From Fidelibacterota bacterium (GTDB lineage: Bacteria > Fidelibacterota > UBA8477 > JABMPR01), in assembly GCA_016844945.1 (NCBI GenBank), contig JAERTJ010000111.1:16387-80386 (forward strand): a stretch of DNA of 64,000 nt, given 5' to 3'. This document shows, in pieces, positions 1-64,000 of the stretch. Position 1 is the first letter of the stretch. Each line of letters begins with the position of its first letter. The position numbers were made by a program, and so were the translations under genes. Below the pieces are notes generated by a model that was not told where the DNA came from, did not search any database, and saw nothing but the letters and a program-made list of their open reading frames with translations.

Positions 1-1
1 G

Positions 2-1375
2 AATGGCATTGGTTTAGGGCTTTTTAACGCTGTAACTGCACCCGTGTATGCGACCCTTGAGGATGATTTGGGGAATGAGAGAGAGTATTTAACCAACCCA
101 CTGACCAACTATAACCTTGTGGTGGTGAGTAAAAATCTGAACAATGGCTCTGAATTCAGTATCATCAATACCAATGTTCAACGATTTTCAGAAGATGATA
201 CTACAAATGATTTTTGGGACGCAAATGTCATCGGATTCCAAACCAGACTACTGACGAAAGATTCCAAGTGGGAGCTTGAATCCAGTGGGGCATATAACTC
301 TTTGCTGTACCCAGATAGTGTTTCTAATGGGTTTAAATACTACATGGGCATAGGCGAGGAGCAGGGAATGTTTCAATACGGAACTGGGCTGGGCGTTGAA
401 TCTGAATTTTTCAACCCCAATGATATGGGATTCCTTCGTCAACCCAATGAAATCTCACATTTTGCCTATGCTCAGATCAGAACCCTGGATCCCGTATGGA
501 AGGTGAATGAGGCTAGTTTTGAGATCAGCGAGAATGTTGGATGGTTGTATAGCCCGCGGGTATATTCCAGCTTTCAGATTCAAGCGAACTGGAATGTCAC
601 ATTCAAGAATTATGTTTCAACCGGAGGCGGGTTCACCATCAAACCAATAGAAATTCATGACTATTATGAACCACGCACGGAAGATATGGTTTTTAAGGTT
701 CCCAGTCATTCTCATGGACATATGTGGTTAGGATCAAACCGCAATAAACCCTTTTCCATCAGTGGGTGGATCGGTAGATCAACCAGGACAAAATGGGGCT
801 CCAGATGGCAAGGGGGAGGACTGAATCCCAGCTGGAGAGTGAGTGACCAATTCCAGATTGATTATAGTCTGGACATAGATAGACTTACGAGTGATAGGGG
901 TTTTGCCACAAAAGATGATTCGGATCAGCCAATTTTTGGTAAAAGAGATCATACCACAATCACAAATTCCATTTATTCGCAATTCATATTTAATCCTGAA
1001 TTGGAATCTGACGTCAGGGTACGCTACTATCGCTCTTCTGTTGACTATGACACATTTTTTAGCCTCATGGAGGACGGACATCTAGAAGACAGCGATTATA
1101 ATGCTGATCTTGATGAAGTCTTCAATGCATTTACCATAGATGCTGTTCTCACCTGGCGGTTTGCTCCAGGGAGTGAATTGGCAGTTATTTACAAGAACAA
1201 CACGACGGTAGGTCATGTGGCTCCTGAAACGTATCCCTTGGAAGGGTATGTAATAAATCAGGGTTTTTTCAATGATCTCATCGGATTGCCTTCACAGGAT
1301 CAGTCAAATAGTATATCTCTGAAATTATTGTATTACGTTGATTCCTGGACCCTTATGCATAAGCTCACGCACTAG
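2..1375 (+). CDS. 5'-truncated secreted/outer-membrane-associated protein (DUF5916-like C-terminal region); continues upstream of the window
   Basis: The frame is open from nt 2 to the stop at 1373-1375, with no in-frame stop upstream of the GTG at 44, so the ORF runs off the window edge. Composition is beta-rich and aromatic/Gly/Asn-rich. A hairpin terminator follows. Family name is recalled from similar proteins and not verified. Confidence 0.5.
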   Translation, partial: NGIGLGLFNAVTAPVYATLEDDLGNEREYLTNPLTNYNLVVVSKNLNNGSEFSIINTNVQRFSEDDTTNDFWDANVIGFQTRLLTKDSKWELESSGAYNSLLYPDSVSNGFKYYMGIGEEQGMFQYGTGLGVESEFFNPNDMGFLRQPNEISHFAYAQIRTLDPVWKVNEASFEISENVGWLYSPRVYSSFQIQANWNVTFKNYVSTGGGFTIKPIEIHDYYEPRTEDMVFKVPSHSHGHMWLGSNRNKPFSISGWIGRSTRTKWGSRWQGGGLNPSWRVSDQFQIDYSLDIDRLTSDRGFATKDDSDQPIFGKRDHTTITNSIYSQFIFNPELESDVRVRYYRSSVDYDTFFSLMEDGHLEDSDYNADLDEVFNAFTIDAVLTWRFAPGSELAVIYKNNTTVGHVAPETYPLEGYVINQGFFNDLIGLPSQDQSNSISLKLLYYVDSWTLMHKLTH

Positions 1376-1398
1376 CCCTAGATAGACCATCATTTAGA

Positions 1399-1431
1399 AA
1401 AGGACATTCTCGCGGGGATGTCCTTTTTTTA
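1399..1431 (+). terminator. Rho-independent terminator after the first CDS
   Basis: Stem AGGACAT (1401-1407) pairs with ATGTCCT (1418-1424) across a 10-nt loop, followed by a T7 run. It is flanked by an A-run, so it could act in both directions. Confidence 0.7.
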
Positions 1432-1533
1432 TGTTTTTATCTCACACACCATCTTTTACAAATACATATGCCATTAATACAATATATGGCACAAAGCTTG
1501 CCTTAAGCATGTGTCTGAAAACAGGAGTGTGAA

Positions 1534-2400
1534 ATGTATAAAATTTTAAAAGCAGAATTCATCGCCCCCAATGTGAAAAGCTTCATTATTGAAGCGCCAC
1601 ACATCGCTAAAAAGCGTCAGGCAGGGCAATTCATCATCTTACGTGTCCACGACAAAGGAGAACGTATTCCGATCACCATTGCCGACTCAAATGGCGAGGA
1701 AGGGTGGATAAACATTATTGTACAGGGTCTAGGAAAAACCAGTGTCCATCTCAATACCCTTCAAGCTGGTGATCATCTTCAGGATCTGGTTGGCCCCCTT
1801 GGTTTGCCTACTCATATAGAAAACTGGGGAACTCTGGTTTGTATGAGTGGTGGCGTTGGAACTGCAGAAGCACTCCCCATTGCTGCAGCAGGAAAAGCAG
1901 CAGGAAATAGAGTAATCTCAATTATCGGTGCCCGGAACAAAGACCTGATCATCGCTCAGGAGCAAATGGCTGAGGTTGTCGATGAAGTTCGAATTTCTAC
2001 AGATGATGGTTCAGCTGGAAGACACGGTCTGGTAACAGATGTGCTCCAGGATCTCATAGATGAAGGGGTTACACCGGATATGATTGTTGCCATTGGCCCT
2101 TTGCCCATGATGGCAGCTGTCTCCCATCAAACCAAAGAACTGGGTATCCCAACTATGGTGAGTCTCAACGCCATAATGGTTGATGGAACGGGGATGTGTG
2201 GTGCCTGTCGCGCGACAGTAGGTGGTAAAACAGTTTTTGTCTGTGTGGATGGTCCGGAGTTCGATGGACATCAGGTCGACTTTAAAGAATTAGGAAGCCG
2301 GCAAAAAATGTACAAGCAGCAAGAAGAAGAATCCCATAATTGTTTTCTTGAGCGACAGATGAAAAAAGTTAAAGCTGAACAAATGAAAGCGGAGGGTTGA
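1534..2400 (+). CDS. nfnA: Sulfide/dihydroorotate dehydrogenase-like FAD/NAD-binding protein (NfnA / PyrK-like small subunit)
   Basis: 288 aa. It has a ferredoxin-reductase-type fold signature (RxYS-like RIPITIAD, GGVGTAEALP) and a C-terminal Cys cluster (GMCGACRATV...VCVDGP) typical of the PyrK/NfnA 2Fe-2S site. AGGAG lies 7 nt upstream of the ATG. Its stop overlaps the start of the next gene. Confidence 0.8.
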   Translation: MYKILKAEFIAPNVKSFIIEAPHIAKKRQAGQFIILRVHDKGERIPITIADSNGEEGWINIIVQGLGKTSVHLNTLQAGDHLQDLVGPLGLPTHIENWGTLVCMSGGVGTAEALPIAAAGKAAGNRVISIIGARNKDLIIAQEQMAEVVDEVRISTDDGSAGRHGLVTDVLQDLIDEGVTPDMIVAIGPLPMMAAVSHQTKELGIPTMVSLNAIMVDGTGMCGACRATVGGKTVFVCVDGPEFDGHQVDFKELGSRQKMYKQQEEESHNCFLERQMKKVKAEQMKAEG

Positions 2401-3860
2401 TCATGAAACGTGAAAGACCTGAATCATTTAACACAGTTCCCATGAAAGAACGTCTGACCATCCCACGTCAGGATATGCCTGAACAGGATCCAATGGAGAG
2501 AAGCGGCAATTTTCTGGAAGTGAACCTGGGTCTCACTAAAGAACAGGCAGTCTTGGAAGCTCAGCGCTGTATCGAATGTAAAGTCCCATCCTGTATGGAT
2601 GGTTGTCCTGTGAGTATTAAAATCCCTGATTTCTTGCAATTGATCTGCAAAGAGGATTTTGTTGGAGCTGCTGAAAAAATCAAGGAAGACAATTCCCTTC
2701 CAGCCATTTGTGGTCGCGTTTGCCCCCAGGAAACTCAATGCGAAGAGGTTTGTGTGATGGGGCGTCGATTTGAGCCTGTTGCCATTGGTCGCCTGGAACG
2801 CTTCGTTGCAGACTATACCATGCAAAATGGCAATGGTTCAACCAAAGCCTTTGATAAGCCTGAACCTACAGGGCAAAAAGTAGCAATTGTTGGGTCCGGA
2901 CCCGCAGGATTAGCAGTAGCCAGTGATCTGATCAAAGAGGGTCATGCAGTAACTGTTTTTGAAGCCCTGCACGAGTATGGTGGTGTATTGGTCTATGGAA
3001 TTCCAGAATTTCGCCTACCCAAAGTCATTCTAAAAGAAGAGGTGGCTAACCTGGAAGCCATGGGTGTAAAATTTGTAAAGAATTTCATTGTCGGTCGCAC
3101 CATGACCATCCAGGAGCTCATGGTAGAAGAAGGGTATGATGCTGTCTTCTTAGGGCTGGGTGCAGGTTTACCTCGTTTTATGAATATCCCGGGAGAAAAC
3201 CTCAATGGTGTATATTCAGCCAATGAATTTCTAACGCGTTCAAACCTCATGCGGGGTTATGACTTCCCTGAATGGGATACACCTCTCTATCGTGCCAAAA
3301 ATGCGATCATCGTTGGGGGTGGAAACACTGCTATGGATGCAGTGAGAACCGCCAAACGTTTGGGTGCGGAACAAGCATCGATTGTCTATCGTCGATCAGA
3401 AGAAGAAATGCCTGCCAGAAATGAAGAGATTCACCACGCTAAGGAAGAAGGTGTGAAGTTTATGAATCTCGTCAACCCCATTGAATTCATCAGTGATGAC
3501 CAGGGAAGTGTGGTCGCTGCAAAATGTCTGCGCATGGAATTGGGTGAACCCGATGATTCAGGGCGTCGCCGTCCTGTACCCATGGAAGGTTCAGAGTTTG
3601 TCATGGATGTGGATATGGTAGTGATTGCTGTTGGGAATGGTTCTAATCCGTTAATTTCGCAGACCACTCCAGAGATAGAGACCAATAAATGGGGCAACAT
3701 CGTTGCCGATGAAGAAGGTAGAACTTCTATGGAGGGTGTCTTTGCCGGAGGTGATATTGTCAGTGGTGGAGCAACAGTTATTTTAGCCATGGGACAGGGT
3801 AGAAAATCCGCCATTGCCATTAATGAATATCTTAAAGCTAAGGTTGGGAGTTCAGCATGA
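2397..3860 (+). CDS. nfnB: NADPH-dependent glutamate synthase small-chain homologue / NfnB-type ferredoxin:NADP oxidoreductase subunit
   Basis: 487 aa. Two Cys clusters (CIECKVPSCMDGCP and ICGRVCPQETQCEEVC) are followed by a VAIVGSGPAGL dinucleotide-binding motif and a second GGGNTAMD Rossmann motif, which is classic GltD/NfnB architecture. The TTG at 2397 or ATG at 2403 overlaps the nfnA stop. Confidence 0.85.
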   Translation: MIMKRERPESFNTVPMKERLTIPRQDMPEQDPMERSGNFLEVNLGLTKEQAVLEAQRCIECKVPSCMDGCPVSIKIPDFLQLICKEDFVGAAEKIKEDNSLPAICGRVCPQETQCEEVCVMGRRFEPVAIGRLERFVADYTMQNGNGSTKAFDKPEPTGQKVAIVGSGPAGLAVASDLIKEGHAVTVFEALHEYGGVLVYGIPEFRLPKVILKEEVANLEAMGVKFVKNFIVGRTMTIQELMVEEGYDAVFLGLGAGLPRFMNIPGENLNGVYSANEFLTRSNLMRGYDFPEWDTPLYRAKNAIIVGGGNTAMDAVRTAKRLGAEQASIVYRRSEEEMPARNEEIHHAKEEGVKFMNLVNPIEFISDDQGSVVAAKCLRMELGEPDDSGRRRPVPMEGSEFVMDVDMVVIAVGNGSNPLISQTTPEIETNKWGNIVADEEGRTSMEGVFAGGDIVSGGATVILAMGQGRKSAIAINEYLKAKVGSSA

Positions 3861-4321
3861 GTTTAAAAGACCAGATAGAATCAATGAATATGGATGACAT
3901 TGTGGAAATGTGCATTCACCAGGAACAACAGGCGATTGATTTGTATACTCTTGCAAGAGATCAGGCGAAGGATGAAGCTTCACGCCAGAAGTTTCAAGAA
4001 CTGATCGATATGGAAAATGAACATAAAGTCTCTCTCAAAAATTTTGAGATTGAACGCTATATCGAATTACCACCAGCAGATTTGAAAGTGACAGATTACC
4101 TCGTGGAACCAGTCCTGAAGGATAACATGACCACTCAGGAAATACTCATATTGGCGGCGAAACGAGAAGGCAAAACAGCTGTGATGTATCAGGATCTGGC
4201 TGATCACTTTTCAGAGGAAAAGCATCTCAACACATTTTTTCAGATGATGGCAGACGAAGAACTTCGTCATAAGCATGACCTGGAAACTGAATATGAGAAT
4301 GAGTACCTGCAAGAGGGATAG
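3857..4321 (+). CDS. Ferritin-like / rubrerythrin-type diiron four-helix-bundle protein (no rubredoxin domain)
   Basis: 154 aa with the ligand pattern E ... ExxH ... E ... ExxH (HQEQQA, MENEHK, AKREGK, DEELRHK). ATGA start/stop overlap with nfnB at 3857-3860. Confidence 0.65.
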   Translation: MSLKDQIESMNMDDIVEMCIHQEQQAIDLYTLARDQAKDEASRQKFQELIDMENEHKVSLKNFEIERYIELPPADLKVTDYLVEPVLKDNMTTQEILILAAKREGKTAVMYQDLADHFSEEKHLNTFFQMMADEELRHKHDLETEYENEYLQEG

Positions 4322-4459
4322 TTCTTTTTAAGCACGCAGAGCCACGCCTTGTATATTTTTTTGGGGCGATATTAATTTTTTCATCTGACCGTTGCTGACT
4401 GTAGTTTCTCAGCCAGTCAAATCTTATATTTTCGCTTACTTGATGATGAAGGAATACAT

Positions 4460-4966
4460 GTGATTACAGAAAAATTAATTTCCATGCTGGAAACCCAGTC
4501 TGATGAACTCAGTGCTACCTGGGTAGAAATGCTAAAAGGAAATGAAAATACAAGCTCCAGACTCGGCTTTAGTGATATAGAGCTAAAGAAGTTTTCCCAA
4601 TTTGTTTATGAGCAGCTAAAACTGTGGCTGGATTGGCAAACCACATCCGCTGAAGTCGCCAAGTTGTTTTGGAACTTCGGTGTTGATCGCAAACAGCAAT
4701 CCATTGATCTGGCTGAGGTTCATTATGGGATCATCCTGGCAAGACGTAATCTTTATATCAATATCCTGGAAAAAATGGGAGAAGAAGATGTGGCAGATAT
4801 GCAGGAGTTGATTGCATTTACCAGCCGGATCACTTACTTCTTCGATAAAATTGGATATTTTGTCGTAAAAGGATATGAAGGTTTAGGCTCTCCATCTGAA
4901 AAGGATGAAGCTGCCCTGGATGGAATTCTGGCTGCCTTCCGCTCAGGTTCCAGCGCAGATATATAG
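4460..4966 (+). CDS. Hypothetical cytoplasmic helical protein (possibly RsbRD-N/globin-like sensor fold)
   Basis: 168-aa ORF with a GTG start, no signal peptide and a helical heptad-like composition. The RsbRD_N resemblance is only an impression. Confidence 0.4.
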   Translation: MITEKLISMLETQSDELSATWVEMLKGNENTSSRLGFSDIELKKFSQFVYEQLKLWLDWQTTSAEVAKLFWNFGVDRKQQSIDLAEVHYGIILARRNLYINILEKMGEEDVADMQELIAFTSRITYFFDKIGYFVVKGYEGLGSPSEKDEAALDGILAAFRSGSSADI

Positions 4967-4982
4967 AAAGAAACCCCTGGTT

Positions 4983-6626
4983 TTACATCTGATCCGGGGC
5001 GCTTATCCCCAGGATCCGCAATCCATTTCTCAATGTAATTTGAACGGCTTCCAGCAAGGCCAGTCGGGCTTTGGACATTTCCTGATTTTCCAGATCAATC
5101 ACTTTGTACTCAGTATAGAATTTGTGTAGCGCTGTTGCCAGGTTAAACAAATAACCGGGCAAATGATGAACTTCCAAAGCTCTACGACAATGATCTAACA
5201 CTTCGGGAAATTCCAATGCCTGATTGATCAGGGCTACGGTAAACTCCTCGTTGAGGAGAGATAAATCTGCACTGGCTGAATCAGCTTCCAGACCCCTTTC
5301 CTTGGCTCTTCGGAAGATGCTGGATATTCGTGCATGGGCGTATTGGAGATAGAAAACAGGATTCTCATCCGTCTGTCGTTTGGCTAGATCCAGATCAAAA
5401 TTGAGATGACTTGATGCACTTCGCATGATGTAAAAATATCTGACCACATCGGCTCCAACCTCATCTATCAGCTCATCCAGGGTCACAAAATTGGCTTTTC
5501 TAGTTGACATTTTAACCACTTCACCTGATCGGAGAAGCGTTACAAACTGATGTATGACTACCTGGATGTGTTCGTGTTTTAATCCCATGACTTTGAGTGC
5601 TGAGAGAACATCGGGATAGGCATCAATATGATCAGCCCCAAAGATGTCAACCACCAAATCAAACCCACGAGCCACCTTTTCGCGATGATAGGCTATGTCG
5701 GGTAGGCGATAGGTAGGTTCACCACTCGATTTCACTAAAACTCGATCCTGATCAATTCCTAACTCAGTGGTTTTGAACCAGGTTGCACCATCCTTGTCAT
5801 ACAATAACCCCTTGTCACGGAGGATTGTCAAGACCTCATCAATTTTACCTGCTTCATAGAGAGAACGTTCATTGTAAAAAACATCATGGACAACACCAAT
5901 ACGCTCCAGGCTGGATTTAATAATGGCAAAGATTGATTCTTCAGCAAAGATTTTAAAGGTGTTGATATCCTCATCACTGCTGAGATCAGGTTTCTGTTCC
6001 ATGAGATCTTTTGCGACATTGATCAGGTAAGCACCTTCATAACCGCCATCGGGAAGTGATATAGGCTTTCCTTTGAGTTCCATATAGCGAGCCTTGAGAG
6101 ACTCACCCAACAGACGCATCTGACGACCGGCATTGTTGAAATAGTATTCCCGGGTAACCTCGTACCCTGACCAGGTCAGGATATTTGCCAGAGTGTCCCC
6201 CAGAACGGTTTGACGACCATGACCCACGGTAAGCGGACCGGTTGGGTTAGCACTTACAAACTCAACCTGTGCGGTTTTTCCTACACCAAAATCACTTTTC
6301 CCATAATCATCTCGGGTGTTCAGAATATTTTCTATCTGAGCGGTCAAGTAGTCTGATGACTGGAAAAAGTTGATAAAACCCGGGTTCAGGATCTCATACT
6401 TCTCCACAATGCCAGAATCTAGCTCCAGACCATCCATAAGCTCTTCTGCAATCTGCATCGGTGCTCGTTTTAGATCTCGCGCCAGAGCCATGGCGATATT
6501 GGTGGCCCAATCCCCATTTTCAACCTTTTTGGGTCGGGAAAATTGCAGTCGTTCAGTTGGCCATTCCAACTGCTCCATTCGGGCAGAAATCTGCTGTGTT
6601 AAATATTCAAACATGGTGGGTTTCAA
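4983..6626 (-). CDS. argS: Arginine--tRNA ligase
   Basis: 547 aa. Contains the class I HIGH region (SANPTGPLTVGHGR), a KMSKS-equivalent (KMSTRK) and a C-terminal anticodon-binding DALR-type region. Confidence 0.95.
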   Translation of the reverse strand: MKPTMFEYLTQQISARMEQLEWPTERLQFSRPKKVENGDWATNIAMALARDLKRAPMQIAEELMDGLELDSGIVEKYEILNPGFINFFQSSDYLTAQIENILNTRDDYGKSDFGVGKTAQVEFVSANPTGPLTVGHGRQTVLGDTLANILTWSGYEVTREYYFNNAGRQMRLLGESLKARYMELKGKPISLPDGGYEGAYLINVAKDLMEQKPDLSSDEDINTFKIFAEESIFAIIKSSLERIGVVHDVFYNERSLYEAGKIDEVLTILRDKGLLYDKDGATWFKTTELGIDQDRVLVKSSGEPTYRLPDIAYHREKVARGFDLVVDIFGADHIDAYPDVLSALKVMGLKHEHIQVVIHQFVTLLRSGEVVKMSTRKANFVTLDELIDEVGADVVRYFYIMRSASSHLNFDLDLAKRQTDENPVFYLQYAHARISSIFRRAKERGLEADSASADLSLLNEEFTVALINQALEFPEVLDHCRRALEVHHLPGYLFNLATALHKFYTEYKVIDLENQEMSKARLALLEAVQITLRNGLRILGISAPDQM

Positions 6627-6632
6627 TCAATT

Positions 6633-7037
6633 CTATAGATTATCAAAAAGGGGGGGCTCAACACCAGATTCTTGATCGGTCTCATCGCTGAGTTCAGTTA
6701 TTTCCGCATCGATCCAGAGACGTTCCAGATCATAGAAGTCACGACTGGCTTCATGGAAAACATGAACAACTACATTGATGTAATCTAAAAGAATCCATTC
6801 CCTGGTATCATAACCTTCACGGTTAAAGGGACGTTCAACTTCAGCAATCTCATCGACGATGTGGTCGGTGATTGCTTTCACCTGGATATCAGAATTTCCA
6901 GAACAGATCACGAAAAAATCTGTCATTGAGGTCACTTTGTGGACATCCAGGATTTTAACCCGGTTGGCTTTTTTTTGCATGGCAAGTTCGCCAATTTCAT
7001 GAGCAAGCTTTTTTGAATCTGAGTAATTATCAGGCAT
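6633..7037 (-). CDS. rsfS: Ribosome silencing factor RsfS (iojap family)
   Basis: 134 aa. Typical RsfS core (KKANRVKILDV...TDFFVICSGNSDIQVKAI...WILLDYINVVVHVF). Confidence 0.9.
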   Translation of the reverse strand: MPDNYSDSKKLAHEIGELAMQKKANRVKILDVHKVTSMTDFFVICSGNSDIQVKAITDHIVDEIAEVERPFNREGYDTREWILLDYINVVVHVFHEASRDFYDLERLWIDAEITELSDETDQESGVEPPLFDNL

Positions 7038-7094
7038 AGATCATTTCAATTTATAGGTTATTGGGGGATGGGCTGATAAGCGCAAAGGGTAATC

Positions 7095-7661
7095 TTACGA
7101 TTTTTTATCTTTATATGCTGGAACAGATTTATAGTCATGCCCAATGATCATAGTAATATCAACAGAAAGACTGGGGTCTGTTTCCAGACTAACCTGTTCA
7201 CGGCTGATTCCGAGCTCTTCAGCCAATTTAAATGCCGAATCAATATTATCTGTCCGGGCAATAATGAGCGTGTTGTCATATTTGAAATGAGCTGCATTCT
7301 CAGTATTTAACACATCAAAAGTTTTTTCGTGGACAATATCCTTAAACAGGGCAGCAACCCCACTTACCCCACACCCATTCAGGATTTCTACACTCACGTT
7401 GGGGTACTTTTTATTAGCAATCAGGGTTTCTGGTGTGGCCTCTTCAGGGATCTCAGCATAGTAGCGCATTTCCTCAGCCACGTTTCGATTGTTGGTGTGA
7501 CGATCCCAGAACGACCAGATGAAAGTCAGAACCAGCACCGAAAGCGCTAGCATAAGTACGTTCACCAGCATATCGGCTGATTGAGCGGGTCTTTTCTTGC
7601 GGTTCTTTTTTGTTGCGCGTCTGGATTGCTTGGAGGATTTGTTGTTAAGGACTTTTGCCAT
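7095..7661 (-). CDS. LytR_C (LytR/CpsA/Psr C-terminal) domain membrane protein
   Basis: 188 aa. A basic N-terminal tail and one TM helix are followed by VEILNGCGVSGVAA...IIAR, characteristic of the LytR_C domain. Confidence 0.65.
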   Translation of the reverse strand: MAKVLNNKSSKQSRRATKKNRKKRPAQSADMLVNVLMLALSVLVLTFIWSFWDRHTNNRNVAEEMRYYAEIPEEATPETLIANKKYPNVSVEILNGCGVSGVAALFKDIVHEKTFDVLNTENAAHFKYDNTLIIARTDNIDSAFKLAEELGISREQVSLETDPSLSVDITMIIGHDYKSVPAYKDKKS

Positions 7662-7667
7662 AAATGA

Positions 7668-8171
7668 TTAATATCCCAATCGTTGGTAAGGGTAGGGTGA
7701 AAAATAACGGTTATAGGCGTTGACCGGTAAGCGACTAAATCCTATCTGAAAGGATACATTTTCTTTGGGTTTGTATGTTACCTCGCCACTATAAAAAATG
7801 TTGTCGGTACTAAATCCATTCATGAATTGAGCTTGTTCATTCCTCGGACCTAAGGTGGAAAAGGGGGAATGCATCAGTCCTACTGATCCTTGAAAGCTAA
7901 CCTGAGGATTTATGACATAATTAAAGCTGGATTTCAGAAGTCCCATAGCAACAGCATTGTCACCATAGGAGCTGACCTGCATGGAATAACTGTTCTGAAA
8001 ATCTATTCTGGACAGATCAATACCCAGAAAAGAAGCTGAACCGACCGAGATTCGCGTATTCAGACCAGGAATAGTTGGCACTTCAGTTTTGTACTGCGCC
8101 TGTAAGACCAGAGGGGTCACTACTAATAGCGTAATAATAAGGACGTGATATAATGATTTCCTGGGTTTCAT
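7668..8171 (-). CDS. Small secreted beta-rich protein, probable outer-membrane beta-barrel
   Basis: 167 aa. Signal peptide (LLVVTPLVLQAQ), alternating-hydrophobic strand pattern and an aromatic C-terminus (...YQRLGY). Confidence 0.5.
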   Translation of the reverse strand: MKPRKSLYHVLIITLLVVTPLVLQAQYKTEVPTIPGLNTRISVGSASFLGIDLSRIDFQNSYSMQVSSYGDNAVAMGLLKSSFNYVINPQVSFQGSVGLMHSPFSTLGPRNEQAQFMNGFSTDNIFYSGEVTYKPKENVSFQIGFSRLPVNAYNRYFSPYPYQRLGY

Positions 8172-8174
8172 GTA

Positions 8175-8921
8175 TTACTCCTGCGATGCTAAAATCTTCG
8201 CTTCCACTGTTTTTAATTCGTCTACAGTGTTGATACCCTGAATTTCAGAAAAAGTTTCGCAAATTTCAACCCCTACCTTTGCACCCCGTTTCTGGAGTAA
8301 AGGCAGGACATCTGGCAGGTAATATTCGCCCTGAGCGTTGCTGTTACCCACTTTGTGTAGCTCAGCGAACAGTTTTTTGCTGTCAAAAACATAGATCCCA
8401 GAATTAATTTCTTTGATCGATAACTGATCTTCACTGGCATCCTTATGCTCCACGACCTTATCGAAGAGGTCATCTGAAGTCCTCAGAACTCGACCATACC
8501 CTGTTGGATTATCAGCGAGGGCTGTAAGTACAGTTGCAGTATATCCACCCGTGTGATGGGTTTTTAAAAGAGCTGCAAGTGTACTTCCTTTCAGCATGGG
8601 AACATCTCCTGAAAGCACAATAACATCTCCATCAAAATCTTTCAAAAGTTCACTGGTCTGTAATACAGCATGACCGGTACCGAGTTGCTCTAGCTGCTCT
8701 GCAAAAAGCACGGGTTCATGCTTAAGGGAATCCCGAACGACTTCCTGCTGGTGACCTACTATACAAATAATTTTAGAAGCGGACAGACTTTTTGCCTGGT
8801 CTACAACATATTGAATTAAGGGTTTTCCCAGAACCAGATTACACACTTTAGGGATATCATCTCGTTTCATGCGGGTACCCTTGCCCGCTGCCATAATTAC
8901 CACTGCTAATTGATAGGTCAT
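8175..8921 (-). CDS. Sugar-phosphate nucleotidyltransferase (GlmU N-terminal-domain-like, no LbH acetyltransferase domain)
   Basis: 248 aa. Contains the MAAGKGTRM P-loop-like motif, GTGHAV and SGDVPML, as in the GlmU uridyltransferase domain. The ORF ends cleanly without a hexapeptide-repeat region. Confidence 0.75.
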   Translation of the reverse strand: MTYQLAVVIMAAGKGTRMKRDDIPKVCNLVLGKPLIQYVVDQAKSLSASKIICIVGHQQEVVRDSLKHEPVLFAEQLEQLGTGHAVLQTSELLKDFDGDVIVLSGDVPMLKGSTLAALLKTHHTGGYTATVLTALADNPTGYGRVLRTSDDLFDKVVEHKDASEDQLSIKEINSGIYVFDSKKLFAELHKVGNSNAQGEYYLPDVLPLLQKRGAKVGVEICETFSEIQGINTVDELKTVEAKILASQE

Positions 8922-8982
8922 ATCACTCCCATTTCTGCTTCAATTTAAGCAGTACACATCCAAAGGGTATGGAATTCAAAGG

Positions 8983-10086
8983 TTAAACGGATTTTATGAT
9001 ACCGCCACCCACTGCATGATCCTCTAGAAAGAATACTGCGGATTGACCAGGGGTAATGGCGTTTTCTGGTGAATCAAAAGTCACCTCGTAGGCATCTTCA
9101 TCCAGACGAGCAATTCGGGCTGGCTTAGCGCTATGGTTGTATCGAATTTGAACCTTCACAGGTGTATCTAAAATATAGCTTTCATCAACCAGAAGGTTGA
9201 TTGAATCAACAATGAAGGTACTTGCTTCGGCTTCTTTTTTGTTTCCCACGTGAACTGTGTTAGTCTCAGCATCAATTTTGTTGACAAAAACGCGTTCACC
9301 TGTGGCTAATCCGAGACCTTTTCTCTGGCCCACGGTATAATTATGAATTCCCTGGTGCCCACCGATCACATTCCCTTGAGCATCAACAAAATCACCTGAT
9401 GGGGCAGCTTCTATCACTTCAGGGTATTGCTCAGTCAAGAAGCGTCGATAATCATTGTCCGGTACAAAACATATTTCCATACTTTCTGGTGTATCTGCTG
9501 TGCGCATATCTGCTTTTGCAGCTTGTTCGCGGACTTCAGTTTTGGAGAGATCTCCCAATGGAAAGAGGGTTCTGGCTAATTCATCTGGTCGAATTCCCCA
9601 GAGTACATACGCCTGATCCTTGTTCTGATCCTTGCCCCTGCCGATGACCCATTTGCCAGAGGCTTCATGCTTAATTTTCCGGGCGTAGTGACCGGTTGCC
9701 AGGAAGTCCACACCCAGGTCATCCAGTTTATTGAGCAAAGCATGCCACTTGATCTCGGTATTACAAACGATGCAGGGGTTTGGCGTTCTCCCAGCCTTGT
9801 ATTCTGAGACAAAATTCTGGATGACTATCTGCTTGAATTCAGCGGACATGTCTAGCGTATAGTGGGGGATACCCAGCGATGCACACTCTGCTTTGGCATT
9901 GTTGATATCATCCAGAGAACAACAATTACTATCATGGGTGGGTCTGCCCCCTGAATCGATATACCCCCAGAGCTTCATGGTGACACCCATTACATCATAA
10001 CCCTGCTCTACCAGTAATCTGGCAGCTAGGGAACTATCTACGCCACCACTCATTGCGATGACGACTTTTTTATTATTTTCTGACAT
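8983..10086 (-). CDS. mnmA: tRNA-specific 2-thiouridylase MnmA
   Basis: 367 aa. Has the PP-loop SGGVDSS, the catalytic Cys region (NPCIVCN) and a conserved C-terminal barrel. Confidence 0.93.
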   Translation of the reverse strand: MSENNKKVVIAMSGGVDSSLAARLLVEQGYDVMGVTMKLWGYIDSGGRPTHDSNCCSLDDINNAKAECASLGIPHYTLDMSAEFKQIVIQNFVSEYKAGRTPNPCIVCNTEIKWHALLNKLDDLGVDFLATGHYARKIKHEASGKWVIGRGKDQNKDQAYVLWGIRPDELARTLFPLGDLSKTEVREQAAKADMRTADTPESMEICFVPDNDYRRFLTEQYPEVIEAAPSGDFVDAQGNVIGGHQGIHNYTVGQRKGLGLATGERVFVNKIDAETNTVHVGNKKEAEASTFIVDSINLLVDESYILDTPVKVQIRYNHSAKPARIARLDEDAYEVTFDSPENAITPGQSAVFFLEDHAVGGGIIKSV

Positions 10087-10089
10087 TGT

Positions 10090-11241
10090 TTATGTTTCTT
10101 TTTGTATGGAACGGATGATGTGTTCGAGTTCTTGGCAAAACACATCGATCTCTTGTTCGGTAGTTTCAACCCCCATTGAAATGCGTAGACTCGCCTGAGC
10201 CAAATTTTTTTCCAATCCCAACGCTGTCAGGACATGGGATGGAGCCTGGGAGCCTGAACTACAGGCCGCTCCATTGGATACGGCTATGTTTTTCATATCC
10301 AGGCGAATGAATAAAGTTTCCCCATCAATGTTTTTAAAGGAACAGTTCAGGATATGTCCGGTGTAGGAGTTTCCACCTCGATTAATCTGGATCCCGGGAA
10401 TGGTTTGAAGCTGTGCCTGAAGTTTTTTCAATAGCTTCGAATAGTGTTGCTCCGTTTGCTCGATCCGGTCGACATGAACTTCAACAGCTCTGGCCAGGGC
10501 ACGAGCTCCCAGGTGATTCGGAGTACCTGCCCTTAAATTCTGCTCCTGGCTGCCGCCATAACTTCCAGATTGTACTGTGGCACCCTTGCGCAGATACAAA
10601 GCACCGATTCCAGCAGGCGTTCCCAGTTTATGGCCGGAAAATGATAGAGAGTCAACCCCGAGTGTGTCCAGGTTTATAGTCTTGTGCCCGATTGCTTGGA
10701 CGGCATCACAATGAAAGTGGATACCTGCATCACGGCTGATTTTCGTAATCTGTTTGATGGGATGATTCAGACCAGTCTCATTGTTGGTCCACATCAAGCT
10801 CAGGAGAATCGTGTCATTGCGAATTTGTGATTTTAATAAATCCTGATTGATGTCACCATTTGTATCCACTGCCAGATAAGTCACTTCAAACCCCGCGGAT
10901 TCAAGTTGCCTACAACTCTCAACAACAGATGGGTGCTCAGTGGCACAGGTAATGATGTGTCTGCCCTTTTCACCCATAGCCTTAGCACAACCCATAATGG
11001 CTAAATTATTGGCTTCAGTGCCGCCGGATGTAAAAATGATTTCAGCAGGTTTACATACAAGAGAACGGGCGATTGACCGTCTCGAAGCATCCAAAACAGC
11101 AGCAGATTCACGACCAGCTGCATGAATGCTGGAGGGATTGATAACCTGAGATTCAAGCCAGCTTTCTAGACTGGTCTTAACTTCTGGCAAAAGGAAGGTG
11201 CCTGCTGCATGATCTAGAAATATTTGTTTTACTTGTCCCAT
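10090..11241 (-). CDS. Cysteine desulfurase (NifS/IscS class V aminotransferase family)
   Basis: 383 aa. Has the PLP-lysine motif SFSGHKL and the active-site loop SNGAACSSG. It lies immediately upstream of mnmA in the same orientation with a 3-nt gap. Confidence 0.9.
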   Translation of the reverse strand: MGQVKQIFLDHAAGTFLLPEVKTSLESWLESQVINPSSIHAAGRESAAVLDASRRSIARSLVCKPAEIIFTSGGTEANNLAIMGCAKAMGEKGRHIITCATEHPSVVESCRQLESAGFEVTYLAVDTNGDINQDLLKSQIRNDTILLSLMWTNNETGLNHPIKQITKISRDAGIHFHCDAVQAIGHKTINLDTLGVDSLSFSGHKLGTPAGIGALYLRKGATVQSGSYGGSQEQNLRAGTPNHLGARALARAVEVHVDRIEQTEQHYSKLLKKLQAQLQTIPGIQINRGGNSYTGHILNCSFKNIDGETLFIRLDMKNIAVSNGAACSSGSQAPSHVLTALGLEKNLAQASLRISMGVETTEQEIDVFCQELEHIIRSIQKET

Positions 11242-11258
11242 CCTTCGAACATAGTAGA

Positions 11259-11394
11259 AAGCAGGGGGTGAGGGAATAAAGAATGCATGCTTCCATTTAT
11301 GGTATCATGATGGTCTGATATTGGATAAACCTGTACAACGGCATCCGGAACGAAAACATGAGGTAAGAAATTATCTCCAAGGATATTCCTGCTT
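11259..11394 (+). promoter_or_regulatory. Possible structured 5' leader of mgtE (class unassigned)
   Basis: AAGCAGG (11259-11265) can pair with CCTGCTT (11388-11394), enclosing about 120 nt that contain several short palindromes and a GGGUGAGG tract. It ends about 38 nt before the mgtE ATG. Support is weak and based only on pairing seen by eye. Confidence 0.25.
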
Positions 11395-11432
11395 CTTTAA
11401 ACTTTAATCCCGCTTAATTTCAGGGCAATATT

Positions 11433-12806
11433 ATGAGAGATCTTCACCTCCATATTGATACCGTACGTAGACTCCTGAGACGTCACGCCAAAAGCAACCT
11501 GGAGAACATGCTGGCCAAACTCCATGCTGCAGACCTGGCTCTCATTTTTCGGCATATCACACCCGAGGAACGCTATGAAGCATTCCTGACCATAGCTGAT
11601 GTCGATCATGCCGCTGCTGTACTATCAGAGATGGATGAGCATCTTATCCAGGAGCTGATAACTGAGCTTCCCATAGAAAAGACCATGCTGCTCATGAAGG
11701 CTATGTCCCCGGATGATGAGGCGGATATCCTTCAACTGTTACCGGAAGAACTTGCCGAGGATATTCTCAACCGTCTCAAATCCAGCGAATCGGAAGAGAT
11801 GGAATCCCTCATGGCCTATCCGGAGAACTCTGCTGGTGGTCTCATGATTCCTGATGTCTTTGCCCTCCATGAGGACATCTCAGTTGGTGAAGCCATTGCG
11901 TCCATCCAGAATCAGGATGAACAGGAAATGGTATTCTACCTCTATGTTGTGGATGATAGACAACATCTCGTAGGGGTTATTTCTTTGCGTGACTTGATTA
12001 CATCCAAACCGGACAAAAAATTGAGTCAGATGATGATCACCCATGTTCATTCTGTTCAGCCACTCACCGACCAGGAAGAAGTCGCTCACATTGTATCCCA
12101 GTACAATATCCTGGCAGTTCCCGTGGTGGATGAAGGCAATAAACTCATGGGTATCATTACTGTAGATGATGTCATCGATGTGATCCGGGAAGAAGCCACT
12201 GAAGATTTTCTACAAATGGCAGGTGCCGGTCGTGATCGGGACATCCTGATGAAGAGTGCACTCTCAAATGCCAAGACCCGTGTACCCTGGTTGTTCGCCA
12301 GCTGGATAGGTGGTATGCTGGTTGCCAGTATCATAACCACCTATGAAGAGACCCTTGGGCAAGTCCTGGCTCTTATGGCTTTTCTCCCCATCATTATTGG
12401 TATGGCGGGAAATGTGGGTACACAGACAGCCACCATCATTGTTCGTGGTATTGCCACAGGACGTGTGGCTCCAGCGACAGCTCTCCATGTGGTATTTAAA
12501 GAACTTCAAGTCGGTTTATTGCTGGGGGCACTTTATGGTGTATTACTCGGTGGGGCTGGATACTTGTTAAGTTTGGTTGGATATATGGATGTTGGTGTCA
12601 TGACTTCCATTGAATTGGGAATAACGGTTGGTATTGGAATTATCCTGGCCATGGCAACGGCTGCCTTTGTAGGTGCTCTGGTGCCAGTTCTTCTACACCG
12701 TATCAATCTAGACCCTGCCGTTGCAACGGGTCCTTTTGTAACCACATCAGTAGATATTCTTGGTGTTGTTGTTTATTTCATTGTTGCCGGTTTCTTTATT
12801 CTATAA
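11433..12806 (+). CDS. mgtE: Magnesium transporter MgtE
   Basis: 457 aa. N-domain, tandem CBS domains (VVDDRQHLVGVISLRDL, VVDEGNKLMGIITVDDV) and a 5-TM MgtE channel domain. Confidence 0.93.
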   Translation: MRDLHLHIDTVRRLLRRHAKSNLENMLAKLHAADLALIFRHITPEERYEAFLTIADVDHAAAVLSEMDEHLIQELITELPIEKTMLLMKAMSPDDEADILQLLPEELAEDILNRLKSSESEEMESLMAYPENSAGGLMIPDVFALHEDISVGEAIASIQNQDEQEMVFYLYVVDDRQHLVGVISLRDLITSKPDKKLSQMMITHVHSVQPLTDQEEVAHIVSQYNILAVPVVDEGNKLMGIITVDDVIDVIREEATEDFLQMAGAGRDRDILMKSALSNAKTRVPWLFASWIGGMLVASIITTYEETLGQVLALMAFLPIIIGMAGNVGTQTATIIVRGIATGRVAPATALHVVFKELQVGLLLGALYGVLLGGAGYLLSLVGYMDVGVMTSIELGITVGIGIILAMATAAFVGALVPVLLHRINLDPAVATGPFVTTSVDILGVVVYFIVAGFFIL

Positions 12807-12809
12807 ATA

Positions 12810-13910
12810 ATGCTCACACTTACCAGTTTTCTATTAATACTTGGGGCAATTGCCTACTTCACATTTGTGGCTTTAATGATCAGGGGCTTAACCAAAGCCA
12901 GTATACCTGAACCGACGAATGAACTGCCTGAAGTAGCCGTCATAATAGCTGCACGCAATGAAGCTAAAACCATCCCGGCTTTATTGGATGACCTATTGGT
13001 TCAGAATTACCAGGGGAACTTCACCTGTATCATCGCCGATGATAGATCTACAGATGATACCTGGAGTATTATCCACAAATTCAGTAAAGCACATCCCCAA
13101 TTCACAGCCATTCGTATCATTGAAGAATCTTCAGAGATGACAGGTAAGAAAAATGCACTGACCCAGTGCATCAAGAACACCACGGCCTCCATCCTGTTGG
13201 AGACTGATGCTGATTGTCGGGTGGGTCCTGGGTGGATATCCTCCATGGTGAATCAGTTTGATGCTGAAACCGGGATAGTTGTTGGTTTCTCATCGGTGCG
13301 CGGGAAACGTCTCTTTGCCATTTATCAAGCCCTTGATTTTATGGGTATTATGATGACCAATGCTGGGATGATGTACTATGGAAAAGCCTGGAGTGGTTCC
13401 GGTCAAAATCTGGCATTTAGAAGAGAACACTTTACAGCAATTGGTGGATTTACAGGTGATCCTGAACAGACCATAGGCGATGACTTTTATCTCGTCCAGA
13501 AGATCTCACGGCTGAAAAATATCAGGGCGAAATTTTCCTGGGCGCTGGGTAGTTTTGTAACCACATCACCTGCTGCAACGCTTCTTGGTTTTTATAAGCA
13601 ACGAAAGCGATGGGCATCTGATTCAAGAGGCTTGCACAAAAAAGATCCTTTATTTTTCACGTTTCTGGCATCCGCCTTCACATTAAATGTTGCCATACTT
13701 TTACAATTGGTCTTGCTGAATATCTCAACCGGGTTTCTCGTTGTATTAGGCATGAAGTTCCTAATCGAATCTATTGTTGTTTTCATGGGTTTAAAGAAGA
13801 TCCAGAGACTCCCTCATATCTGGGTCTTTCTTATCTGGTTCCTGGCACAACCTGTCTATATCCCCATTATGGGAATATCTGGTCTGGTAGGAAAGGTCGA
13901 CTGGAAATGA
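12810..13910 (+). CDS. Membrane-embedded family-2 glycosyltransferase (processive synthase-like, Q-R-x-R-W motif)
   Basis: 366 aa. N-terminal TM helix, VAVIIAARNE, DDRSTDDT, a TDADC (DxD-type) motif and QRKRW, followed by several C-terminal TM helices. Confidence 0.8.
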   Translation: MLTLTSFLLILGAIAYFTFVALMIRGLTKASIPEPTNELPEVAVIIAARNEAKTIPALLDDLLVQNYQGNFTCIIADDRSTDDTWSIIHKFSKAHPQFTAIRIIEESSEMTGKKNALTQCIKNTTASILLETDADCRVGPGWISSMVNQFDAETGIVVGFSSVRGKRLFAIYQALDFMGIMMTNAGMMYYGKAWSGSGQNLAFRREHFTAIGGFTGDPEQTIGDDFYLVQKISRLKNIRAKFSWALGSFVTTSPAATLLGFYKQRKRWASDSRGLHKKDPLFFTFLASAFTLNVAILLQLVLLNISTGFLVVLGMKFLIESIVVFMGLKKIQRLPHIWVFLIWFLAQPVYIPIMGISGLVGKVDWK

Positions 13911-14662
13911 TCTCTTCCCTTATCTCACAGAGTCGTAAATACTTCCTGTTTTTTCTTGGCATTTTATTCACACTCCCAATGAATAGTGTGGAAGCGAAGG
14001 AAAAAATCATCAATTATGAAGTCTCTTATATTGGGGTTCCCCTTCTGGAGATGACGCTTCATTGGGTTGAAGATGATACCAGTATCCATGTTTCTTATGA
14101 CAACCAGCTAAAACCCTTCATCGCCTATTTTCACTCGATTCATAATATTTATCGTGAGCATTTCAGTCGTGATGATTATCGACCCCTGAGCTGGTCAAAA
14201 ACTGTCTCTGAAGGGAGTCTACAGTTTGAATTAGGTGCAAGTTTAGTTGATGATAAGAATGAGGCTGTCTTTTCCACCGGGGAACATCGAAATTTCCCTG
14301 AGGGCGGGTACACAGTTTTTTCCGCGACACATTACCTTGCATCAAAATCTCGGGATCCTCAATTCTTCCCGAAAAAACTTGAGGTGTTTATCGATGGTGA
14401 AATATGGGAGGCTGCCGCAACACGCTATGATGTGAATCACCCCCACCCAGATCACGAAATCGGTAGGGGCGAAGTACTGATTCAAGCCGACTTGCGCTAT
14501 TTGCGAGGTTCGTCGCTTGTAACCCAAAATGACATTCTTACTTCAGTCATTACCACGGAAGGTACCCGCTTCATACTATGGGTGAACCGGGATGGAACCT
14601 ATACAAGGGCTCAGTTCGGGAGCTTTCCAAAGGCAGTTATACTGGACCGCGTACACGATTAA
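13907..14662 (+). CDS. Secreted hypothetical protein (DUF3108-like impression)
   Basis: 251 aa. Signal peptide (FLFFLGILFTLPMNSVEA). ATGA overlap with the upstream GT2 gene at 13907-13910. Confidence 0.45.
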   Translation: MISSLISQSRKYFLFFLGILFTLPMNSVEAKEKIINYEVSYIGVPLLEMTLHWVEDDTSIHVSYDNQLKPFIAYFHSIHNIYREHFSRDDYRPLSWSKTVSEGSLQFELGASLVDDKNEAVFSTGEHRNFPEGGYTVFSATHYLASKSRDPQFFPKKLEVFIDGEIWEAAATRYDVNHPHPDHEIGRGEVLIQADLRYLRGSSLVTQNDILTSVITTEGTRFILWVNRDGTYTRAQFGSFPKAVILDRVHD

Positions 14663-14706
14663 TACAGGGGGCAGCGCTAGTGCAAAAATTCTTAGTGCCA
14701 GAACCT

Positions 14707-14749
14707 AATGTTTGATTATTTTCGTTAACCCTTTGTAATCTCAAACATT
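14707..14749. repeat. Perfect 9-bp inverted repeat (AATGTTTGA / TCAAACATT) with 25-nt spacer in the promoter region of the dockerin-protein gene
   Basis: Arms at 14707-14715 and 14741-14749 are exact reverse complements, located about 60-100 nt upstream of the ATG at 14811. Confidence 0.4.
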
Positions 14750-14810
14750 TTGTCATCGCTCTACTGCTGATTATTTTGAGTTAACAGAGCTTCATTTCAA
14801 GGAGAAATTA

Positions 14811-16487
14811 ATGTTAATAAAGAAGTCATTGTTTTTAGTTCTATTGCTTGCATCCGCTAGCATCTTTGCATCAACTACGATTACAGCAATTGAAGAAGCC
14901 TACGACAGAGGTGAGTTAAGTCTAGACGAACGGATACTAAACAAGGTATATGTGTTGCTTGATCGCGAGCAACTTGATCCACGTTTTCAGACGCAGGCAC
15001 CAGAAATCCTTAAATGTGGTACTCCAATATTAATTGAGTATGAGCAGGCGTTAAATCAACTGGATCAGAGTACCATTACTATCATTGAAGCACTCCTTAG
15101 TCCACCAACCAGTGCCCTTAGAGAAACTTTCGTAAGTCCCAGTGGACATTTCCAATTCTCATTTCTTACATCAGGAACCGATGGAGTCCCTGCCACGGAT
15201 TCAGATAATAGTGGTGTCCCGGACTTTGTGGAATGGGCTGCCGATTACCTGGATTATACCTGGGCACAGGAAGTGGATTCAGCAGGTTTTGCCGGTCCTA
15301 ACCATGTAGGTGGTGATGGATACTACAATGTTTCTTTTGAGAGCATGGGTGCTTATGGCTATTGCACCACCAGTTCTGTGAATGGCTCAGAATTAACCCG
15401 TCTGGTACTTAATAATGATTTCGTTGGCTTTGGATCAAACCATGATCCAGATGGTAATGTAAAAGGTGCCATGAAGGTAACGTGTGCCCACGAGTTCAAA
15501 CATGCAAGTCAGCGCGTACATTCCAGCTGGAGTGAAGGTGGCTGGGTTGAGTTAGATGCTGCCTGGGCAGAAGAATATGTATATGATTATGTTAATGACT
15601 CCATGCTCAACTTTATGGGTAGTGGCGATCCCTACTCACACCCTCATTGGGGACTCGATCATGGTGGTACCGGTTCATATGAGGACTACGCCTGGCAAGA
15701 TTTTATGCACCAAAGATTTGATGATAATGATTATAACTCAGCCTCAATTATCGAATATTTCTGGAGCTGGCGGGAAAACCATTCGACCCAGAATGTCATG
15801 GATAGTTATGCCCAGGCTCTGGCAAATCATGGTAGCTCACTCAGAGAGGGTCTTGAAGAGTATGTTGTCTGGAACTTTCTTACGGGATCACGGGCAGTAA
15901 TGAATATGGGCGTCTCCATGTTTGGCTATGATGATGCTGGAATTTCTGGTTATCCCACAGCAGCACTGGCGGCGACCCATAATAGTTACCCTGTATCATC
16001 CAGCGTCTCAGGTATTGAGAACCTGGGTGCAAAAATGATTCGCTTAAACACTACAGGTGAAGTTGGCCTGGAGATTGAATTTGATGGTCAGGATGGTGTT
16101 GAGATGTCTGCCATGTGGGTCATAAGACAGGACAATAATACTGTTGAATGGGGGGCTATTGACCTGGATAATAACAATGTTGGATCTGTAGTTCTAGATG
16201 TTCGTAATGCTACCTTTGCAGGTCTGATTCCAGTGGTGACTCAAACTACAGGATCCACATATTCTGCAAATTATAATATTGACCAGGACTCTCTTGCTGA
16301 ATGTGATCCTGGTGACATGAATGATGATGGGTATTTGAATGTCTCTGATGTCGTACGTCTGGTAGCAGTCATACTTGGAAATGGTGATACCCCAAGTGAC
16401 GTAGAGTTATGCGCAGGTGACGTCAATGGGGATGATCAAACCAGTGTTCAGGATGTGGTAAATCTTGTAGATACCATTCTACAATAG
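14811..16487 (+). CDS. Secreted putative zinc metalloprotease (HExxH) with C-terminal dockerin-like double EF-hand module
   Basis: 558 aa. Signal peptide (LLLASASIFAS). HEFKH is encoded at nt 15489-15503. Two C-terminal repeats, DMNDDGYLNVSDVVRLV and DVNGDDQTSVQDVVNLV, match the dockerin type I Ca-binding loop pattern D-x-N-x-D-G/D-x5-D. AGGAG lies upstream of the ATG. Confidence 0.65.
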   Translation: MLIKKSLFLVLLLASASIFASTTITAIEEAYDRGELSLDERILNKVYVLLDREQLDPRFQTQAPEILKCGTPILIEYEQALNQLDQSTITIIEALLSPPTSALRETFVSPSGHFQFSFLTSGTDGVPATDSDNSGVPDFVEWAADYLDYTWAQEVDSAGFAGPNHVGGDGYYNVSFESMGAYGYCTTSSVNGSELTRLVLNNDFVGFGSNHDPDGNVKGAMKVTCAHEFKHASQRVHSSWSEGGWVELDAAWAEEYVYDYVNDSMLNFMGSGDPYSHPHWGLDHGGTGSYEDYAWQDFMHQRFDDNDYNSASIIEYFWSWRENHSTQNVMDSYAQALANHGSSLREGLEEYVVWNFLTGSRAVMNMGVSMFGYDDAGISGYPTAALAATHNSYPVSSSVSGIENLGAKMIRLNTTGEVGLEIEFDGQDGVEMSAMWVIRQDNNTVEWGAIDLDNNNVGSVVLDVRNATFAGLIPVVTQTTGSTYSANYNIDQDSLAECDPGDMNDDGYLNVSDVVRLVAVILGNGDTPSDVELCAGDVNGDDQTSVQDVVNLVDTILQ

Positions 16488-16523
16488 GAAAATTGGCGGA
16501 AACTGCAGTATAGAAAGGCTGAA

Positions 16524-17078
16524 ATGAACGATAAAGCAAATATCTCATATCCACTGTTCGAGAGCTTCAAAGACAAATTGAAGCCAAAACGCAGTCAGGC
16601 ACAGATGGTATTATCGCAGGTTCCTGTATTTAGTCAACTATCCTGGCAGGAACTCAAAATTGTTGAGAATGCTGTTCACATACGCAATTATGCACCTGGT
16701 GAACCCGTTATCAAACAAGGTGATCCCGGTAGTGGGATGTACGTCATTATCGAGGGATGTGTAGGCATCTTTCTGGATATTCCCCATCAAGCACCCAAAC
16801 AATTATCAAAATTGGGTGATGGAGATTTTTTTGGTGAGATAGCACTTTTAGATTCATCTCCTCGAACCGCATCAGCCACAGCCTTGGAAAACAGTACTAT
16901 TATTGGATTCTATAGACCTGATCTTATGGATATCCTGAAGACAAAACCAGCACTCGGTGGCAAGATCCTATTAGCACTATCTGAAGTGCTAGCTGTACGT
17001 CTTCGCAGTACCAATGGTGAGTTGGTAAAGGCATCTAGAAAGCTTGAGGAGCTAACAGAGACCGAGGATCATGAGTAG
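16524..17078 (+). CDS. Stand-alone cyclic-nucleotide-binding (CAP_ED) domain protein
   Basis: 184 aa. Phosphate-binding-cassette-like FGEIALLDSSPRTASATA within a beta-roll pattern (GDPGSGMYVIIEG). Confidence 0.8.
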   Translation: MNDKANISYPLFESFKDKLKPKRSQAQMVLSQVPVFSQLSWQELKIVENAVHIRNYAPGEPVIKQGDPGSGMYVIIEGCVGIFLDIPHQAPKQLSKLGDGDFFGEIALLDSSPRTASATALENSTIIGFYRPDLMDILKTKPALGGKILLALSEVLAVRLRSTNGELVKASRKLEELTETEDHE

Positions 17079-18195
17079 TCCAGACCCAGTCCAGATAGCT
17101 CCACAATCCATACGCCTTTTCTTCCAGAGTTTATTCAAAACACTGGTCTTTTTCTTTTTACTCATCCTTGTCCTGGCTGGTGTATATAAAGCCTTTCCAC
17201 TGGTTGTAGATGCACTCTTCCTGATTGTTATTGCAGCTATTCTTACGGCTGTGTTTAATCCAGCCGTTGATCGTCTGGAGTCATCAGGTGTGAAACGGAT
17301 TTATGGAACCCTGCTCATGTTTGGCGGAATATTCGGAATTGTGGGTGTGGGTGTTGTCAAAGGAATACCTGCTTTGCTAAACGAAGTAGGTAGAATCAAG
17401 GATGTGATTCAGCAAAATTCTGAGACCAACTCATTAGATACCATTTTAAGTGACCTCAATGCTAAGATTGCAGAATATGTCCCGGGCTTTCAACTTGATC
17501 CTGAAATGATTTCCAGTGTATCCGCACAATTTTTTAGCCAATTAGGATCTATCCTGGCTGGTGCCCTGGATACGCTGGCTACCATCATCTTCATTCTGAT
17601 TATCACCATGTTTTTTCTCGTGGATGGAAAGCGAATGACCAAAAGTTTGATCGGAATGACACCGAATAAATATTTCGAGATGTCCCTCAATATTACCTAT
17701 CGGACCAAACAGCAATTAACCAATTTTCTTCGGGGACAGTTGTTGGCAGCTCTGGGAGTTGCAGTACAGTCCTTTATTGGACTCAGTTTACTGAATTTGA
17801 TTTTTGATACAAACATTTCCGGTGTCATGTTGATTGGCTCTATAGCGGGTCTGGCAAACATGATCCCCTTTGTTGGTCCTTTTATGGGCATGGTTCCAGC
17901 TATCATTGTTAGTTTATTCAATAACCTGGGTGATCCTGTTGCTGCAGCAAACTTCTACTACATCCTTCACATTATCGTCATGTTTCTCATCGTTCAGATG
18001 ATTGACAATAATATCATCTCACCCATTGTGGTATCTGGCTCCATGGAAATGCACCCATTGACAGTCATATTATTGATTCTGGTAGGATCTCAAGTTGGCG
18101 TTTTAGGGATGTTTCTGGCAGTGCCTGCATGGGGTATATCAAAGGTGATTATTCAGGAGGTGTATCAGGGATTAAAAGGGCATCATCTCATTTAA
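17071..18195 (+). CDS. AI-2E family transporter (PerM/YdiK-like permease)
   Basis: 374 aa, multi-TM, with motifs typical of the family (LRGQLL..., IPFVGPF). The ATG at 17071 overlaps the upstream TAG (17076-17078). Confidence 0.8.
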   Translation: MSSPDPVQIAPQSIRLFFQSLFKTLVFFFLLILVLAGVYKAFPLVVDALFLIVIAAILTAVFNPAVDRLESSGVKRIYGTLLMFGGIFGIVGVGVVKGIPALLNEVGRIKDVIQQNSETNSLDTILSDLNAKIAEYVPGFQLDPEMISSVSAQFFSQLGSILAGALDTLATIIFILIITMFFLVDGKRMTKSLIGMTPNKYFEMSLNITYRTKQQLTNFLRGQLLAALGVAVQSFIGLSLLNLIFDTNISGVMLIGSIAGLANMIPFVGPFMGMVPAIIVSLFNNLGDPVAAANFYYILHIIVMFLIVQMIDNNIISPIVVSGSMEMHPLTVILLILVGSQVGVLGMFLAVPAWGISKVIIQEVYQGLKGHHLI

Positions 18196-20680
18196 AGCGT
18201 GTCTGTTTGGCGGAGTATTCAATCCTCTCTATCGTGCCGTTTCTCAGATACAACCAAATTTCCACAGACTCAGATTTAGGGTATACATAAAGTTCATAGT
18301 CACCTTCCTGGAATTTGCGTTCTGGAGGTCCAACATAACGCACAATCATAGAGCCCTTCATTCCTATCTTTGGACTGAAGTTTTCTGGGTCTAATCCCTT
18401 AATATCATTCATCAGGTTATCCAAAGCCATGCGTTTCATCGGGGCAATATGCAATTCATCAGCTTCTTTTATCGCACCCTCAAGGTCTTTTAGATGATCA
18501 TCAACAATACCTGATAGAACTGGATTGAGGTCCTTTGCCTCTTTCATAGCTTCATAGACCATTTTACGATCTTCTTTGAGTATACCCTGGTTGGCATCTT
18601 CAAGTCTTCCATCCCCAATTTTCAACCGTAAGCCATTGGTAAGGTGTCTGTATTGGTCTGTGAGTCCGTCAGCCTGCTTTAACCAGTATAGACTTCGCCC
18701 ATACACCCCGGAATTATACAGGACAGTTGCCCGAATGATATAGGAGCGAGCCAGAAGCACTTTAGCGATGGGGAAGCAGGAGGGATCGCTTTTAAGGGCA
18801 AGGAGAACCAAATCCTCAGCCAGTTCATAGTCAAGGATCTTGAGTGCCGCTGCAACACCTGCCAGTGCCCGGTCTGAAATCTCTATTTTCATTTCTGCCA
18901 CAGCAAGATCAATGGCTTCACCTGGAGGACGATCACCCTGCTCAATCAAGGAATAGGCGTCCCAGATTTTCCCCTGGGATAAAATTGTCCGAACGTCCCG
19001 GTAGTACTCGGTCACCAGTGAGTCTTCAACCATTTGTTTCTGGATAAGCACCGCTTTTTTGTTGTGATGATTTTTATTGAATTGAAGTAGCTCCTGTTGA
19101 ATCTCTAGAGCAGTGGTGAACTTCTTCTTTCTGAAGGTTTCGTGGGCTTTCTGAGCTGCATTAGGATAACCCCCAAACATGAGCCCAATATTGACAGAAA
19201 ACACAGCCTGGCTAAGATCAATAAATGTAATTGGGATGCGTTCACCTGGGTTATTTGGAGCCCAATCAGAATTATCCATATCTATTGAGAATGCTTGATG
19301 ATAGTAATCCAGACCTGCGCCAAAAGAGACCCTTGAGCTCCCATCACCTTTGATTGTATATCCAATACCTGTTCCAACTTGCCAGGTGAATGCTTTGGAA
19401 TCAATGATGCGTTCTTCCAGGACGTTTTCATAGAGGGTCATCAAGCCCAGCCCAGTACCTGCACTAACTCGTGTATAAAATTTTGAACCAAAGGGGTGGA
19501 CAATTTCATGATCCAAATAGATATCAAGGATCCTGGGGGCGAAGGACATCCCCGAGTAACCCGTAGAGCCGTTATTCAGGTCACGAGCCCAGCCTTCTGG
19601 AAGTGTAGCGGGCTGAAAACTTCGCCATAAGCGCACACCCAACCCACTAAAGAGGTCGACATTCGCCTGGCGAGCAATATGGAAGGGCCAGTTATATTTG
19701 AATATCTGCAGATCATAATTCTCAGAAACAGTAGACATAACGGGTAAGGATAATTCAGTTCCCAGGGTGTCATAGTTGATGGTCGCACCCTGAACAAGAC
19801 CAATGAGTCCAGTTCCTGCACTGATATTGAGTAGTCCCAATCGATAGGGGTCACGATAAGGGGTGTATGCGCCAAACAATGCTTCGCCAAATTCAAAATT
19901 TACACTCACATCGGGTGTATTCAGGGAGACTGTCTGAATAGGGGAGACAGAACCAGGTGATCCATCATCTCGTTTAAATCCTTCATCCTGGTCATTAAAA
20001 TCAAAATTTCTAAAAGAATACCCAAGATCAATACCAAACTTGACCCGCTTGCCGACTCTCCCAAACAGAGTTGTCTTCCAGCCAACCCCCAGGTCAAATG
20101 CAAAAGCGTTTGATTCAAAAATTCGAACACTACTCGGGTTATTGTAAAAGCTCAGATGCGTGATGCCTGTTCCAAGTTGAGCGTGGAAAGAGCCTCTTGA
20201 ACTATACTTGTAAATAAATGTGTGACTCAGAGATATTCCCTTCATCAGCATATTTACATAAAATCCTGTTACACTACTTCCGTTCAGGTGAAATGTTGAT
20301 GGATAGCTTGTCGGTAAAGGGATGGTTCCCAGCTGATTTGACCAGGAATAGTTTAGACTCGAATAGGCATCAAAATCGCTTGAAGTATTGAGGTGATGCC
20401 ACCAGTGGTACCGAACAAGTTCGAAATCAAGATTTAGAAGTACCCCACGGATAGTATCCTGAATTGTCCAGCCACCAGAAGAAGGTTTGACCTCAAGGTT
20501 TTGTGAGGGTTTTAAGGAAAAATACGATATACCTGTATTGATCCCGGGGAAAGCGAGAAGGTCAGGTGCTTCAATGGGAATTTCCTGAGAAAACCCCATC
20601 ACGATCAATAGCAATCCTGTGTATGTTATTCTCCTGAATAATTTATGAGTCATCTCATTGAAATTAGCTTTGTAGATCAA
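18188..20680 (-). CDS. Large envelope protein: signal peptide + beta-rich (barrel-like) region + helical repeat region + BamE/SmpA-OmlA-like C-terminal domain
   Basis: 830 aa. A likely signal peptide (RRITYTGLLLIVMGFSQE) follows an alternative Met 9 codons in. About 480 aa show an alternating-hydrophobic, Gly/aromatic-rich strand pattern, and about 230 aa are helical and TPR-like. The C-terminus (KIGMKGSMIVRYVGPPE...YELYVYP...VEIWLYLRNGTIERIEY) resembles BamE-type domains. No family recognised. Confidence 0.5.
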   Translation of the reverse strand: MIYKANFNEMTHKLFRRITYTGLLLIVMGFSQEIPIEAPDLLAFPGINTGISYFSLKPSQNLEVKPSSGGWTIQDTIRGVLLNLDFELVRYHWWHHLNTSSDFDAYSSLNYSWSNQLGTIPLPTSYPSTFHLNGSSVTGFYVNMLMKGISLSHTFIYKYSSRGSFHAQLGTGITHLSFYNNPSSVRIFESNAFAFDLGVGWKTTLFGRVGKRVKFGIDLGYSFRNFDFNDQDEGFKRDDGSPGSVSPIQTVSLNTPDVSVNFEFGEALFGAYTPYRDPYRLGLLNISAGTGLIGLVQGATINYDTLGTELSLPVMSTVSENYDLQIFKYNWPFHIARQANVDLFSGLGVRLWRSFQPATLPEGWARDLNNGSTGYSGMSFAPRILDIYLDHEIVHPFGSKFYTRVSAGTGLGLMTLYENVLEERIIDSKAFTWQVGTGIGYTIKGDGSSRVSFGAGLDYYHQAFSIDMDNSDWAPNNPGERIPITFIDLSQAVFSVNIGLMFGGYPNAAQKAHETFRKKKFTTALEIQQELLQFNKNHHNKKAVLIQKQMVEDSLVTEYYRDVRTILSQGKIWDAYSLIEQGDRPPGEAIDLAVAEMKIEISDRALAGVAAALKILDYELAEDLVLLALKSDPSCFPIAKVLLARSYIIRATVLYNSGVYGRSLYWLKQADGLTDQYRHLTNGLRLKIGDGRLEDANQGILKEDRKMVYEAMKEAKDLNPVLSGIVDDHLKDLEGAIKEADELHIAPMKRMALDNLMNDIKGLDPENFSPKIGMKGSMIVRYVGPPERKFQEGDYELYVYPKSESVEIWLYLRNGTIERIEYSAKQTRFK

Positions 20681-20682
20681 AT

Positions 20683-20713
20683 AAAAAAGCCGAATCCTTG
20701 GATCCGGCTTTTG
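20683..20713 (-). terminator. Hairpin terminator downstream of the 190-aa gene (bidirectional-looking)
   Basis: AGCCGAAT and ATCCGGCT form a stem with one mismatch. On the minus strand a T6 run follows. Confidence 0.55.
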
Positions 20714-20729
20714 ACATTAACCAATCTGA

Positions 20730-21302
20730 TTACTTCTTGGGCGGTTGTACATCAATCGTTCTGGTATATATGTAATCGCCTGTCTTTTTCTTATTCCCAT
20801 TTCCCGCGTTGAAAGCAAAAAAGAAAGATGTGGTAGAAGCCGCTGAATCAGGTGCTTGCCATTGGAAGGTCCAGGTTGGTGACTCTCCCTTTTTAGGACC
20901 CTTGATGCCGTCCACGCGATGAGATATGTACCGGCGAGAAGTTCTTTTCTTGCTACGCGTATCATCCAATAACTGGATAGGCTGGTCCTTCACCGTGAGA
21001 AGTTCGCCATGTGCATTCCCATCGGCATCGGCAGCAGTTGCGATGAATCCCCAGGTCTTTGCTCCTTTTTGCGTCAGACTGAGTGTAATATCATAGATTT
21101 CATTTGGTGTATAGATTTTGGGTAAGCCGTTAATCTGAATCTCTGCTTTTCCAGAGTTTAAATCATTACCGGCATGACACTTACTTGTGAGACAGGTTCG
21201 ATCCCCGGGTGCACCAGATGTCATGGGGGGGGCACCCTTTTTTTTGGCGACCAATGAGACAGAGAGTAATAGGGACAAAATAAATATAGAGGCTAAACGC
21301 AT
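20730..21302 (-). CDS. Small secreted protein, reeler/DOMON-like beta-sandwich impression, with CX4CH motif
   Basis: 190 aa. Signal peptide (ILSLLLSVSLVA), then SGAPGDRTCLTSKCHAG, then a strand-rich body (WGFIATAAD..., WTFQWQAP..., FFFAFNAG). Fold assignment is tentative. Confidence 0.4.
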   Translation of the reverse strand: MRLASIFILSLLLSVSLVAKKKGAPPMTSGAPGDRTCLTSKCHAGNDLNSGKAEIQINGLPKIYTPNEIYDITLSLTQKGAKTWGFIATAADADGNAHGELLTVKDQPIQLLDDTRSKKRTSRRYISHRVDGIKGPKKGESPTWTFQWQAPDSAASTTSFFFAFNAGNGNKKKTGDYIYTRTIDVQPPKK

Positions 21303-21440
21303 AAGTAATTCCTTTCCATTAAAATTCGAATTGGGAGAAAATATTGTAGAATTAACTATTTAAAACAAAAATTCCCAACACCAGATACGTTTTGATAGAG
21401 TCGCAGAAAGGCTGTCACTCGGGTTGATTCTAGGTTAAAA

Positions 21441-21468
21441 AAAGACCCCGCAGTCAGCGGGGTCTTAA
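21441..21468 (-). terminator. Rho-independent terminator of the TPR lipoprotein gene
   Basis: 10-bp stem AAGACCCCGC (21442-21451) / GCGGGGTCTT (21457-21466) with a 5-nt loop. On the minus strand a T7 run follows. It starts about 25 nt past the stop at 21492. Confidence 0.8.
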
Positions 21469-21491
21469 AAATCATTGGATGTATCTGAGAA

Positions 21492-22541
21492 TTATTTCAG
21501 GCTTTTCTCAAGTTTATCCATTTTTTTGAACTTTTCGGATTTTGTTCCATAGAGATGATAGTATGTCATCTTCAATTCATGAACAACATCCAGGCTCTCA
21601 GGTGTGATTTCAAATGCTAGTTCGAGGTATTTCTCAGCCTCTTTATGCTTCTTCAGACGACCAAAAGCGAGACCTGCGTTGAACAAACCATCTACTTCGG
21701 TTGGGTTGATTTCTGTTACTTTAATAAATTCAGCAGCAGCTTCTTCCCATTTTTCTTGCTGGAAGTAAAGCACACCCAGGTTGTAATGAAGATCAGTACT
21801 GTTTGGATCAACTTCAATGGCGTTCAAATAAGCCTCAGCAGCTTTTAACTTTTCTCCCATGGCATCCAGGGCAAAAGCTTTTTGCTTGATGGCATTGATA
21901 TTTGAAGGATCAATTGCAAGTGCCCGATCGAGATAAACCAATGCGTTTATATAATCTTTTTCCTGGGCATAAACATTTCCAAGATTTACCAGAGCAACGA
22001 TTTCCTCAGGATTCTTCTCTACCGTGAGAATCATATACTCTTTACCCTTGGCATAATCACCCTTGAAAAGATAGACCTGTGCCAGTGTGGCATATGCCTC
22101 AGGCTTTTCAGCATTCATGGTAATACAATCGAGGAAAGCCTGGACTGTATTTGCATATAGCTCTTCTTCATCCTTGGCTTCGCCTTTGATGAGTGCATTG
22201 TAGCCCTTTGCACCCAGGTTGAAATTGTCAACCCAGTATTTTTCTCGAGCCATATCAATTTTTTCAGCAAATTTACCATCAATTGCTTCAGACTGGCTTA
22301 AGTAGGATGCAACTTTGTCCCAGGTTTTATTCCGCGCATAAATTTCAGTAGCCAGTAGATATGTTGGCTCTGAGTTCATTGGTTCTTTTTCTGCAGCAGC
22401 GAGTAACATCTCTTCAGCTTTTTCATAGTTCTTTTGCTGTAGATACACTTTGGCTGAGGTCATGTCTGTGGAGTCACAGCCAAGGATGGTCAGTAGCAAA
22501 ATTCCTACAATCCATATCAGCAGGTTTCTAGATAGTTTCAT
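21492..22541 (-). CDS. Tetratricopeptide-repeat (TPR) lipoprotein
   Basis: 349 aa. Lipobox-like LTILGC after the signal peptide, with multiple TPR units (AxxxYxxALxxxP patterns, e.g. ALVYLDRALAIDPSN). Confidence 0.8.
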   Translation of the reverse strand: MKLSRNLLIWIVGILLLTILGCDSTDMTSAKVYLQQKNYEKAEEMLLAAAEKEPMNSEPTYLLATEIYARNKTWDKVASYLSQSEAIDGKFAEKIDMAREKYWVDNFNLGAKGYNALIKGEAKDEEELYANTVQAFLDCITMNAEKPEAYATLAQVYLFKGDYAKGKEYMILTVEKNPEEIVALVNLGNVYAQEKDYINALVYLDRALAIDPSNINAIKQKAFALDAMGEKLKAAEAYLNAIEVDPNSTDLHYNLGVLYFQQEKWEEAAAEFIKVTEINPTEVDGLFNAGLAFGRLKKHKEAEKYLELAFEITPESLDVVHELKMTYYHLYGTKSEKFKKMDKLEKSLK

Positions 22542-22780
22542 TGAATCTCCTCGTACATATATATTACTATTTTAGATGTCATTCTCATGCAGGCGCAAAT
22601 ATATTCGCCTTACCCTCCCAAGGCAACCCTTTCAAAAGACCAGAATCAACAATATGATATATGTCCGCCTGTCCTAAAAGCAGTTGGAAATTGAGGGCTG
22701 AAATGAGATATTTATGCCTCAATTACAAGGAACCATACATCTGTCACGTTACAAATGCGTTGGCATCGAAAGTCTGATAT

Positions 22781-23578
22781 ATGTCAAATAGCGGAAAAAA
22801 AACTTTAACAATTGCTCTCATCACTGATATTCATGGAAATATTCATGCTCTCAATGAGGCAATCAAAATTATTGAAGCCGAAAAGGGCATCGATCAGATT
22901 GTGTGCATGGGCGATAACTTCTCCCTGGGTTCAGCTCCTGTTCAAGTCCTTGAAAAACTCAAAACCCTGGAAAACACAATATTTATTCGTGGCAATCATG
23001 ACCGGTATCTAGTAGAACGAATATGGGAATATGATCGACCAACCATTGAGGGTATGGATCCCGACGATCCCGTATGTATTGACATTATAGCAAATGAAAA
23101 ATGGACGGCTGAACAAGTAGGGCAGGAAGGGATTGATTTTATCCGCAAGATGAAAATGTCCTATTTTATGAATGTGGGTGAAACCTACATTGAAATTACC
23201 CATGCGTGGTTTGGCAGAGACGAAGCACCTCCCTCACAAAAAGAAGCCGAGAAGTGGCGCGATCATGAGCAGACCAAACATGCTCATGCCCAAACCTTCG
23301 TATTTGTTCACGGGCATACTCACTTACCAAGGGATGATCGTTTTGGGAATTTGAGAATTTTTTGCCCTGGATCAACTGGCTTGCCCTTTGACGAAGACAA
23401 GCGCGGAGTCGTTGCATTCTTAAAAGTTCAGGATGCAGATGTAAGTTATGATGTTAGGCGTTTTGACTATAACTTTGACCTCGCCCTGAAAGACCTGGAA
23501 GAGAAACAACCACCCTTTTATAGGAATCTGCTCTCCACGCTGAAGTATGCCAGTATCCGCAACGATCTGGTAGAATAA
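22781..23578 (+). CDS. Metallophosphoesterase (calcineurin-like, YfcE/MJ0936-type)
   Basis: 265 aa. Motifs DIHGN, GDNF, GNHD and GHTH in canonical order. Confidence 0.85.
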   Translation: MSNSGKKTLTIALITDIHGNIHALNEAIKIIEAEKGIDQIVCMGDNFSLGSAPVQVLEKLKTLENTIFIRGNHDRYLVERIWEYDRPTIEGMDPDDPVCIDIIANEKWTAEQVGQEGIDFIRKMKMSYFMNVGETYIEITHAWFGRDEAPPSQKEAEKWRDHEQTKHAHAQTFVFVHGHTHLPRDDRFGNLRIFCPGSTGLPFDEDKRGVVAFLKVQDADVSYDVRRFDYNFDLALKDLEEKQPPFYRNLLSTLKYASIRNDLVE

Positions 23579-23591
23579 AGAACCAACTAAA

Positions 23592-24437
23592 TCAGGTTTT
23601 TGAGTAGGATGCCAGCTTGGTCTGGAAGCTTTTCTGTTTCTCCAGGTACCGATCTGCCAGTTCGGGATTGTCTCTTTTACGAGCACCTTCTGCAACAACA
23701 CCAGTTTTGAATACAAGTTCCTCCAGCAAAGTTTTTTTCCAATGCGGGTCCAACTTGCTATTCACATGTTTCTCCATAGCGGTGATTCGAAATCGATCCA
23801 TCCCCCAGAATTTCCTGCTCAATTGATCCTCATGTCCACCATAGCGAGTCACTAATTTCTTGTCCAGCAAACCAATCTCATAGTGAGGAGCGATCCTTAG
23901 CCACAAGTCATAATCTTCACATGCCATGAGATGCACGTCGAATTCACCTACCTTCTCAAAAACGCTATGGTGAATAATGACAGCACTGGGGCTCACAATG
24001 CATCGCGGAATACAAGCTTCAAAAATCCATCCACCCTGTTTGGCATGTTTAGCCATGGGGTTCACCCTGACCCCATTCCTAATCCATATTTCATCACATT
24101 GGCTGATACTCAACTCAGGGTTGGATTCATGGAAAACTTTCTGAGTCTCTAGCTTGTGCTTGTCCCACCGGTCGTCTGAATCCAGGAATGCAATCCAGTC
24201 ACCGCAGGCTGCTTCAATCCCCACATTTCTTGAATATGACACACCTCGATTACTTGGGTTGGTGATAATCTTGATTTTATCCTCATATTCCTCAAGAATC
24301 TCTGGCGTTTCATCCGTGGATGCATCATCAACTATAATTATTTCAAGGGCAGGATGAGTCTGACGAAAAACGGAAATCATGGCACGCTCTATTGTTCGTG
24401 CCCGATTGAAGGTTGGGATGATGACAGAAATTTTCAT
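23592..24437 (-). CDS. Family-2 glycosyltransferase (soluble, GT-A fold)
   Basis: 281 aa. ISVIIPTFNRARTI, VDDASTD and LDSDD (DxD) motifs. Confidence 0.8.
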   Translation of the reverse strand: MKISVIIPTFNRARTIERAMISVFRQTHPALEIIIVDDASTDETPEILEEYEDKIKIITNPSNRGVSYSRNVGIEAACGDWIAFLDSDDRWDKHKLETQKVFHESNPELSISQCDEIWIRNGVRVNPMAKHAKQGGWIFEACIPRCIVSPSAVIIHHSVFEKVGEFDVHLMACEDYDLWLRIAPHYEIGLLDKKLVTRYGGHEDQLSRKFWGMDRFRITAMEKHVNSKLDPHWKKTLLEELVFKTGVVAEGARKRDNPELADRYLEKQKSFQTKLASYSKT

Positions 24438-25054
24438 GTGCTGATTTTTATCTCAGTGAGGTAATGATTAAGCAAGAAGCTTTGCAATTTGTGTGCAGCA
24501 GCTTTGTAATGCTTCTTAAAGTCTTTGGCAGTTGAATCACCTGCTCTATCAGATATACAACGTATAGACAACAGGGGAATATCTTTCTTCATGCAAAAGG
24601 TTACCATGGGGTAGGACTCCATATCCACTGCGTGAGCCCCGGTGGTGAGGGCCTTTAACCTGCTCCCCTCATCGGTAATGGGTGATAATACGGTGAGAAA
24701 TGTGGCTTCAGGTAAAGATTCGGTTGCCAGTAAGTTGACCCTTGGAAGATTGATCGAAGGTTTGTTCTTATAAAGGAATCGCTGCCCTCTAACAATTGTC
24801 TGGACCCCAAATGTTTCTGAAAGTGAACCACTGACCCCAAAATGAATGATCAAATCATAACTCTGTGCTTCAGGTAAATTCACCAGAGATGTCATTGTCT
24901 TTTCAGGTCCCATCCCCAAGCGGAGTATATCTAATTGCCCATTTAAATGGGTCAGATCTATACCCATTGTAGGTTTATCTCGTTTGGATAAGGGATAGTG
25001 TTGCTTGATTAAGCCAGCTTCAGATCGCAATGCGTGGGTCAATAGAATTTTCAT
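24434..25054 (-). CDS. PNP_UDP_1 family nucleosidase (MTA/SAH nucleosidase, futalosine hydrolase or HpnG-like)
   Basis: 206 aa. The C-terminal AVDMESYP motif matches the MTAN-type (v)DMES signature. 4-nt overlap with the downstream GT2 gene. Substrate not assignable from sequence. Confidence 0.6.
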   Translation of the reverse strand: MKILLTHALRSEAGLIKQHYPLSKRDKPTMGIDLTHLNGQLDILRLGMGPEKTMTSLVNLPEAQSYDLIIHFGVSGSLSETFGVQTIVRGQRFLYKNKPSINLPRVNLLATESLPEATFLTVLSPITDEGSRLKALTTGAHAVDMESYPMVTFCMKKDIPLLSIRCISDRAGDSTAKDFKKHYKAAAHKLQSFLLNHYLTEIKIST

Positions 25055-25298
25055 GCTAAAATCTAGTGGAGGGTTTCAGAAAACCATGAAATAATTGGGA
25101 GAAAAAACGGAAATTGAGCTGAATCGCCCAACAGACAAGGTCTTCAGAAGATTGAGCTCAGAATCTTGAACCGATTTAAATCTCTGGCAAATCGACATGA
25201 AAAGGGTTTAATTCGGCGCATGGCTACTCGTCACTCTGACCTGAGACACTATTCATTTAACTATATATATTTATATGATGCGAAAGGATGATTTAATC

Positions 25299-28007
25299 AT
25301 GAACAAAACCGTATACTCGTTTGGTGGCGGCAAAGCTGAAGGCGATGCGACCCAGAGGAATCTACTTGGTGGAAAAGGTGCAAACCTGGCTGAAATGAGC
25401 GGCATTGGTATTCCTGTCCCCGCTGGATTCACAATCACAACTGAAGTTTGTACTGAGTACAACAAGGTTGGAAGAGAAGCCACAGTAGCAATGATCAAAG
25501 CTGAAGTTGAAGAAGCAGTCAAAAAGACTGAAGCAGTTATGGGCGCGGTATTTTGTGACCCTGTAAATCCATTATTGCTTTCAGTTCGTTCCGGTGCCCG
25601 CGTTTCCATGCCTGGTATGATGGACACAGTGTTGAATCTTGGTTTGAATGATACAGCCGTTTTGGCACTTGCCAAGAAATCAGGTAACGAGCGTTTTGCC
25701 TGGGATTCATACCGTCGTTTCGTTCAGATGTATGGCGATGTTGTTTTAGGTATGAAACCTGAATCCAAGGAAGATATCGACCCCTTTGAAGAAATCATGG
25801 AAGAGCTGAAAGAAGCTAAGGGTTACGAGCTCGATACAGAGTTTACTGTAGAAGATCTAAAGCAGTTAGTGGCAGATTTTAAAGCTGCCGTCACCAAAAG
25901 AACTGGGAATGTTTTTCCAGATGATCCATGGGATCAGCTCTGGGGTTCGGTGATGGCTGTTTTTGACTCATGGGAAACACCTCGTGCAGTTTATTATCGC
26001 ATGCTGAACAAGATTCCTGGCGATTGGGGAACTGCTGTGAATGTCCAGGCTATGGTTTTTGGAAACCTGGGTGACAATTCAGGTACGGGTGTTGCTTTTA
26101 CTCGTGATGCAGGAACAGGGGAAGACGTTTTCAATGGTGAGTACCTGATCAACGCACAGGGTGAAGATGTGGTTGCTGGTGTTCGTACACCTCAGCAGAT
26201 CACCAAGCTTGGTTCAGAACGTTGGGCTGTACTTGCTGGTGTCTCTGAAGAAGATCGCGCCAAAAACTTTCCTTCACTTGAAGAATTGATGCCTGAAATC
26301 TATACCGAGCTTGATTCCTATCAGACTCGACTCGAAGAACACTATAAAGACATGCAGGATATCGAGTTCACCATGCAAGACGGAAAACTCTGGATGCTTC
26401 AGACTCGTAGTGGAAAACGTACTGGTTTTGCCATGGTAAGAATTGCCATGGAGCAACTGGAAGCAGGCGAGATTGATGAAAAAGAAGCCCTGTTACGCCA
26501 GGAACCAAACAAACTTGATGAACTCCTGCACCCTGTGTTTGATAAAGTAGCCATGGATGCAGCTCGCGTACTGACCAAAGGTTTGCCCGCCTCCCCTGGT
26601 GCTGCAACGGGTCAGCTTGTTTTCCATGCTGATGAAGCTTCAAAATTTGAGAACTCGATTTTAGCCCGTATCGAGACTTCAACTGAAGATCTTGAAGGTA
26701 TGAACAGTGCCAATGGAATCCTGACTGCTCGTGGTGGAATGACATCACACGCTGCTGTTGTGGCTCGTGGAATGGGTAAGTGTTGTGTCTCCGGTGCAGG
26801 TGAGTTGAAGATCGATTACAAAGCTCGCACCCTGACCGTTGCTGGTGATACCTTTAAAGAAGGTGACTGGGTGTCATTGAATGGTTCAACTGGTGAAATT
26901 TATGAAGACAAGATCAAGACCATCGATCCTGAAGTAAGTGGTGATTTTGGAAAACTCATGGACCTGACAAACAAATTCACCAGAATGTATGTTCGCACCA
27001 ATGCTGACACACCGCGTGAAAGTAAGATCGCTCGTGATTTCGGTGCCAAAGGTATCGGTCTCTGTCGTACCGAGCACATGTTCTTCGAAGGCGACAAAAT
27101 TGTAGCCATGCGCGAAATGATTCTGGCTGAAGATAAAGCCGGTCGTGAAGCTGCCCTGGAACGTCTCCTGCCTATCCAGCAGAAAGATTTCGAAGGTATC
27201 TTTGAAGCCATGCAGGATCTACCTGTTACAGTTCGTCTACTGGATCCACCACTGCATGAGTTCGTACCCCACGATGAAAAAGGTCAGCAGGAAATGGCTG
27301 ACGTCATGGGTGTTGATATCAAAGTTATTTCAGAGAAAGTTGAAGACCTTGCTGAATTCAACCCAATGTTGGGTCACAGAGGGTGTCGCCTGGGTAACAC
27401 CTATCCAGAAATCACAGTGATGCAGACCAAAGCTATCATGGGTGCAGCACTTGCTCTGAAAGCTAAAGGTATTGTAGCCAAGCCTGAAATCATGATTCCT
27501 CTCACTGGTACGCTCGCTGAAATGGAGCTCCAGGAAAAGATCGTTCGTGAAACCATTGCAGCTCTCTTCGAAGAGAAGGGTGACACAGTGGATCACAAGG
27601 TTGGAACTATGATTGAAATTCCGCGTGCAGCTCTCACCGCTGATAAGATCGCAACCTCTGCTGAGTTCTTCTCCTTTGGTACCAACGATCTGACTCAAAT
27701 GACTTTTGGATATTCACGTGATGATGCTGGTAAATTCTTACCAGTCTATCTTGAAAAAGGTCTGTTGAAAAACGATCCTTTTGAAGTACTTGACCAGGAA
27801 GGTGTTGGCCAGTTGGTTGAAACTGCTTGTAGATTGGGTAAAGAGACCCGTCCCGACATCAAGCTTGGAATCTGTGGAGAACATGGTGGTGAACCAAGTT
27901 CTGTAGAGTTCTGCCATAGAGCCGGGTTGGAGTATGTAAGTTGTTCTCCATTCCGTGTTCCAATCGCAAGGTTAGCTGCTGCACAGGCTGCTGCTCGCGA
28001 ACTGTAG
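25299..28007 (+). CDS. ppdK: Pyruvate, phosphate dikinase
   Basis: About 900 aa. Has the N-terminal ATP-grasp (NLLGGKGANLAEM), the phospho-histidine motif GGMTSHAAVVARGMGK and the C-terminal PEP-utilising TIM barrel (GLCRTEHMF, SFGTNDLTQ, CGEHGG). The start at 25299 (MNKTVYSFGGG) is preferred over the ORF-track ATG at 25275 by comparison with typical PPDK N-termini. Confidence 0.95.
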   Translation: MNKTVYSFGGGKAEGDATQRNLLGGKGANLAEMSGIGIPVPAGFTITTEVCTEYNKVGREATVAMIKAEVEEAVKKTEAVMGAVFCDPVNPLLLSVRSGARVSMPGMMDTVLNLGLNDTAVLALAKKSGNERFAWDSYRRFVQMYGDVVLGMKPESKEDIDPFEEIMEELKEAKGYELDTEFTVEDLKQLVADFKAAVTKRTGNVFPDDPWDQLWGSVMAVFDSWETPRAVYYRMLNKIPGDWGTAVNVQAMVFGNLGDNSGTGVAFTRDAGTGEDVFNGEYLINAQGEDVVAGVRTPQQITKLGSERWAVLAGVSEEDRAKNFPSLEELMPEIYTELDSYQTRLEEHYKDMQDIEFTMQDGKLWMLQTRSGKRTGFAMVRIAMEQLEAGEIDEKEALLRQEPNKLDELLHPVFDKVAMDAARVLTKGLPASPGAATGQLVFHADEASKFENSILARIETSTEDLEGMNSANGILTARGGMTSHAAVVARGMGKCCVSGAGELKIDYKARTLTVAGDTFKEGDWVSLNGSTGEIYEDKIKTIDPEVSGDFGKLMDLTNKFTRMYVRTNADTPRESKIARDFGAKGIGLCRTEHMFFEGDKIVAMREMILAEDKAGREAALERLLPIQQKDFEGIFEAMQDLPVTVRLLDPPLHEFVPHDEKGQQEMADVMGVDIKVISEKVEDLAEFNPMLGHRGCRLGNTYPEITVMQTKAIMGAALALKAKGIVAKPEIMIPLTGTLAEMELQEKIVRETIAALFEEKGDTVDHKVGTMIEIPRAALTADKIATSAEFFSFGTNDLTQMTFGYSRDDAGKFLPVYLEKGLLKNDPFEVLDQEGVGQLVETACRLGKETRPDIKLGICGEHGGEPSSVEFCHRAGLEYVSCSPFRVPIARLAAAQAAAREL

Positions 28008-28030
28008 AACCATATTATATAGTACAATCA

Positions 28031-28069
28031 GACAGCCCTCTCGGGATTCCGAGGGGGCTGTTTTGTTTT
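28031..28069 (+). terminator. Rho-independent terminator of ppdK
   Basis: 12-bp stem CAGCCCTCTCGG / CCGAGGGGGCTG (one G-U pair), loop GATT, followed by TTTTGTTTT. Confidence 0.85.
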
Positions 28070-28513
28070 AATGCCAATTCGTATAAATATTTTCTCAGAT
28101 ATATGGTAAGGCTGCTTCGAAACCTGTATCAAAAGTAAACTTGCTGGAAGCCTATTTACCTGCAGTCTACTGATCGCTTTGAGCAGAGTGGAAACAAGGA
28201 TGATATCTAGAAAGATATAAATACTGCATTTATGTATGTGATATGTTCTTGACGGTCTTAGATAATTGCAGTAAAAAATACGCGCCATTGCCTTTGTTTA
28301 TAAGCCTTGATCGATGTGAATCGGGGTTTGAAATATGCCAAACGGGATTACTTTAGTGGAATGATTAAAGGGTTCCTGGCATTCCGTTTCAGTAGTGATT
28401 ATCCAATCATTAATTGATCAAGATACTTCCTCAGAGATTTATGGTGTAGCCGGTAAGGATGAAAAATTATAAATTCTTTTAGTATGATGATTTTCCCATA
28501 GAGTGGATGGTGT

Positions 28514-29752
28514 ATGAGGCTAGTAGAAAAACCTGAATTTGATTCACTAAAACAATGGAAGATATTTGAACACATTCCAGATGCGGAATTGAAGCAGATA
28601 TATGGAAAGATCGATTATTGTCATTACGACCATGAGGAATCGATCATCCATGAAGAAACTATTGGTGATCATATTTACATCCTGACTTCTGGAAAAGTCC
28701 GGATTGAGAAAAAAATTGGCGAAACCACCTCGGAAGTCCTCGGATTCTATGATGAAGTTGGTGGTCTCTTTGGTGAAATGGCTCTACTTGAAGATAAACC
28801 TCGCAGCGCAGGGATGATTGCAGATACGGATTGTGAAGTCATTGCAGTTTCCAAGGATGACTTTCTGGAGTTAGTGCATTCTGTTCCACAGTTTACCCTG
28901 GCTGTTGCCAAGAACATATCTCAGTTCCTCAGAGAAACTGATGAGCGCCTCATCAACAAATTAAAAAAAGAGAATGATGAGCTTCGTCATATGAATTATC
29001 TCCTGCAGGAAACTCAGGAAGAACTCATAGGGAAAGAAAGATTATCACTCATTGGACGTATGGCGTCTACTATTCTCCATGACATGAAAAACCCCATGTC
29101 AACCATAGGCGGTTATGCCCAACTCATCAAAATGAAAAAACATAGCGGTGAACAGTTGGCGAAATATGCTGATATCATCGCCAAGCAGGTCATTCAGTTT
29201 ACTACCATGACTCAGGATCTTCTATCCTTTGCTCAGGGCGGTGAGCAAATGCGACTCCGTTCAGTAGAGATGGCTGGTTATTTACAGGAATGCTGTGACT
29301 CCCTTATTTTGAAGTTTGAAGAACGCGGTCTCGGGTTCGAGCGAGATTTAAATTTTAAGGGAGAAGTTCGGATTGATAATGGCCGCTTCTTTCGAGTGCT
29401 GGAAAATATTTCTAATAACGCTCTGGATATCCTTGGTAGCGAAGGTTGCTTCACCATTCACAGTATGGAGGTTGAAACTGGAGTTCGCATTATTCTGGAG
29501 GATGATGGTCCCGGGATGTCTGATGATGTGATAGAGAATGCATTCAAAGAATTTTATACTTTTGGAAAACGTAAAGGAACGGGTCTTGGGTTGGCAATCG
29601 TGAAACGCATTGTCGATGAACACGATGGCATCATCAGCATTGAGTCTGAGGAAGGTGTAGGCACAAAATTTATTATCGATCTCCCTGCCGTGGGTTACAA
29701 CCTACTACCTAAAAGCAAACACCAGATTCCCATACCCTTCGAGAATAGTTAA
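28514..29752 (+). CDS. Cyclic-nucleotide-binding-domain sensor histidine kinase (CAP_ED - coiled coil - HisKA - HATPase_c)
   Basis: 412 aa. FGEMALLEDKPRSAGMIA cassette; H-box SLIGRMASTILHDMKNPM; N box (ENISNNALD); G boxes (DDGPGM, GTGLGLAIV). Confidence 0.85.
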   Translation: MRLVEKPEFDSLKQWKIFEHIPDAELKQIYGKIDYCHYDHEESIIHEETIGDHIYILTSGKVRIEKKIGETTSEVLGFYDEVGGLFGEMALLEDKPRSAGMIADTDCEVIAVSKDDFLELVHSVPQFTLAVAKNISQFLRETDERLINKLKKENDELRHMNYLLQETQEELIGKERLSLIGRMASTILHDMKNPMSTIGGYAQLIKMKKHSGEQLAKYADIIAKQVIQFTTMTQDLLSFAQGGEQMRLRSVEMAGYLQECCDSLILKFEERGLGFERDLNFKGEVRIDNGRFFRVLENISNNALDILGSEGCFTIHSMEVETGVRIILEDDGPGMSDDVIENAFKEFYTFGKRKGTGLGLAIVKRIVDEHDGIISIESEEGVGTKFIIDLPAVGYNLLPKSKHQIPIPFENS

Positions 29753-29768
29753 TGGAATAACCTTTTTT

Positions 29769-30956
29769 ATGCGCATTCTCGACCCTCCTCCCATTGCTCT
29801 GCTGGAACAACTCGATCCCTTTCAAGGGGTACATCCTGAGGAACTCAAAAAAATTAGCAACCTCATGCAACGTCAGAGCTATGAACCTGGTGAAACCCTC
29901 ATCAAGGAAGGTACCGTTGCCACACAATTCTTTGTGCTCATTAAAGGGCAACTGGATGTTGTAAAATCCATTGAAGGGGATGAATTTGAAGTTTTGAACT
30001 TCATTGAACACTCCGGAGAACTTTTTGGAGAAATGGCGCTGGTTGAGGACAAAGTACGTAGTGCAGGGATTGTCGCTCGGGAAGAGTCCGAAGTTCTGGT
30101 TGTGGAGAAGGAAGGCTTCCTGGAGCTGGTCAATCATTTTCCTCAATTCACGCTGGAAGTTGCCCGGAGTATTTCAAATTATCTCAGGCGAACAGATTCA
30201 ACACTCATCGGTACCCTGGAAGCCAAAAATCGAGAACTCAGTAGCACCATCGAGGAGCTTCAGGAAACCCGACAGGCACTGGTTCAGAATGAACGCCTCT
30301 CAATTATAGGTCGAATGGCATCAACCATTCTCCATGATCTGAAAAATCCAATGACAACAATCGCCGGATTTGCACAACTCATAGGCTTGAAAGAGATGCC
30401 CTATGAGGAAGTTGTGAAATATACAAAGGTAATTTCGCAACAAGTCATGCAGTTCAATACTCTGGCTCAGGAACTGTTAGCTTTCGCCAGAGGGAGTTCA
30501 GAACTGAAACTGGAAGTCATGGAATTCCCCAAATGCATTCAGGATACATTGATGAATGTTCAGTTTAACCTGGTTCAACAGAAAATGAATTTAGTAACAG
30601 ACTTACAATGTAAGGTCAGAGTAAATTTAGACCCAAACCGCTTTCACCGTGTGGTTGAGAACCTTGCCAATAATGCCATTGAAGCCATGGAAGAGGGGGG
30701 CGTTCTTAAAGTATTTAGTAAAGTTCAGGACGATCGACTTATCCTCAGTATAAAAGATGATGGTCATGGAATGGCACCTGAAGTCGTGGAAAAGGTCTTT
30801 GACGAATTTTTCACACACAAGAAGCATAGTGGAACAGGTCTTGGTCTGGCTATCGTGAAAAGCATTGTATCTGACCATGAAGGGTCGATCAGTGTTGACA
30901 GTGTTGTGGATCAGGGTACAACCTTTACCATCAACCTCCCTGTCATTCAGGATTGA
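29769..30956 (+). CDS. Cyclic-nucleotide-binding-domain sensor histidine kinase, paralogue of the upstream gene
   Basis: 395 aa with the same architecture. FGEMALVEDKVRSAGIVA; H-box SIIGRMASTILHDLKNPM; ENLANNAIE; DDGHGM; GTGLGLAIV. Roughly half of the positions in the kinase core look identical to the upstream paralogue (by eye). Confidence 0.85.
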   Translation: MRILDPPPIALLEQLDPFQGVHPEELKKISNLMQRQSYEPGETLIKEGTVATQFFVLIKGQLDVVKSIEGDEFEVLNFIEHSGELFGEMALVEDKVRSAGIVAREESEVLVVEKEGFLELVNHFPQFTLEVARSISNYLRRTDSTLIGTLEAKNRELSSTIEELQETRQALVQNERLSIIGRMASTILHDLKNPMTTIAGFAQLIGLKEMPYEEVVKYTKVISQQVMQFNTLAQELLAFARGSSELKLEVMEFPKCIQDTLMNVQFNLVQQKMNLVTDLQCKVRVNLDPNRFHRVVENLANNAIEAMEEGGVLKVFSKVQDDRLILSIKDDGHGMAPEVVEKVFDEFFTHKKHSGTGLGLAIVKSIVSDHEGSISVDSVVDQGTTFTINLPVIQD

Positions 30957-30964
30957 TCTAATAA

Positions 30965-31741
30965 TTACTCGGGTCGCGGTCGTGTAAAAACCCAGTTTGA
31001 TACACTGGAATCACCACTCGAAAATCGATAATCAGCTAAATTAAATTGCTTAAGCTCCTCGGGATCTTCCATATGATTCTGAATGATATAATCAGCCATC
31101 ATTCCTCGCGCCCACTTGGCAAAAATAGCAATAATTTTTGCCTTCCCATCGTCTACTTCTTTAAAATCGATTGAGATTACAGGTGCCTTTATAGCCTTGA
31201 AATCAACTACACGAGAATACTCTTTAGAAGCCAGATTGATCAGGGCAGGATTTGGATCCTTTTTAAGGTCCTTCGTTAATGCTTTTGTAATCCGATTTCC
31301 CCAGAACTGATACAAATCCCTCCCACGATCAGTCTCCAGGCGGGTCTTCATTTCCAGGCGATAGGGTTGGATCAAATCCAGTGGCTTGAGGACACCATAT
31401 AATCCAGACAAAATCCTTAGGTTCCCCTGGGCAAACCTTAGGGTTTCAGTATCATACGTATTGGGACGCATATGACGATAAACATCACCAGTAAAAGCGT
31501 ACAATGCCTGCTTGGAGTTTTCCAGGTCAAACCGGGACCTAAAGGATTTGTAACGAGCGATATTTAGATCCGCAAGCTTCTCACTAATTGACATCAGCTC
31601 AATAATTTCATCCTTCTTGAAACGCTTGAGAATTCTTACGAGCTGTTTGCTTTGGCTGAGAAAATCAGGTGTCGTGTATTCCTCTGTTGGAGCATTCTGA
31701 TCGAAGTTGACACTTTTTGCAGGGGATAGAATAGTGATCAT
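30965..31741 (-). CDS. yaaA: Peroxide stress protein YaaA (DUF328/UPF0246)
   Basis: 258 aa. MITILSPAKS N-terminus and ILSGLYGVLKPLDLIQPYRLEM core, typical of YaaA. Confidence 0.88.
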   Translation of the reverse strand: MITILSPAKSVNFDQNAPTEEYTTPDFLSQSKQLVRILKRFKKDEIIELMSISEKLADLNIARYKSFRSRFDLENSKQALYAFTGDVYRHMRPNTYDTETLRFAQGNLRILSGLYGVLKPLDLIQPYRLEMKTRLETDRGRDLYQFWGNRITKALTKDLKKDPNPALINLASKEYSRVVDFKAIKAPVISIDFKEVDDGKAKIIAIFAKWARGMMADYIIQNHMEDPEELKQFNLADYRFSSGDSSVSNWVFTRPRPE

Positions 31742-31954
31742 GTAAGGTCCTGTACTTATGTAAGATGAGATTTCATACTCAATTATTTATGGCTCAAAAT
31801 AATTGAAAAGAACGGGAGAGGATAGTATATAGTACACTCATTTGATTCAGGACCCTTTTACTTCCCCTGCCTTGAACTTGCTTGAAAGAAAAAATCATTG
31901 AAACCTTTCAGTTCATCTGGCATAAAAGGATTACCAAAAAATATGGAGAACTAG

Positions 31955-33388
31955 ATGAAAAATAATATACTACGAATCACCCCCTTATTACTCCTCCTTG
32001 TGTTAATTCCGGCACAACTATCTGCCTCAGATATCAGTGTCGCAAAATCGCTAAGTAATGCGTTTGCAGATATCTCAGAACGAGTATCGCCCTCAGTAGT
32101 CACCATTACCAGTGAGCAGGTGTATAAGCATCCTGCCATGGGTCAATTCAAGGGATATCAGGATATGTTTCCCAAACAGCTGTGGCCCTTCCTGCCTGAC
32201 GGTGAGCGTGAGATGAAAAGTACCTCTCTGGGTTCAGGAATTATCATCAGCAAAGATGGTTACATTCTCACCAATAATCATGTCATCGAAAAAGGGGAGA
32301 ACATTAAGGTTCAACTCTCTGATAATAAAGAATACGATGCCGAGATTGTAGGTACTGACCCGAAAACAGATGTTGCCCTCATCAAAATAGATGCAAGTAA
32401 ATTGCGACCCATCAAGATGGGGGATTCAGATAAAATTCGTGTAGGTGAATGGGTTCTCGCGATTGGAAGCCCTTTTTCAGGGAGCCTGTCTCAGACAGTG
32501 ACGCAAGGCATCATAAGTGCCAAGGGTCGCTCAGATGTTGGCCTGAACCAGTATGAAGATTTTATCCAGACAGATGCCGCAATCAATCCTGGTAATTCTG
32601 GAGGGGCCCTAGTGAATCTTGACGGTAAACTCATTGGGATGAACTCCGCCATTGCATCCCGTTCAGGAGGATACCAGGGTATCGGTTTTGCCATTCCTAT
32701 CAATTTGGTAAACCGTATTGTGGAAGATTTACGCTCAAAGGGTCGGGTCACCCGCGCGTGGCTGGGTGTATATGTACAGCCAGTAGATGCTGCCATGGCA
32801 AAAACACTGGGTATGGACAATGCCATGGGCGCTCTTGTTCAACAAGTTGTTGATGGGAGTCCAGCCGATGATGCAAAATTGAAGCAATTAGATGTCATCA
32901 TCGAGTTCGACGGGCACCCTGTTGAGAATTCAGGTCAATTGCCTATCCTGGTTTCAACCCAGCGTCCCGGTGAAAAAAAGAAATTAAAAATCTTAAGGGA
33001 TGGCAAAGAAAAAACGATCTCAGTCAAATTGGGTGAATTGCCTGAGGAAGTGGCTGCTGCTGGACCGCTGGAACCACAAAAATCAGATGTGGGCTTTACA
33101 GTAGAAACCGCCACCAATGATCGCTTACGCTACTACAAGCTGGCACCCGGTCTTGATGGTGTTCTGGTAACAAATATTGATCGGGATAGTGATGCATTTA
33201 AGAAAAATGTCCGAGTGGGTCAGCTGATTCAGAAAATGGGTCCCAATGTACGTAACCTTGAGAATGTAAGTACCAAGAGTGAATTTGAGAAAAATCTCAG
33301 AGCTTATGAAGCAGGGGATACTATTCTGCTCCTGGTGAGACGTGACAACAACAACACATTCTTCGTGGCGCTTAGTATCACAGATTAA
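31955..33388 (+). CDS. htrA: Periplasmic serine endoprotease, HtrA/DegP/DegQ family (protease + 2 PDZ)
   Basis: 477 aa. Signal peptide and catalytic triad context (TNNHV, D in TDVALIKI, GNSGGALV), then two PDZ-like regions. Confidence 0.92.
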   Translation: MKNNILRITPLLLLLVLIPAQLSASDISVAKSLSNAFADISERVSPSVVTITSEQVYKHPAMGQFKGYQDMFPKQLWPFLPDGEREMKSTSLGSGIIISKDGYILTNNHVIEKGENIKVQLSDNKEYDAEIVGTDPKTDVALIKIDASKLRPIKMGDSDKIRVGEWVLAIGSPFSGSLSQTVTQGIISAKGRSDVGLNQYEDFIQTDAAINPGNSGGALVNLDGKLIGMNSAIASRSGGYQGIGFAIPINLVNRIVEDLRSKGRVTRAWLGVYVQPVDAAMAKTLGMDNAMGALVQQVVDGSPADDAKLKQLDVIIEFDGHPVENSGQLPILVSTQRPGEKKKLKILRDGKEKTISVKLGELPEEVAAAGPLEPQKSDVGFTVETATNDRLRYYKLAPGLDGVLVTNIDRDSDAFKKNVRVGQLIQKMGPNVRNLENVSTKSEFEKNLRAYEAGDTILLLVRRDNNNTFFVALSITD

Positions 33389-33414
33389 ATTTGCATATTC
33401 TTCCGTGCTAACAT

Positions 33415-33457
33415 GACCCCAATCTCAAGTAAAATGAGTTGGGGTCTTTCGCATTTT
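33415..33457 (+). terminator. Rho-independent terminator of htrA
   Basis: GACCCCAATCTCA / TGAGTTGGGGTC stem with one bulged T, followed by a TTTCGCATTTT tail. Confidence 0.65.
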
Positions 33458-33653
33458 ATACAGGCTCTGATTTTGTTGGAATCATGAGTATGGAGTGCTT
33501 TCCTGTTGTTCAAAAGCATTCATAAAGTCTCTCTCTGATTGATGGGGATAACATTGACATGGCGAAAGGGTCGCGACTATATTGCGCGGCTTTAAACGGC
33601 TTGGTGTTACGTAAGAATTGGAATGGGAAAATAATACAGGAAACAAACGACTC

Positions 33654-36600
33654 ATGATGAAGGAAGTATCTAGCAAAGTAGATTTTATCGCCCTGGAACA
33701 CGACATGCTCAAATTCTGGGAAGATGAAGATATTTTCAATAAACTTAGAGCTCAGAATGCTGGAAAGCCTCGCTGGTCTTTTCTCGATGGACCCATTACC
33801 GCCAATAACCCCATGGGCGTCCACCACGCCTGGGGACGCACCTACAAAGATCTTTACCAGCGTTACCATGCCATGTTGGGTATGGAATTACGCTATCAAA
33901 ATGGCTTCGATTGTCAGGGTTTGTGGGTTGAGGTTGAAGTCGAAAAAGAACTCGGTTTTAAATCAAAGACTGATATTGAACAATACGGTATTGAAGCATT
34001 TGTAAATAAATGTAAAGATCGAGTTCGGAAATTCTCTGCTGTTCAAACCGAACAATCAAAACGCATGGGCTACTGGATGGATTGGGATAACTCCTATTTT
34101 ACCATGTCCGATGAAAACAATTATACAATCTGGAGTTTCCTGAAAAAGGTCTTCGATCGTGGCTTTATCTATAAGGGCTATGATGTCATGCCCTGGTGTA
34201 CCCGTTGTGGATCAGCCCTTTCGGAACATGAAATTGCTACTGAAGGCTACAAGGAGCTCACACATACATCAATCTACCTGAAGTTTCCTCTAAAAGATCG
34301 GCAGGGTGAATCCCTTCTGGTATGGACCACCACACCATGGACACTGTCTTCAAATATTATGGCTGCTGTCCATCCTGATTTAGACTATGTAAAAGTTAAA
34401 CAAGGCGATGATATCTACTACCTGGTTCAAGGACGTCTCTCCATTTTGCAGGGTGACTATGAAATCCTTGAAACCATCAAAGGTAAGGATATGCATGGGT
34501 GGGAATATCATGGTCCCTACGATGAATTACCTGTTCAGAAAGACATTCACCATTCGATAATTTTCTGGGATGAGATCTCTGAAGGGGATGGTACTGGCAT
34601 CGTTCACATTGCGCCTGGTTGTGGTAAAGAAGATAATGCCCTCGCAAAAGAAATTGGATTTCAGGTCATCAAACCCATCGATGAATTTGGAGCTTATCTG
34701 GAAGGCTTTGGCTCCTGGACCGGTCGTAATGTTATGGAAATCGGTGATGAGATTATCGATGATCTGTCACAAAAAGGTCTACGCTATAAACGCGAACCCA
34801 TTACCCACCGTTATCCCTGTTGCTGGAGACATGGTACTGAACTGGTTTTTAGACCTGTTGATGAATGGTTCATCAAAATGGATGAATTAAGAACCGAGAT
34901 AGCCGAAGTCACCAAACAGGTTGAATGGATCCCATCGTACGGGAAAGAACGCGAGCTTGACTGGCTCAAGAATATGAACGATTGGATGATTTCTAAAAAA
35001 CGCTATTGGGGACTAGCGCTACCTATCTGGACTTTTGAAGACGGTTCCTTTTTTGTCGTTGGATCAGAAACAGAATTAAAAGAACTGGCTGTTGAAGGTT
35101 GGGAAGAGTTTGAGGGGAAAAGTCCTCATAAACCATGGATAGACAAAGTTAAAATCAAGCACCCAGATACAGGTCTTATTGGGACACGTGTACCGGATGT
35201 GGGTAACCCCTGGCTTGATGCTGGAATCGTACCCTATTCAACCATGGACTATCGCAAAGATCCTGACTATTGGGAAAAATGGTTCCCTGCTGATTTCATC
35301 GTTGAATCGCTTCCTGGACAATTCCGGAACTGGTTCTACGCTATTCTAGCCATGAGTACTGTCATGGAAAATAGGCCTCCCATTAAAACCATCATGGGTC
35401 ATGCCCTCGTGAAGGATGAGCATGGGGATGATATGCACAAATCAGCTGGTAACGCCATCTGGTTTGAGGATGCTGCTGAAAAAATGGGTGTTGATGTCAT
35501 GCGCTGGATGTATGCATCGCAGGTCCCAGTCAATAATTTAAACTTTGGTTATGGTGCTGCAGACGAGGTAAGGAGAAAGCTTCTGACCTTCTGGAATACT
35601 TACTCCTTTTTTGTGACTTACGCCCGCTTGGACAAGTTTGATCCTATGTCCACACTGGATGAGTCAACCCTGACTGAGTTGGATCGCTGGATTCTGGCTC
35701 GAATGAATCAGTTAATCGGTCAGTCACGTCGGGATTATGACACCTATCAGGCTGATAAACTCATGCACAAAATCAATCGTTTTGTAGACGAGTTGTCCAA
35801 CTGGTATGTCCGCCGATCTCGCCGTCGTTTCTGGAAGAGTGAGAATGATACAGATAAATGGGCTGCCTATCACACCTTGTATCAAGCGTTGGTTACTCTG
35901 GCAAAACTACTCGCACCGATCTCTCCATTTTTTACCGAAGCCATGTATCAAAATCTTGTTGTGGCAACCAACCCGGATGCACCTCAGAGTATCCATCTCT
36001 CAAGTTTCCCTGAAGTTGATGAACGTTGGTTAGATGAAGACCTCTCGCGTCGTGTTGATGTGGTTATCAAAACTGTTGAGCTGGGTCGTGCTGCACGAAA
36101 TAAAGCAAATCTGAAAGTACGCCAACCACTGGCTAGCATCTCTGTCTTCTTTCCTGGTGAAAAAGATAGATCGTATGCGGTGGACTTGAAGGACCAGATT
36201 CTTGATGAATTGAATATCAAGGAATTGACTGTTGTGGAAACAGCAGATGATCTGGTTCAATATGATATCAAGCCAAACCTGGGCTTGTTAGGTCCCAAAT
36301 ATGGTAAAGACATGGGAACGATACGCAATCTTATCCTGCAGGCTGATCCTCAGCAGTTACTCAAGCAATCCAAGTCTGGTGAAGCAATTTCTCTGAGTGA
36401 TGAACAAAATTCTTTTGAATTACTTGCTGAAGAACTTCTGGTGTCAACCATTGAACCTGAGGGCAAGGCAGTTGTGGAAGAAGCCGGTGTCGTTGTAGCT
36501 GTAGAAACAGAATTATCTGATGCCCTCATTAGTGAGGGGATTGCTCGCGACTTCATTCGTAACGTTCAAAATATGCGGAAAGATGCTGAGTTTGATGTCT

Positions 36601-36785
36601 CCGACAGGATCAGAATATTTATAGATGCAGATGTAAGTCTGACTACAATCATTAAAGAACATCAAGAATATATCGCTAACGAAACTTTGGCTGAAGAAAT
36701 TGAGTATAAAGCCGGGCCTGGGAACTTTCAGGCTGAGTTCAAAATCGCCAAAGGGTTATTTAAAGTAGGAATTGAACGCCATTAA
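33654..36785 (+). CDS. ileS: Isoleucine--tRNA ligase
   Basis: About 1043 aa. Has a class I HIGH-type region (PMGVHHAWGRT), a CP1 editing domain, a KMSKS-type loop (DMHKSAGN) and a long C-terminal extension. The ATG at 33654 (MMKEVSSKVDF...) is preferred to the TTG at 33618; AGGAAA lies about 10 nt upstream. Confidence 0.95.
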   Translation: MMKEVSSKVDFIALEHDMLKFWEDEDIFNKLRAQNAGKPRWSFLDGPITANNPMGVHHAWGRTYKDLYQRYHAMLGMELRYQNGFDCQGLWVEVEVEKELGFKSKTDIEQYGIEAFVNKCKDRVRKFSAVQTEQSKRMGYWMDWDNSYFTMSDENNYTIWSFLKKVFDRGFIYKGYDVMPWCTRCGSALSEHEIATEGYKELTHTSIYLKFPLKDRQGESLLVWTTTPWTLSSNIMAAVHPDLDYVKVKQGDDIYYLVQGRLSILQGDYEILETIKGKDMHGWEYHGPYDELPVQKDIHHSIIFWDEISEGDGTGIVHIAPGCGKEDNALAKEIGFQVIKPIDEFGAYLEGFGSWTGRNVMEIGDEIIDDLSQKGLRYKREPITHRYPCCWRHGTELVFRPVDEWFIKMDELRTEIAEVTKQVEWIPSYGKERELDWLKNMNDWMISKKRYWGLALPIWTFEDGSFFVVGSETELKELAVEGWEEFEGKSPHKPWIDKVKIKHPDTGLIGTRVPDVGNPWLDAGIVPYSTMDYRKDPDYWEKWFPADFIVESLPGQFRNWFYAILAMSTVMENRPPIKTIMGHALVKDEHGDDMHKSAGNAIWFEDAAEKMGVDVMRWMYASQVPVNNLNFGYGAADEVRRKLLTFWNTYSFFVTYARLDKFDPMSTLDESTLTELDRWILARMNQLIGQSRRDYDTYQADKLMHKINRFVDELSNWYVRRSRRRFWKSENDTDKWAAYHTLYQALVTLAKLLAPISPFFTEAMYQNLVVATNPDAPQSIHLSSFPEVDERWLDEDLSRRVDVVIKTVELGRAARNKANLKVRQPLASISVFFPGEKDRSYAVDLKDQILDELNIKELTVVETADDLVQYDIKPNLGLLGPKYGKDMGTIRNLILQADPQQLLKQSKSGEAISLSDEQNSFELLAEELLVSTIEPEGKAVVEEAGVVVAVETELSDALISEGIARDFIRNVQNMRKDAEFDVSDRIRIFIDADVSLTTIIKEHQEYIANETLAEEIEYKAGPGNFQAEFKIAKGLFKVGIERH

Positions 36786-36789
36786 AAAA

Positions 36790-37311
36790 ATGTTGAAATA
36801 TCTGAGCATTACTGCTGTTCTGGTCATCCTTGATCACGCAACAAAGTATTGGGCTATTGTCTCACTGAAGGGCAAACCATATTGGCCGGCTGATGGAAGC
36901 CTTTTTCGTCTGGATTACGCAGAAAATTATAATATGATTTTCAGTATGTCGTTCATCCCAATGCCCCTTGTTAATACATTGGCTATCATAGCCATGGGTC
37001 TGCTGTTTTATCTCCTTTATCAGTACAAAGATCAACATCCACTCCCAAGTATTGGTCTTGCCTTCATTTTAGGTGGGGCTTTTGGCAATATACCCGAACG
37101 CTTGATTCGGGGGTATGTGGTAGACTTTATTAGCTTTGACTGGCCAGACTGGCTGTTTTTTACACGTTGGCCAACTTTTAATGTAGCTGACAGTGCCGTT
37201 AACGTTGGGATGATATTATACCTGGGATATGTCTTTTTTATTGAAGGAAAAAGAGACCAGGTCATCGCAGAAACCAGTGATTCTGGCGATGGAGAATCTG
37301 CAGTTCTCTAA
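36790..37311 (+). CDS. lspA: Lipoprotein signal peptidase (signal peptidase II)
   Basis: Has the LDxxTK motif (ILDHATKYW), FNVADS and 4 TM segments. The ATG at 36790 lies just after the ileS stop. The ORF-track TTG at 36772 would overlap ileS by 14 nt. Confidence 0.9.
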   Translation: MLKYLSITAVLVILDHATKYWAIVSLKGKPYWPADGSLFRLDYAENYNMIFSMSFIPMPLVNTLAIIAMGLLFYLLYQYKDQHPLPSIGLAFILGGAFGNIPERLIRGYVVDFISFDWPDWLFFTRWPTFNVADSAVNVGMILYLGYVFFIEGKRDQVIAETSDSGDGESAVL

Positions 37312-37569
37312 GTTTTAGCTTCCCACAAGTTTTCGTTCAATAATCTTTCTATTCGGATACCTGATCACTATATTTGAATCAGGCAAATCTAAGTGCAATT
37401 ATATTGAATAAATCCACTTTCATAATATCCAATCATTTCTACATATAGTTAGGAACGCATAAAGCTGATTACGCAAGCTGCCAACCATAGTTCAACAATT
37501 GAGACTTTTGAGGTCACCATTGATCCTCAACAGAGACCAATTCGTATTGATAAATTCTTATCAACCAGG

Positions 37570-38469
37570 TTGCCAACTCAAATCACACGCAATCAGGTTC
37601 AGAAATTACTAAAATCAGGTAAGATTAGAGCAGATAATAAGCCGGTAAAGCCCAGCCATCTGGTTGAACCGGGTGAACACATTATTGTTGAATATGAACT
37701 TCCATATTCACCGACGCTTTATGCTGAGAACATCGCTTTGGATATCGTCTATGAAGATGACTACATGATTGTGGTTAATAAACCAGCAGGTCTCATCGTT
37801 CATCCAGGTGCTGGAAATGCTACGGGCACCCTGGTCAATGCCCTGATATATCATTGCGAACACTTGTCCAATGATAATGGTCTGCTCCGTCCTGGCATTG
37901 TGCATCGACTGGATAAAGATACCTCAGGGCTACTCATATCTGCCAAGGATAACAGTATCCACGGGAACTTGAGATCTCAGTTTTCCAAGCGTACCATTGA
38001 GAAATATTATTATGCTCTGGTATGGGGAACATTTGATGAAGATAGAGGGGATATTGATGCCCCCATTGGCCGCCACCCCAAGAATAGAAAAAAATTCACA
38101 GTGATTGACTCAGGGCGTCCCTCTCTAACACGTTATGAAGTGTTGGAAAGATTTGAGTTTTGCACCCTGGTACGCGTGAAACTCGAGACCGGTCGTACTC
38201 ATCAAATCAGGGTACATATGACACATGTGAACCACCCGGTATTTGGTGATCCCTATTATGGGGGTCGTAATTCTAAAATTATCACCCTCAATATGAGAAA
38301 CAGGCAGCTTGCTGCGAAACTATTGGGGTTGATGAATCGACAAGCACTGCATGCTCGACGTCTTATCCTCAAGCACCCCATCACAAATGAAGTCATGGAT
38401 TTGAGGGCACCCATTCATGAGGACTATGAGCAAGTGTTGGCCATTCTCAGGGAAGAAAGTCAGGGATAA
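37570..38469 (+). CDS. rluD: 23S rRNA pseudouridine synthase, RluD/RluA family; true start probably upstream at 37459-37468 (non-canonical codon)
   Basis: Has the catalytic HRLDKDTSGLL motif and a C-terminal HQIRVH. The S4 domain opening (RIDKFLSTR) is encoded in frame upstream of the first TTG at 37570. An in-frame stop lies at 37450-37452. Confidence 0.88.
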   Translation: MPTQITRNQVQKLLKSGKIRADNKPVKPSHLVEPGEHIIVEYELPYSPTLYAENIALDIVYEDDYMIVVNKPAGLIVHPGAGNATGTLVNALIYHCEHLSNDNGLLRPGIVHRLDKDTSGLLISAKDNSIHGNLRSQFSKRTIEKYYYALVWGTFDEDRGDIDAPIGRHPKNRKKFTVIDSGRPSLTRYEVLERFEFCTLVRVKLETGRTHQIRVHMTHVNHPVFGDPYYGGRNSKIITLNMRNRQLAAKLLGLMNRQALHARRLILKHPITNEVMDLRAPIHEDYEQVLAILREESQG

Positions 38470-39392
38470 TGGCCGAAGTCTTGAATCAGCATATTGATGA
38501 TTTCCTGACCTGGCTTGAAGTTGAAAAGCGATACTCGCCCGAAACCTTGCGCGGGTATGGCATAGATTTAAATCAGTTTACTCAGTTTCTTGAAGACTAT
38601 GATGTTGAATGCCTGGCTCAACCAGATCAAATCAACAGAGGGGTGATTCGGAGCTTTTTAGGTCACCTCTCGGGTGATTTGGATCAACAACCACGCTCGG
38701 TGGCCAGAAAACTAGCCGCCCTGAAATCATTATTTAAGTATATGCATCGCGAGGGACATGTGACCCTGAACATTGCGGCTTATGTCCATACGCCCAAACT
38801 TCCAGGAGTTATTCCAAGCTATCTTTCCGAGAGCCAGATTGTGGCAGTTCTGGACAAACTGAATGCCTCTGATAGTTGGATGGGGAAGCGGGATCTCGCT
38901 ATCGTAGAATTGTTTTATTCCACAGGTATGCGAATTTCAGAGCTTGCAGGATTGTCCACCAGTGATCTGAATCGGAGAAAAAGTACAGTGACAGTGCTAG
39001 GTAAAGGTTCCAAACAACGGGTCATCCCTGTGGGACAATATGCCTGGGAAGCCATTGATGAATATCAGTATGCAACAAAACATAAGTTTGGACCCCAGGA
39101 TACCCATGCGCCACTCTTTCTGGGCAAAAATGGAACTGCACTGGGCACAAATGGGATTCGTCAACGTGTTAAGAAAGCCATCAGAACGATTGCTGAACTT
39201 AAAAAGATGAGTCCCCATATCTTGCGTCATACCTTTGCAACCCATCTGTTGAACGCTGGGGCAGATTTAATGGCTCTCAAAGATCTATTGGGACACGCGA
39301 ACCTTTCAACGACCCAAGTCTATACTCATGTACAAGTTGACAAGATGAAACAAGCATTTAAAAACGCCCATCCCAGGGCAGATAAAAGATAA
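38469..39392 (+). CDS. xerC: Tyrosine recombinase XerC/XerD family (chromosome dimer resolution type)
   Basis: 307 aa. N-terminal SAM-like core-binding domain. Catalytic residues in context: R (GMRISEL), HILRHTFATHLL, LGHANLSTTQVYTHV. Confidence 0.85.
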   Translation: MAEVLNQHIDDFLTWLEVEKRYSPETLRGYGIDLNQFTQFLEDYDVECLAQPDQINRGVIRSFLGHLSGDLDQQPRSVARKLAALKSLFKYMHREGHVTLNIAAYVHTPKLPGVIPSYLSESQIVAVLDKLNASDSWMGKRDLAIVELFYSTGMRISELAGLSTSDLNRRKSTVTVLGKGSKQRVIPVGQYAWEAIDEYQYATKHKFGPQDTHAPLFLGKNGTALGTNGIRQRVKKAIRTIAELKKMSPHILRHTFATHLLNAGADLMALKDLLGHANLSTTQVYTHVQVDKMKQAFKNAHPRADKR

Positions 39393-39427
39393 TATGTTAG
39401 CTAAACACCATAAAACCGGAGGAGCCT

Positions 39428-39760
39428 ATGAAGGTAAACATCGTCGCTCGGCATTTTGACATTTCTGAGAAAACTCGGGGATATATTCAGGATGAAGTAG
39501 ATCATCGTCTAGAACCCGTTTATGATCGAATTGTTAGTTGCAAGATGATCGTTGATAAGGTAAAAAGTGATTATATTGCCGAGGTGATTTTGAATGTACC
39601 AGGTGAAACGTTGACAGCGAGGGAGACGTCTGAGGACCTTACAAAATCTGTAGACTTTGTGGTGAAAAAGATGCGTAAACAACTTACAAAACATAAAACC
39701 AAGTGGAAACGTCCCATCGATCCCGATAAGCAGTTTATCGAAACCACAACTGAAGAGTAA
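39428..39760 (+). CDS. hpf: Ribosome hibernation promoting factor (HPF/RaiA, short form)
   Basis: 110 aa. Typical beta-alpha-beta-beta-beta-alpha pattern (MKVNIVARHFDISEKTRGYI...). GGAG lies upstream. Confidence 0.85.
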   Translation: MKVNIVARHFDISEKTRGYIQDEVDHRLEPVYDRIVSCKMIVDKVKSDYIAEVILNVPGETLTARETSEDLTKSVDFVVKKMRKQLTKHKTKWKRPIDPDKQFIETTTEE

Positions 39761-39786
39761 AAGTGACAAGAAAGTAAAACTATAAA

Positions 39787-40746
39787 ATGAGACCTGAGGA
39801 AAAAAGACAAGAGATCATTGTCGGTGTAGTCGTATTGATTATCCTGACTATTACAGTCATGGGTATTATGTGGGGAAATAAGGCTGACATCTTTTCCTCC
39901 AGGAGCTATTATACGGTCCGGGTCGCTCGAGCAAGTGGACTTGAAGAGGGCGATCCGGTCACCGTTTCTGGTGTACCTAAAGGTGTTGTAGATGATTTTA
40001 TCGTACGGAAAGATTCGGTTGATATCATTATCGGTGTTGACAAGGATATCATGCTTTATAGTGATGCCTTTGCAATTATTTCAAATCAAGAACTTCTGGG
40101 ATCCAAAAAGGTAGAAGTGAACCCTGGTAATTCAGGACGGAGACTTGGAGATCGCGCTCTTTTCAGGGGTGCCTTTGCCGGTGGTCTTGAAGATATTTTT
40201 GAGACAACGGGTGCAATCTCTACAGACTTTCAAACATTGCTGGGTAATTTCAACAAAACCGTGCTCCTGCTGAATAAAGCTATGGAGGAGGATGTTCAAG
40301 CCAGTCTCCACACCATTCACAACACATCAAAATTAATTGATTCGCTTATGGTGGCAGATATTCAACCCGGTCTTTTCGCCATGAAAAGTGCACTTCAAAA
40401 AGCTGAACATATGGTTGATACCAAACGTGAGGATATCGATACCATTGTCACCAACCTGAAAACTGTATCCAATACACTGAATACAGTAGTCGATGACAAC
40501 AAAGATAAACTTAGTCGGTCACTGGCCAGTTTGGACAAGATTAGTACCGACTTGAGTCGACTGAGTGTCAGACTGAAAGATCCAACAACCAGTCTTGGGA
40601 GAATGACTACGTCTGATTCGCTCTATGTAAAACTGGATAGTATTTCTTATAACATTAACGAGATCGTCAAAGAAATAAAGGCTGATCCCAAAAAATATCT
40701 TGAACATATCAAGGTGAACGTTGACATGTTTGGTGGGGGTAAATAA
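39787..40746 (+). CDS. MlaD/MCE-domain protein with long helical C-terminal extension
   Basis: 319 aa. N-terminal TM anchor, an MCE core (YYTVRVARASGLEEGDPVTVSGVPKGVV) and a helical tail. Confidence 0.75.
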   Translation: MRPEEKRQEIIVGVVVLIILTITVMGIMWGNKADIFSSRSYYTVRVARASGLEEGDPVTVSGVPKGVVDDFIVRKDSVDIIIGVDKDIMLYSDAFAIISNQELLGSKKVEVNPGNSGRRLGDRALFRGAFAGGLEDIFETTGAISTDFQTLLGNFNKTVLLLNKAMEEDVQASLHTIHNTSKLIDSLMVADIQPGLFAMKSALQKAEHMVDTKREDIDTIVTNLKTVSNTLNTVVDDNKDKLSRSLASLDKISTDLSRLSVRLKDPTTSLGRMTTSDSLYVKLDSISYNINEIVKEIKADPKKYLEHIKVNVDMFGGGK

Positions 40747-40749
40747 TAC

Positions 40750-41727
40750 ATGAGAGCTGTTATTCCAGCGGCGGGAATCGGTAAACGACTTCGCCCACAC
40801 ACCTTGAATGTTCCCAAGGTGATGATTAATCTGGCAGGGAAAAGACTTATCGGTCACGTTTTAGATGCAGTAGAACAAGCAGGTGTCACCTCAGTCTCAA
40901 TAATCATTGGCTATAAGGGCGAGCAAGTCGAGGAGTATGTAAACCGATATTATTCTCACCTGCGCTTAGACTATCCGTTCCAATCAGAAAGAAAAGGGCT
41001 GGGACATGCTGTGCTCCAGGGACTTGAGGACAAGGATGAAGATGTCCTGATCTTATTAGGGGATACTGTATTTGATGTTGATTTCAAACGCTTTGTAAAT
41101 CAGGATGAAAATGCCATAGCCGTCGTAAAGGTGGAAGACCCACGACGGTTTGGAGTAGCAGAAATCGACCCTCAAGGCAAAATCGAGAGACTGGTGGAAA
41201 AGCCAGAAAAACCAAAATCAGATCTTGCCCTGGCCGGGATGTATTACATTAAAGATCAGCGGGTGTTAAAAGCAGCCATAGAAAAATTAATTTCCGACGA
41301 TATTAAGACACGTGGAGAGTATCAACTCACAGATGCCCTGCAGATGATGATTGAAAACGGAGATGGAATCAAGGCTGTCGAGATAAATGGTTGGTATGAT
41401 TGTGGAACCAAAGAATCACTCCTTGATTCTCATCGGTTTTTACTCAAACATAACTTGTCGACTGAGCACAAAAAGGGGAGTATCATTCATCCCCCCGTAT
41501 TTATACATGCAGATGCCAAAGTTGAGAGTTCGGTAATCGGACCTAACGTCACCATTGACAGGGGGGCAGAAGTAAGTGGTACCATATTAACTGAGACCAT
41601 TGTTGGCAAGGGATCTGTGATCAAGAATATGATCCTGAGTCATTCATTGGTTGGTGATCATGCCCTGGCAGAAAATCATGCACTAACAGTAAATGTGGGT
41701 GATTACTCAGAATTAAAATTGAATTGA
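40750..41727 (+). CDS. Sugar-1-phosphate nucleotidyltransferase with C-terminal left-handed beta-helix
   Basis: 325 aa. Has the AAGIGKRLRPHT motif, GLGHAV and LGDT. The C-terminal hexapeptide-like repeats (VIGPNVTIDRGAEVSGTIL...) are visible. Confidence 0.8.
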   Translation: MRAVIPAAGIGKRLRPHTLNVPKVMINLAGKRLIGHVLDAVEQAGVTSVSIIIGYKGEQVEEYVNRYYSHLRLDYPFQSERKGLGHAVLQGLEDKDEDVLILLGDTVFDVDFKRFVNQDENAIAVVKVEDPRRFGVAEIDPQGKIERLVEKPEKPKSDLALAGMYYIKDQRVLKAAIEKLISDDIKTRGEYQLTDALQMMIENGDGIKAVEINGWYDCGTKESLLDSHRFLLKHNLSTEHKKGSIIHPPVFIHADAKVESSVIGPNVTIDRGAEVSGTILTETIVGKGSVIKNMILSHSLVGDHALAENHALTVNVGDYSELKLN

Positions 41728-41788
41728 TTCAAAGACTGTCATAAGCCATAATAAGGGCTGTTGACAATTTGTAAAAGTGGAGAAAAAA

Positions 41789-42946
41789 ATGTCATATTTG
41801 TTTTCATCAGAATCGGTAACTGAAGGTCACCCGGATAAGATTGCAGATCAGATCTCGGATGCCATTCTTGATGCTATTTTAGATAAAGATCCTCAGGGTC
41901 GCGTTGCCTGCGAGACCTTTGTAACAACTGGTTTAGTCATGGTTGGAGGAGAGATCACCACCTCAGCTTATGTGGATATCCAACGTATTGCACGCGGAAC
42001 CATAAAAAGGATCGGTTACACAGATTCCATGATGGGGTTTGACTATAAAACCTGTGCCGTGTTGGTCTCCATTGATAAACAGTCCTCAGACATCTCACAG
42101 GGCGTTGATGATGATCAGCATGAACAAGGGGCTGGAGATCAGGGGATGATGTTTGGCTATGCCACAGATGAAACTGATGCCCTCATGCCCATGCCCATCC
42201 ATATTGCTCACGAGCTCACCAGACGGTTGGCCGAGGTTCGCAAAGAAGGTATACTTCCCTATCTGAGACCTGATGGTAAATCCCAGGTCACAGTTCAATA
42301 CAACTCAGAGACTCACGAACCTGAAGCCATCACAGCTGTTGTGATTTCAAATCAACATGAAGATGGTGTTGACGTGAAGGAAGAGATGTACAAGGACATC
42401 CTTGAGCATGTGATCAAGCCTGTTTTACCGGCTCATATGGTGAACTATAAAACCATCAAGGTCTTTGTAAATCCAACGGGTCGATTTGTGGTTGGAGGCC
42501 CACAGGGAGATGCTGGGTTAACAGGTCGTAAGATTATTGTGGATACCTATGGTGGGTATGCCCCTCATGGTGGTGGCGCTTTCTCTGGTAAAGATCCCAG
42601 CAAAGTAGATCGTTCTGCAGCTTATATGTCTCGCTACATCGCCAAGAACATTGTGGCAGCCAAAGTAGCCAGACGTTGTACTATCCAGCTGGCTTACGCT
42701 ATCGGTGTGGCAGAACCCATATCTATCCTGGTAGACTCTCATGGAACTTCAGAACACAGCAATGCAGAGCTGGAAGCCATGGTAAGAGAAGTCTTCCCGC
42801 TAAAACCAGCCGAGATCATTAGCCATCTCAAATTGAAACGTCCACTCTATCAGAAGACAGCTTCCTATGGTCACTTTGGTCGTGATGAGTTCCCCTGGGA
42901 GAAAACAAACCTTGTTTCAGACGTAGAGAAATACTTCAAGAAGTAG
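41789..42946 (+). CDS. metK: S-adenosylmethionine synthase
   Basis: Motifs [23 protein letters not shown] and GGGAFSGKD. The ATG at 41789 has GGAG 6 nt upstream. The ORF-track GTG at 41777 is less likely. Confidence 0.95.
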
Positions 42947-42961
42947 AACAATTATGCGTAA

Positions 42962-43031
42962 CCACAAAGACACTAATACACAAAGAGGCACAAAATCTAT
43001 TTGTGAATATAGAACCTTAGTGTCTAAGTGG
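42962..43031 (+). other. Long imperfect hairpin in the metK-ahcY spacer (candidate RNA element)
   Basis: CCACAAAGACACTAA (42962-42976) pairs with TTAGTGTCTAAGTGG (43017-43031) at 13 of 15 positions. An inner hairpin CACAAA (42989-42994) / TTTGTG (43000-43005) is present. No T-run follows, so it does not look like an intrinsic terminator. Confidence 0.35.
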
Positions 43032-43062
43032 TGAAGCGAAATTTTAAGAGACAACAAAATAA

Positions 43063-44361
43063 ATGGATACCCAAATGACAGATTATAAAGTAGCGGATAT
43101 ATCCTTAGCCGCCTACGGCCGAGAGGAAATATTACTGGCGGAAAAAGAAATGCCAGGACTCATGGAACTAAAAGCGCGATACAGTGAGTCCAAACCATTG
43201 GCAGGTGCTCGCATTGCCGGTTGTATTCACATGACCATACAGACAGCTGTGTTGATTGAAACGCTGACTGACCTGGGTGCTGAAGTTCGCTGGTCCAGCT
43301 GTAACATCTATTCAACTCAGGATCATGCTGCAGCGGCTATTGCTGACTCTGGTGTGCCTGTTTTTGCCTGGAAAGGTGAGACTGAAGAAGAATACTGGTG
43401 GTGTATTGATCAGACCCTGGGCTTTGATGGTAAGGGTCCAAATCTTCTACTGGATGATGGAGGTGACCTTACCCAGGTAATCCTTGAGCAGCACCCTGAA
43501 TGGCACAAACAAATTAAGGGTGTATCAGAGGAGACCACCACAGGTGTCCATCGTCTGTATCAGTTGATGGAGGAGGGGGGGTTACCTTTCCCAGCTATCA
43601 ATGTGAATGACTCTGTGACCAAATCTAAGTTTGATAACAAGTATGGCTGTCGTGAGTCTCTGGCTGATGGTATCAAACGCGGCACCGATATCATGCTGGC
43701 AGGTAAAAAGGTCGTAGTAGCCGGATACGGTGATGTAGGTAAGGGCTCAGCCCAATCCATGGCTGGCTATGGAGCCAAAGTTTTTGTGACTGAAATCGAT
43801 CCTATCTGCGCCCTTCAGGCCAGTATGGAAGGCTTTCAAGTCGTAACCATGGAAGAGGCTGCCAAGTTTGGGGATATCTTTGTCACCACCACGGGGTGTA
43901 AAGATGTCATCCGGGGTGAACACATGGAGCAGATGAAGGACAATGCTATTCTGGCTAATATTGGTCACTTCGATCATGAGATTGATGTAGCCTGGTTGGA
44001 GAACAACCCAGGTATCACCGAGACCAATATCAAAGCTCAGGTTGATAAATTCGAATTCCCTGATGGCAAGTCAATCATTCTACTGTCTCGCGGACGCCTG
44101 GTCAATCTTGGCAATGCCACGGGTCATTCATCTTTCGTAATGTCTACTTCATTTACAAACCAAGTCTTAGCACAAATGGCACTTCATGAAGGTTCAGTTG
44201 AAGATGGTGTTCAGGTTCTATCAAAAGAACTTGATGAAGAGGTCGCCCGGCTGCACCTGGCTCATCTTGATGCCAACCTGACAACCCTGACTGAAGATCA
44301 GGCTGAATATCTGGGAGTTCCTCAAAAGGGTCCCTTTAAACCGGAACACTATAGATACTAG
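43063..44361 (+). CDS. ahcY: Adenosylhomocysteinase
   Basis: 432 aa. Has the NAD-binding [15 protein letters not shown] and SFTNQVLAQ motifs typical of SAH hydrolase. Confidence 0.95.
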
Positions 44362-44477
44362 GAAAAGGGTAGCAGATAATTCATTCCAAAATTAAAGGAA
44401 GAGTCGCTGGACTGGTTCTGGCTGTAACCTGGGGGCTGCTCGTTCTTCAGTGCGATTTTGGGCTACCTACTAAAGTT

Positions 44478-47354
44478 GTGCTGCCAACATGGCAAGTTAC
44501 CCTCACAATACCTCTTGTCTCTGAGAATTACCCATTCGACGGACTATTATCTTCTGATACGACTGGAACCATTCAAGTCTACGGTGATTCCGTGGACACG
44601 AACAGTGATGGCTTTATGGACATCTTGTTGCCTGACACACTATCAGACTATCCCGGTGGTCTTTATATCACCCTGGAAAATGATCTCCCCCCAATAACTC
44701 TTCCTGAAGACATGTTTGTTATACCTGGACAAGATCCCATGGAACTAGGTGTTGGACCGATATCTCTGGGCGCAATCATGCCGGATGTGATATCAGAGGG
44801 AATTCAAGTTGGACCGATTGACACAACCTTGTATATGGCGGATATGGGTTTTTCATTTCCCTCCTTTACCAATGATACAATACCAGCGTCAACATGTGAT
44901 GATCCCAATGCCCGAAGATCCATGACAGTGAACTTTACATTTGGTGATGCAGATACGAATATAAATTTTGATCAGGATGTCCAGCTCCCCGGCTATGCTC
45001 TGGAAATTGATTATAGCCTGTTCAGTCTCACAGATCAAGGTGGCTGTGAACCGTGCGGGACAATTCCGGAAACCTATATTTGTTCGGGTACTGAGTCTTA
45101 CCCCGTTTTGGCGGAGGGGACCTCAATCAATATCCCTGATTCACCCCTTCCGACCATTCGTCAGGCATTCGCACTTCTACCGGATCCATCCACACTCCCT
45201 GCAGGTGTACCCATTGAGAGTTTTGAATCAGTGACCATTGATTCAGGTAGTATTTCCTCCATCATCAATAGTCAGCTCCCCTTATCATCATCTAACACCG
45301 GCTTGGTTGTCTATACTAAAAAAGCCAATGGGGATACCACACATCTCCACAATCACTTTTTTGATGAACTTGAGCCCTATATGGTCGGGCGAGAAGATGA
45401 TACGACTAGAATTTCAAGTTTGGCTGGTGTTTCCGTTTATGACAGCCTGATCTTTGAATTTGGTGGACTGATCAATGGTAATAATGGTGATACATTATTA
45501 TTCCCCCAGGGTGTGAATCCCTTTTTCCAATATAGTTTTTCCCTGGAAATTAACGAATTCAGAAGTGTCGAAGTAAATATGCTCGACACCACTATTACCA
45601 CCTACCAACCCATGAATACCAGCTCTGAAGATGAATCTGGACAGGGCTTTAGCGTTGAAATCGTTTCAGCTTCTTTTAAGGATATTCTTACTGACGATGC
45701 TGATACAAACAAATTGAGTATCAATGTGAGCAATCGCATGGGTATGGACATCGAGTCCATGGAAATCAGGCTTCATAACTTTTTTGAAACCCAAATACTT
45801 AAGGATGCTGGTGTTTCGGAAAGGATCACCTTTAACCTACCAGCTGATTCCACGGTTGACACAACAGTAGTGCTGGATGGTCATATTCTCAGCAATACAA
45901 CCAATGATAATGCCCCCCTGGATTCCCTCTTTATTGAAACAGTGGTTGAATTTAGTGCAGGTGATGAACCAACTTCCATTCCATTTCCCCTTCCAGATGA
46001 TATGACCATGGACGTGGGAGTGCTCATGACGCCCCTCAGGATCGCAGATTTAACAGGTCTATTCGATATTAGTTTTGAAATTAGCGATCAGGAACAACCA
46101 CTGAGCTTACCTGGACTTGTAGGCGGGATAACCTTTGGTGAGGCAATTCTAGCCATCACAATGAATAACGAGTTCGGTGTTTCCCCAGGACTGGGGCTTG
46201 AAGTAAAGGGTCACCGGGGAGATGATAGTGTTGTTGTTGCCCTCAATCCCGATTCGGTCAGTTTTCAATCTGGGTCACCTGATGTACCCGTGACCACTGA
46301 AATCCGTATCAGTCGAGAATATGTGAAACGAAAGGTTGGAATTATCGAGTCAGTTGTCCAGCATTTTGATGATGACAACAATATCGTCAACCTTATGGCG
46401 ATGATGCCAGATATTGTTTCAGTGGGTGGGGATGCGCAAATCTCACCTGATGGACTGACCTCAATTACGGCAGGCGCGGAAATATCTGGAACCTGGCGTT
46501 TTGAAATCCCTTTCCTCTTGAGTGTCGCCAGTGGCGTTGAATTTATGCCACCTAACTTTTCAAAGATGGCAGCTCTTGATTCCAGCACCATCAAACAACT
46601 TGTCGGGAGCAACGGCATTCCTGATGAATCTGATATGCTCATCAGCTCAACGATAAATACTATCCTCTATAGTGATATCGGGTTGGGATTTGGTATGGAA
46701 ATTCTGGTCTCGGATATCCCATACTTCCCATTTTATAACAGTGTTGAAAATCGCATACTAGTCTCTGCTGATCTTGACCTCGATGGCGCTGCTGATACCC
46801 TTGATCTCAATCTTGATACCCTCATTTTACATCCCATCGTGAAGACACTTGAACTTGAAATTCCCGCAGGGGTTACGGATCCAAGATCAGGAATTGTTAT
46901 TCCAGGCATGGAGGGAATGGGACAGTACTCTTATTCAGCAGATTTCAATCTGGATGATGTTGAAGGCGACTCAACTTATGGAACCCTCAAACATCATAAA
47001 TACGCCTTCCTCGATACATTCCTCCTCGCTAAATCAGATTCAGGATTCACGGATGTCAGCTCTGCATTATTATCCGCTGGTCTGGATGCACCGACTGTCG
47101 CTGATAGCTTATACAATCTGGAACTTAATCCTGAAGGTACAGAGTTACTACTCATGATGGATGTGACAGATTATGGGGAGTTAGGCTGGCTGATTGAGGA
47201 AAAAGATCATTATATCGCCACCAAGTTTGTCCTTGATGAAACGCCCAATCCTGCTCTGTTACCCTTCTCTGCAGGGATTGATGTGACGGCCTTTATGCAA
47301 TTTATCATGAACTCCGGCCCCATGTTTGGTTCAGAGGCAGATTCCACAGAATGA
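44478..47354 (+). CDS. Large acidic secreted protein, probable lipoprotein; real start probably upstream at 44376-44391 (ATA/ATT)
   Basis: 958-aa ORF from the GTG at 44478. The same frame is open back to the TAG at 44370-44372 and encodes ...KIKGRVAGLVLAVTWGLLVLQCDFG..., a signal-peptide/lipobox-like segment. The body is D/E/S/T/N-rich with no recognisable catalytic motif. D-x-D-x-D-G-like loops (DTNSDGFMD, DLDLDGAAD) and a small Cys cluster (GGCEPCG...YICSG) are present. Confidence 0.6.
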   Translation: MLPTWQVTLTIPLVSENYPFDGLLSSDTTGTIQVYGDSVDTNSDGFMDILLPDTLSDYPGGLYITLENDLPPITLPEDMFVIPGQDPMELGVGPISLGAIMPDVISEGIQVGPIDTTLYMADMGFSFPSFTNDTIPASTCDDPNARRSMTVNFTFGDADTNINFDQDVQLPGYALEIDYSLFSLTDQGGCEPCGTIPETYICSGTESYPVLAEGTSINIPDSPLPTIRQAFALLPDPSTLPAGVPIESFESVTIDSGSISSIINSQLPLSSSNTGLVVYTKKANGDTTHLHNHFFDELEPYMVGREDDTTRISSLAGVSVYDSLIFEFGGLINGNNGDTLLFPQGVNPFFQYSFSLEINEFRSVEVNMLDTTITTYQPMNTSSEDESGQGFSVEIVSASFKDILTDDADTNKLSINVSNRMGMDIESMEIRLHNFFETQILKDAGVSERITFNLPADSTVDTTVVLDGHILSNTTNDNAPLDSLFIETVVEFSAGDEPTSIPFPLPDDMTMDVGVLMTPLRIADLTGLFDISFEISDQEQPLSLPGLVGGITFGEAILAITMNNEFGVSPGLGLEVKGHRGDDSVVVALNPDSVSFQSGSPDVPVTTEIRISREYVKRKVGIIESVVQHFDDDNNIVNLMAMMPDIVSVGGDAQISPDGLTSITAGAEISGTWRFEIPFLLSVASGVEFMPPNFSKMAALDSSTIKQLVGSNGIPDESDMLISSTINTILYSDIGLGFGMEILVSDIPYFPFYNSVENRILVSADLDLDGAADTLDLNLDTLILHPIVKTLELEIPAGVTDPRSGIVIPGMEGMGQYSYSADFNLDDVEGDSTYGTLKHHKYAFLDTFLLAKSDSGFTDVSSALLSAGLDAPTVADSLYNLELNPEGTELLLMMDVTDYGELGWLIEEKDHYIATKFVLDETPNPALLPFSAGIDVTAFMQFIMNSGPMFGSEADSTE

Positions 47355-48718
47355 AAAAATTAACAGTCATATGGTTATTCTTCCTGCTTGTTGTGTCATC
47401 TGCAATTGGGCAAGCCCATATTGATGCTCGAGGTTTGGGCGTTTGTAATGCCTATACCGTGAGCTCCAGGGGAATCTCAGCCATTGGCTATAACCCTGCA
47501 AATCTCGGGTTTACAGATGAAGTAAAAATGAGTGCAGATCTGCTGGATTTCAAAATTACTGCATATAATAATTTTATGTCGCTGGCACTCTTCAATCAAT
47601 ATTTCACAGGCGATCGTGATGGAGAGCCCTACGATTTAGAGGTCAGGAAACCCGGTAGCGATCAAACGCATAAAGAATATCTGCTTTCCGAGATTCCTGA
47701 GGATGGATTTGCTGTGGGGTTGGGTGTTTCTGTTCCTCTCATTAATGTTTCGGTTGGAAACTATGCCTTCACCTCTGGGGTGGAATACTATATGCGGAAT
47801 ACCCTCCCACGTAGCATGTTTGAAGTTGTTATGGATGGAAATCAGGTGGGAAGATCTTTCGATCTGGCACTTTCACAGGACATCCTCATGGTAACCAATT
47901 TTGGGTTTTCTTTCGCCATTCCCTTTGAAAAGTACAATATTGGAGCAACGATTAAGTACCTGGCAGGCATCGGTTTTGCCGGAGTTGATTCAGCAGGTGG
48001 TTCCTTTAGCACTGAAGCCACAGGGCTTGAATCAGATGGTTTCTATCGTTTTACCAGAGCTATCGGAGGTAATGGTCTAGCTGTAGATTTAGGTTTCAGC
48101 ACTCGTAAAATCGACAACTGGCAATTTGGGATAGCCATTAACAATGTTATAGGATTTATCAACTGGGGAAATGAAGATAACTACATTGCCAAGAGCATAG
48201 GAGCTATTGAATCTTCAATGCCCGTTCGTGAATGGTTTCAGATACCAACAGATAGTTCGGACTATTCAGCCAGTACGCTTTACACGATGGATCTTGAAAA
48301 TGTTAATGTCACCAGTGCACTGGCAAATTCGGATAGCCTTTTCCAATTTCATGATCAAGATGTCGCCACTCCGGATAGTATTCGGATGAATTATCCCGCC
48401 ATTTTTAGACTTGGCGGTAGTTACCAATACAAAAAAGATTTTATCGTCATGGCTGATCTCTCAGCCGGGTTTGATGATTATTATTTCGCCAGTAGAGCCT
48501 GGCGTCTGGCAATTGGAGCAGAGTGGATAAGGTTTAAAATGGCTCCCATCCGTTCGGGAATTGCCTTTGGGGGACCTTACGGCAGTGAAGCCTCACTTGG
48601 GGCTGGAGTCCACCTGATCTGGTTCGATGCTGACATTGCACTCAAACTGCTGGGCGGAATGTCACTCGCCAATGCAGAGGGTATTGAATTCGGGATGAGC
48701 TTCCAATTCAAGCGTTAA
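47351..48718 (+). CDS. Predicted outer-membrane beta-barrel protein (DUF5723 / PorP-SprF / TraF-like impression)
   Basis: 455 aa. Signal peptide (WLFFLLVVSSAIGQA), an N-proximal YNPANLG motif, repeated amphipathic strand pattern with Gly/aromatic girdles and a C-terminal GIEFGMSFQFKR. ATGA overlap with the upstream large ORF. Confidence 0.6.
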   Translation: MKKLTVIWLFFLLVVSSAIGQAHIDARGLGVCNAYTVSSRGISAIGYNPANLGFTDEVKMSADLLDFKITAYNNFMSLALFNQYFTGDRDGEPYDLEVRKPGSDQTHKEYLLSEIPEDGFAVGLGVSVPLINVSVGNYAFTSGVEYYMRNTLPRSMFEVVMDGNQVGRSFDLALSQDILMVTNFGFSFAIPFEKYNIGATIKYLAGIGFAGVDSAGGSFSTEATGLESDGFYRFTRAIGGNGLAVDLGFSTRKIDNWQFGIAINNVIGFINWGNEDNYIAKSIGAIESSMPVREWFQIPTDSSDYSASTLYTMDLENVNVTSALANSDSLFQFHDQDVATPDSIRMNYPAIFRLGGSYQYKKDFIVMADLSAGFDDYYFASRAWRLAIGAEWIRFKMAPIRSGIAFGGPYGSEASLGAGVHLIWFDADIALKLLGGMSLANAEGIEFGMSFQFKR

Positions 48719-48751
48719 ACGCTCCCTGTTGTCCTATTTTTTAAAGCTGAT

Positions 48752-49846
48752 TTATTTTTTTGCTGTCCTGTAGAATAACAAACAACCCGCAATAAAGAGT
48801 ATCACATTCCCAAACCAAACAGCAACTGAAGGGTGCATGGAGCTGTTATAGGCAACCTTTTGTCCACCAATCAACAAAATGTAATAGACAAAAAGGGCGA
48901 CCACACTTTTACCCACACCGACAGCAAGATTCTCTCTGGTCCCCTGGAGAGCAAAACTAATTCCCAGAAATATGACAATAAAGCCAGTCATCACGAATGC
49001 TAATTTGAAATGATAGTCTACCACCCAACGATGCGGGTTTAACCCCAATAGCTTTTTCTTCTCAATAAACTCGAGGAGCTGAAAAACGTTCATCTCATTG
49101 GGTCGGATTTGTTCTTTAACAATGTCTGCAGGGGTCAGGCTGATGGGTAATTCATCTCCAAGTTTAATCTGGGAGAAGATCAGTCTCCCACCTGCATCAA
49201 AGCGTCGATTCAAGCCTTCACTTTTATTCCAGATGCCTAGGGAATCATCCCATCTAAGTATCCCATAATCCCATCGCTCAGTAATTCCGGAATCACGATA
49301 GGCTAGAATGGAAATATCCCTACCTTTGTTATTGTGAACATCGTAAGTCTTAATGACCATTATGTTGCCATTTACATCCTGCCGCACGACTTCCTTCATT
49401 CTTTTGGGGCTTCTTTTGGGTTTTAAAATGTTCCGTGTGATTTCCTTTTGCTGATGGTTGAACGGCATGACTACCAGGTTCTGAAATCCAAATTGAAAGA
49501 CGGTGAAGAATATTCCTAATAGAAGTAAAGGACGGGCAATACGGAACATGCTGATACCGGAAGCCCGCATGGCAGCAATTTCATAATTTTTATTCAGGGT
49601 CCCCAGCGAAAATACAGTAGCTAATAACATGCTCATGGGCAATGCCATATCTATAAAATAGGGGAGGCTGTACCCATAGTATATCAACATGAGGTTTGCC
49701 CCTGCACCGGCATCGACGAAATTATCTATTTTTTCTACAAAATCAGCAATGGTGAAGATGCCGATGAGACCGATAAGCACAGTCCACATCGTTTTGAAGA
49801 AAGCACGGATCAGGTAACGATCAATGAGAGAAATAAAGCCCAACAC
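48752..49846 (-). CDS. LPS export ABC transporter permease, LptF/LptG (YjgP/YjgQ) family
   Basis: 364 aa. IDRYLIRAFF N-terminus, three TM helices, a periplasmic beta-jellyroll-like insert and three more TM helices. Confidence 0.85.
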   Translation of the reverse strand: MLGFISLIDRYLIRAFFKTMWTVLIGLIGIFTIADFVEKIDNFVDAGAGANLMLIYYGYSLPYFIDMALPMSMLLATVFSLGTLNKNYEIAAMRASGISMFRIARPLLLLGIFFTVFQFGFQNLVVMPFNHQQKEITRNILKPKRSPKRMKEVVRQDVNGNIMVIKTYDVHNNKGRDISILAYRDSGITERWDYGILRWDDSLGIWNKSEGLNRRFDAGGRLIFSQIKLGDELPISLTPADIVKEQIRPNEMNVFQLLEFIEKKKLLGLNPHRWVVDYHFKLAFVMTGFIVIFLGISFALQGTRENLAVGVGKSVVALFVYYILLIGGQKVAYNSSMHPSVAVWFGNVILFIAGCLLFYRTAKK

Positions 49847-49856
49847 AATACGCTAA

Positions 49857-51056
49857 TCAGCGCTCCTGAACAAAGACGGTTTCAACCCGCGTGGCAGTGG
49901 ATGAGGAAATGACGTAGCGGTGGGTCTCTGTGAGAAACTGCTCATTTTTTTGAGGAATATGACCGAGGCATTCAATAAGAAATCCAGCCAGGGTTTCATA
50001 CTCCCCCCGGGGAATCTCAAAGTCATGCTGCTCATTGAGATAATCTATTTCAGCATTTCCTTTAATCAGGACACCCTTTTCAAGTTGTTGTACGGGGGAC
50101 TCTTCTTCATCGAAAGCATCTGTGAACTCACCGAATAATTCCTCAGTTAAGTCTTCCATGGTTATGAGTCCGGCTGTGCCACCATACTCATCGATTACTA
50201 TGGCGATGGATAGACTTTTAGATTGAAGTTCACCAAGAAGCTCATCAGCTGCCTTTGTTTCAGGCACAAAATAAGCTTCACGCATGACTTCTGTCAGGTC
50301 GTTTGCACCCCTGAAAATATCATGTAAAAAGACAATGCCTTTTATATCATCAGTTGTTTCCGCATAAACGGGTAGCTTGGAAAAACCGGATTCCATAAAG
50401 GCAGATTCGACTTCTTCCATGGTACTTTCTATGGGTACGGAGGTCATATCTGGTCGAGGTGTCATCACCTCACTAATGGATGTATCCTTAAAAGTAAAAA
50501 TCCTGGCGATGGTCTGGCGTTCATGGACATCCACACCACTTTCCTCGCGGGGATCATTGAATAGAAGGTGCAGTTCCTCAGAGTCCAGATTTGTTTGACT
50601 CTCCACCTCATCGCTATGGAGAATGCGCCTTCTGTAAACGCTGAGAACCATGGTGAGTGGGTATAGAATAATTTCAAAAATTCTGACGAACCGTCCAAAA
50701 AACAGCATAGATGCATTTGGGAACTCCCGGAAGAGAGTTTTTGGAATGATTTCTCCAAAAATCAGTACGCTGACAGAAATTATCAGCAAGATGAGACCTT
50801 CATTAGGGATCACCCGTATTAGCATCACCGTCGCAAAAGAGGTCGTCATAATGTTGGCGATATTGTTCCCCACCAGAGTGGCGGTTAAAAATTGTTCTGG
50901 CTCCTGACTGGCTTTCATAGCCGAATAAGAGCCACGAACTTTACGGCGTTGCCATACTTCAAGCTGAAGCCGGTTTGAGGAGAGCAATGCGATTTCGGCT
51001 CCTGCGAAAATGAAGCTCAGAATTAATCCCAGGATGGCTAGAATGATTTCAATCAT
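49857..51056 (-). CDS. CNNM/HlyC-CorC family protein (DUF21 + CBS pair + CorC_HlyC)
   Basis: 399 aa. N-terminal 4-TM DUF21, a CBS pair (EVMTPRPDM..., GIVFLHDI) and a C-terminal transporter-associated domain. Confidence 0.85.
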   Translation of the reverse strand: MIEIILAILGLILSFIFAGAEIALLSSNRLQLEVWQRRKVRGSYSAMKASQEPEQFLTATLVGNNIANIMTTSFATVMLIRVIPNEGLILLIISVSVLIFGEIIPKTLFREFPNASMLFFGRFVRIFEIILYPLTMVLSVYRRRILHSDEVESQTNLDSEELHLLFNDPREESGVDVHERQTIARIFTFKDTSISEVMTPRPDMTSVPIESTMEEVESAFMESGFSKLPVYAETTDDIKGIVFLHDIFRGANDLTEVMREAYFVPETKAADELLGELQSKSLSIAIVIDEYGGTAGLITMEDLTEELFGEFTDAFDEEESPVQQLEKGVLIKGNAEIDYLNEQHDFEIPRGEYETLAGFLIECLGHIPQKNEQFLTETHRYVISSSTATRVETVFVQER

Positions 51057-51217
51057 AGAGAGCGTTTGGTCAATTGATAATGGCTATACATCGGCTCGTT
51101 TAACATACAAATAATATAATTTGATTCAAGCCTGAACGATAGCGCGCACTTTAAGTCCTGGAATACAATCATAGAGATAAGCGGTGGGAATAAAAAAATC
51201 AAGTTTCATCAACCTGG

Positions 51218-51898
51218 TTGGCGATTAACCTAAGAGCTATGGATTCGACCGCTCTGGAAACTTCGTATAGGCTTGAGTTAAATGAAAGCTGGCAAGGTAT
51301 TGAAAGTGATGGACAGCAACGCATGTTTCTCCTCGGCGTATTGGCTGCAGCTACAACGCTAAATGATGAAAACATGCTATCCAGGTGGATTCAAACGTGT
51401 AAGGGCGTATTGAAGCTGGAAGCCATTGAAGAGTCTATTCTGCAAACCCTTCTTTTCGCGGGGTTCCCAAAGACCATAGAAGCCTTGAAAATCTTGCGCC
51501 AGATTTACCCGGAAAGTTCCGGCTCTAGACAAATTGAAAGTCGCACTCAATCGGGTGAAGACACAAGCAAAATAGTATATGGCGAATACCATGATCGATT
51601 AAAACAGGTTATGGATGAGCTTCATCCTGATCTGACCCGATGGATGATTGAAGACGGCTATGGACGGATATTATCCAGACCCGGTTTGAGCCTTCAGGAG
51701 AGAGAAATTGCAGTCCTGGGATCACTCATGGCATCCGGGATGATTCATCAGTTTCGCGCTCACATCAGGGGCGCTTTAAATGCTGGTATTAAACCAGTTG
51801 ATATAATTTGGTTTACGAACACCTTCAAATGTATACTTGCCGCCGACTTGAGAAGGAGCTTTGAGGTAATCACAAAGCAGGTAGTAGAAGGATATTGA
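51218..51898 (+). CDS. Carboxymuconolactone decarboxylase (CMD/AhpD-like) family protein
   Basis: 226 aa with a TTG start. The C-terminal half (REIAVLGSLMASGMIHQFRAHIRGALNAGIKPVDI) matches the CMD helix pattern. Function not assignable. Confidence 0.5.
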   Translation: MAINLRAMDSTALETSYRLELNESWQGIESDGQQRMFLLGVLAAATTLNDENMLSRWIQTCKGVLKLEAIEESILQTLLFAGFPKTIEALKILRQIYPESSGSRQIESRTQSGEDTSKIVYGEYHDRLKQVMDELHPDLTRWMIEDGYGRILSRPGLSLQEREIAVLGSLMASGMIHQFRAHIRGALNAGIKPVDIIWFTNTFKCILAADLRRSFEVITKQVVEGY

Positions 51899-51966
51899 AC
51901 ACTTGTTAAGTCATATAAGATAGTGTTTTTTCGGGTATAGATTTTTATTGGTGGGAGTAGGAAGAA

Positions 51967-52890
51967 ATGGCATCAAAACTAGGTAAACTGTTAACTGAGC
52001 AACGTAACCCCAATAGCATGAATTTGGATTCTGCTTCAATTCGTGAAATATTGGAAATCATTAACCGGGAGGATCAGGTTATTGCCCTACGTGTTGCTGA
52101 ACAGATGGATGATATCACCCAGGCTACCCAGCTTGTAGATCAAGCCTTTCAAAATGAAGGTCGTTTGATATATGTAGGTGCTGGAACCTCTGGTCGTTTA
52201 GGCGTGCTCGATGCATCTGAAATTCCCCCGACTTACAATGCCAGCCCTGAACGCGTACAGGGATTTATCGCAGGTGGTGATACTGCCTTGAGAACGGCTG
52301 TCGAAGGTGCTGAAGATTTCCCGGAGGATGGTCGTAAACTGATCGACTCCCTTGATGTGTCAGACAAGGATGTTGTCATGGGAATTGCAACCAGCGGTGT
52401 GACCCCCTATGTGCTGGGTTCACTGGAACGCGGACGTGAATTAGGCGCTTCTACAGTGTTTTTCACCTGTGCCGACCGCTCTCACATCGATATAGATGTT
52501 GATGTTTTGATCTCTGTTCCTGTGGGTCCTGAGGTCATCACCGGGTCAACCCGCATGAAATCAGGAACGGCAACCAAGCTGGTGCTGAACATGATAACAA
52601 CAACCGCCATGGTTAAACGGGGCAAGGTATATGAAAACCTCATGGTGGATTTAAAAGCGACAAACATAAAGCTGGAAGATCGAGCCAGACGCATTGTTTC
52701 AACCATTACATCATGCAGTTATGAGGAAGCCACAGATTTGCTGGCAAAATCAAACAACTATGTCAAAGTCGCCCTTGTCATGCAGAAAAGCAATGCTTCA
52801 GCAGAAGAAAGCCGATTATATTTGGATCGCTTCGACGGAAACGTCCGTTTGGCTGTAGACGAATTAGAAAAAACGCAAACCCAGGATTGA
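51967..52890 (+). CDS. murQ: N-acetylmuramic acid 6-phosphate etherase
   Basis: 307 aa. SIS domain with GAGTSGRLG, a conserved ASEIPPTY region and TGSTRMKSGTATK. Confidence 0.9.
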   Translation: MASKLGKLLTEQRNPNSMNLDSASIREILEIINREDQVIALRVAEQMDDITQATQLVDQAFQNEGRLIYVGAGTSGRLGVLDASEIPPTYNASPERVQGFIAGGDTALRTAVEGAEDFPEDGRKLIDSLDVSDKDVVMGIATSGVTPYVLGSLERGRELGASTVFFTCADRSHIDIDVDVLISVPVGPEVITGSTRMKSGTATKLVLNMITTTAMVKRGKVYENLMVDLKATNIKLEDRARRIVSTITSCSYEEATDLLAKSNNYVKVALVMQKSNASAEESRLYLDRFDGNVRLAVDELEKTQTQD

Positions 52891-52912
52891 GACAGGTAAT
52901 CAGGAGAACTGT

Positions 52913-54289
52913 ATGAACATTAATGATTTTATTTTTAGAGAATATGATATACGTGGAGAAGTTTCTGTAGATTTTCCTGAGGAAGTTGTTGTTGCACTTG
53001 GAAGAGCTTTCGCAACCATCGTGAAACGTCGCGGGGGTAAGAAAATCACCCTTTCAGGAGATGTGAGACTTACTACACCCCAGTTGAAAGAATATTTTAA
53101 GGCAGGAGCTCTGTCAACAGGTATCAACGTGATGGATATTGGCATTCTGCCGACACCAGGAAACTATTTTAGTGTCTTTCATTTTGATGATGTGGATGGT
53201 GCCTGTCAAATCACTGGCTCACATAATCCCCCAGAATTCAATGGTTTCAAATTAACCTATAACCAGCTCGCCTTTTTTGGCCAGGATATTCAGGATATGC
53301 TAACACTCATCAAGAGTGATGATTTCGAGCAGGGGGAAGGTCAGGCAACAGAATATGACCTACTGCCAGAATATGTGGATAATGTTGTGAAGGGGATTGA
53401 CCTGCACCGACCTATGCGTATTGCTGTTGACTCTGGGAACGCAGCTGCCGCCCTGTGTGCAGTTGAAGTTTATGAACGATTGGGATGTGAGGTTACCGCT
53501 CTTTATTGCGATGTTGATGGCACCTTTCCAAATCATCATCCCGACCCTACTGTTCCAGCCAACCTCAAGGATATTCAGGATGAAGTCAAATGCGGGGGAT
53601 ATGATGTTGGTCTTGCATTTGACGGTGATGCGGACCGTCTGGGTGTTATCGATGAAAAAGGAAATGTGGTCTGGGCAGACTACCAGATGATCCTTTTTGC
53701 ACAAGATGTAATCAAATCCAAAGATGATAAAATTATTTTTGATGTGAAATGCTCTCAAGCCCTTGAAGAAAAAATTCTTGAGTTTGGTGGAACACCTGTC
53801 ATGTATAAAACAGGTCACTCACACATAAAATCACACATGAAAACTCTGGGTTCACCTTTCTCTGGAGAGATGAGTGGTCACCTCTTTTTTGCAGATAAGT
53901 ATTTTGGTTTTGATGATGCCATCTACAATGGTGGACGCATGTTGGAATTGCTCTCAAAATCAGACCGCCCACTTTCAGAGTTGGTCGATGAATTACCCAA
54001 ATATTTTTCAACACCAGAAATCAGACTCACATGCAACTCAGATTCTGAGAAGTTTGAAATCGCCAAAAATGCAGCTGAGTACTTCAAGGCTAACTATGAC
54101 TGCATCGATGTAGATGGCGTACGGATTCGATTTGGTGATGGATGGGGTTTGGTCAGAGCCTCGAACACTCAACCCGTTCTCGTAGTACGCTTCGAAGCGA
54201 AAACAGCAGAGCGCATGGAAGAGATTCAAACACTTGTCATGGAAAAAATTGGGGAGTTTGGCGAGGTCCGCCTTGACGAGGGACACTGA
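52913..54289 (+). CDS. Phosphomannomutase/phosphoglucomutase (alpha-D-phosphohexomutase)
   Basis: 458 aa. Has the active-site TGSHNPPEFNG, the metal loop FDGDADR and the sugar-binding GEMSGH. Confidence 0.9.
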   Translation: MNINDFIFREYDIRGEVSVDFPEEVVVALGRAFATIVKRRGGKKITLSGDVRLTTPQLKEYFKAGALSTGINVMDIGILPTPGNYFSVFHFDDVDGACQITGSHNPPEFNGFKLTYNQLAFFGQDIQDMLTLIKSDDFEQGEGQATEYDLLPEYVDNVVKGIDLHRPMRIAVDSGNAAAALCAVEVYERLGCEVTALYCDVDGTFPNHHPDPTVPANLKDIQDEVKCGGYDVGLAFDGDADRLGVIDEKGNVVWADYQMILFAQDVIKSKDDKIIFDVKCSQALEEKILEFGGTPVMYKTGHSHIKSHMKTLGSPFSGEMSGHLFFADKYFGFDDAIYNGGRMLELLSKSDRPLSELVDELPKYFSTPEIRLTCNSDSEKFEIAKNAAEYFKANYDCIDVDGVRIRFGDGWGLVRASNTQPVLVVRFEAKTAERMEEIQTLVMEKIGEFGEVRLDEGH

Positions 54290-55304
54290 ACAACGCAAGC
54301 GCGATCATCTAAAACTAGCTCAGGAGGAAAATCTTAAGTTTTCCATCTCGGCGGGTTTTGACCAATGGCGGTTTGTTCATAATGCGCTTCCAGAAATTGA
54401 TCTGAAGGATATTGATACCTCAGTAGAATTTCTGGGCAAGACCCTGGCATTTCCCCTGCTCATAAGCTCGATGAGTGGTGGGGTTCAGGAGAGTTATCAA
54501 CTCAACGCGAATCTGGCTGAAGCCGCGGAACAAGTTGGTTGCGCCCTGGGATTGGGAAGTATCAGAGCTGCTCTGGAAAATGATGACCTGAAAGAAAGTT
54601 TCCTGGTTGCTCGAGAGAAAGCCCCCAAAACAGTCCTCTTAGTCAATCTGGGTATTGCCCAGATGATTCAATCCAGATCTTATGATAAAGTTATCTCACT
54701 GTGTAATGAACTTGCCGCAGATGCACTGATTATCCATTTAAACCCACTTCAGGAAGCATTTCAACCAGGAGGTGATACGGATTTTCGAGGGGGTCTGGTC
54801 GCCCTTGAAAGATGGGTAAATGAGTTCCCCCTTCCCATTATTGTTAAAGAAGTAGGACAGGGACTTTCGGTTGAGGTGATCAGTAGATTAAAGGATATAG
54901 GGGTGACGACTATTGATATTGCCGGTGCTGGTGGGAGCAACTGGGTTTCAATCGAACGAGAACGTCTCGAGGATGATCAACGTATCCTACGCCAGGTAGC
55001 CCGTGAATTTGCAGACTGGGGTGAGCCGACAGCAGAGGTTCTCGAGAATCTGAAGACCAGCCAATACGTCATTGCCAGTGGCGGGCTAAAACAACCCATG
55101 GATCTGGCAAAGTCACTGGCATTGGGTGCCAACCTTGGCGGTATTGCAGGTGCCATCCTTAAACCTGCACTCATCGATGATGTCAGCGCACTGGTTGAAA
55201 TTCTGGAAACCTGGAAAAAGACTTTAGAGATGGTGCTATTTGGTACTGGAATATCTGATGTTGGCGGTTTAATTGGAAACCGCAAAGTTTTGACAAAGCG
55301 ATAG
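54273..55304 (+). CDS. fni: Type 2 isopentenyl-diphosphate delta-isomerase (FMN-dependent)
   Basis: Has the RKRDHL N-terminal motif, ISSMSGG and AGAGGSNW. The TTG at 54273 is preferred over the ORF-track ATG at 54234. Either start overlaps the end of the upstream gene. Confidence 0.88.
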   Translation: MTRDTEQRKRDHLKLAQEENLKFSISAGFDQWRFVHNALPEIDLKDIDTSVEFLGKTLAFPLLISSMSGGVQESYQLNANLAEAAEQVGCALGLGSIRAALENDDLKESFLVAREKAPKTVLLVNLGIAQMIQSRSYDKVISLCNELAADALIIHLNPLQEAFQPGGDTDFRGGLVALERWVNEFPLPIIVKEVGQGLSVEVISRLKDIGVTTIDIAGAGGSNWVSIERERLEDDQRILRQVAREFADWGEPTAEVLENLKTSQYVIASGGLKQPMDLAKSLALGANLGGIAGAILKPALIDDVSALVEILETWKKTLEMVLFGTGISDVGGLIGNRKVLTKR

Positions 55305-55306
55305 CA

Positions 55307-56314
55307 ATGCGTGAAGAAGGAACTCCAGTGGTAGTTGATAAGGACAGCAGCATTAAGCTAGATGAGTGGCGTTCAGCAGTTCGTCAACATCTGAGCAATC
55401 CAACATTCGATATTGAGCCCACCTATCTCTCGACGCCCATGTCTTATGCACTACAGGCTGAAGGTAAGATGCTCCGTCCAGCCCTGTGCATGGCAGCAAC
55501 TGAGGCTGTTGGTGGAAAATGGGAGGAATCCGTGTTGGTTGGTGCCGCATTGGAAATTTTCCATACCTTCTCACTGATTCATGACGATATCATGGATGAG
55601 GATGAACTGAGGCGGGGAAGACCAACGCTGCACAAGGCATTTGACCCGAGCCAGGCATTACTCAGCGGAGACACCCTGCTCATCTATGTCTATCAACTCC
55701 TCTCAAAAATTGATGATTCTAAATTCCCACGAATCTTCCGGGCTTTTAATGATGGTGCCATGGATGTCTGTAAAGGCCAGGGGTGGGATATGGAATTTGA
55801 ACATCGAAGCAACGTCCAGCCCAAAGAATATGAAATGATGATCGATCTAAAGACTGGCGCTCTGATAAGACTCGCCTGCGAACTCGGCGGTATTATGGGT
55901 GGTGCAACTGATGCAGGTGTTGAAGCGCTCTCAAGGTTTGGGGTTTTACTTGGCCGAGCCTTTCAAATGCAGGACGATTTGCTTGAGGTCACATCCTCTT
56001 CAGAAACTATGGGGAAAAGTCTGGGAAGTGATGTTCTCAACGAGAAAAAAACCTGGATCTGGCTAGACCTAAAACAACGGTTGACCCAGAAAGAGCTGGA
56101 GGAGTGGAAAGTTATCCAGCGAGGTGGTATCCTGAATGACGATCATAGAGAATTGGTTCGGAATTGGATGATTAAGCACGGAACCATAAAGCGTGCACAA
56201 GAGCTTGTCCAGAGCTGGGTCACCGAGGCTGATGAAATCCTCGCCCAGTCCACCTTCCAGAACATCCGGATGCTGAAGGTTTTATCAGATCTGATTCTTA
56301 ACCGCGTCAATTAG
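55307..56314 (+). CDS. Polyprenyl diphosphate synthase (FPP/GGPP synthase family)
   Basis: 335 aa. First Asp-rich motif LIHDDIMDEDELRRG and second FQMQDDLLE. Chain length not deducible by eye. Confidence 0.88.
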   Translation: MREEGTPVVVDKDSSIKLDEWRSAVRQHLSNPTFDIEPTYLSTPMSYALQAEGKMLRPALCMAATEAVGGKWEESVLVGAALEIFHTFSLIHDDIMDEDELRRGRPTLHKAFDPSQALLSGDTLLIYVYQLLSKIDDSKFPRIFRAFNDGAMDVCKGQGWDMEFEHRSNVQPKEYEMMIDLKTGALIRLACELGGIMGGATDAGVEALSRFGVLLGRAFQMQDDLLEVTSSSETMGKSLGSDVLNEKKTWIWLDLKQRLTQKELEEWKVIQRGGILNDDHRELVRNWMIKHGTIKRAQELVQSWVTEADEILAQSTFQNIRMLKVLSDLILNRVN

Positions 56315-56446
56315 GTGCTCCTGTCTTGATGCTTTCTCTGGAACATCAGGGAAGTGTTAGAGATCACAATTTTCCAACGATTCCAAATAAATTGTCGTGA
56401 GGGTTTGACATTACCCTGTTTCAGGGAGTATGTTTATCGTGGTGAT

Positions 56447-57037
56447 ATGATGATTGAAGTAATTGTAAAAAATATACTCTTTTTTGCTCAAGCAGCAGCT
56501 CCTGGCTATACTCTTTTTCTCCAGGCTCGTGAGGATGAGACAAGGAGCTTACCTATTGTCGTTGGACAATTTGAAGCCCAGGCAATTGCACTGGCTTTAG
56601 AGCAAATTCATCTGGACCGACCCATGACCCACGATTTGCTTTCTGGTGTACTATCGAGCCTAACTGATGGTCTGGATAGTGTGATCATTAAACACTTGAA
56701 AGAAGGCACATACTATGCTGAGCTGATGGTAAAAAAGGGGAAGGGTTTTGAAATATTAGATGCTCGACCCAGCGATGCCATAGCCCTTGCGTTGCGGGCT
56801 CGCGTACCAATAAAAGTATCCCAATCTGTCTTTGATGAAGCGGCAATCCCAGTGCCTATGACAAAGACAACTCATCGTAGTGAAAATGCTACTCTGGCTG
56901 AAAATGTAAATGAGATTACTCATCGTGCAGAATTAAAATTTGATCTTGAGAAGGATTTGCGAGAAGCAATCTCTCGTGAGGACTATGAACAGGCTGCGCT
57001 TATTCGCGACAAACTTCACGCACTCACAGGGTCCTAG
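56447..57037 (+). CDS. Bifunctional nuclease family protein (DUF151) with C-terminal UVR motif
   Basis: LPIVVGQFEAQAIALAL...RPMTHDL core. The C-terminal EDYEQAALIRDKL is UvrB/C-like. The ATG at 56447 is preferred to the GTG at 56354. Confidence 0.8.
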   Translation: MMIEVIVKNILFFAQAAAPGYTLFLQAREDETRSLPIVVGQFEAQAIALALEQIHLDRPMTHDLLSGVLSSLTDGLDSVIIKHLKEGTYYAELMVKKGKGFEILDARPSDAIALALRARVPIKVSQSVFDEAAIPVPMTKTTHRSENATLAENVNEITHRAELKFDLEKDLREAISREDYEQAALIRDKLHALTGS

Positions 57038-57052
57038 TTTTAAAGGTAAATA

Positions 57053-57556
57053 CTAATCCAGGTCGGACAGTTCTGATTCTATTTTCTGGAGTACATCATC
57101 AGAAGGTTTTTCCGCGGGCCCTGGATCTTTATTCTGGTTACGCAGTTTGGTCAGGGCAAAAGCAAATAATGCTAAGCCGATAACACTGAAAAGAACGACC
57201 ATCCAATATGAGACTTTTCCAACCGTTTCACTGGCTTTAGGTGATGCCAGTATTCGATTTCCATAGGGTTGCTTTGTGCGAGGATCAATTGTAGCTCTAA
57301 AATGATCCAGGATCTCATCTTTAGATTTACCCGCAATCAATAAGCGCCGAATAGTAATCTTGGCTTCTTCCGTTCGCTGGTTTTTCCCATGCATATAGAC
57401 GGGTCCACCAAAGCAGCAAGTCGCCATCAGATTCTTCTCCAAAGAGATCGCCTGTTTATTTTGCTCATCGGTGAGCTTGTTATTGTAGAATTCATAATCC
57501 TGGGCATTCAACATGCCCCCAATGGTCATCAGAAGTAGTAATATTAAAGTTCTCAT
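57053..57556 (-). CDS. CcmH/NrfF-like protein with non-canonical Cys motif
   Basis: 167 aa. Signal peptide, then a region aligning by eye to the CcmH core (IRRLLIAGKSKDEILDHF...YGNRILASP), then a C-terminal TM helix. In place of the CXXC it has ATCCFGG. Confidence 0.45.
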   Translation of the reverse strand: MRTLILLLLMTIGGMLNAQDYEFYNNKLTDEQNKQAISLEKNLMATCCFGGPVYMHGKNQRTEEAKITIRRLLIAGKSKDEILDHFRATIDPRTKQPYGNRILASPKASETVGKVSYWMVVLFSVIGLALFAFALTKLRNQNKDPGPAEKPSDDVLQKIESELSDLD

Positions 57557-57669
57557 GTGGAGAATCTAGACGAGAAAACAGGGGGTTCAATGGAAATTCA
57601 TTGTAGTCTGGCGGAAACCAACGCATTTTGCATAGCTGAGATTTAAATGATTAACCCAGAGGGAATGAC

Positions 57670-58569
57670 ATGTCACTAATTATTGTAGGATCACTGGCAT
57701 TGGATACGATTGAAGCACCAGCAGGGTCTGTTGCAGATGTCCCGGGTGGATCAAGCAGCTATTGCTCCATCGCTGCAAGTTATTTTACTCACCCAAACCT
57801 GGTTGGTGTAGTGGGTGAAGACTTTCCAGAAGCTGTGGTCACCCTTTTTAAGGATCATCAAATAGATCTGGCAGGCATGGCGATTGAGGCTGGCAAGACC
57901 TTTCGCTGGGGGGGGCGCTATGCTGAAAATTTTGATGACCGTACCACGCTTTTTACCCACCTCAATGTATTCGAAAATTTCAATCCCATACTCCCGGATG
58001 CTTATAAAAAGGCAGCCTACGTACTTCTGGCTAACATCCATCCGGGGCTCCAGAACCATGTGTTGGATCAAATGGACTCAGATGCTTTTGTTGTCCTGGA
58101 TACCATGAATTTATGGATTGATACTGCCCTGGACGACCTGCTGACATTGATGAAGCGTGTGGATATGATTGTCATCAATGATGAAGAAGCAAAAATGCTC
58201 ACCAATGAACGTAATTATGGTAGGGCTGCGAAAAAGCTGCAGGAAATGGGTCCAGAATGGATCATTATCAAAAAGGGGCAACATGGTGCACTCTTGTTTC
58301 ATCAGAGTCGGGTTTTTGCTGTTCCCGGGCTTGTCCTGGATGAAGTAAAGGATCCAACCGGAGCTGGCGATACTTTTGTAGGTGCATTAATTGGATATTT
58401 GGCCCAATCAAAAGATCACACATTTGATAATATGAAACTGGCTGTAGTTTTTGGATCTGTGTTGGCTTCCTTTTGTGTCCAGGATTTTTCAGTTGAGGGC
58501 ATCTCATATCTGGATGAATCTGATCTGGAAACACGCTATGATGAATTTGTAATTATGAGTCAATTTTAG
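57670..58569 (+). CDS. PfkB-family carbohydrate/nucleoside kinase
   Basis: 299 aa. N-terminal GSLALD-type motif and C-terminal DPTGAGDTF signature. Confidence 0.85.
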   Translation: MSLIIVGSLALDTIEAPAGSVADVPGGSSSYCSIAASYFTHPNLVGVVGEDFPEAVVTLFKDHQIDLAGMAIEAGKTFRWGGRYAENFDDRTTLFTHLNVFENFNPILPDAYKKAAYVLLANIHPGLQNHVLDQMDSDAFVVLDTMNLWIDTALDDLLTLMKRVDMIVINDEEAKMLTNERNYGRAAKKLQEMGPEWIIIKKGQHGALLFHQSRVFAVPGLVLDEVKDPTGAGDTFVGALIGYLAQSKDHTFDNMKLAVVFGSVLASFCVQDFSVEGISYLDESDLETRYDEFVIMSQF

Positions 58570-58576
58570 GAATAGA

Positions 58577-59806
58577 ATGTATAAAATACTATCTATGAGC
58601 ACGCGCTATGCTGCTACTGTTTTAAGTCTGCTGTTCGTCTTGTCTGGCTGTGACAAAGAGCAAAATAATGAACCAGAAATTAACCCCTGCCTGCCCACAG
58701 ATGTCCCGGGAGAGTTGGAAGGAGTTCAATTCATCATGACCATTACTTCTGAACAGGTTGAGGGTTATATCAGTAGCTATTTTCCATTCCTGGAATTTGA
58801 ATTTGAAGAGATGTCAGTTGATATTTATTCCATGTCTTACAAAACCAGGGATAAAAACAATGACTTAACCCCAGTGTCTGGCGTCATGTTTCTTCCAGTA
58901 GGGCGAGATACTCTAGATCTGGTAAGCACGCAACACGGTACTGCAATAAGGCGCGAGGATGTGGGTTCCCAGAATCCTTTTATGGCCTTTGATGGACTAC
59001 TCATGGCTCTAAAGGGCAGTATGGTAGTAGCACCGGACTATATAGGTCTTGGTGATTCCCAACTCCTTCATCCCTACCTACACGCTCAATTGTCCGCGAA
59101 TGCTGTGGTTGACATGCTTAGAGCGGGACGGGCATATGCCTGTGACAATTCGCTCACCCTCACCGGTGATATCTTTCTATCGGGCTATTCTGAGGGGGGG
59201 TACGTGGCTCTGGCAACTCAGAAAATTATTGAAACTCAGCATACGGATGAATTCGACTTGATGGGTGTTGCTCCCATGGCAGGTCCTTTCGATCTGTTGG
59301 GGACAACAAGATCAATCCTGAGCCAGGATGACTATGAGAACCCGGCTTTTCTGGCATATCTGGTAACTGCATACAATGATATTTACGAATGGGATAGACT
59401 TGGGGAAATATTTCAAGAACCCTATGCTTCTATGATCCCTGGTCTGTTTAACGGAACCGTAGGTGCAGATTCTATAAATTCTCAACTGTCTCATTCCCTG
59501 GACACGCTTTTTACTCAAGACTTCAGACAATCCATCCTGACTGGAAATGAAACGTTGGTTGAAGCGGCTCTTATTGAAAATTCGTTTGAAGACTGGGGAC
59601 CCATTGCACCGGTGAGACTGATACATGGAACGGCTGACGAAGTTGTACCTTACGAAAATTCAGAGGTTGTCTATCAGTCCATGGTAGACAATGGCGGGGT
59701 CAGTGTGGAGTTAGTCCCTCTGCCTGGGGCAGATCATGTTACAGGTGCTTTATTTGCATATGACCTTGCAGCAAAGTGGTATGTAGAATTGAGCAGCCAG
59801 GAGTAA
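58577..59806 (+). CDS. Secreted lipoprotein, alpha/beta-hydrolase (lipase/esterase-like)
   Basis: 409 aa. Lipobox LSGC, nucleophile elbow GYSEGG and a late D/H pair (GTADEVV, GADHV). Confidence 0.7.
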   Translation: MYKILSMSTRYAATVLSLLFVLSGCDKEQNNEPEINPCLPTDVPGELEGVQFIMTITSEQVEGYISSYFPFLEFEFEEMSVDIYSMSYKTRDKNNDLTPVSGVMFLPVGRDTLDLVSTQHGTAIRREDVGSQNPFMAFDGLLMALKGSMVVAPDYIGLGDSQLLHPYLHAQLSANAVVDMLRAGRAYACDNSLTLTGDIFLSGYSEGGYVALATQKIIETQHTDEFDLMGVAPMAGPFDLLGTTRSILSQDDYENPAFLAYLVTAYNDIYEWDRLGEIFQEPYASMIPGLFNGTVGADSINSQLSHSLDTLFTQDFRQSILTGNETLVEAALIENSFEDWGPIAPVRLIHGTADEVVPYENSEVVYQSMVDNGGVSVELVPLPGADHVTGALFAYDLAAKWYVELSSQE

Positions 59807-59820
59807 CCTGGTCCCAGAGT

Positions 59821-60369
59821 TTAGAGTTCAGCCAAGACTCCTGCATTTATCTCGGATACTTTTTCTGGTCCGTATAAAGTCTCAACCAACTTAAAAGCGA
59901 ATTCCATGGCAGATCCTGCTGCTTGCCCCGTGATAATTAAATCAGCTATTTGGACACGTTCACCCGTGTGAAAAGATGTGGTCATTCGGTCTGCCCAGCC
60001 AGGGTGTGATGTCACCTGCTTTTGGCTCGTTAATCCTGCTTTTTCTAACACAGCAGGTGCAGCACATATGGCAGCAGATGTTTTGTTGGCAGCGGCTTGA
60101 TTTTTTAACAGAGTAATAACCCGGTCATCTTCCATGAGGTTTGGAGCTCCAGGGACTCCTCCAGGAAGGACAACCATATCCCAGGATTCAGTCATAATCT
60201 CTGCCAGCACAGTGTCTGCAATCACCTTAAGCCCATGGGAGCCCTGGACATTCCTTTTTTCAAGTGAGGCTATGGTTACTTCTGTACCTGCACGCCTTAA
60301 AATATCGATGATTGTAATGGCTTCAATTTCTTCAAAGCCTTCAGCCAGTGGAACTAATACAGTTTTCAT
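59821..60369 (-). CDS. DJ-1/PfpI family protein (YajL/ThiJ-like)
   Basis: 182 aa. Nucleophile elbow AAICAAP with surrounding DJ-1 pattern (LPGG..GA). Confidence 0.88.
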   Translation of the reverse strand: MKTVLVPLAEGFEEIEAITIIDILRRAGTEVTIASLEKRNVQGSHGLKVIADTVLAEIMTESWDMVVLPGGVPGAPNLMEDDRVITLLKNQAAANKTSAAICAAPAVLEKAGLTSQKQVTSHPGWADRMTTSFHTGERVQIADLIITGQAAGSAMEFAFKLVETLYGPEKVSEINAGVLAEL

Positions 60370-60377
60370 ACTGTCTC

Positions 60378-61295
60378 CTATAGTCCAGGTGTTCTGAACT
60401 GCTCAAGATGGCGAGGTTTTCTGTATTTGGTCGTTTTTATCAATTGCCCCGCATTATTGTAGCGGTGTATCAATTTTGGTTGATGCTTGTCATTATATTC
60501 ATAAACCTTTTTAAGGATTAGGTTGAAATTACGATCGCGCTCCTCTTCTACCAGAATCAGACCATATTCATCATAGCTTCTGGAAATAAAGATCTGTCTT
60601 GATTCATCCAAAATTTCCTCAAGCTCTCGATATTTTTCAACGGGATGGTAGCTATACCGATAGAAGGATATGAGGGAGTTGTCTGGAAGATAATGCTCTT
60701 CATTGATGATCTGGTTGTCGTCGTTATATATAGTGAGCCAGTAATCCCTGAGTTCACCATCGGGCAGGAAGAAATTACGCTGAGATTTATCCAACCGCTT
60801 GTCATGATCATAATAATAGGCTGTGGAACTTTCGATTTTGTCACTGAGACCCCAGGTTTCCTCTAAATAGGGTCTCTGGTTTAGATCATAGTGAATGGTG
60901 AGTTTCTTCTCCAGCAGATGTGATCGCGTGAACCACTGGTCTTCCCGTTCGACAATCCGCCCACTTTTGTAGGTCCATTCCTTTGAGATTCGAGGTGGAC
61001 CATGCTGAAAATATTCGGTTTGCTGATGCCGCAGTAGGTTTCCTCTTCGGTCGTAGTTATAAACACTTCTAGCTACAATATTCTTTTTTGAATTGAAATA
61101 TTTAGCTGAAATGACTTGACCTTTTTTGTTCCTTTTTACTTCAAAATAATCGCCACGGATGTCAGCTCGCTGGGAGACATGATCTAAAAATCGACGTGTA
61201 GTCAAATCCCCTTTTTCATAATAGGAAATTTTCCCCCGACTACAACCAGCCAGGAGAAGAATGATGACTATATAAAGGAATGACCTGATAATCAC
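60378..61295 (-). CDS. Lipoprotein with degenerate YD/Rhs-like repeats
   Basis: 305 aa. Lipobox LLAGC. Recurrent Y-x-Y-D/N-x-x-G/K-x-L units (YNYDRRGNLL, YYYDHDKRL, SYDEYGLIL, YEYNDKHQ, YNNAGQLI). Confidence 0.55.
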   Translation of the reverse strand: MIIRSFLYIVIILLLAGCSRGKISYYEKGDLTTRRFLDHVSQRADIRGDYFEVKRNKKGQVISAKYFNSKKNIVARSVYNYDRRGNLLRHQQTEYFQHGPPRISKEWTYKSGRIVEREDQWFTRSHLLEKKLTIHYDLNQRPYLEETWGLSDKIESSTAYYYDHDKRLDKSQRNFFLPDGELRDYWLTIYNDDNQIINEEHYLPDNSLISFYRYSYHPVEKYRELEEILDESRQIFISRSYDEYGLILVEEERDRNFNLILKKVYEYNDKHQPKLIHRYNNAGQLIKTTKYRKPRHLEQFRTPGL

Positions 61296-61972
61296 TGGGT
61301 GTAGAAGTAAAAATAGATTGCTGACCGGCGGGCTTCCATCACTTCAACATCTTCAGAAAGAACAATCTCATCTGCAATATCATATAGTTCGAACCTGTCC
61401 TGTTTATCCAAAGTCTGATAGAAGTTGAGCACCTGGTCTTTGGAAAGCTTATCAATGACAAGCAACCGGGCTTGGTCAAGCGTCTTTCCCTGGCGGACTA
61501 ATTTGACTGCTGAAAGGTCAATTGAACGAGCTGAGATGGTTTCACTGGCAATACTTGTGTCTTCCAGACTGCTCTCGGAATCAACTAATTTAACCGTTTG
61601 GACACGTTGCATACGTTTTGCCAATGCGAACCGCTTGTTTGGATCTTCAAGCTGTTTGCTGATTTTAACTATTTCCTGGGTAAGAGCATCAATACGAGAT
61701 CTCGATTCAGCCTGCTTATTTCTTAAAGCCTGGAGGCGTTGCTTGTCACGTCTAGGAGATTCACTTCCAGGGGAATTTATCTCAAGTGCAAGTCGGTTTG
61801 AATTGGCTTGCTCAGCTTTCAATTTTGTCAGCATGTTACTCAGACGATCAATCTCCTTATTCATGGAGTGAATATCTAAATCTCTTGTTTGAGCGTTCCC
61901 GATTGCTGTGGACAGTACGAGTATTATAAGTACAAATGATTTGATGCTATATTTCCAATACCTGTTTGGCAT
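61292..61972 (-). CDS. Secreted coiled-coil protein, hypothetical
   Basis: 226 aa. Signal peptide (LIILVLSTAIGNAQ) and a long heptad-like Q/R/K/E-rich segment. 4-nt overlap (GTGA) with the downstream lipoprotein gene. Confidence 0.5.
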   Translation of the reverse strand: MPNRYWKYSIKSFVLIILVLSTAIGNAQTRDLDIHSMNKEIDRLSNMLTKLKAEQANSNRLALEINSPGSESPRRDKQRLQALRNKQAESRSRIDALTQEIVKISKQLEDPNKRFALAKRMQRVQTVKLVDSESSLEDTSIASETISARSIDLSAVKLVRQGKTLDQARLLVIDKLSKDQVLNFYQTLDKQDRFELYDIADEIVLSEDVEVMEARRSAIYFYFYTQ

Positions 61973-62069
61973 AACCCAATTCTCCTCAATGCGATGCGCT
62001 TAAGCTAACATGGACTTAAAATTGAGAAAGTATGAAATGATATTCTCAGCCAGAGGGTCATCTGGACAA

Positions 62070-62447
62070 TCAGTGATTTAAACGTTTCTCGTACCAATAT
62101 TTTGTTTCGTCACTTTTAAGGGCAGATTTTGTGCATGAATACCCATTTTTTATACCCAATTTTATCATACCTGGAAATCGATCAAAGGTTGTAAAATAGA
62201 GTGTATCAATTTTCATTTCACGAACCAGCTGTTCTTGCCGATTTAATAGTTCCTGAGCGATACCCAATCTTCTGTAATCAGGATGGACACCTCCTAACCA
62301 GGAAAAGAAAGTTTGCTGCTCAGGTATGATGTAGCCCAACTTAAAACCAACAGGATCATTCCCGGCATATGCCACAAGTAGGATGCCCCGATTCTTTTTG
62401 ATATCTGAGAGTCTGGTTTGAGTTGCCCGATGGTTCTGAAAGACCAT
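62070..62447 (-). CDS. GNAT-family N-acetyltransferase; true start probably upstream (ATC at 62511-62513 on the minus strand)
   Basis: Has the acetyl-CoA pocket motif (HPDYRRLGIAQELL). The in-frame region upstream of the ATG encodes ...IVIRTVDIELDFIHELEE, which looks like GNAT beta1/alpha1. The frame is open to the TAA at 62532-62534. Confidence 0.8.
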   Translation of the reverse strand: MVFQNHRATQTRLSDIKKNRGILLVAYAGNDPVGFKLGYIIPEQQTFFSWLGGVHPDYRRLGIAQELLNRQEQLVREMKIDTLYFTTFDRFPGMIKLGIKNGYSCTKSALKSDETKYWYEKRLNH

Positions 62448-62593
62448 CTCTTCCAGTTCGTGAATGAAATCCAGCTCGATATCTACAGTTCTTATGACAA
62501 TATCAGAAACGATTTTGTATTTCCTGTCGTTTTAATGCAAATGGGAAAAAAGACTTACCCTGTCCTGATTTCCATCTAAATTTAGACTCCATC

Positions 62594-63502
62594 ATGGCAA
62601 AGCAAAAGTCCATAAAAACCAAGAATAGGCAATGTTTGAGTTGTGAAACTCAACTTGACTCAAATTTTTGTCCAAACTGTGGTCAAAAGAATAAAGAATA
62701 CCACCTGTCAATGAAGGAATTTTTTGGAGACTTTCTTGAGGAACTCCTTGATGTAGATTCACGCGTAGTTAGAACCATAAGATTACTCTTCACACGACCT
62801 GGTTTTTTAACCGCAGAATATGTTCGTGGTCGGCGTATAAATTATCTACCCCCAGTACGAATATATTTGGTAGCCAGCGTGCTTTTCTTTCTTTCATTGA
62901 CCATAAAGACACTTGTACCCAGCTTTCAGGAGAATGAGTTTTTTAAAGAATTCTCAGAAAATGGTGATGTTGAAAGTGCACTGGAAACAGCGGTGGAGTC
63001 AAAAGTTAATCCACAATCCCTGACCAATCAGAATTCTGGGCTGGTGGAAGTAGATCCAGACAGCTCAAACTCACCTGTATCCCTAACGGTTGGAGAAAGT
63101 AAGTTTGATGTTCAACAGGGTGATTTCCTCTCGAATTTCAGCGATAATTTTGCCAAGATGATGTTCTTTCTGTTACCTGTGGCTGCGTTGCAATTGAAAG
63201 CACTCTACTGGCGTCGCAAAAAAGCTTATATCGAGCATCTCATATTTAGTATTCATCTTCATGCATTTATTTTCAGCATATTAATTTTTACGGTCATCTT
63301 GGAGTTTACATTTGTCATGTGGATCGTCATTCTCACAAGTCTGGTGTATCTCTTTTTAGCCATGAAACACTTTTACGCTCAATCCTTGCCAAAAACCTTC
63401 TCAAAAATGTTACTCCTTCTCTTTAGCTATGGTTTAACCACAATGTTGGTCATGACGATTACTCTTGTAGCTACTGCAATAGGTTTAGTTGTCGGTAGTT
63501 AA
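62594..63502 (+). CDS. DUF3667-like membrane protein with N-terminal zinc ribbon
   Basis: 302 aa. CLSCETQLDSNFCPNCG zinc-ribbon, a conserved-looking FTRPGFLTAEYVRGRRINYLPPVRIYL segment and several TM helices. Confidence 0.6.
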   Translation: MAKQKSIKTKNRQCLSCETQLDSNFCPNCGQKNKEYHLSMKEFFGDFLEELLDVDSRVVRTIRLLFTRPGFLTAEYVRGRRINYLPPVRIYLVASVLFFLSLTIKTLVPSFQENEFFKEFSENGDVESALETAVESKVNPQSLTNQNSGLVEVDPDSSNSPVSLTVGESKFDVQQGDFLSNFSDNFAKMMFFLLPVAALQLKALYWRRKKAYIEHLIFSIHLHAFIFSILIFTVILEFTFVMWIVILTSLVYLFLAMKHFYAQSLPKTFSKMLLLLFSYGLTTMLVMTITLVATAIGLVVGS

Positions 63503-63522
63503 TATCGGTCAGCAGGTGGATC

Positions 63523-64000
63523 ATGCTTGAACTTCTCACACAAACATTTAATGCCTCCCTCATTGCTGTCACTCAGTTATTTCTATCTTCCGTAGTGACC
63601 AGCAATCCGTGGTTTGAAAACCTGGAGTTACAGTACTCCGGTGTAAAGCATGAAATTGTTTGTAACACCAAATTAGCAAATTCATTCACTGAGACGCTGG
63701 ATGATGTACTATTGTCAGGAGAAAACATTACCCTTCACTTCAAGTTCGAACTTTTTACCCCTGGTGAAGCGACACCAATACAAGCCAAAGAGATTATTAA
63801 TGGTTTTCGCTATGATAAAGAGACAGAAAGTTACTATCTGTTTAATTCAGAGACCCAGGAATTGGAACGGTTCTTTACCATGGAGGCTGCAAAAGATACC
63901 TACATTTCAGTAATTAACCTGGTGGTTGTCAACACTGACAACCTATCAGATGACAGGGAGTACTTTTTAAAAGTAACTGCTTTCCTGGATCCCATAAAAC
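63523..64000 (+). CDS. Hypothetical protein, 3'-truncated by the window edge
   Basis: The ATG at 63523 is preceded by AGGTGGA. The frame stays open for 159 codons to the window end. This ORF is absent from the supplied track because it has no stop. No family recognised. Confidence 0.5.
   Translation, partial: MLELLTQTFNASLIAVTQLFLSSVVTSNPWFENLELQYSGVKHEIVCNTKLANSFTETLDDVLLSGENITLHFKFELFTPGEATPIQAKEIINGFRYDKETESYYLFNSETQELERFFTMEAAKDTYISVINLVVVNTDNLSDDREYFLKVTAFLDPIK

What the first reader, a model, noticed from the sequence alone, without database searches (positions are those of the whole stretch)
44373..48718. Orphan two-gene envelope module: roughly 990-aa acidic predicted lipoprotein translationally coupled to a 455-aa outer-membrane beta-barrel
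Seen in sequence: the large ORF ends in an ATGA overlap (47351-47354) with an ORF that has a clean signal peptide. That second ORF also has a YNPANLG motif near its mature N-terminus, amphipathic strand periodicity and a barrel-like C-terminal strand (GIEFGMSFQFKR). The large protein gains a signal peptide plus Cys (LLVLQC) only if translation starts upstream of the first canonical start codon. Its body is strongly D/E/S/T/N-rich with Ca-loop-like DxDxDG segments and no motif I can tie to a known enzyme, adhesin repeat, T9SS CTD or autotransporter. The pair sits between core genes (metK-ahcY upstream, convergent lptF/G downstream), so it is not on an obvious mobile island. Inference: this is a cargo plus cognate barrel arrangement. 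It recalls large surface proteins encoded next to PorP/SprF-like barrels (sprB-sprF) or Slam-dependent surface lipoproteins, but without the hallmark domains of either. It is the best candidate in this window for an undescribed surface-display or export module.
Basis: partly seen in the sequence, partly recalled or inferred. Interest (0 to 1): 0.72.

Follow-up and report, generated by a model that had tools for sequence, protein, structure and literature searches.

The report
Conserved lipoprotein plus FadL-type barrel pair
This is a real, translationally coupled gene pair for a large acidic lipoprotein and a FadL-fold outer-membrane barrel; it is not an orphan but a core module found across the FCB group of bacterial phyla, and it most resembles the BamH-BamG pair recently found on the Bacteroidota outer-membrane protein assembly machine.

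Summary
A roughly 990-codon ORF and a 455-aa ORF overlap by ATGA. The large protein has a signal peptide plus Cys only if translation starts at ATA/ATT upstream of the first canonical start, and homologues confirm that N-terminus.

The interpretation needs correcting. The barrel is a DUF5723 protein (Pfam, above threshold) with a confident FadL fold, and YNPANLG is the FadL hatch NPA motif. The pair is not orphan. Relatives of the barrel in Marinimicrobia, Ignavibacteria, Zixibacteria, Krumholzibacteriota, KSB1 and Gemmatimonadota almost always sit just downstream of a lipoprotein gene, often with the same 4-nt overlap. These lipoproteins range from 345 to 965 aa (mature) but share one N-terminal motif after the Cys (P-x-W-x-V-x-L-x-x-P-L).

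The closest known system is BamG (FadL-fold barrel) with BamH (surface lipoprotein docked by its conserved N-terminal tail), whose genes are reported adjacent in non-Bacteroidia FCB phyla. Membership is not shown:
- no Toluene_X or DUF4270 hit;
- no BamG-type N-terminal extension;
- no sequence hit to solved BamG or BamH.

I call it a new variant of a known kind. Interest is moderate.

The parts
44360..44369 (+). SD-like AGGAAAAGGG just after the ahcY stop (44359-44361) and ahead of the non-canonical start
   Evidence: Sequence read. Relatives carry AGAAGG/AAGAGG at the same place.
44376..47354 (+). Gene for the large acidic lipoprotein (992 codons counted from ATA 44376; mature 967 aa). The start is probably ATA 44376 or ATT 44379, not the GTG at 44478 listed mechanically.
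   Evidence: 66 close homologues at 49-74% identity, all Marinimicrobia MAGs or unnamed. No Pfam or NCBIfam family.
44376..44453 (+). Lipoprotein-type signal peptide ending in LVLQ-C (Cys codon 44451-44453)
   Evidence: Q25 C26 D27 are invariant in 30 homologues. The Cys at the end of the hydrophobic region is kept in partner genes of every phylum examined. An LspA gene lies in the same window at 36772-37311.
44484..44531 (+). Family-wide N-terminal motif P-x-W-x-V-x-L-x-I-P-L-x(3)-Y (P37 to Y52). Proposed docking strand.
   Evidence: It is the only stretch shared by partners from all lineages. AlphaFold2 puts a lone strand at residues 40-53 with low confidence.
47351..47354 (+). ATGA stop/start overlap (translational coupling)
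   Evidence: The same -4 overlap is seen in 32 of 75 related loci, and nearly all others lie within about 30 nt.
47351..48718 (+). Gene for a 455-aa outer-membrane barrel: DUF5723 family, FadL fold
   Evidence: Pfam PF18990 at 52.2 bits, cut-off 26.8. AlphaFold2 pLDDT 83.2, pTM 0.76. Foldseek finds FadL, TbuX, TodX, BamG and PorV, all at probability 1.0.
47492..47500 (+). NPA motif (N48 P49 A50) of the N-terminal hatch
   Evidence: Invariant. It aligns with N33-P34-A35 of mature E. coli FadL.
48752..49846 (-). LptF/LptG permease gene, convergent. Context only, but the synteny is conserved.
   Evidence: Pfam LptF_LptG at 1.6e-72. It is the gene immediately downstream of the barrel in 65 related loci, in both Marinimicrobia and Ignavibacteria.
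43063..44361 (+). ahcY, ending 14 nt before the proposed start of the lipoprotein gene. Context only; probably the same transcript.
   Evidence: The order metK-ahcY-pair is kept throughout the window's clade. No promoter or terminator signal stands out above shuffled controls.

Best explanation
The two genes encode a stoichiometric outer-membrane complex. A 14-stranded FadL-fold barrel (DUF5723) holds a large acidic lipoprotein by the lipoprotein's short conserved N-terminal segment, just after its lipidated Cys. The rest of the lipoprotein varies in size and is built from beta-sandwich domains. It projects from the membrane, probably on the cell surface.

Shown:
- both proteins are exported;
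- the barrel fold;
- translational coupling;
- near-obligate co-occurrence of the two genes across FCB phyla;
- sequence conservation concentrated in the N-terminal 25 residues of the lipoprotein and in the barrel.

Inferred:
- lipidation and surface exposure;
- docking of the N-terminal strand on the barrel;
- the function.

The most likely function is that of BamG-BamH in the Bacteroidota BAM complex. There, a FadL-fold barrel sits beside BamA and anchors a surface lipoprotein that forms a canopy over the site where outer-membrane proteins fold. On this reading the pair is the divergent counterpart of bamH-bamG in Marinimicrobia and other non-Bacteroidia FCB phyla.
For: - Barrel: DUF5723 above threshold. 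Confident barrel model. F. johnsoniae BamG (9n2d_B) is Foldseek rank 3 at E 2.6e-9 and P. gingivalis BamG (9hjm_F) scores 1.9e-7, alongside FadL, TodX and TbuX. Strands 3-7 are long (15-27 residues), comparable to the extracellular 'pillar' of BamG described in PMC12611786.
- Partner: signal peptide plus invariant Cys, an acidic residue at +2, four further conserved Cys, pI 4.05. Mostly beta-sandwich domains.
- Family-wide conservation is confined to about 25 residues after the Cys. [quoted passage not shown]
- Coupling and co-occurrence.
- The pair is single-copy among housekeeping genes in each lineage, with convergent lptF/G in 65 loci.
- Supplementary Table 1 of Liu et al. lists bamG and bamH as adjacent genes in Ignavibacterium, Salinibacter, Fibrobacter, Gemmatimonas and Caldithrix, and for the F. 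johnsoniae G2/H2 paralogues. I find this pair in Ignavibacteria and Gemmatimonadota.
- Silale et al. report DUF4270 (BamH) as confined to Bacteroidetes. The BamH homologues that Liu et al. list in other phyla are therefore probably not DUF4270 proteins. That leaves room for this partner family to be those homologues.
Against: - The barrel has no Toluene_X hit, although BamG is described as FadL/Toluene_X.
- None of 23 partner proteins scanned hits DUF4270, even at E up to 10.
- Profiles of the barrel, the partner and the partner N-terminus find no BamG or BamH chain in the PDB at E up to 10 (at E up to 1). The only weak sequence hit is PorV, over the N-terminus only.
- The barrel's mature N-terminus has 7 residues before the GLG motif, against 11 in FadL. 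It therefore lacks the 12-residue N-terminal extension that distinguishes BamG (PMC12578637).
- Foldseek does not separate BamG from transport-type FadL proteins.
- I could not map the locus tags of Liu et al. to my loci.
- No BamA gene lies nearby, and no interaction was or could be tested.
Confidence: 0.5

Rival explanations
1. A nutrient-uptake unit. The FadL-type barrel imports hydrophobic molecules such as fatty acids or hydrocarbons by lateral diffusion. The tethered surface lipoprotein captures or delivers the substrate, as SusD does for SusC or BtuG for BtuB.
For: The best Foldseek matches are true transporters: FadL, TbuX and TodX. The hatch NPA motif that FadL transport needs is invariant. 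The N-terminus is not extended, so the lateral opening need not be plugged as it is in BamG. The beta-sandwich, CBM-like folds of the partner would suit ligand binding.
Against: The pair is single-copy, vertically inherited and sits next to housekeeping and envelope-biogenesis genes in every lineage. It is never seen in a catabolic operon. The body of the partner is poorly conserved and varies threefold in size, which argues against a conserved ligand site.
Confidence: 0.2
2. A type IX secretion accessory. The barrel acts like PorV, PorQ or PorP/SprF, anchoring or shuttling a cell-surface protein, and the large protein is its surface partner.
For: - Weak N-terminal hits to NCBIfam PorV_fam (E 6.9e-6) and to solved PorV 6h3i_F (E 5.6e-4).
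- PorV is among the Foldseek matches.
- In about 25 Ignavibacteria loci a small protein with a T9SS C-terminal sorting domain is encoded just upstream of the pair.
- A P. gingivalis DUF5723 protein (Q7MT24) carries the UniProt accession next to that of a T9SS-CTD protein (Q7MT25) in the table quoted. Genomic adjacency is my inference from the accession order and was not checked.
Against: PorV_fam scores 25.9 bits against a cut-off of 90. There is no PorP_SprF hit. The partner has a lipoprotein signal and no type A or type B C-terminal domain. The CTD-protein neighbour is absent from Marinimicrobia, KSB1 and Gemmatimonadota loci.
Confidence: 0.1
3. A dedicated export device. The barrel is the translocon or assembly factor (Slam-like) that moves its own cognate lipoprotein to the cell surface.
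For: The gene order (substrate lipoprotein next to a 14-stranded barrel) mirrors Slam loci. In Ignavibacteria a TPR protein is encoded upstream, and it just passes the Pfam TPR_Slam cut-off at 36.2 bits against 35.2. How FCB bacteria export surface lipoproteins is still unknown (PMC12611786 discussion).
Against: There is no DUF560 hit. The barrel lumen is predicted to be filled by the FadL-type hatch, so a 104-kDa protein could not pass through it. The TPR protein hits about 20 generic TPR models and is absent from the window's clade.
Confidence: 0.1

Closest known systems
BamG-BamH of the Bacteroidota BAM complex (F. johnsoniae Fjoh_1412/Fjoh_0823, PDB 9N2D; B. thetaiotaomicron Bt4367/Bt4306, 9HJ3; P. 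gingivalis, 9HJM)
   Same: A FadL-fold 14-stranded barrel is paired with a lipoprotein whose conserved segment just after the lipid-anchor Cys binds the barrel. The lipoprotein body is elongated, beta-rich and poorly conserved. The genes are adjacent in non-Bacteroidia FCB phyla and in the G2/H2 paralogues. Foldseek places BamG among the top matches.
   Different: The barrel is Pfam DUF5723, not Toluene_X. The partner is not DUF4270. The barrel lacks the 12-residue N-terminal extension. No sequence similarity to the solved chains is detectable. The partner here is about twice the size of BamH (967 aa mature). Association with BamA is untested.
FadL/TodX/TbuX hydrophobic-substrate channels (Pfam Toluene_X)
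   Same: The barrel fold and the N-terminal hatch with G-x-G...NPA motif.
   Different: About 10-14% identity in the Foldseek alignments and 17% to E. coli FadL in the MAFFT alignment. Different Pfam family. Obligate, translationally coupled lipoprotein partner. No catabolic gene context.
PorV/PorQ and PorP/SprF barrels of the type IX secretion system (with PorU, PorZ, SprB)
   Same: FadL-superfamily barrels that hold large cell-surface proteins. The cargo-then-barrel gene order resembles sprB-sprF.
   Different: Below the PorV_fam cut-off and no PorP_SprF hit. The partner is a lipoprotein without a T9SS C-terminal domain.
Slam (DUF560 barrel with TPR domain) and its surface lipoproteins
   Same: A 14-stranded barrel encoded next to a surface lipoprotein.
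   Different: No DUF560 hit. No fused TPR domain. Different phyla. The barrel here has a FadL-type plug.

Membership tests
Pfam DUF5723 (PF18990) | Score above the curated gathering cut-off | tested here: met
   52.2 bits against 26.8. Every barrel homologue carries the precomputed PF18990 annotation.
FadL/OmpP1 superfamily | 14-stranded barrel fold | tested here: met
   AlphaFold2 pLDDT 83, pTM 0.76. Foldseek probability 1.0, E 9e-10 to 1e-7, to FadL, TbuX and TodX.
FadL/OmpP1 superfamily | N-terminal hatch with the conserved NPA motif | tested here: met
   N48 P49 A50 are invariant and align to the FadL NPA.
FadL/OmpP1 superfamily | Pfam Toluene_X (PF03349) match | tested here: not met
   No hit at E up to 1.
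BamG (Bacteroidota BAM subunit) | Conserved N-terminal extension of about 12 residues relative to FadL, which threads the lateral opening | tested here: not met
   7 residues lie between the predicted cleavage site and GLG, against 11 in FadL. Feature as described in PMC12578637.
BamG (Bacteroidota BAM subunit) | Sequence or structure similarity to solved BamG | tested here: inconclusive
   No HMM hit at E up to 10 or at E up to 1. Foldseek gives 9n2d_B at rank 3 and 9hjm_F at rank 21, but FadL transporters score equally well.
BamG (Bacteroidota BAM subunit) | Binds the back of the BamA barrel | not testable with these tools
   No complex prediction or biochemistry is available here.
BamG (Bacteroidota BAM subunit) | Gene adjacent to the gene of its lipoprotein partner (in non-Bacteroidia FCB phyla) | tested here: met
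   ATGA overlap. 75 of 81 loci. Adjacency of bamG and bamH is listed.
BamH (Pfam DUF4270) | DUF4270 match | tested here: not met
   No hit in the window protein, in L001, L003 and L004, or in 19 further partners, even at E up to 10.
BamH (Pfam DUF4270) | Lipoprotein with a conserved stretch of about 17 residues right after the Cys | tested here: met
   C26 to Y52 is conserved across phyla. No sequence match of this stretch to solved BamH.
BamH (Pfam DUF4270) | Surface export signal: two or more acidic residues within six positions after the Cys | tested here: inconclusive
   The window protein has CDFGLPT, with one acidic residue. Many relatives have two, for example CDFRTPEE and CEFSLFEPPE.
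PorV/PorQ family (NCBIfam NF033709) | Score above the curated cut-off | tested here: not met
   25.9 bits against 90, covering only residues 23-63.
T9SS cargo (type A or type B C-terminal domain) | C-terminal sorting domain on the large protein | tested here: not met
   No Por_Secre_tail, TIGR04183 or TIGR04131 hit at E up to 1.
Slam (DUF560) | DUF560 barrel with an N-terminal TPR domain | tested here: not met
   No hit. The barrel has no TPR region.

The most novel reading that the evidence does not exclude
The DUF5723 barrel and its P-x-W lipoprotein are not BamG/BamH. They would then be a separate, previously unrecognised, near-universal outer-membrane module of the non-Bacteroidia FCB phyla. 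The conserved convergent linkage to lptF/G might point to a role in outer-leaflet or LPS biogenesis, or in surface-lipoprotein export, which would make that open question testable.
Probability: 0.3. Interest if true: 0.75.

Novelty: new variant of a known kind. Interest (0 to 1): 0.5.

Why it matters
DUF5723 has no assigned function, and the partner lipoprotein family has no Pfam or NCBIfam model at all. Yet the pair is a single-copy core feature of several large, mostly uncultured phyla, including the abundant ocean clade Marinimicrobia (SAR406).

If the pair is the local form of BamG-BamH, it extends the 2025 'extracellular canopy' model of outer-membrane protein assembly well beyond the Bacteroidota. 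It would also show that the canopy protein can range from about 345 to about 965 residues while keeping one docking motif. If it is not BamG-BamH, it is a new conserved envelope machine. Either way, the N-terminal motif together with DUF5723 gives a simple rule for annotating hundreds of 'hypothetical' gene pairs.

Tried and rejected
- Pfam and NCBIfam on the large protein returned only noise.
- PDB sequence searches with five profiles (A1, A3, A4, A6, A8) found no BamG or BamH. The A2 barrel profile gave only a weak PorV N-terminal hit.
- Foldseek with the whole 992-residue model (pLDDT 66, pTM 0.41) gave only generic jelly-roll and CBM-like matches with TM below 0.1. I did not use it for classification.
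- The exhaustive profile search for the large protein found only 39 cluster representatives. Sequence search alone made the protein look orphan. Synteny with the barrel is what revealed the wider family.
- I tried to tie the locus tags of Liu et al. to my loci and failed each time: cluster look-up, a scan with the barrel of an 'Ignavibacterium album' MAG, which did not return strain JCM 16511, and literature searches for the tags and their neighbours.
- P. gingivalis PG2172/PG2174 gave no functional information.
- Rfam found nothing between 40000 and 50000, and the promoter and terminator scans were no better than shuffled controls.
- Readthrough of the ahcY stop codon is rejected. The two genes share a frame in several relatives but not in the window.
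- A mobile-island origin is rejected on GC content and synteny.

Full report
**What is in the sequence**

The window carries two same-strand ORFs, 44478..47354 and 47351..48718. They overlap by ATGA at 47351-47354. The first frame is open back to a TAG at 44370 and has no ATG, GTG or TTG before 44478. The upstream codons nevertheless read IIHSKIKGRVAGLVLAVTWGLLVLQC-DFGLPTK. The 66 close homologues (49-74% identity, Marinimicrobia MAGs) keep this stretch. Those with an ATG start with a complete signal peptide ending in the same Q-C-D-F.

The start is most likely ATA 44376 or ATT 44379, 6-9 nt after AGGAAAAGGG and 14-17 nt after the ahcY stop. 15 of 22 close relatives likewise have only ATT, ATC or ATA at that position. 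One relative (L020) has ATG exactly where others have ATC.

The mature protein is 967 aa, pI 4.05, with 15% D+E. It has two DxDxDG-like loops and four conserved extra cysteines. GC content matches the window. The surrounding genes are housekeeping: ileS-lspA, rluD, xerC/D, mlaD, metK, ahcY, lptF/G and a CNNM transporter.

**The barrel**

The 455-aa protein passes the Pfam DUF5723 threshold at 52 bits against 26.8. Its only other hits are sub-threshold N-terminal matches to PorV_fam and FilD. AlphaFold2 with 28 homologues gives a barrel with pLDDT 83 and pTM 0.76. Foldseek against the PDB returns the FadL superfamily at probability 1.0:

| Match | E-value |
|---|---|
| P. aeruginosa FadL homologue (3dwo) | 8.9e-10 |
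| F. johnsoniae BamG (9n2d_B) | 2.6e-9 |
| TbuX | 3.2e-9 |
| TodX | 5.7e-9 |
| P. gingivalis BamG (9hjm_F) | 1.9e-7 |
| PorV (8gl6_F) | 1.9e-6 |

The barrel is thus a FadL-fold protein of an uncharacterised Pfam family, not a featureless one.

**The large protein**

No Pfam, NCBIfam or PDB sequence match is meaningful. The AlphaFold2 model is only moderate (pLDDT 66). It shows a lone N-terminal strand at residues 40-53, a low-confidence acidic loop region at 53-114, and then a series of beta-sandwich domains. Foldseek gives only generic jelly-roll or CBM-like matches with negligible TM-scores. An exhaustive profile search of 1.84 billion cluster representatives finds just 39 relatives. Judged by sequence alone, it looks orphan.

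**It is not orphan**

Distant barrel homologues (25-34% identity) each have an upstream, usually overlapping, gene with no Pfam family, of 954, 511 and 533 aa. BLAST shows that the shared piece is the extreme N-terminus: signal peptide, Cys, then P-x-W-x-V-x-L-x-x-P-L.

Three genome-collection scans with barrel profiles recovered the barrel in these groups:
- Marinimicrobia (Neomarinimicrobiota/Fidelibacterota)
- Ignavibacteria and related 'Bacteroidota' MAGs
- Zixibacteria
- Krumholzibacteriota
- KSB1
- Gemmatimonadota
- Eisenbacteria
- Delongbacteria

In the first 176 loci, ORF clustering puts the upstream protein of 165 loci into one BLAST-linked family that includes the window protein. Of 81 non-redundant loci with enough upstream DNA, 75 have a lipoprotein ORF with the motif. 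The overlap is exactly -4 in 32 of them and within about 30 nt in nearly all the rest.

Mature partner size runs from about 345 aa (Gemmatimonadota) through about 490 (KSB1) and about 650 (Ignavibacteria, Zixibacteria) to about 965 (the window's clade). For KSB1 and Gemmatimonadota, the link to the window protein rests on gene position, the lipoprotein signal and the motif, not on full-length BLAST. A few loci carry the pair twice in tandem.

**Context**

In Marinimicrobia the order is metK-ahcY-pair, followed by convergent lptF/G. Ignavibacteria also have convergent lptG-lptF right after the barrel. In total the gene downstream of the barrel is lptF/G in 65 loci. Ignavibacteria add a TPR protein and often a small protein with a T9SS sorting domain upstream. 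KSB1 and Gemmatimonadota loci have other housekeeping neighbours: PFK, a ComF-like protein, LepA, a heptosyltransferase, and DUF58/BatA. The picture is of a vertically inherited, stand-alone two-gene core operon.

**Comparison with known systems**

Two 2025 papers describe a Bacteroidota BAM complex in which BamG, a 14-stranded FadL-family barrel bound to the back of BamA, anchors the surface lipoprotein BamH. [quoted passage not shown] Both proteins are essential (PMC12611786; PMC12578637).

Liu et al. state that BamG and BamH are conserved in six of seven further FCB phyla. Their Supplementary Table 1 shows the two genes with consecutive locus tags in Ignavibacterium, Salinibacter, Fibrobacter, Gemmatimonas and Caldithrix, and for the F. 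johnsoniae paralogues. The architecture found here matches that description: a FadL-fold barrel, an adjacent lipoprotein, and conservation concentrated right after the Cys. I find the pair in Ignavibacteria and Gemmatimonadota.

Silale et al. assign BamH to DUF4270, 'confined to the Bacteroidetes', and BamG to Toluene_X. The homologues that Liu et al. list in other phyla are therefore probably not DUF4270 proteins, which leaves room for them to be this family. I could not verify that, because every attempt to map their locus tags failed.

**Membership**

The strict tests fail or are inconclusive:
- no Toluene_X hit for the barrel;
- no DUF4270 hit in 23 partners;
- no HMM hit to any solved BamG or BamH chain (at E up to 1);
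- the barrel's mature N-terminus is shorter than that of FadL, not 12 residues longer as in BamG.

PorV/PorQ, PorP/SprF, a T9SS C-terminal domain and Slam/DUF560 are also not met. I therefore claim that the pair works like BamG-BamH at about 0.5. I do not file it as a member.

**Rivals**

- A FadL-type uptake channel with a lipoprotein lid (0.2). It is favoured by the intact hatch and unextended N-terminus. The core, non-catabolic context and the poorly conserved partner body count against it.
- A T9SS-linked anchor (0.1). It is hinted at by CTD-protein neighbours in Ignavibacteria and by a weak PorV similarity, but the partner has a lipoprotein signal and no C-terminal sorting domain.
- A Slam-like dedicated exporter (0.1). 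A plugged 14-stranded barrel is unlikely to pass a 104-kDa protein.

**Verdict**

The feature is real and correctly observed. The 'orphan, undescribed export module' reading is replaced by a clade-specific, unusually large version of an FCB-wide lipoprotein plus FadL-fold barrel complex. That complex is probably the equivalent of BamH-BamG. I class it as a new variant of a known kind, of moderate interest. The decisive computation is simple: domain scans of the published FCB BamG/BamH accessions.

Noticed in passing
window 44359-44400; loci L005-L022 and L077 at the start of the partner gene: The lipoprotein gene appears to start at a non-canonical codon (ATA/ATT here; ATT/ATC in relatives), a few nt after the ahcY stop and an SD-like AGAAGG/AGGAAAAGGG. 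15 of 22 close relatives have no ATG, GTG or TTG before the signal peptide, and gene callers truncated most of them. This may reflect coupling to ahcY translation or deliberate low-level initiation.
   Followed up: partly
window 48752-49846 (-); 65 related loci: An lptF/lptG permease gene lies convergently and immediately downstream of the barrel in both Marinimicrobia and Ignavibacteria, although their barrels are only about 25-30% identical. Synteny conserved this deeply may be more than inertia.
   Followed up: partly
Ignavibacteria loci, e.g. L089, L091, L100, L105, L147 (upstream of the pair): A 389-aa TPR protein, marginally above the Pfam TPR_Slam cut-off, is recurrently encoded just upstream of the lipoprotein gene. 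So is a small secreted protein with a T9SS Por_Secre_tail domain. Neither is present in the window's clade.
   Followed up: partly
loci L043, L072, L082, L125, L159: The lipoprotein-barrel pair occurs twice in tandem in some genomes. This recalls the BamG2/BamH2 paralogue pairs of Bacteroidota.
   Followed up: no
window 18188-20680 (-) and 14811-16487 (+): Two long ORFs (830 aa and 558 aa) have no Pfam match at E<=1e-3 (830-aa ORF) or E<=1e-4 (558-aa ORF). The first lies next to a 349-aa TPR protein at 21492-22541. Neither was examined further.
   Followed up: no
window 44-1375 (+): The first listed ORF of the window (44-1375) matches only positions 148-566 of the 572-position Pfam DUF5916 model at 1.2e-95, so it may be cut by the window edge.
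   Followed up: no
window 28514-29752 and 29769-30956 (+): Two tandem paralogous sensor histidine kinases, each with an N-terminal cyclic-nucleotide-binding domain.
   Followed up: no
loci L006, L014, L022-L024, L028 (record titles): Public MAG records titled 'uncultured Lentisphaeria' (and others titled 'Chitinophagales' or 'Bacillota') carry loci collinear with this Marinimicrobia or Ignavibacteria locus, with barrels 43-79% identical to the window's in the 'Lentisphaeria' records. Their taxon labels look wrong.
   Followed up: no
window 44586-44621 and 46770-46787 (partner residues 71-82 and 799-804): Two nearly invariant DxDxDG-type acidic loops (DSVDTNSDGFMD and DLDLDG), plus a conserved set of four cysteines (C174, C224, C227, C236), are specific to the large Marinimicrobia form of the partner. 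Calcium binding and disulfides are plausible but untested.
   Followed up: no
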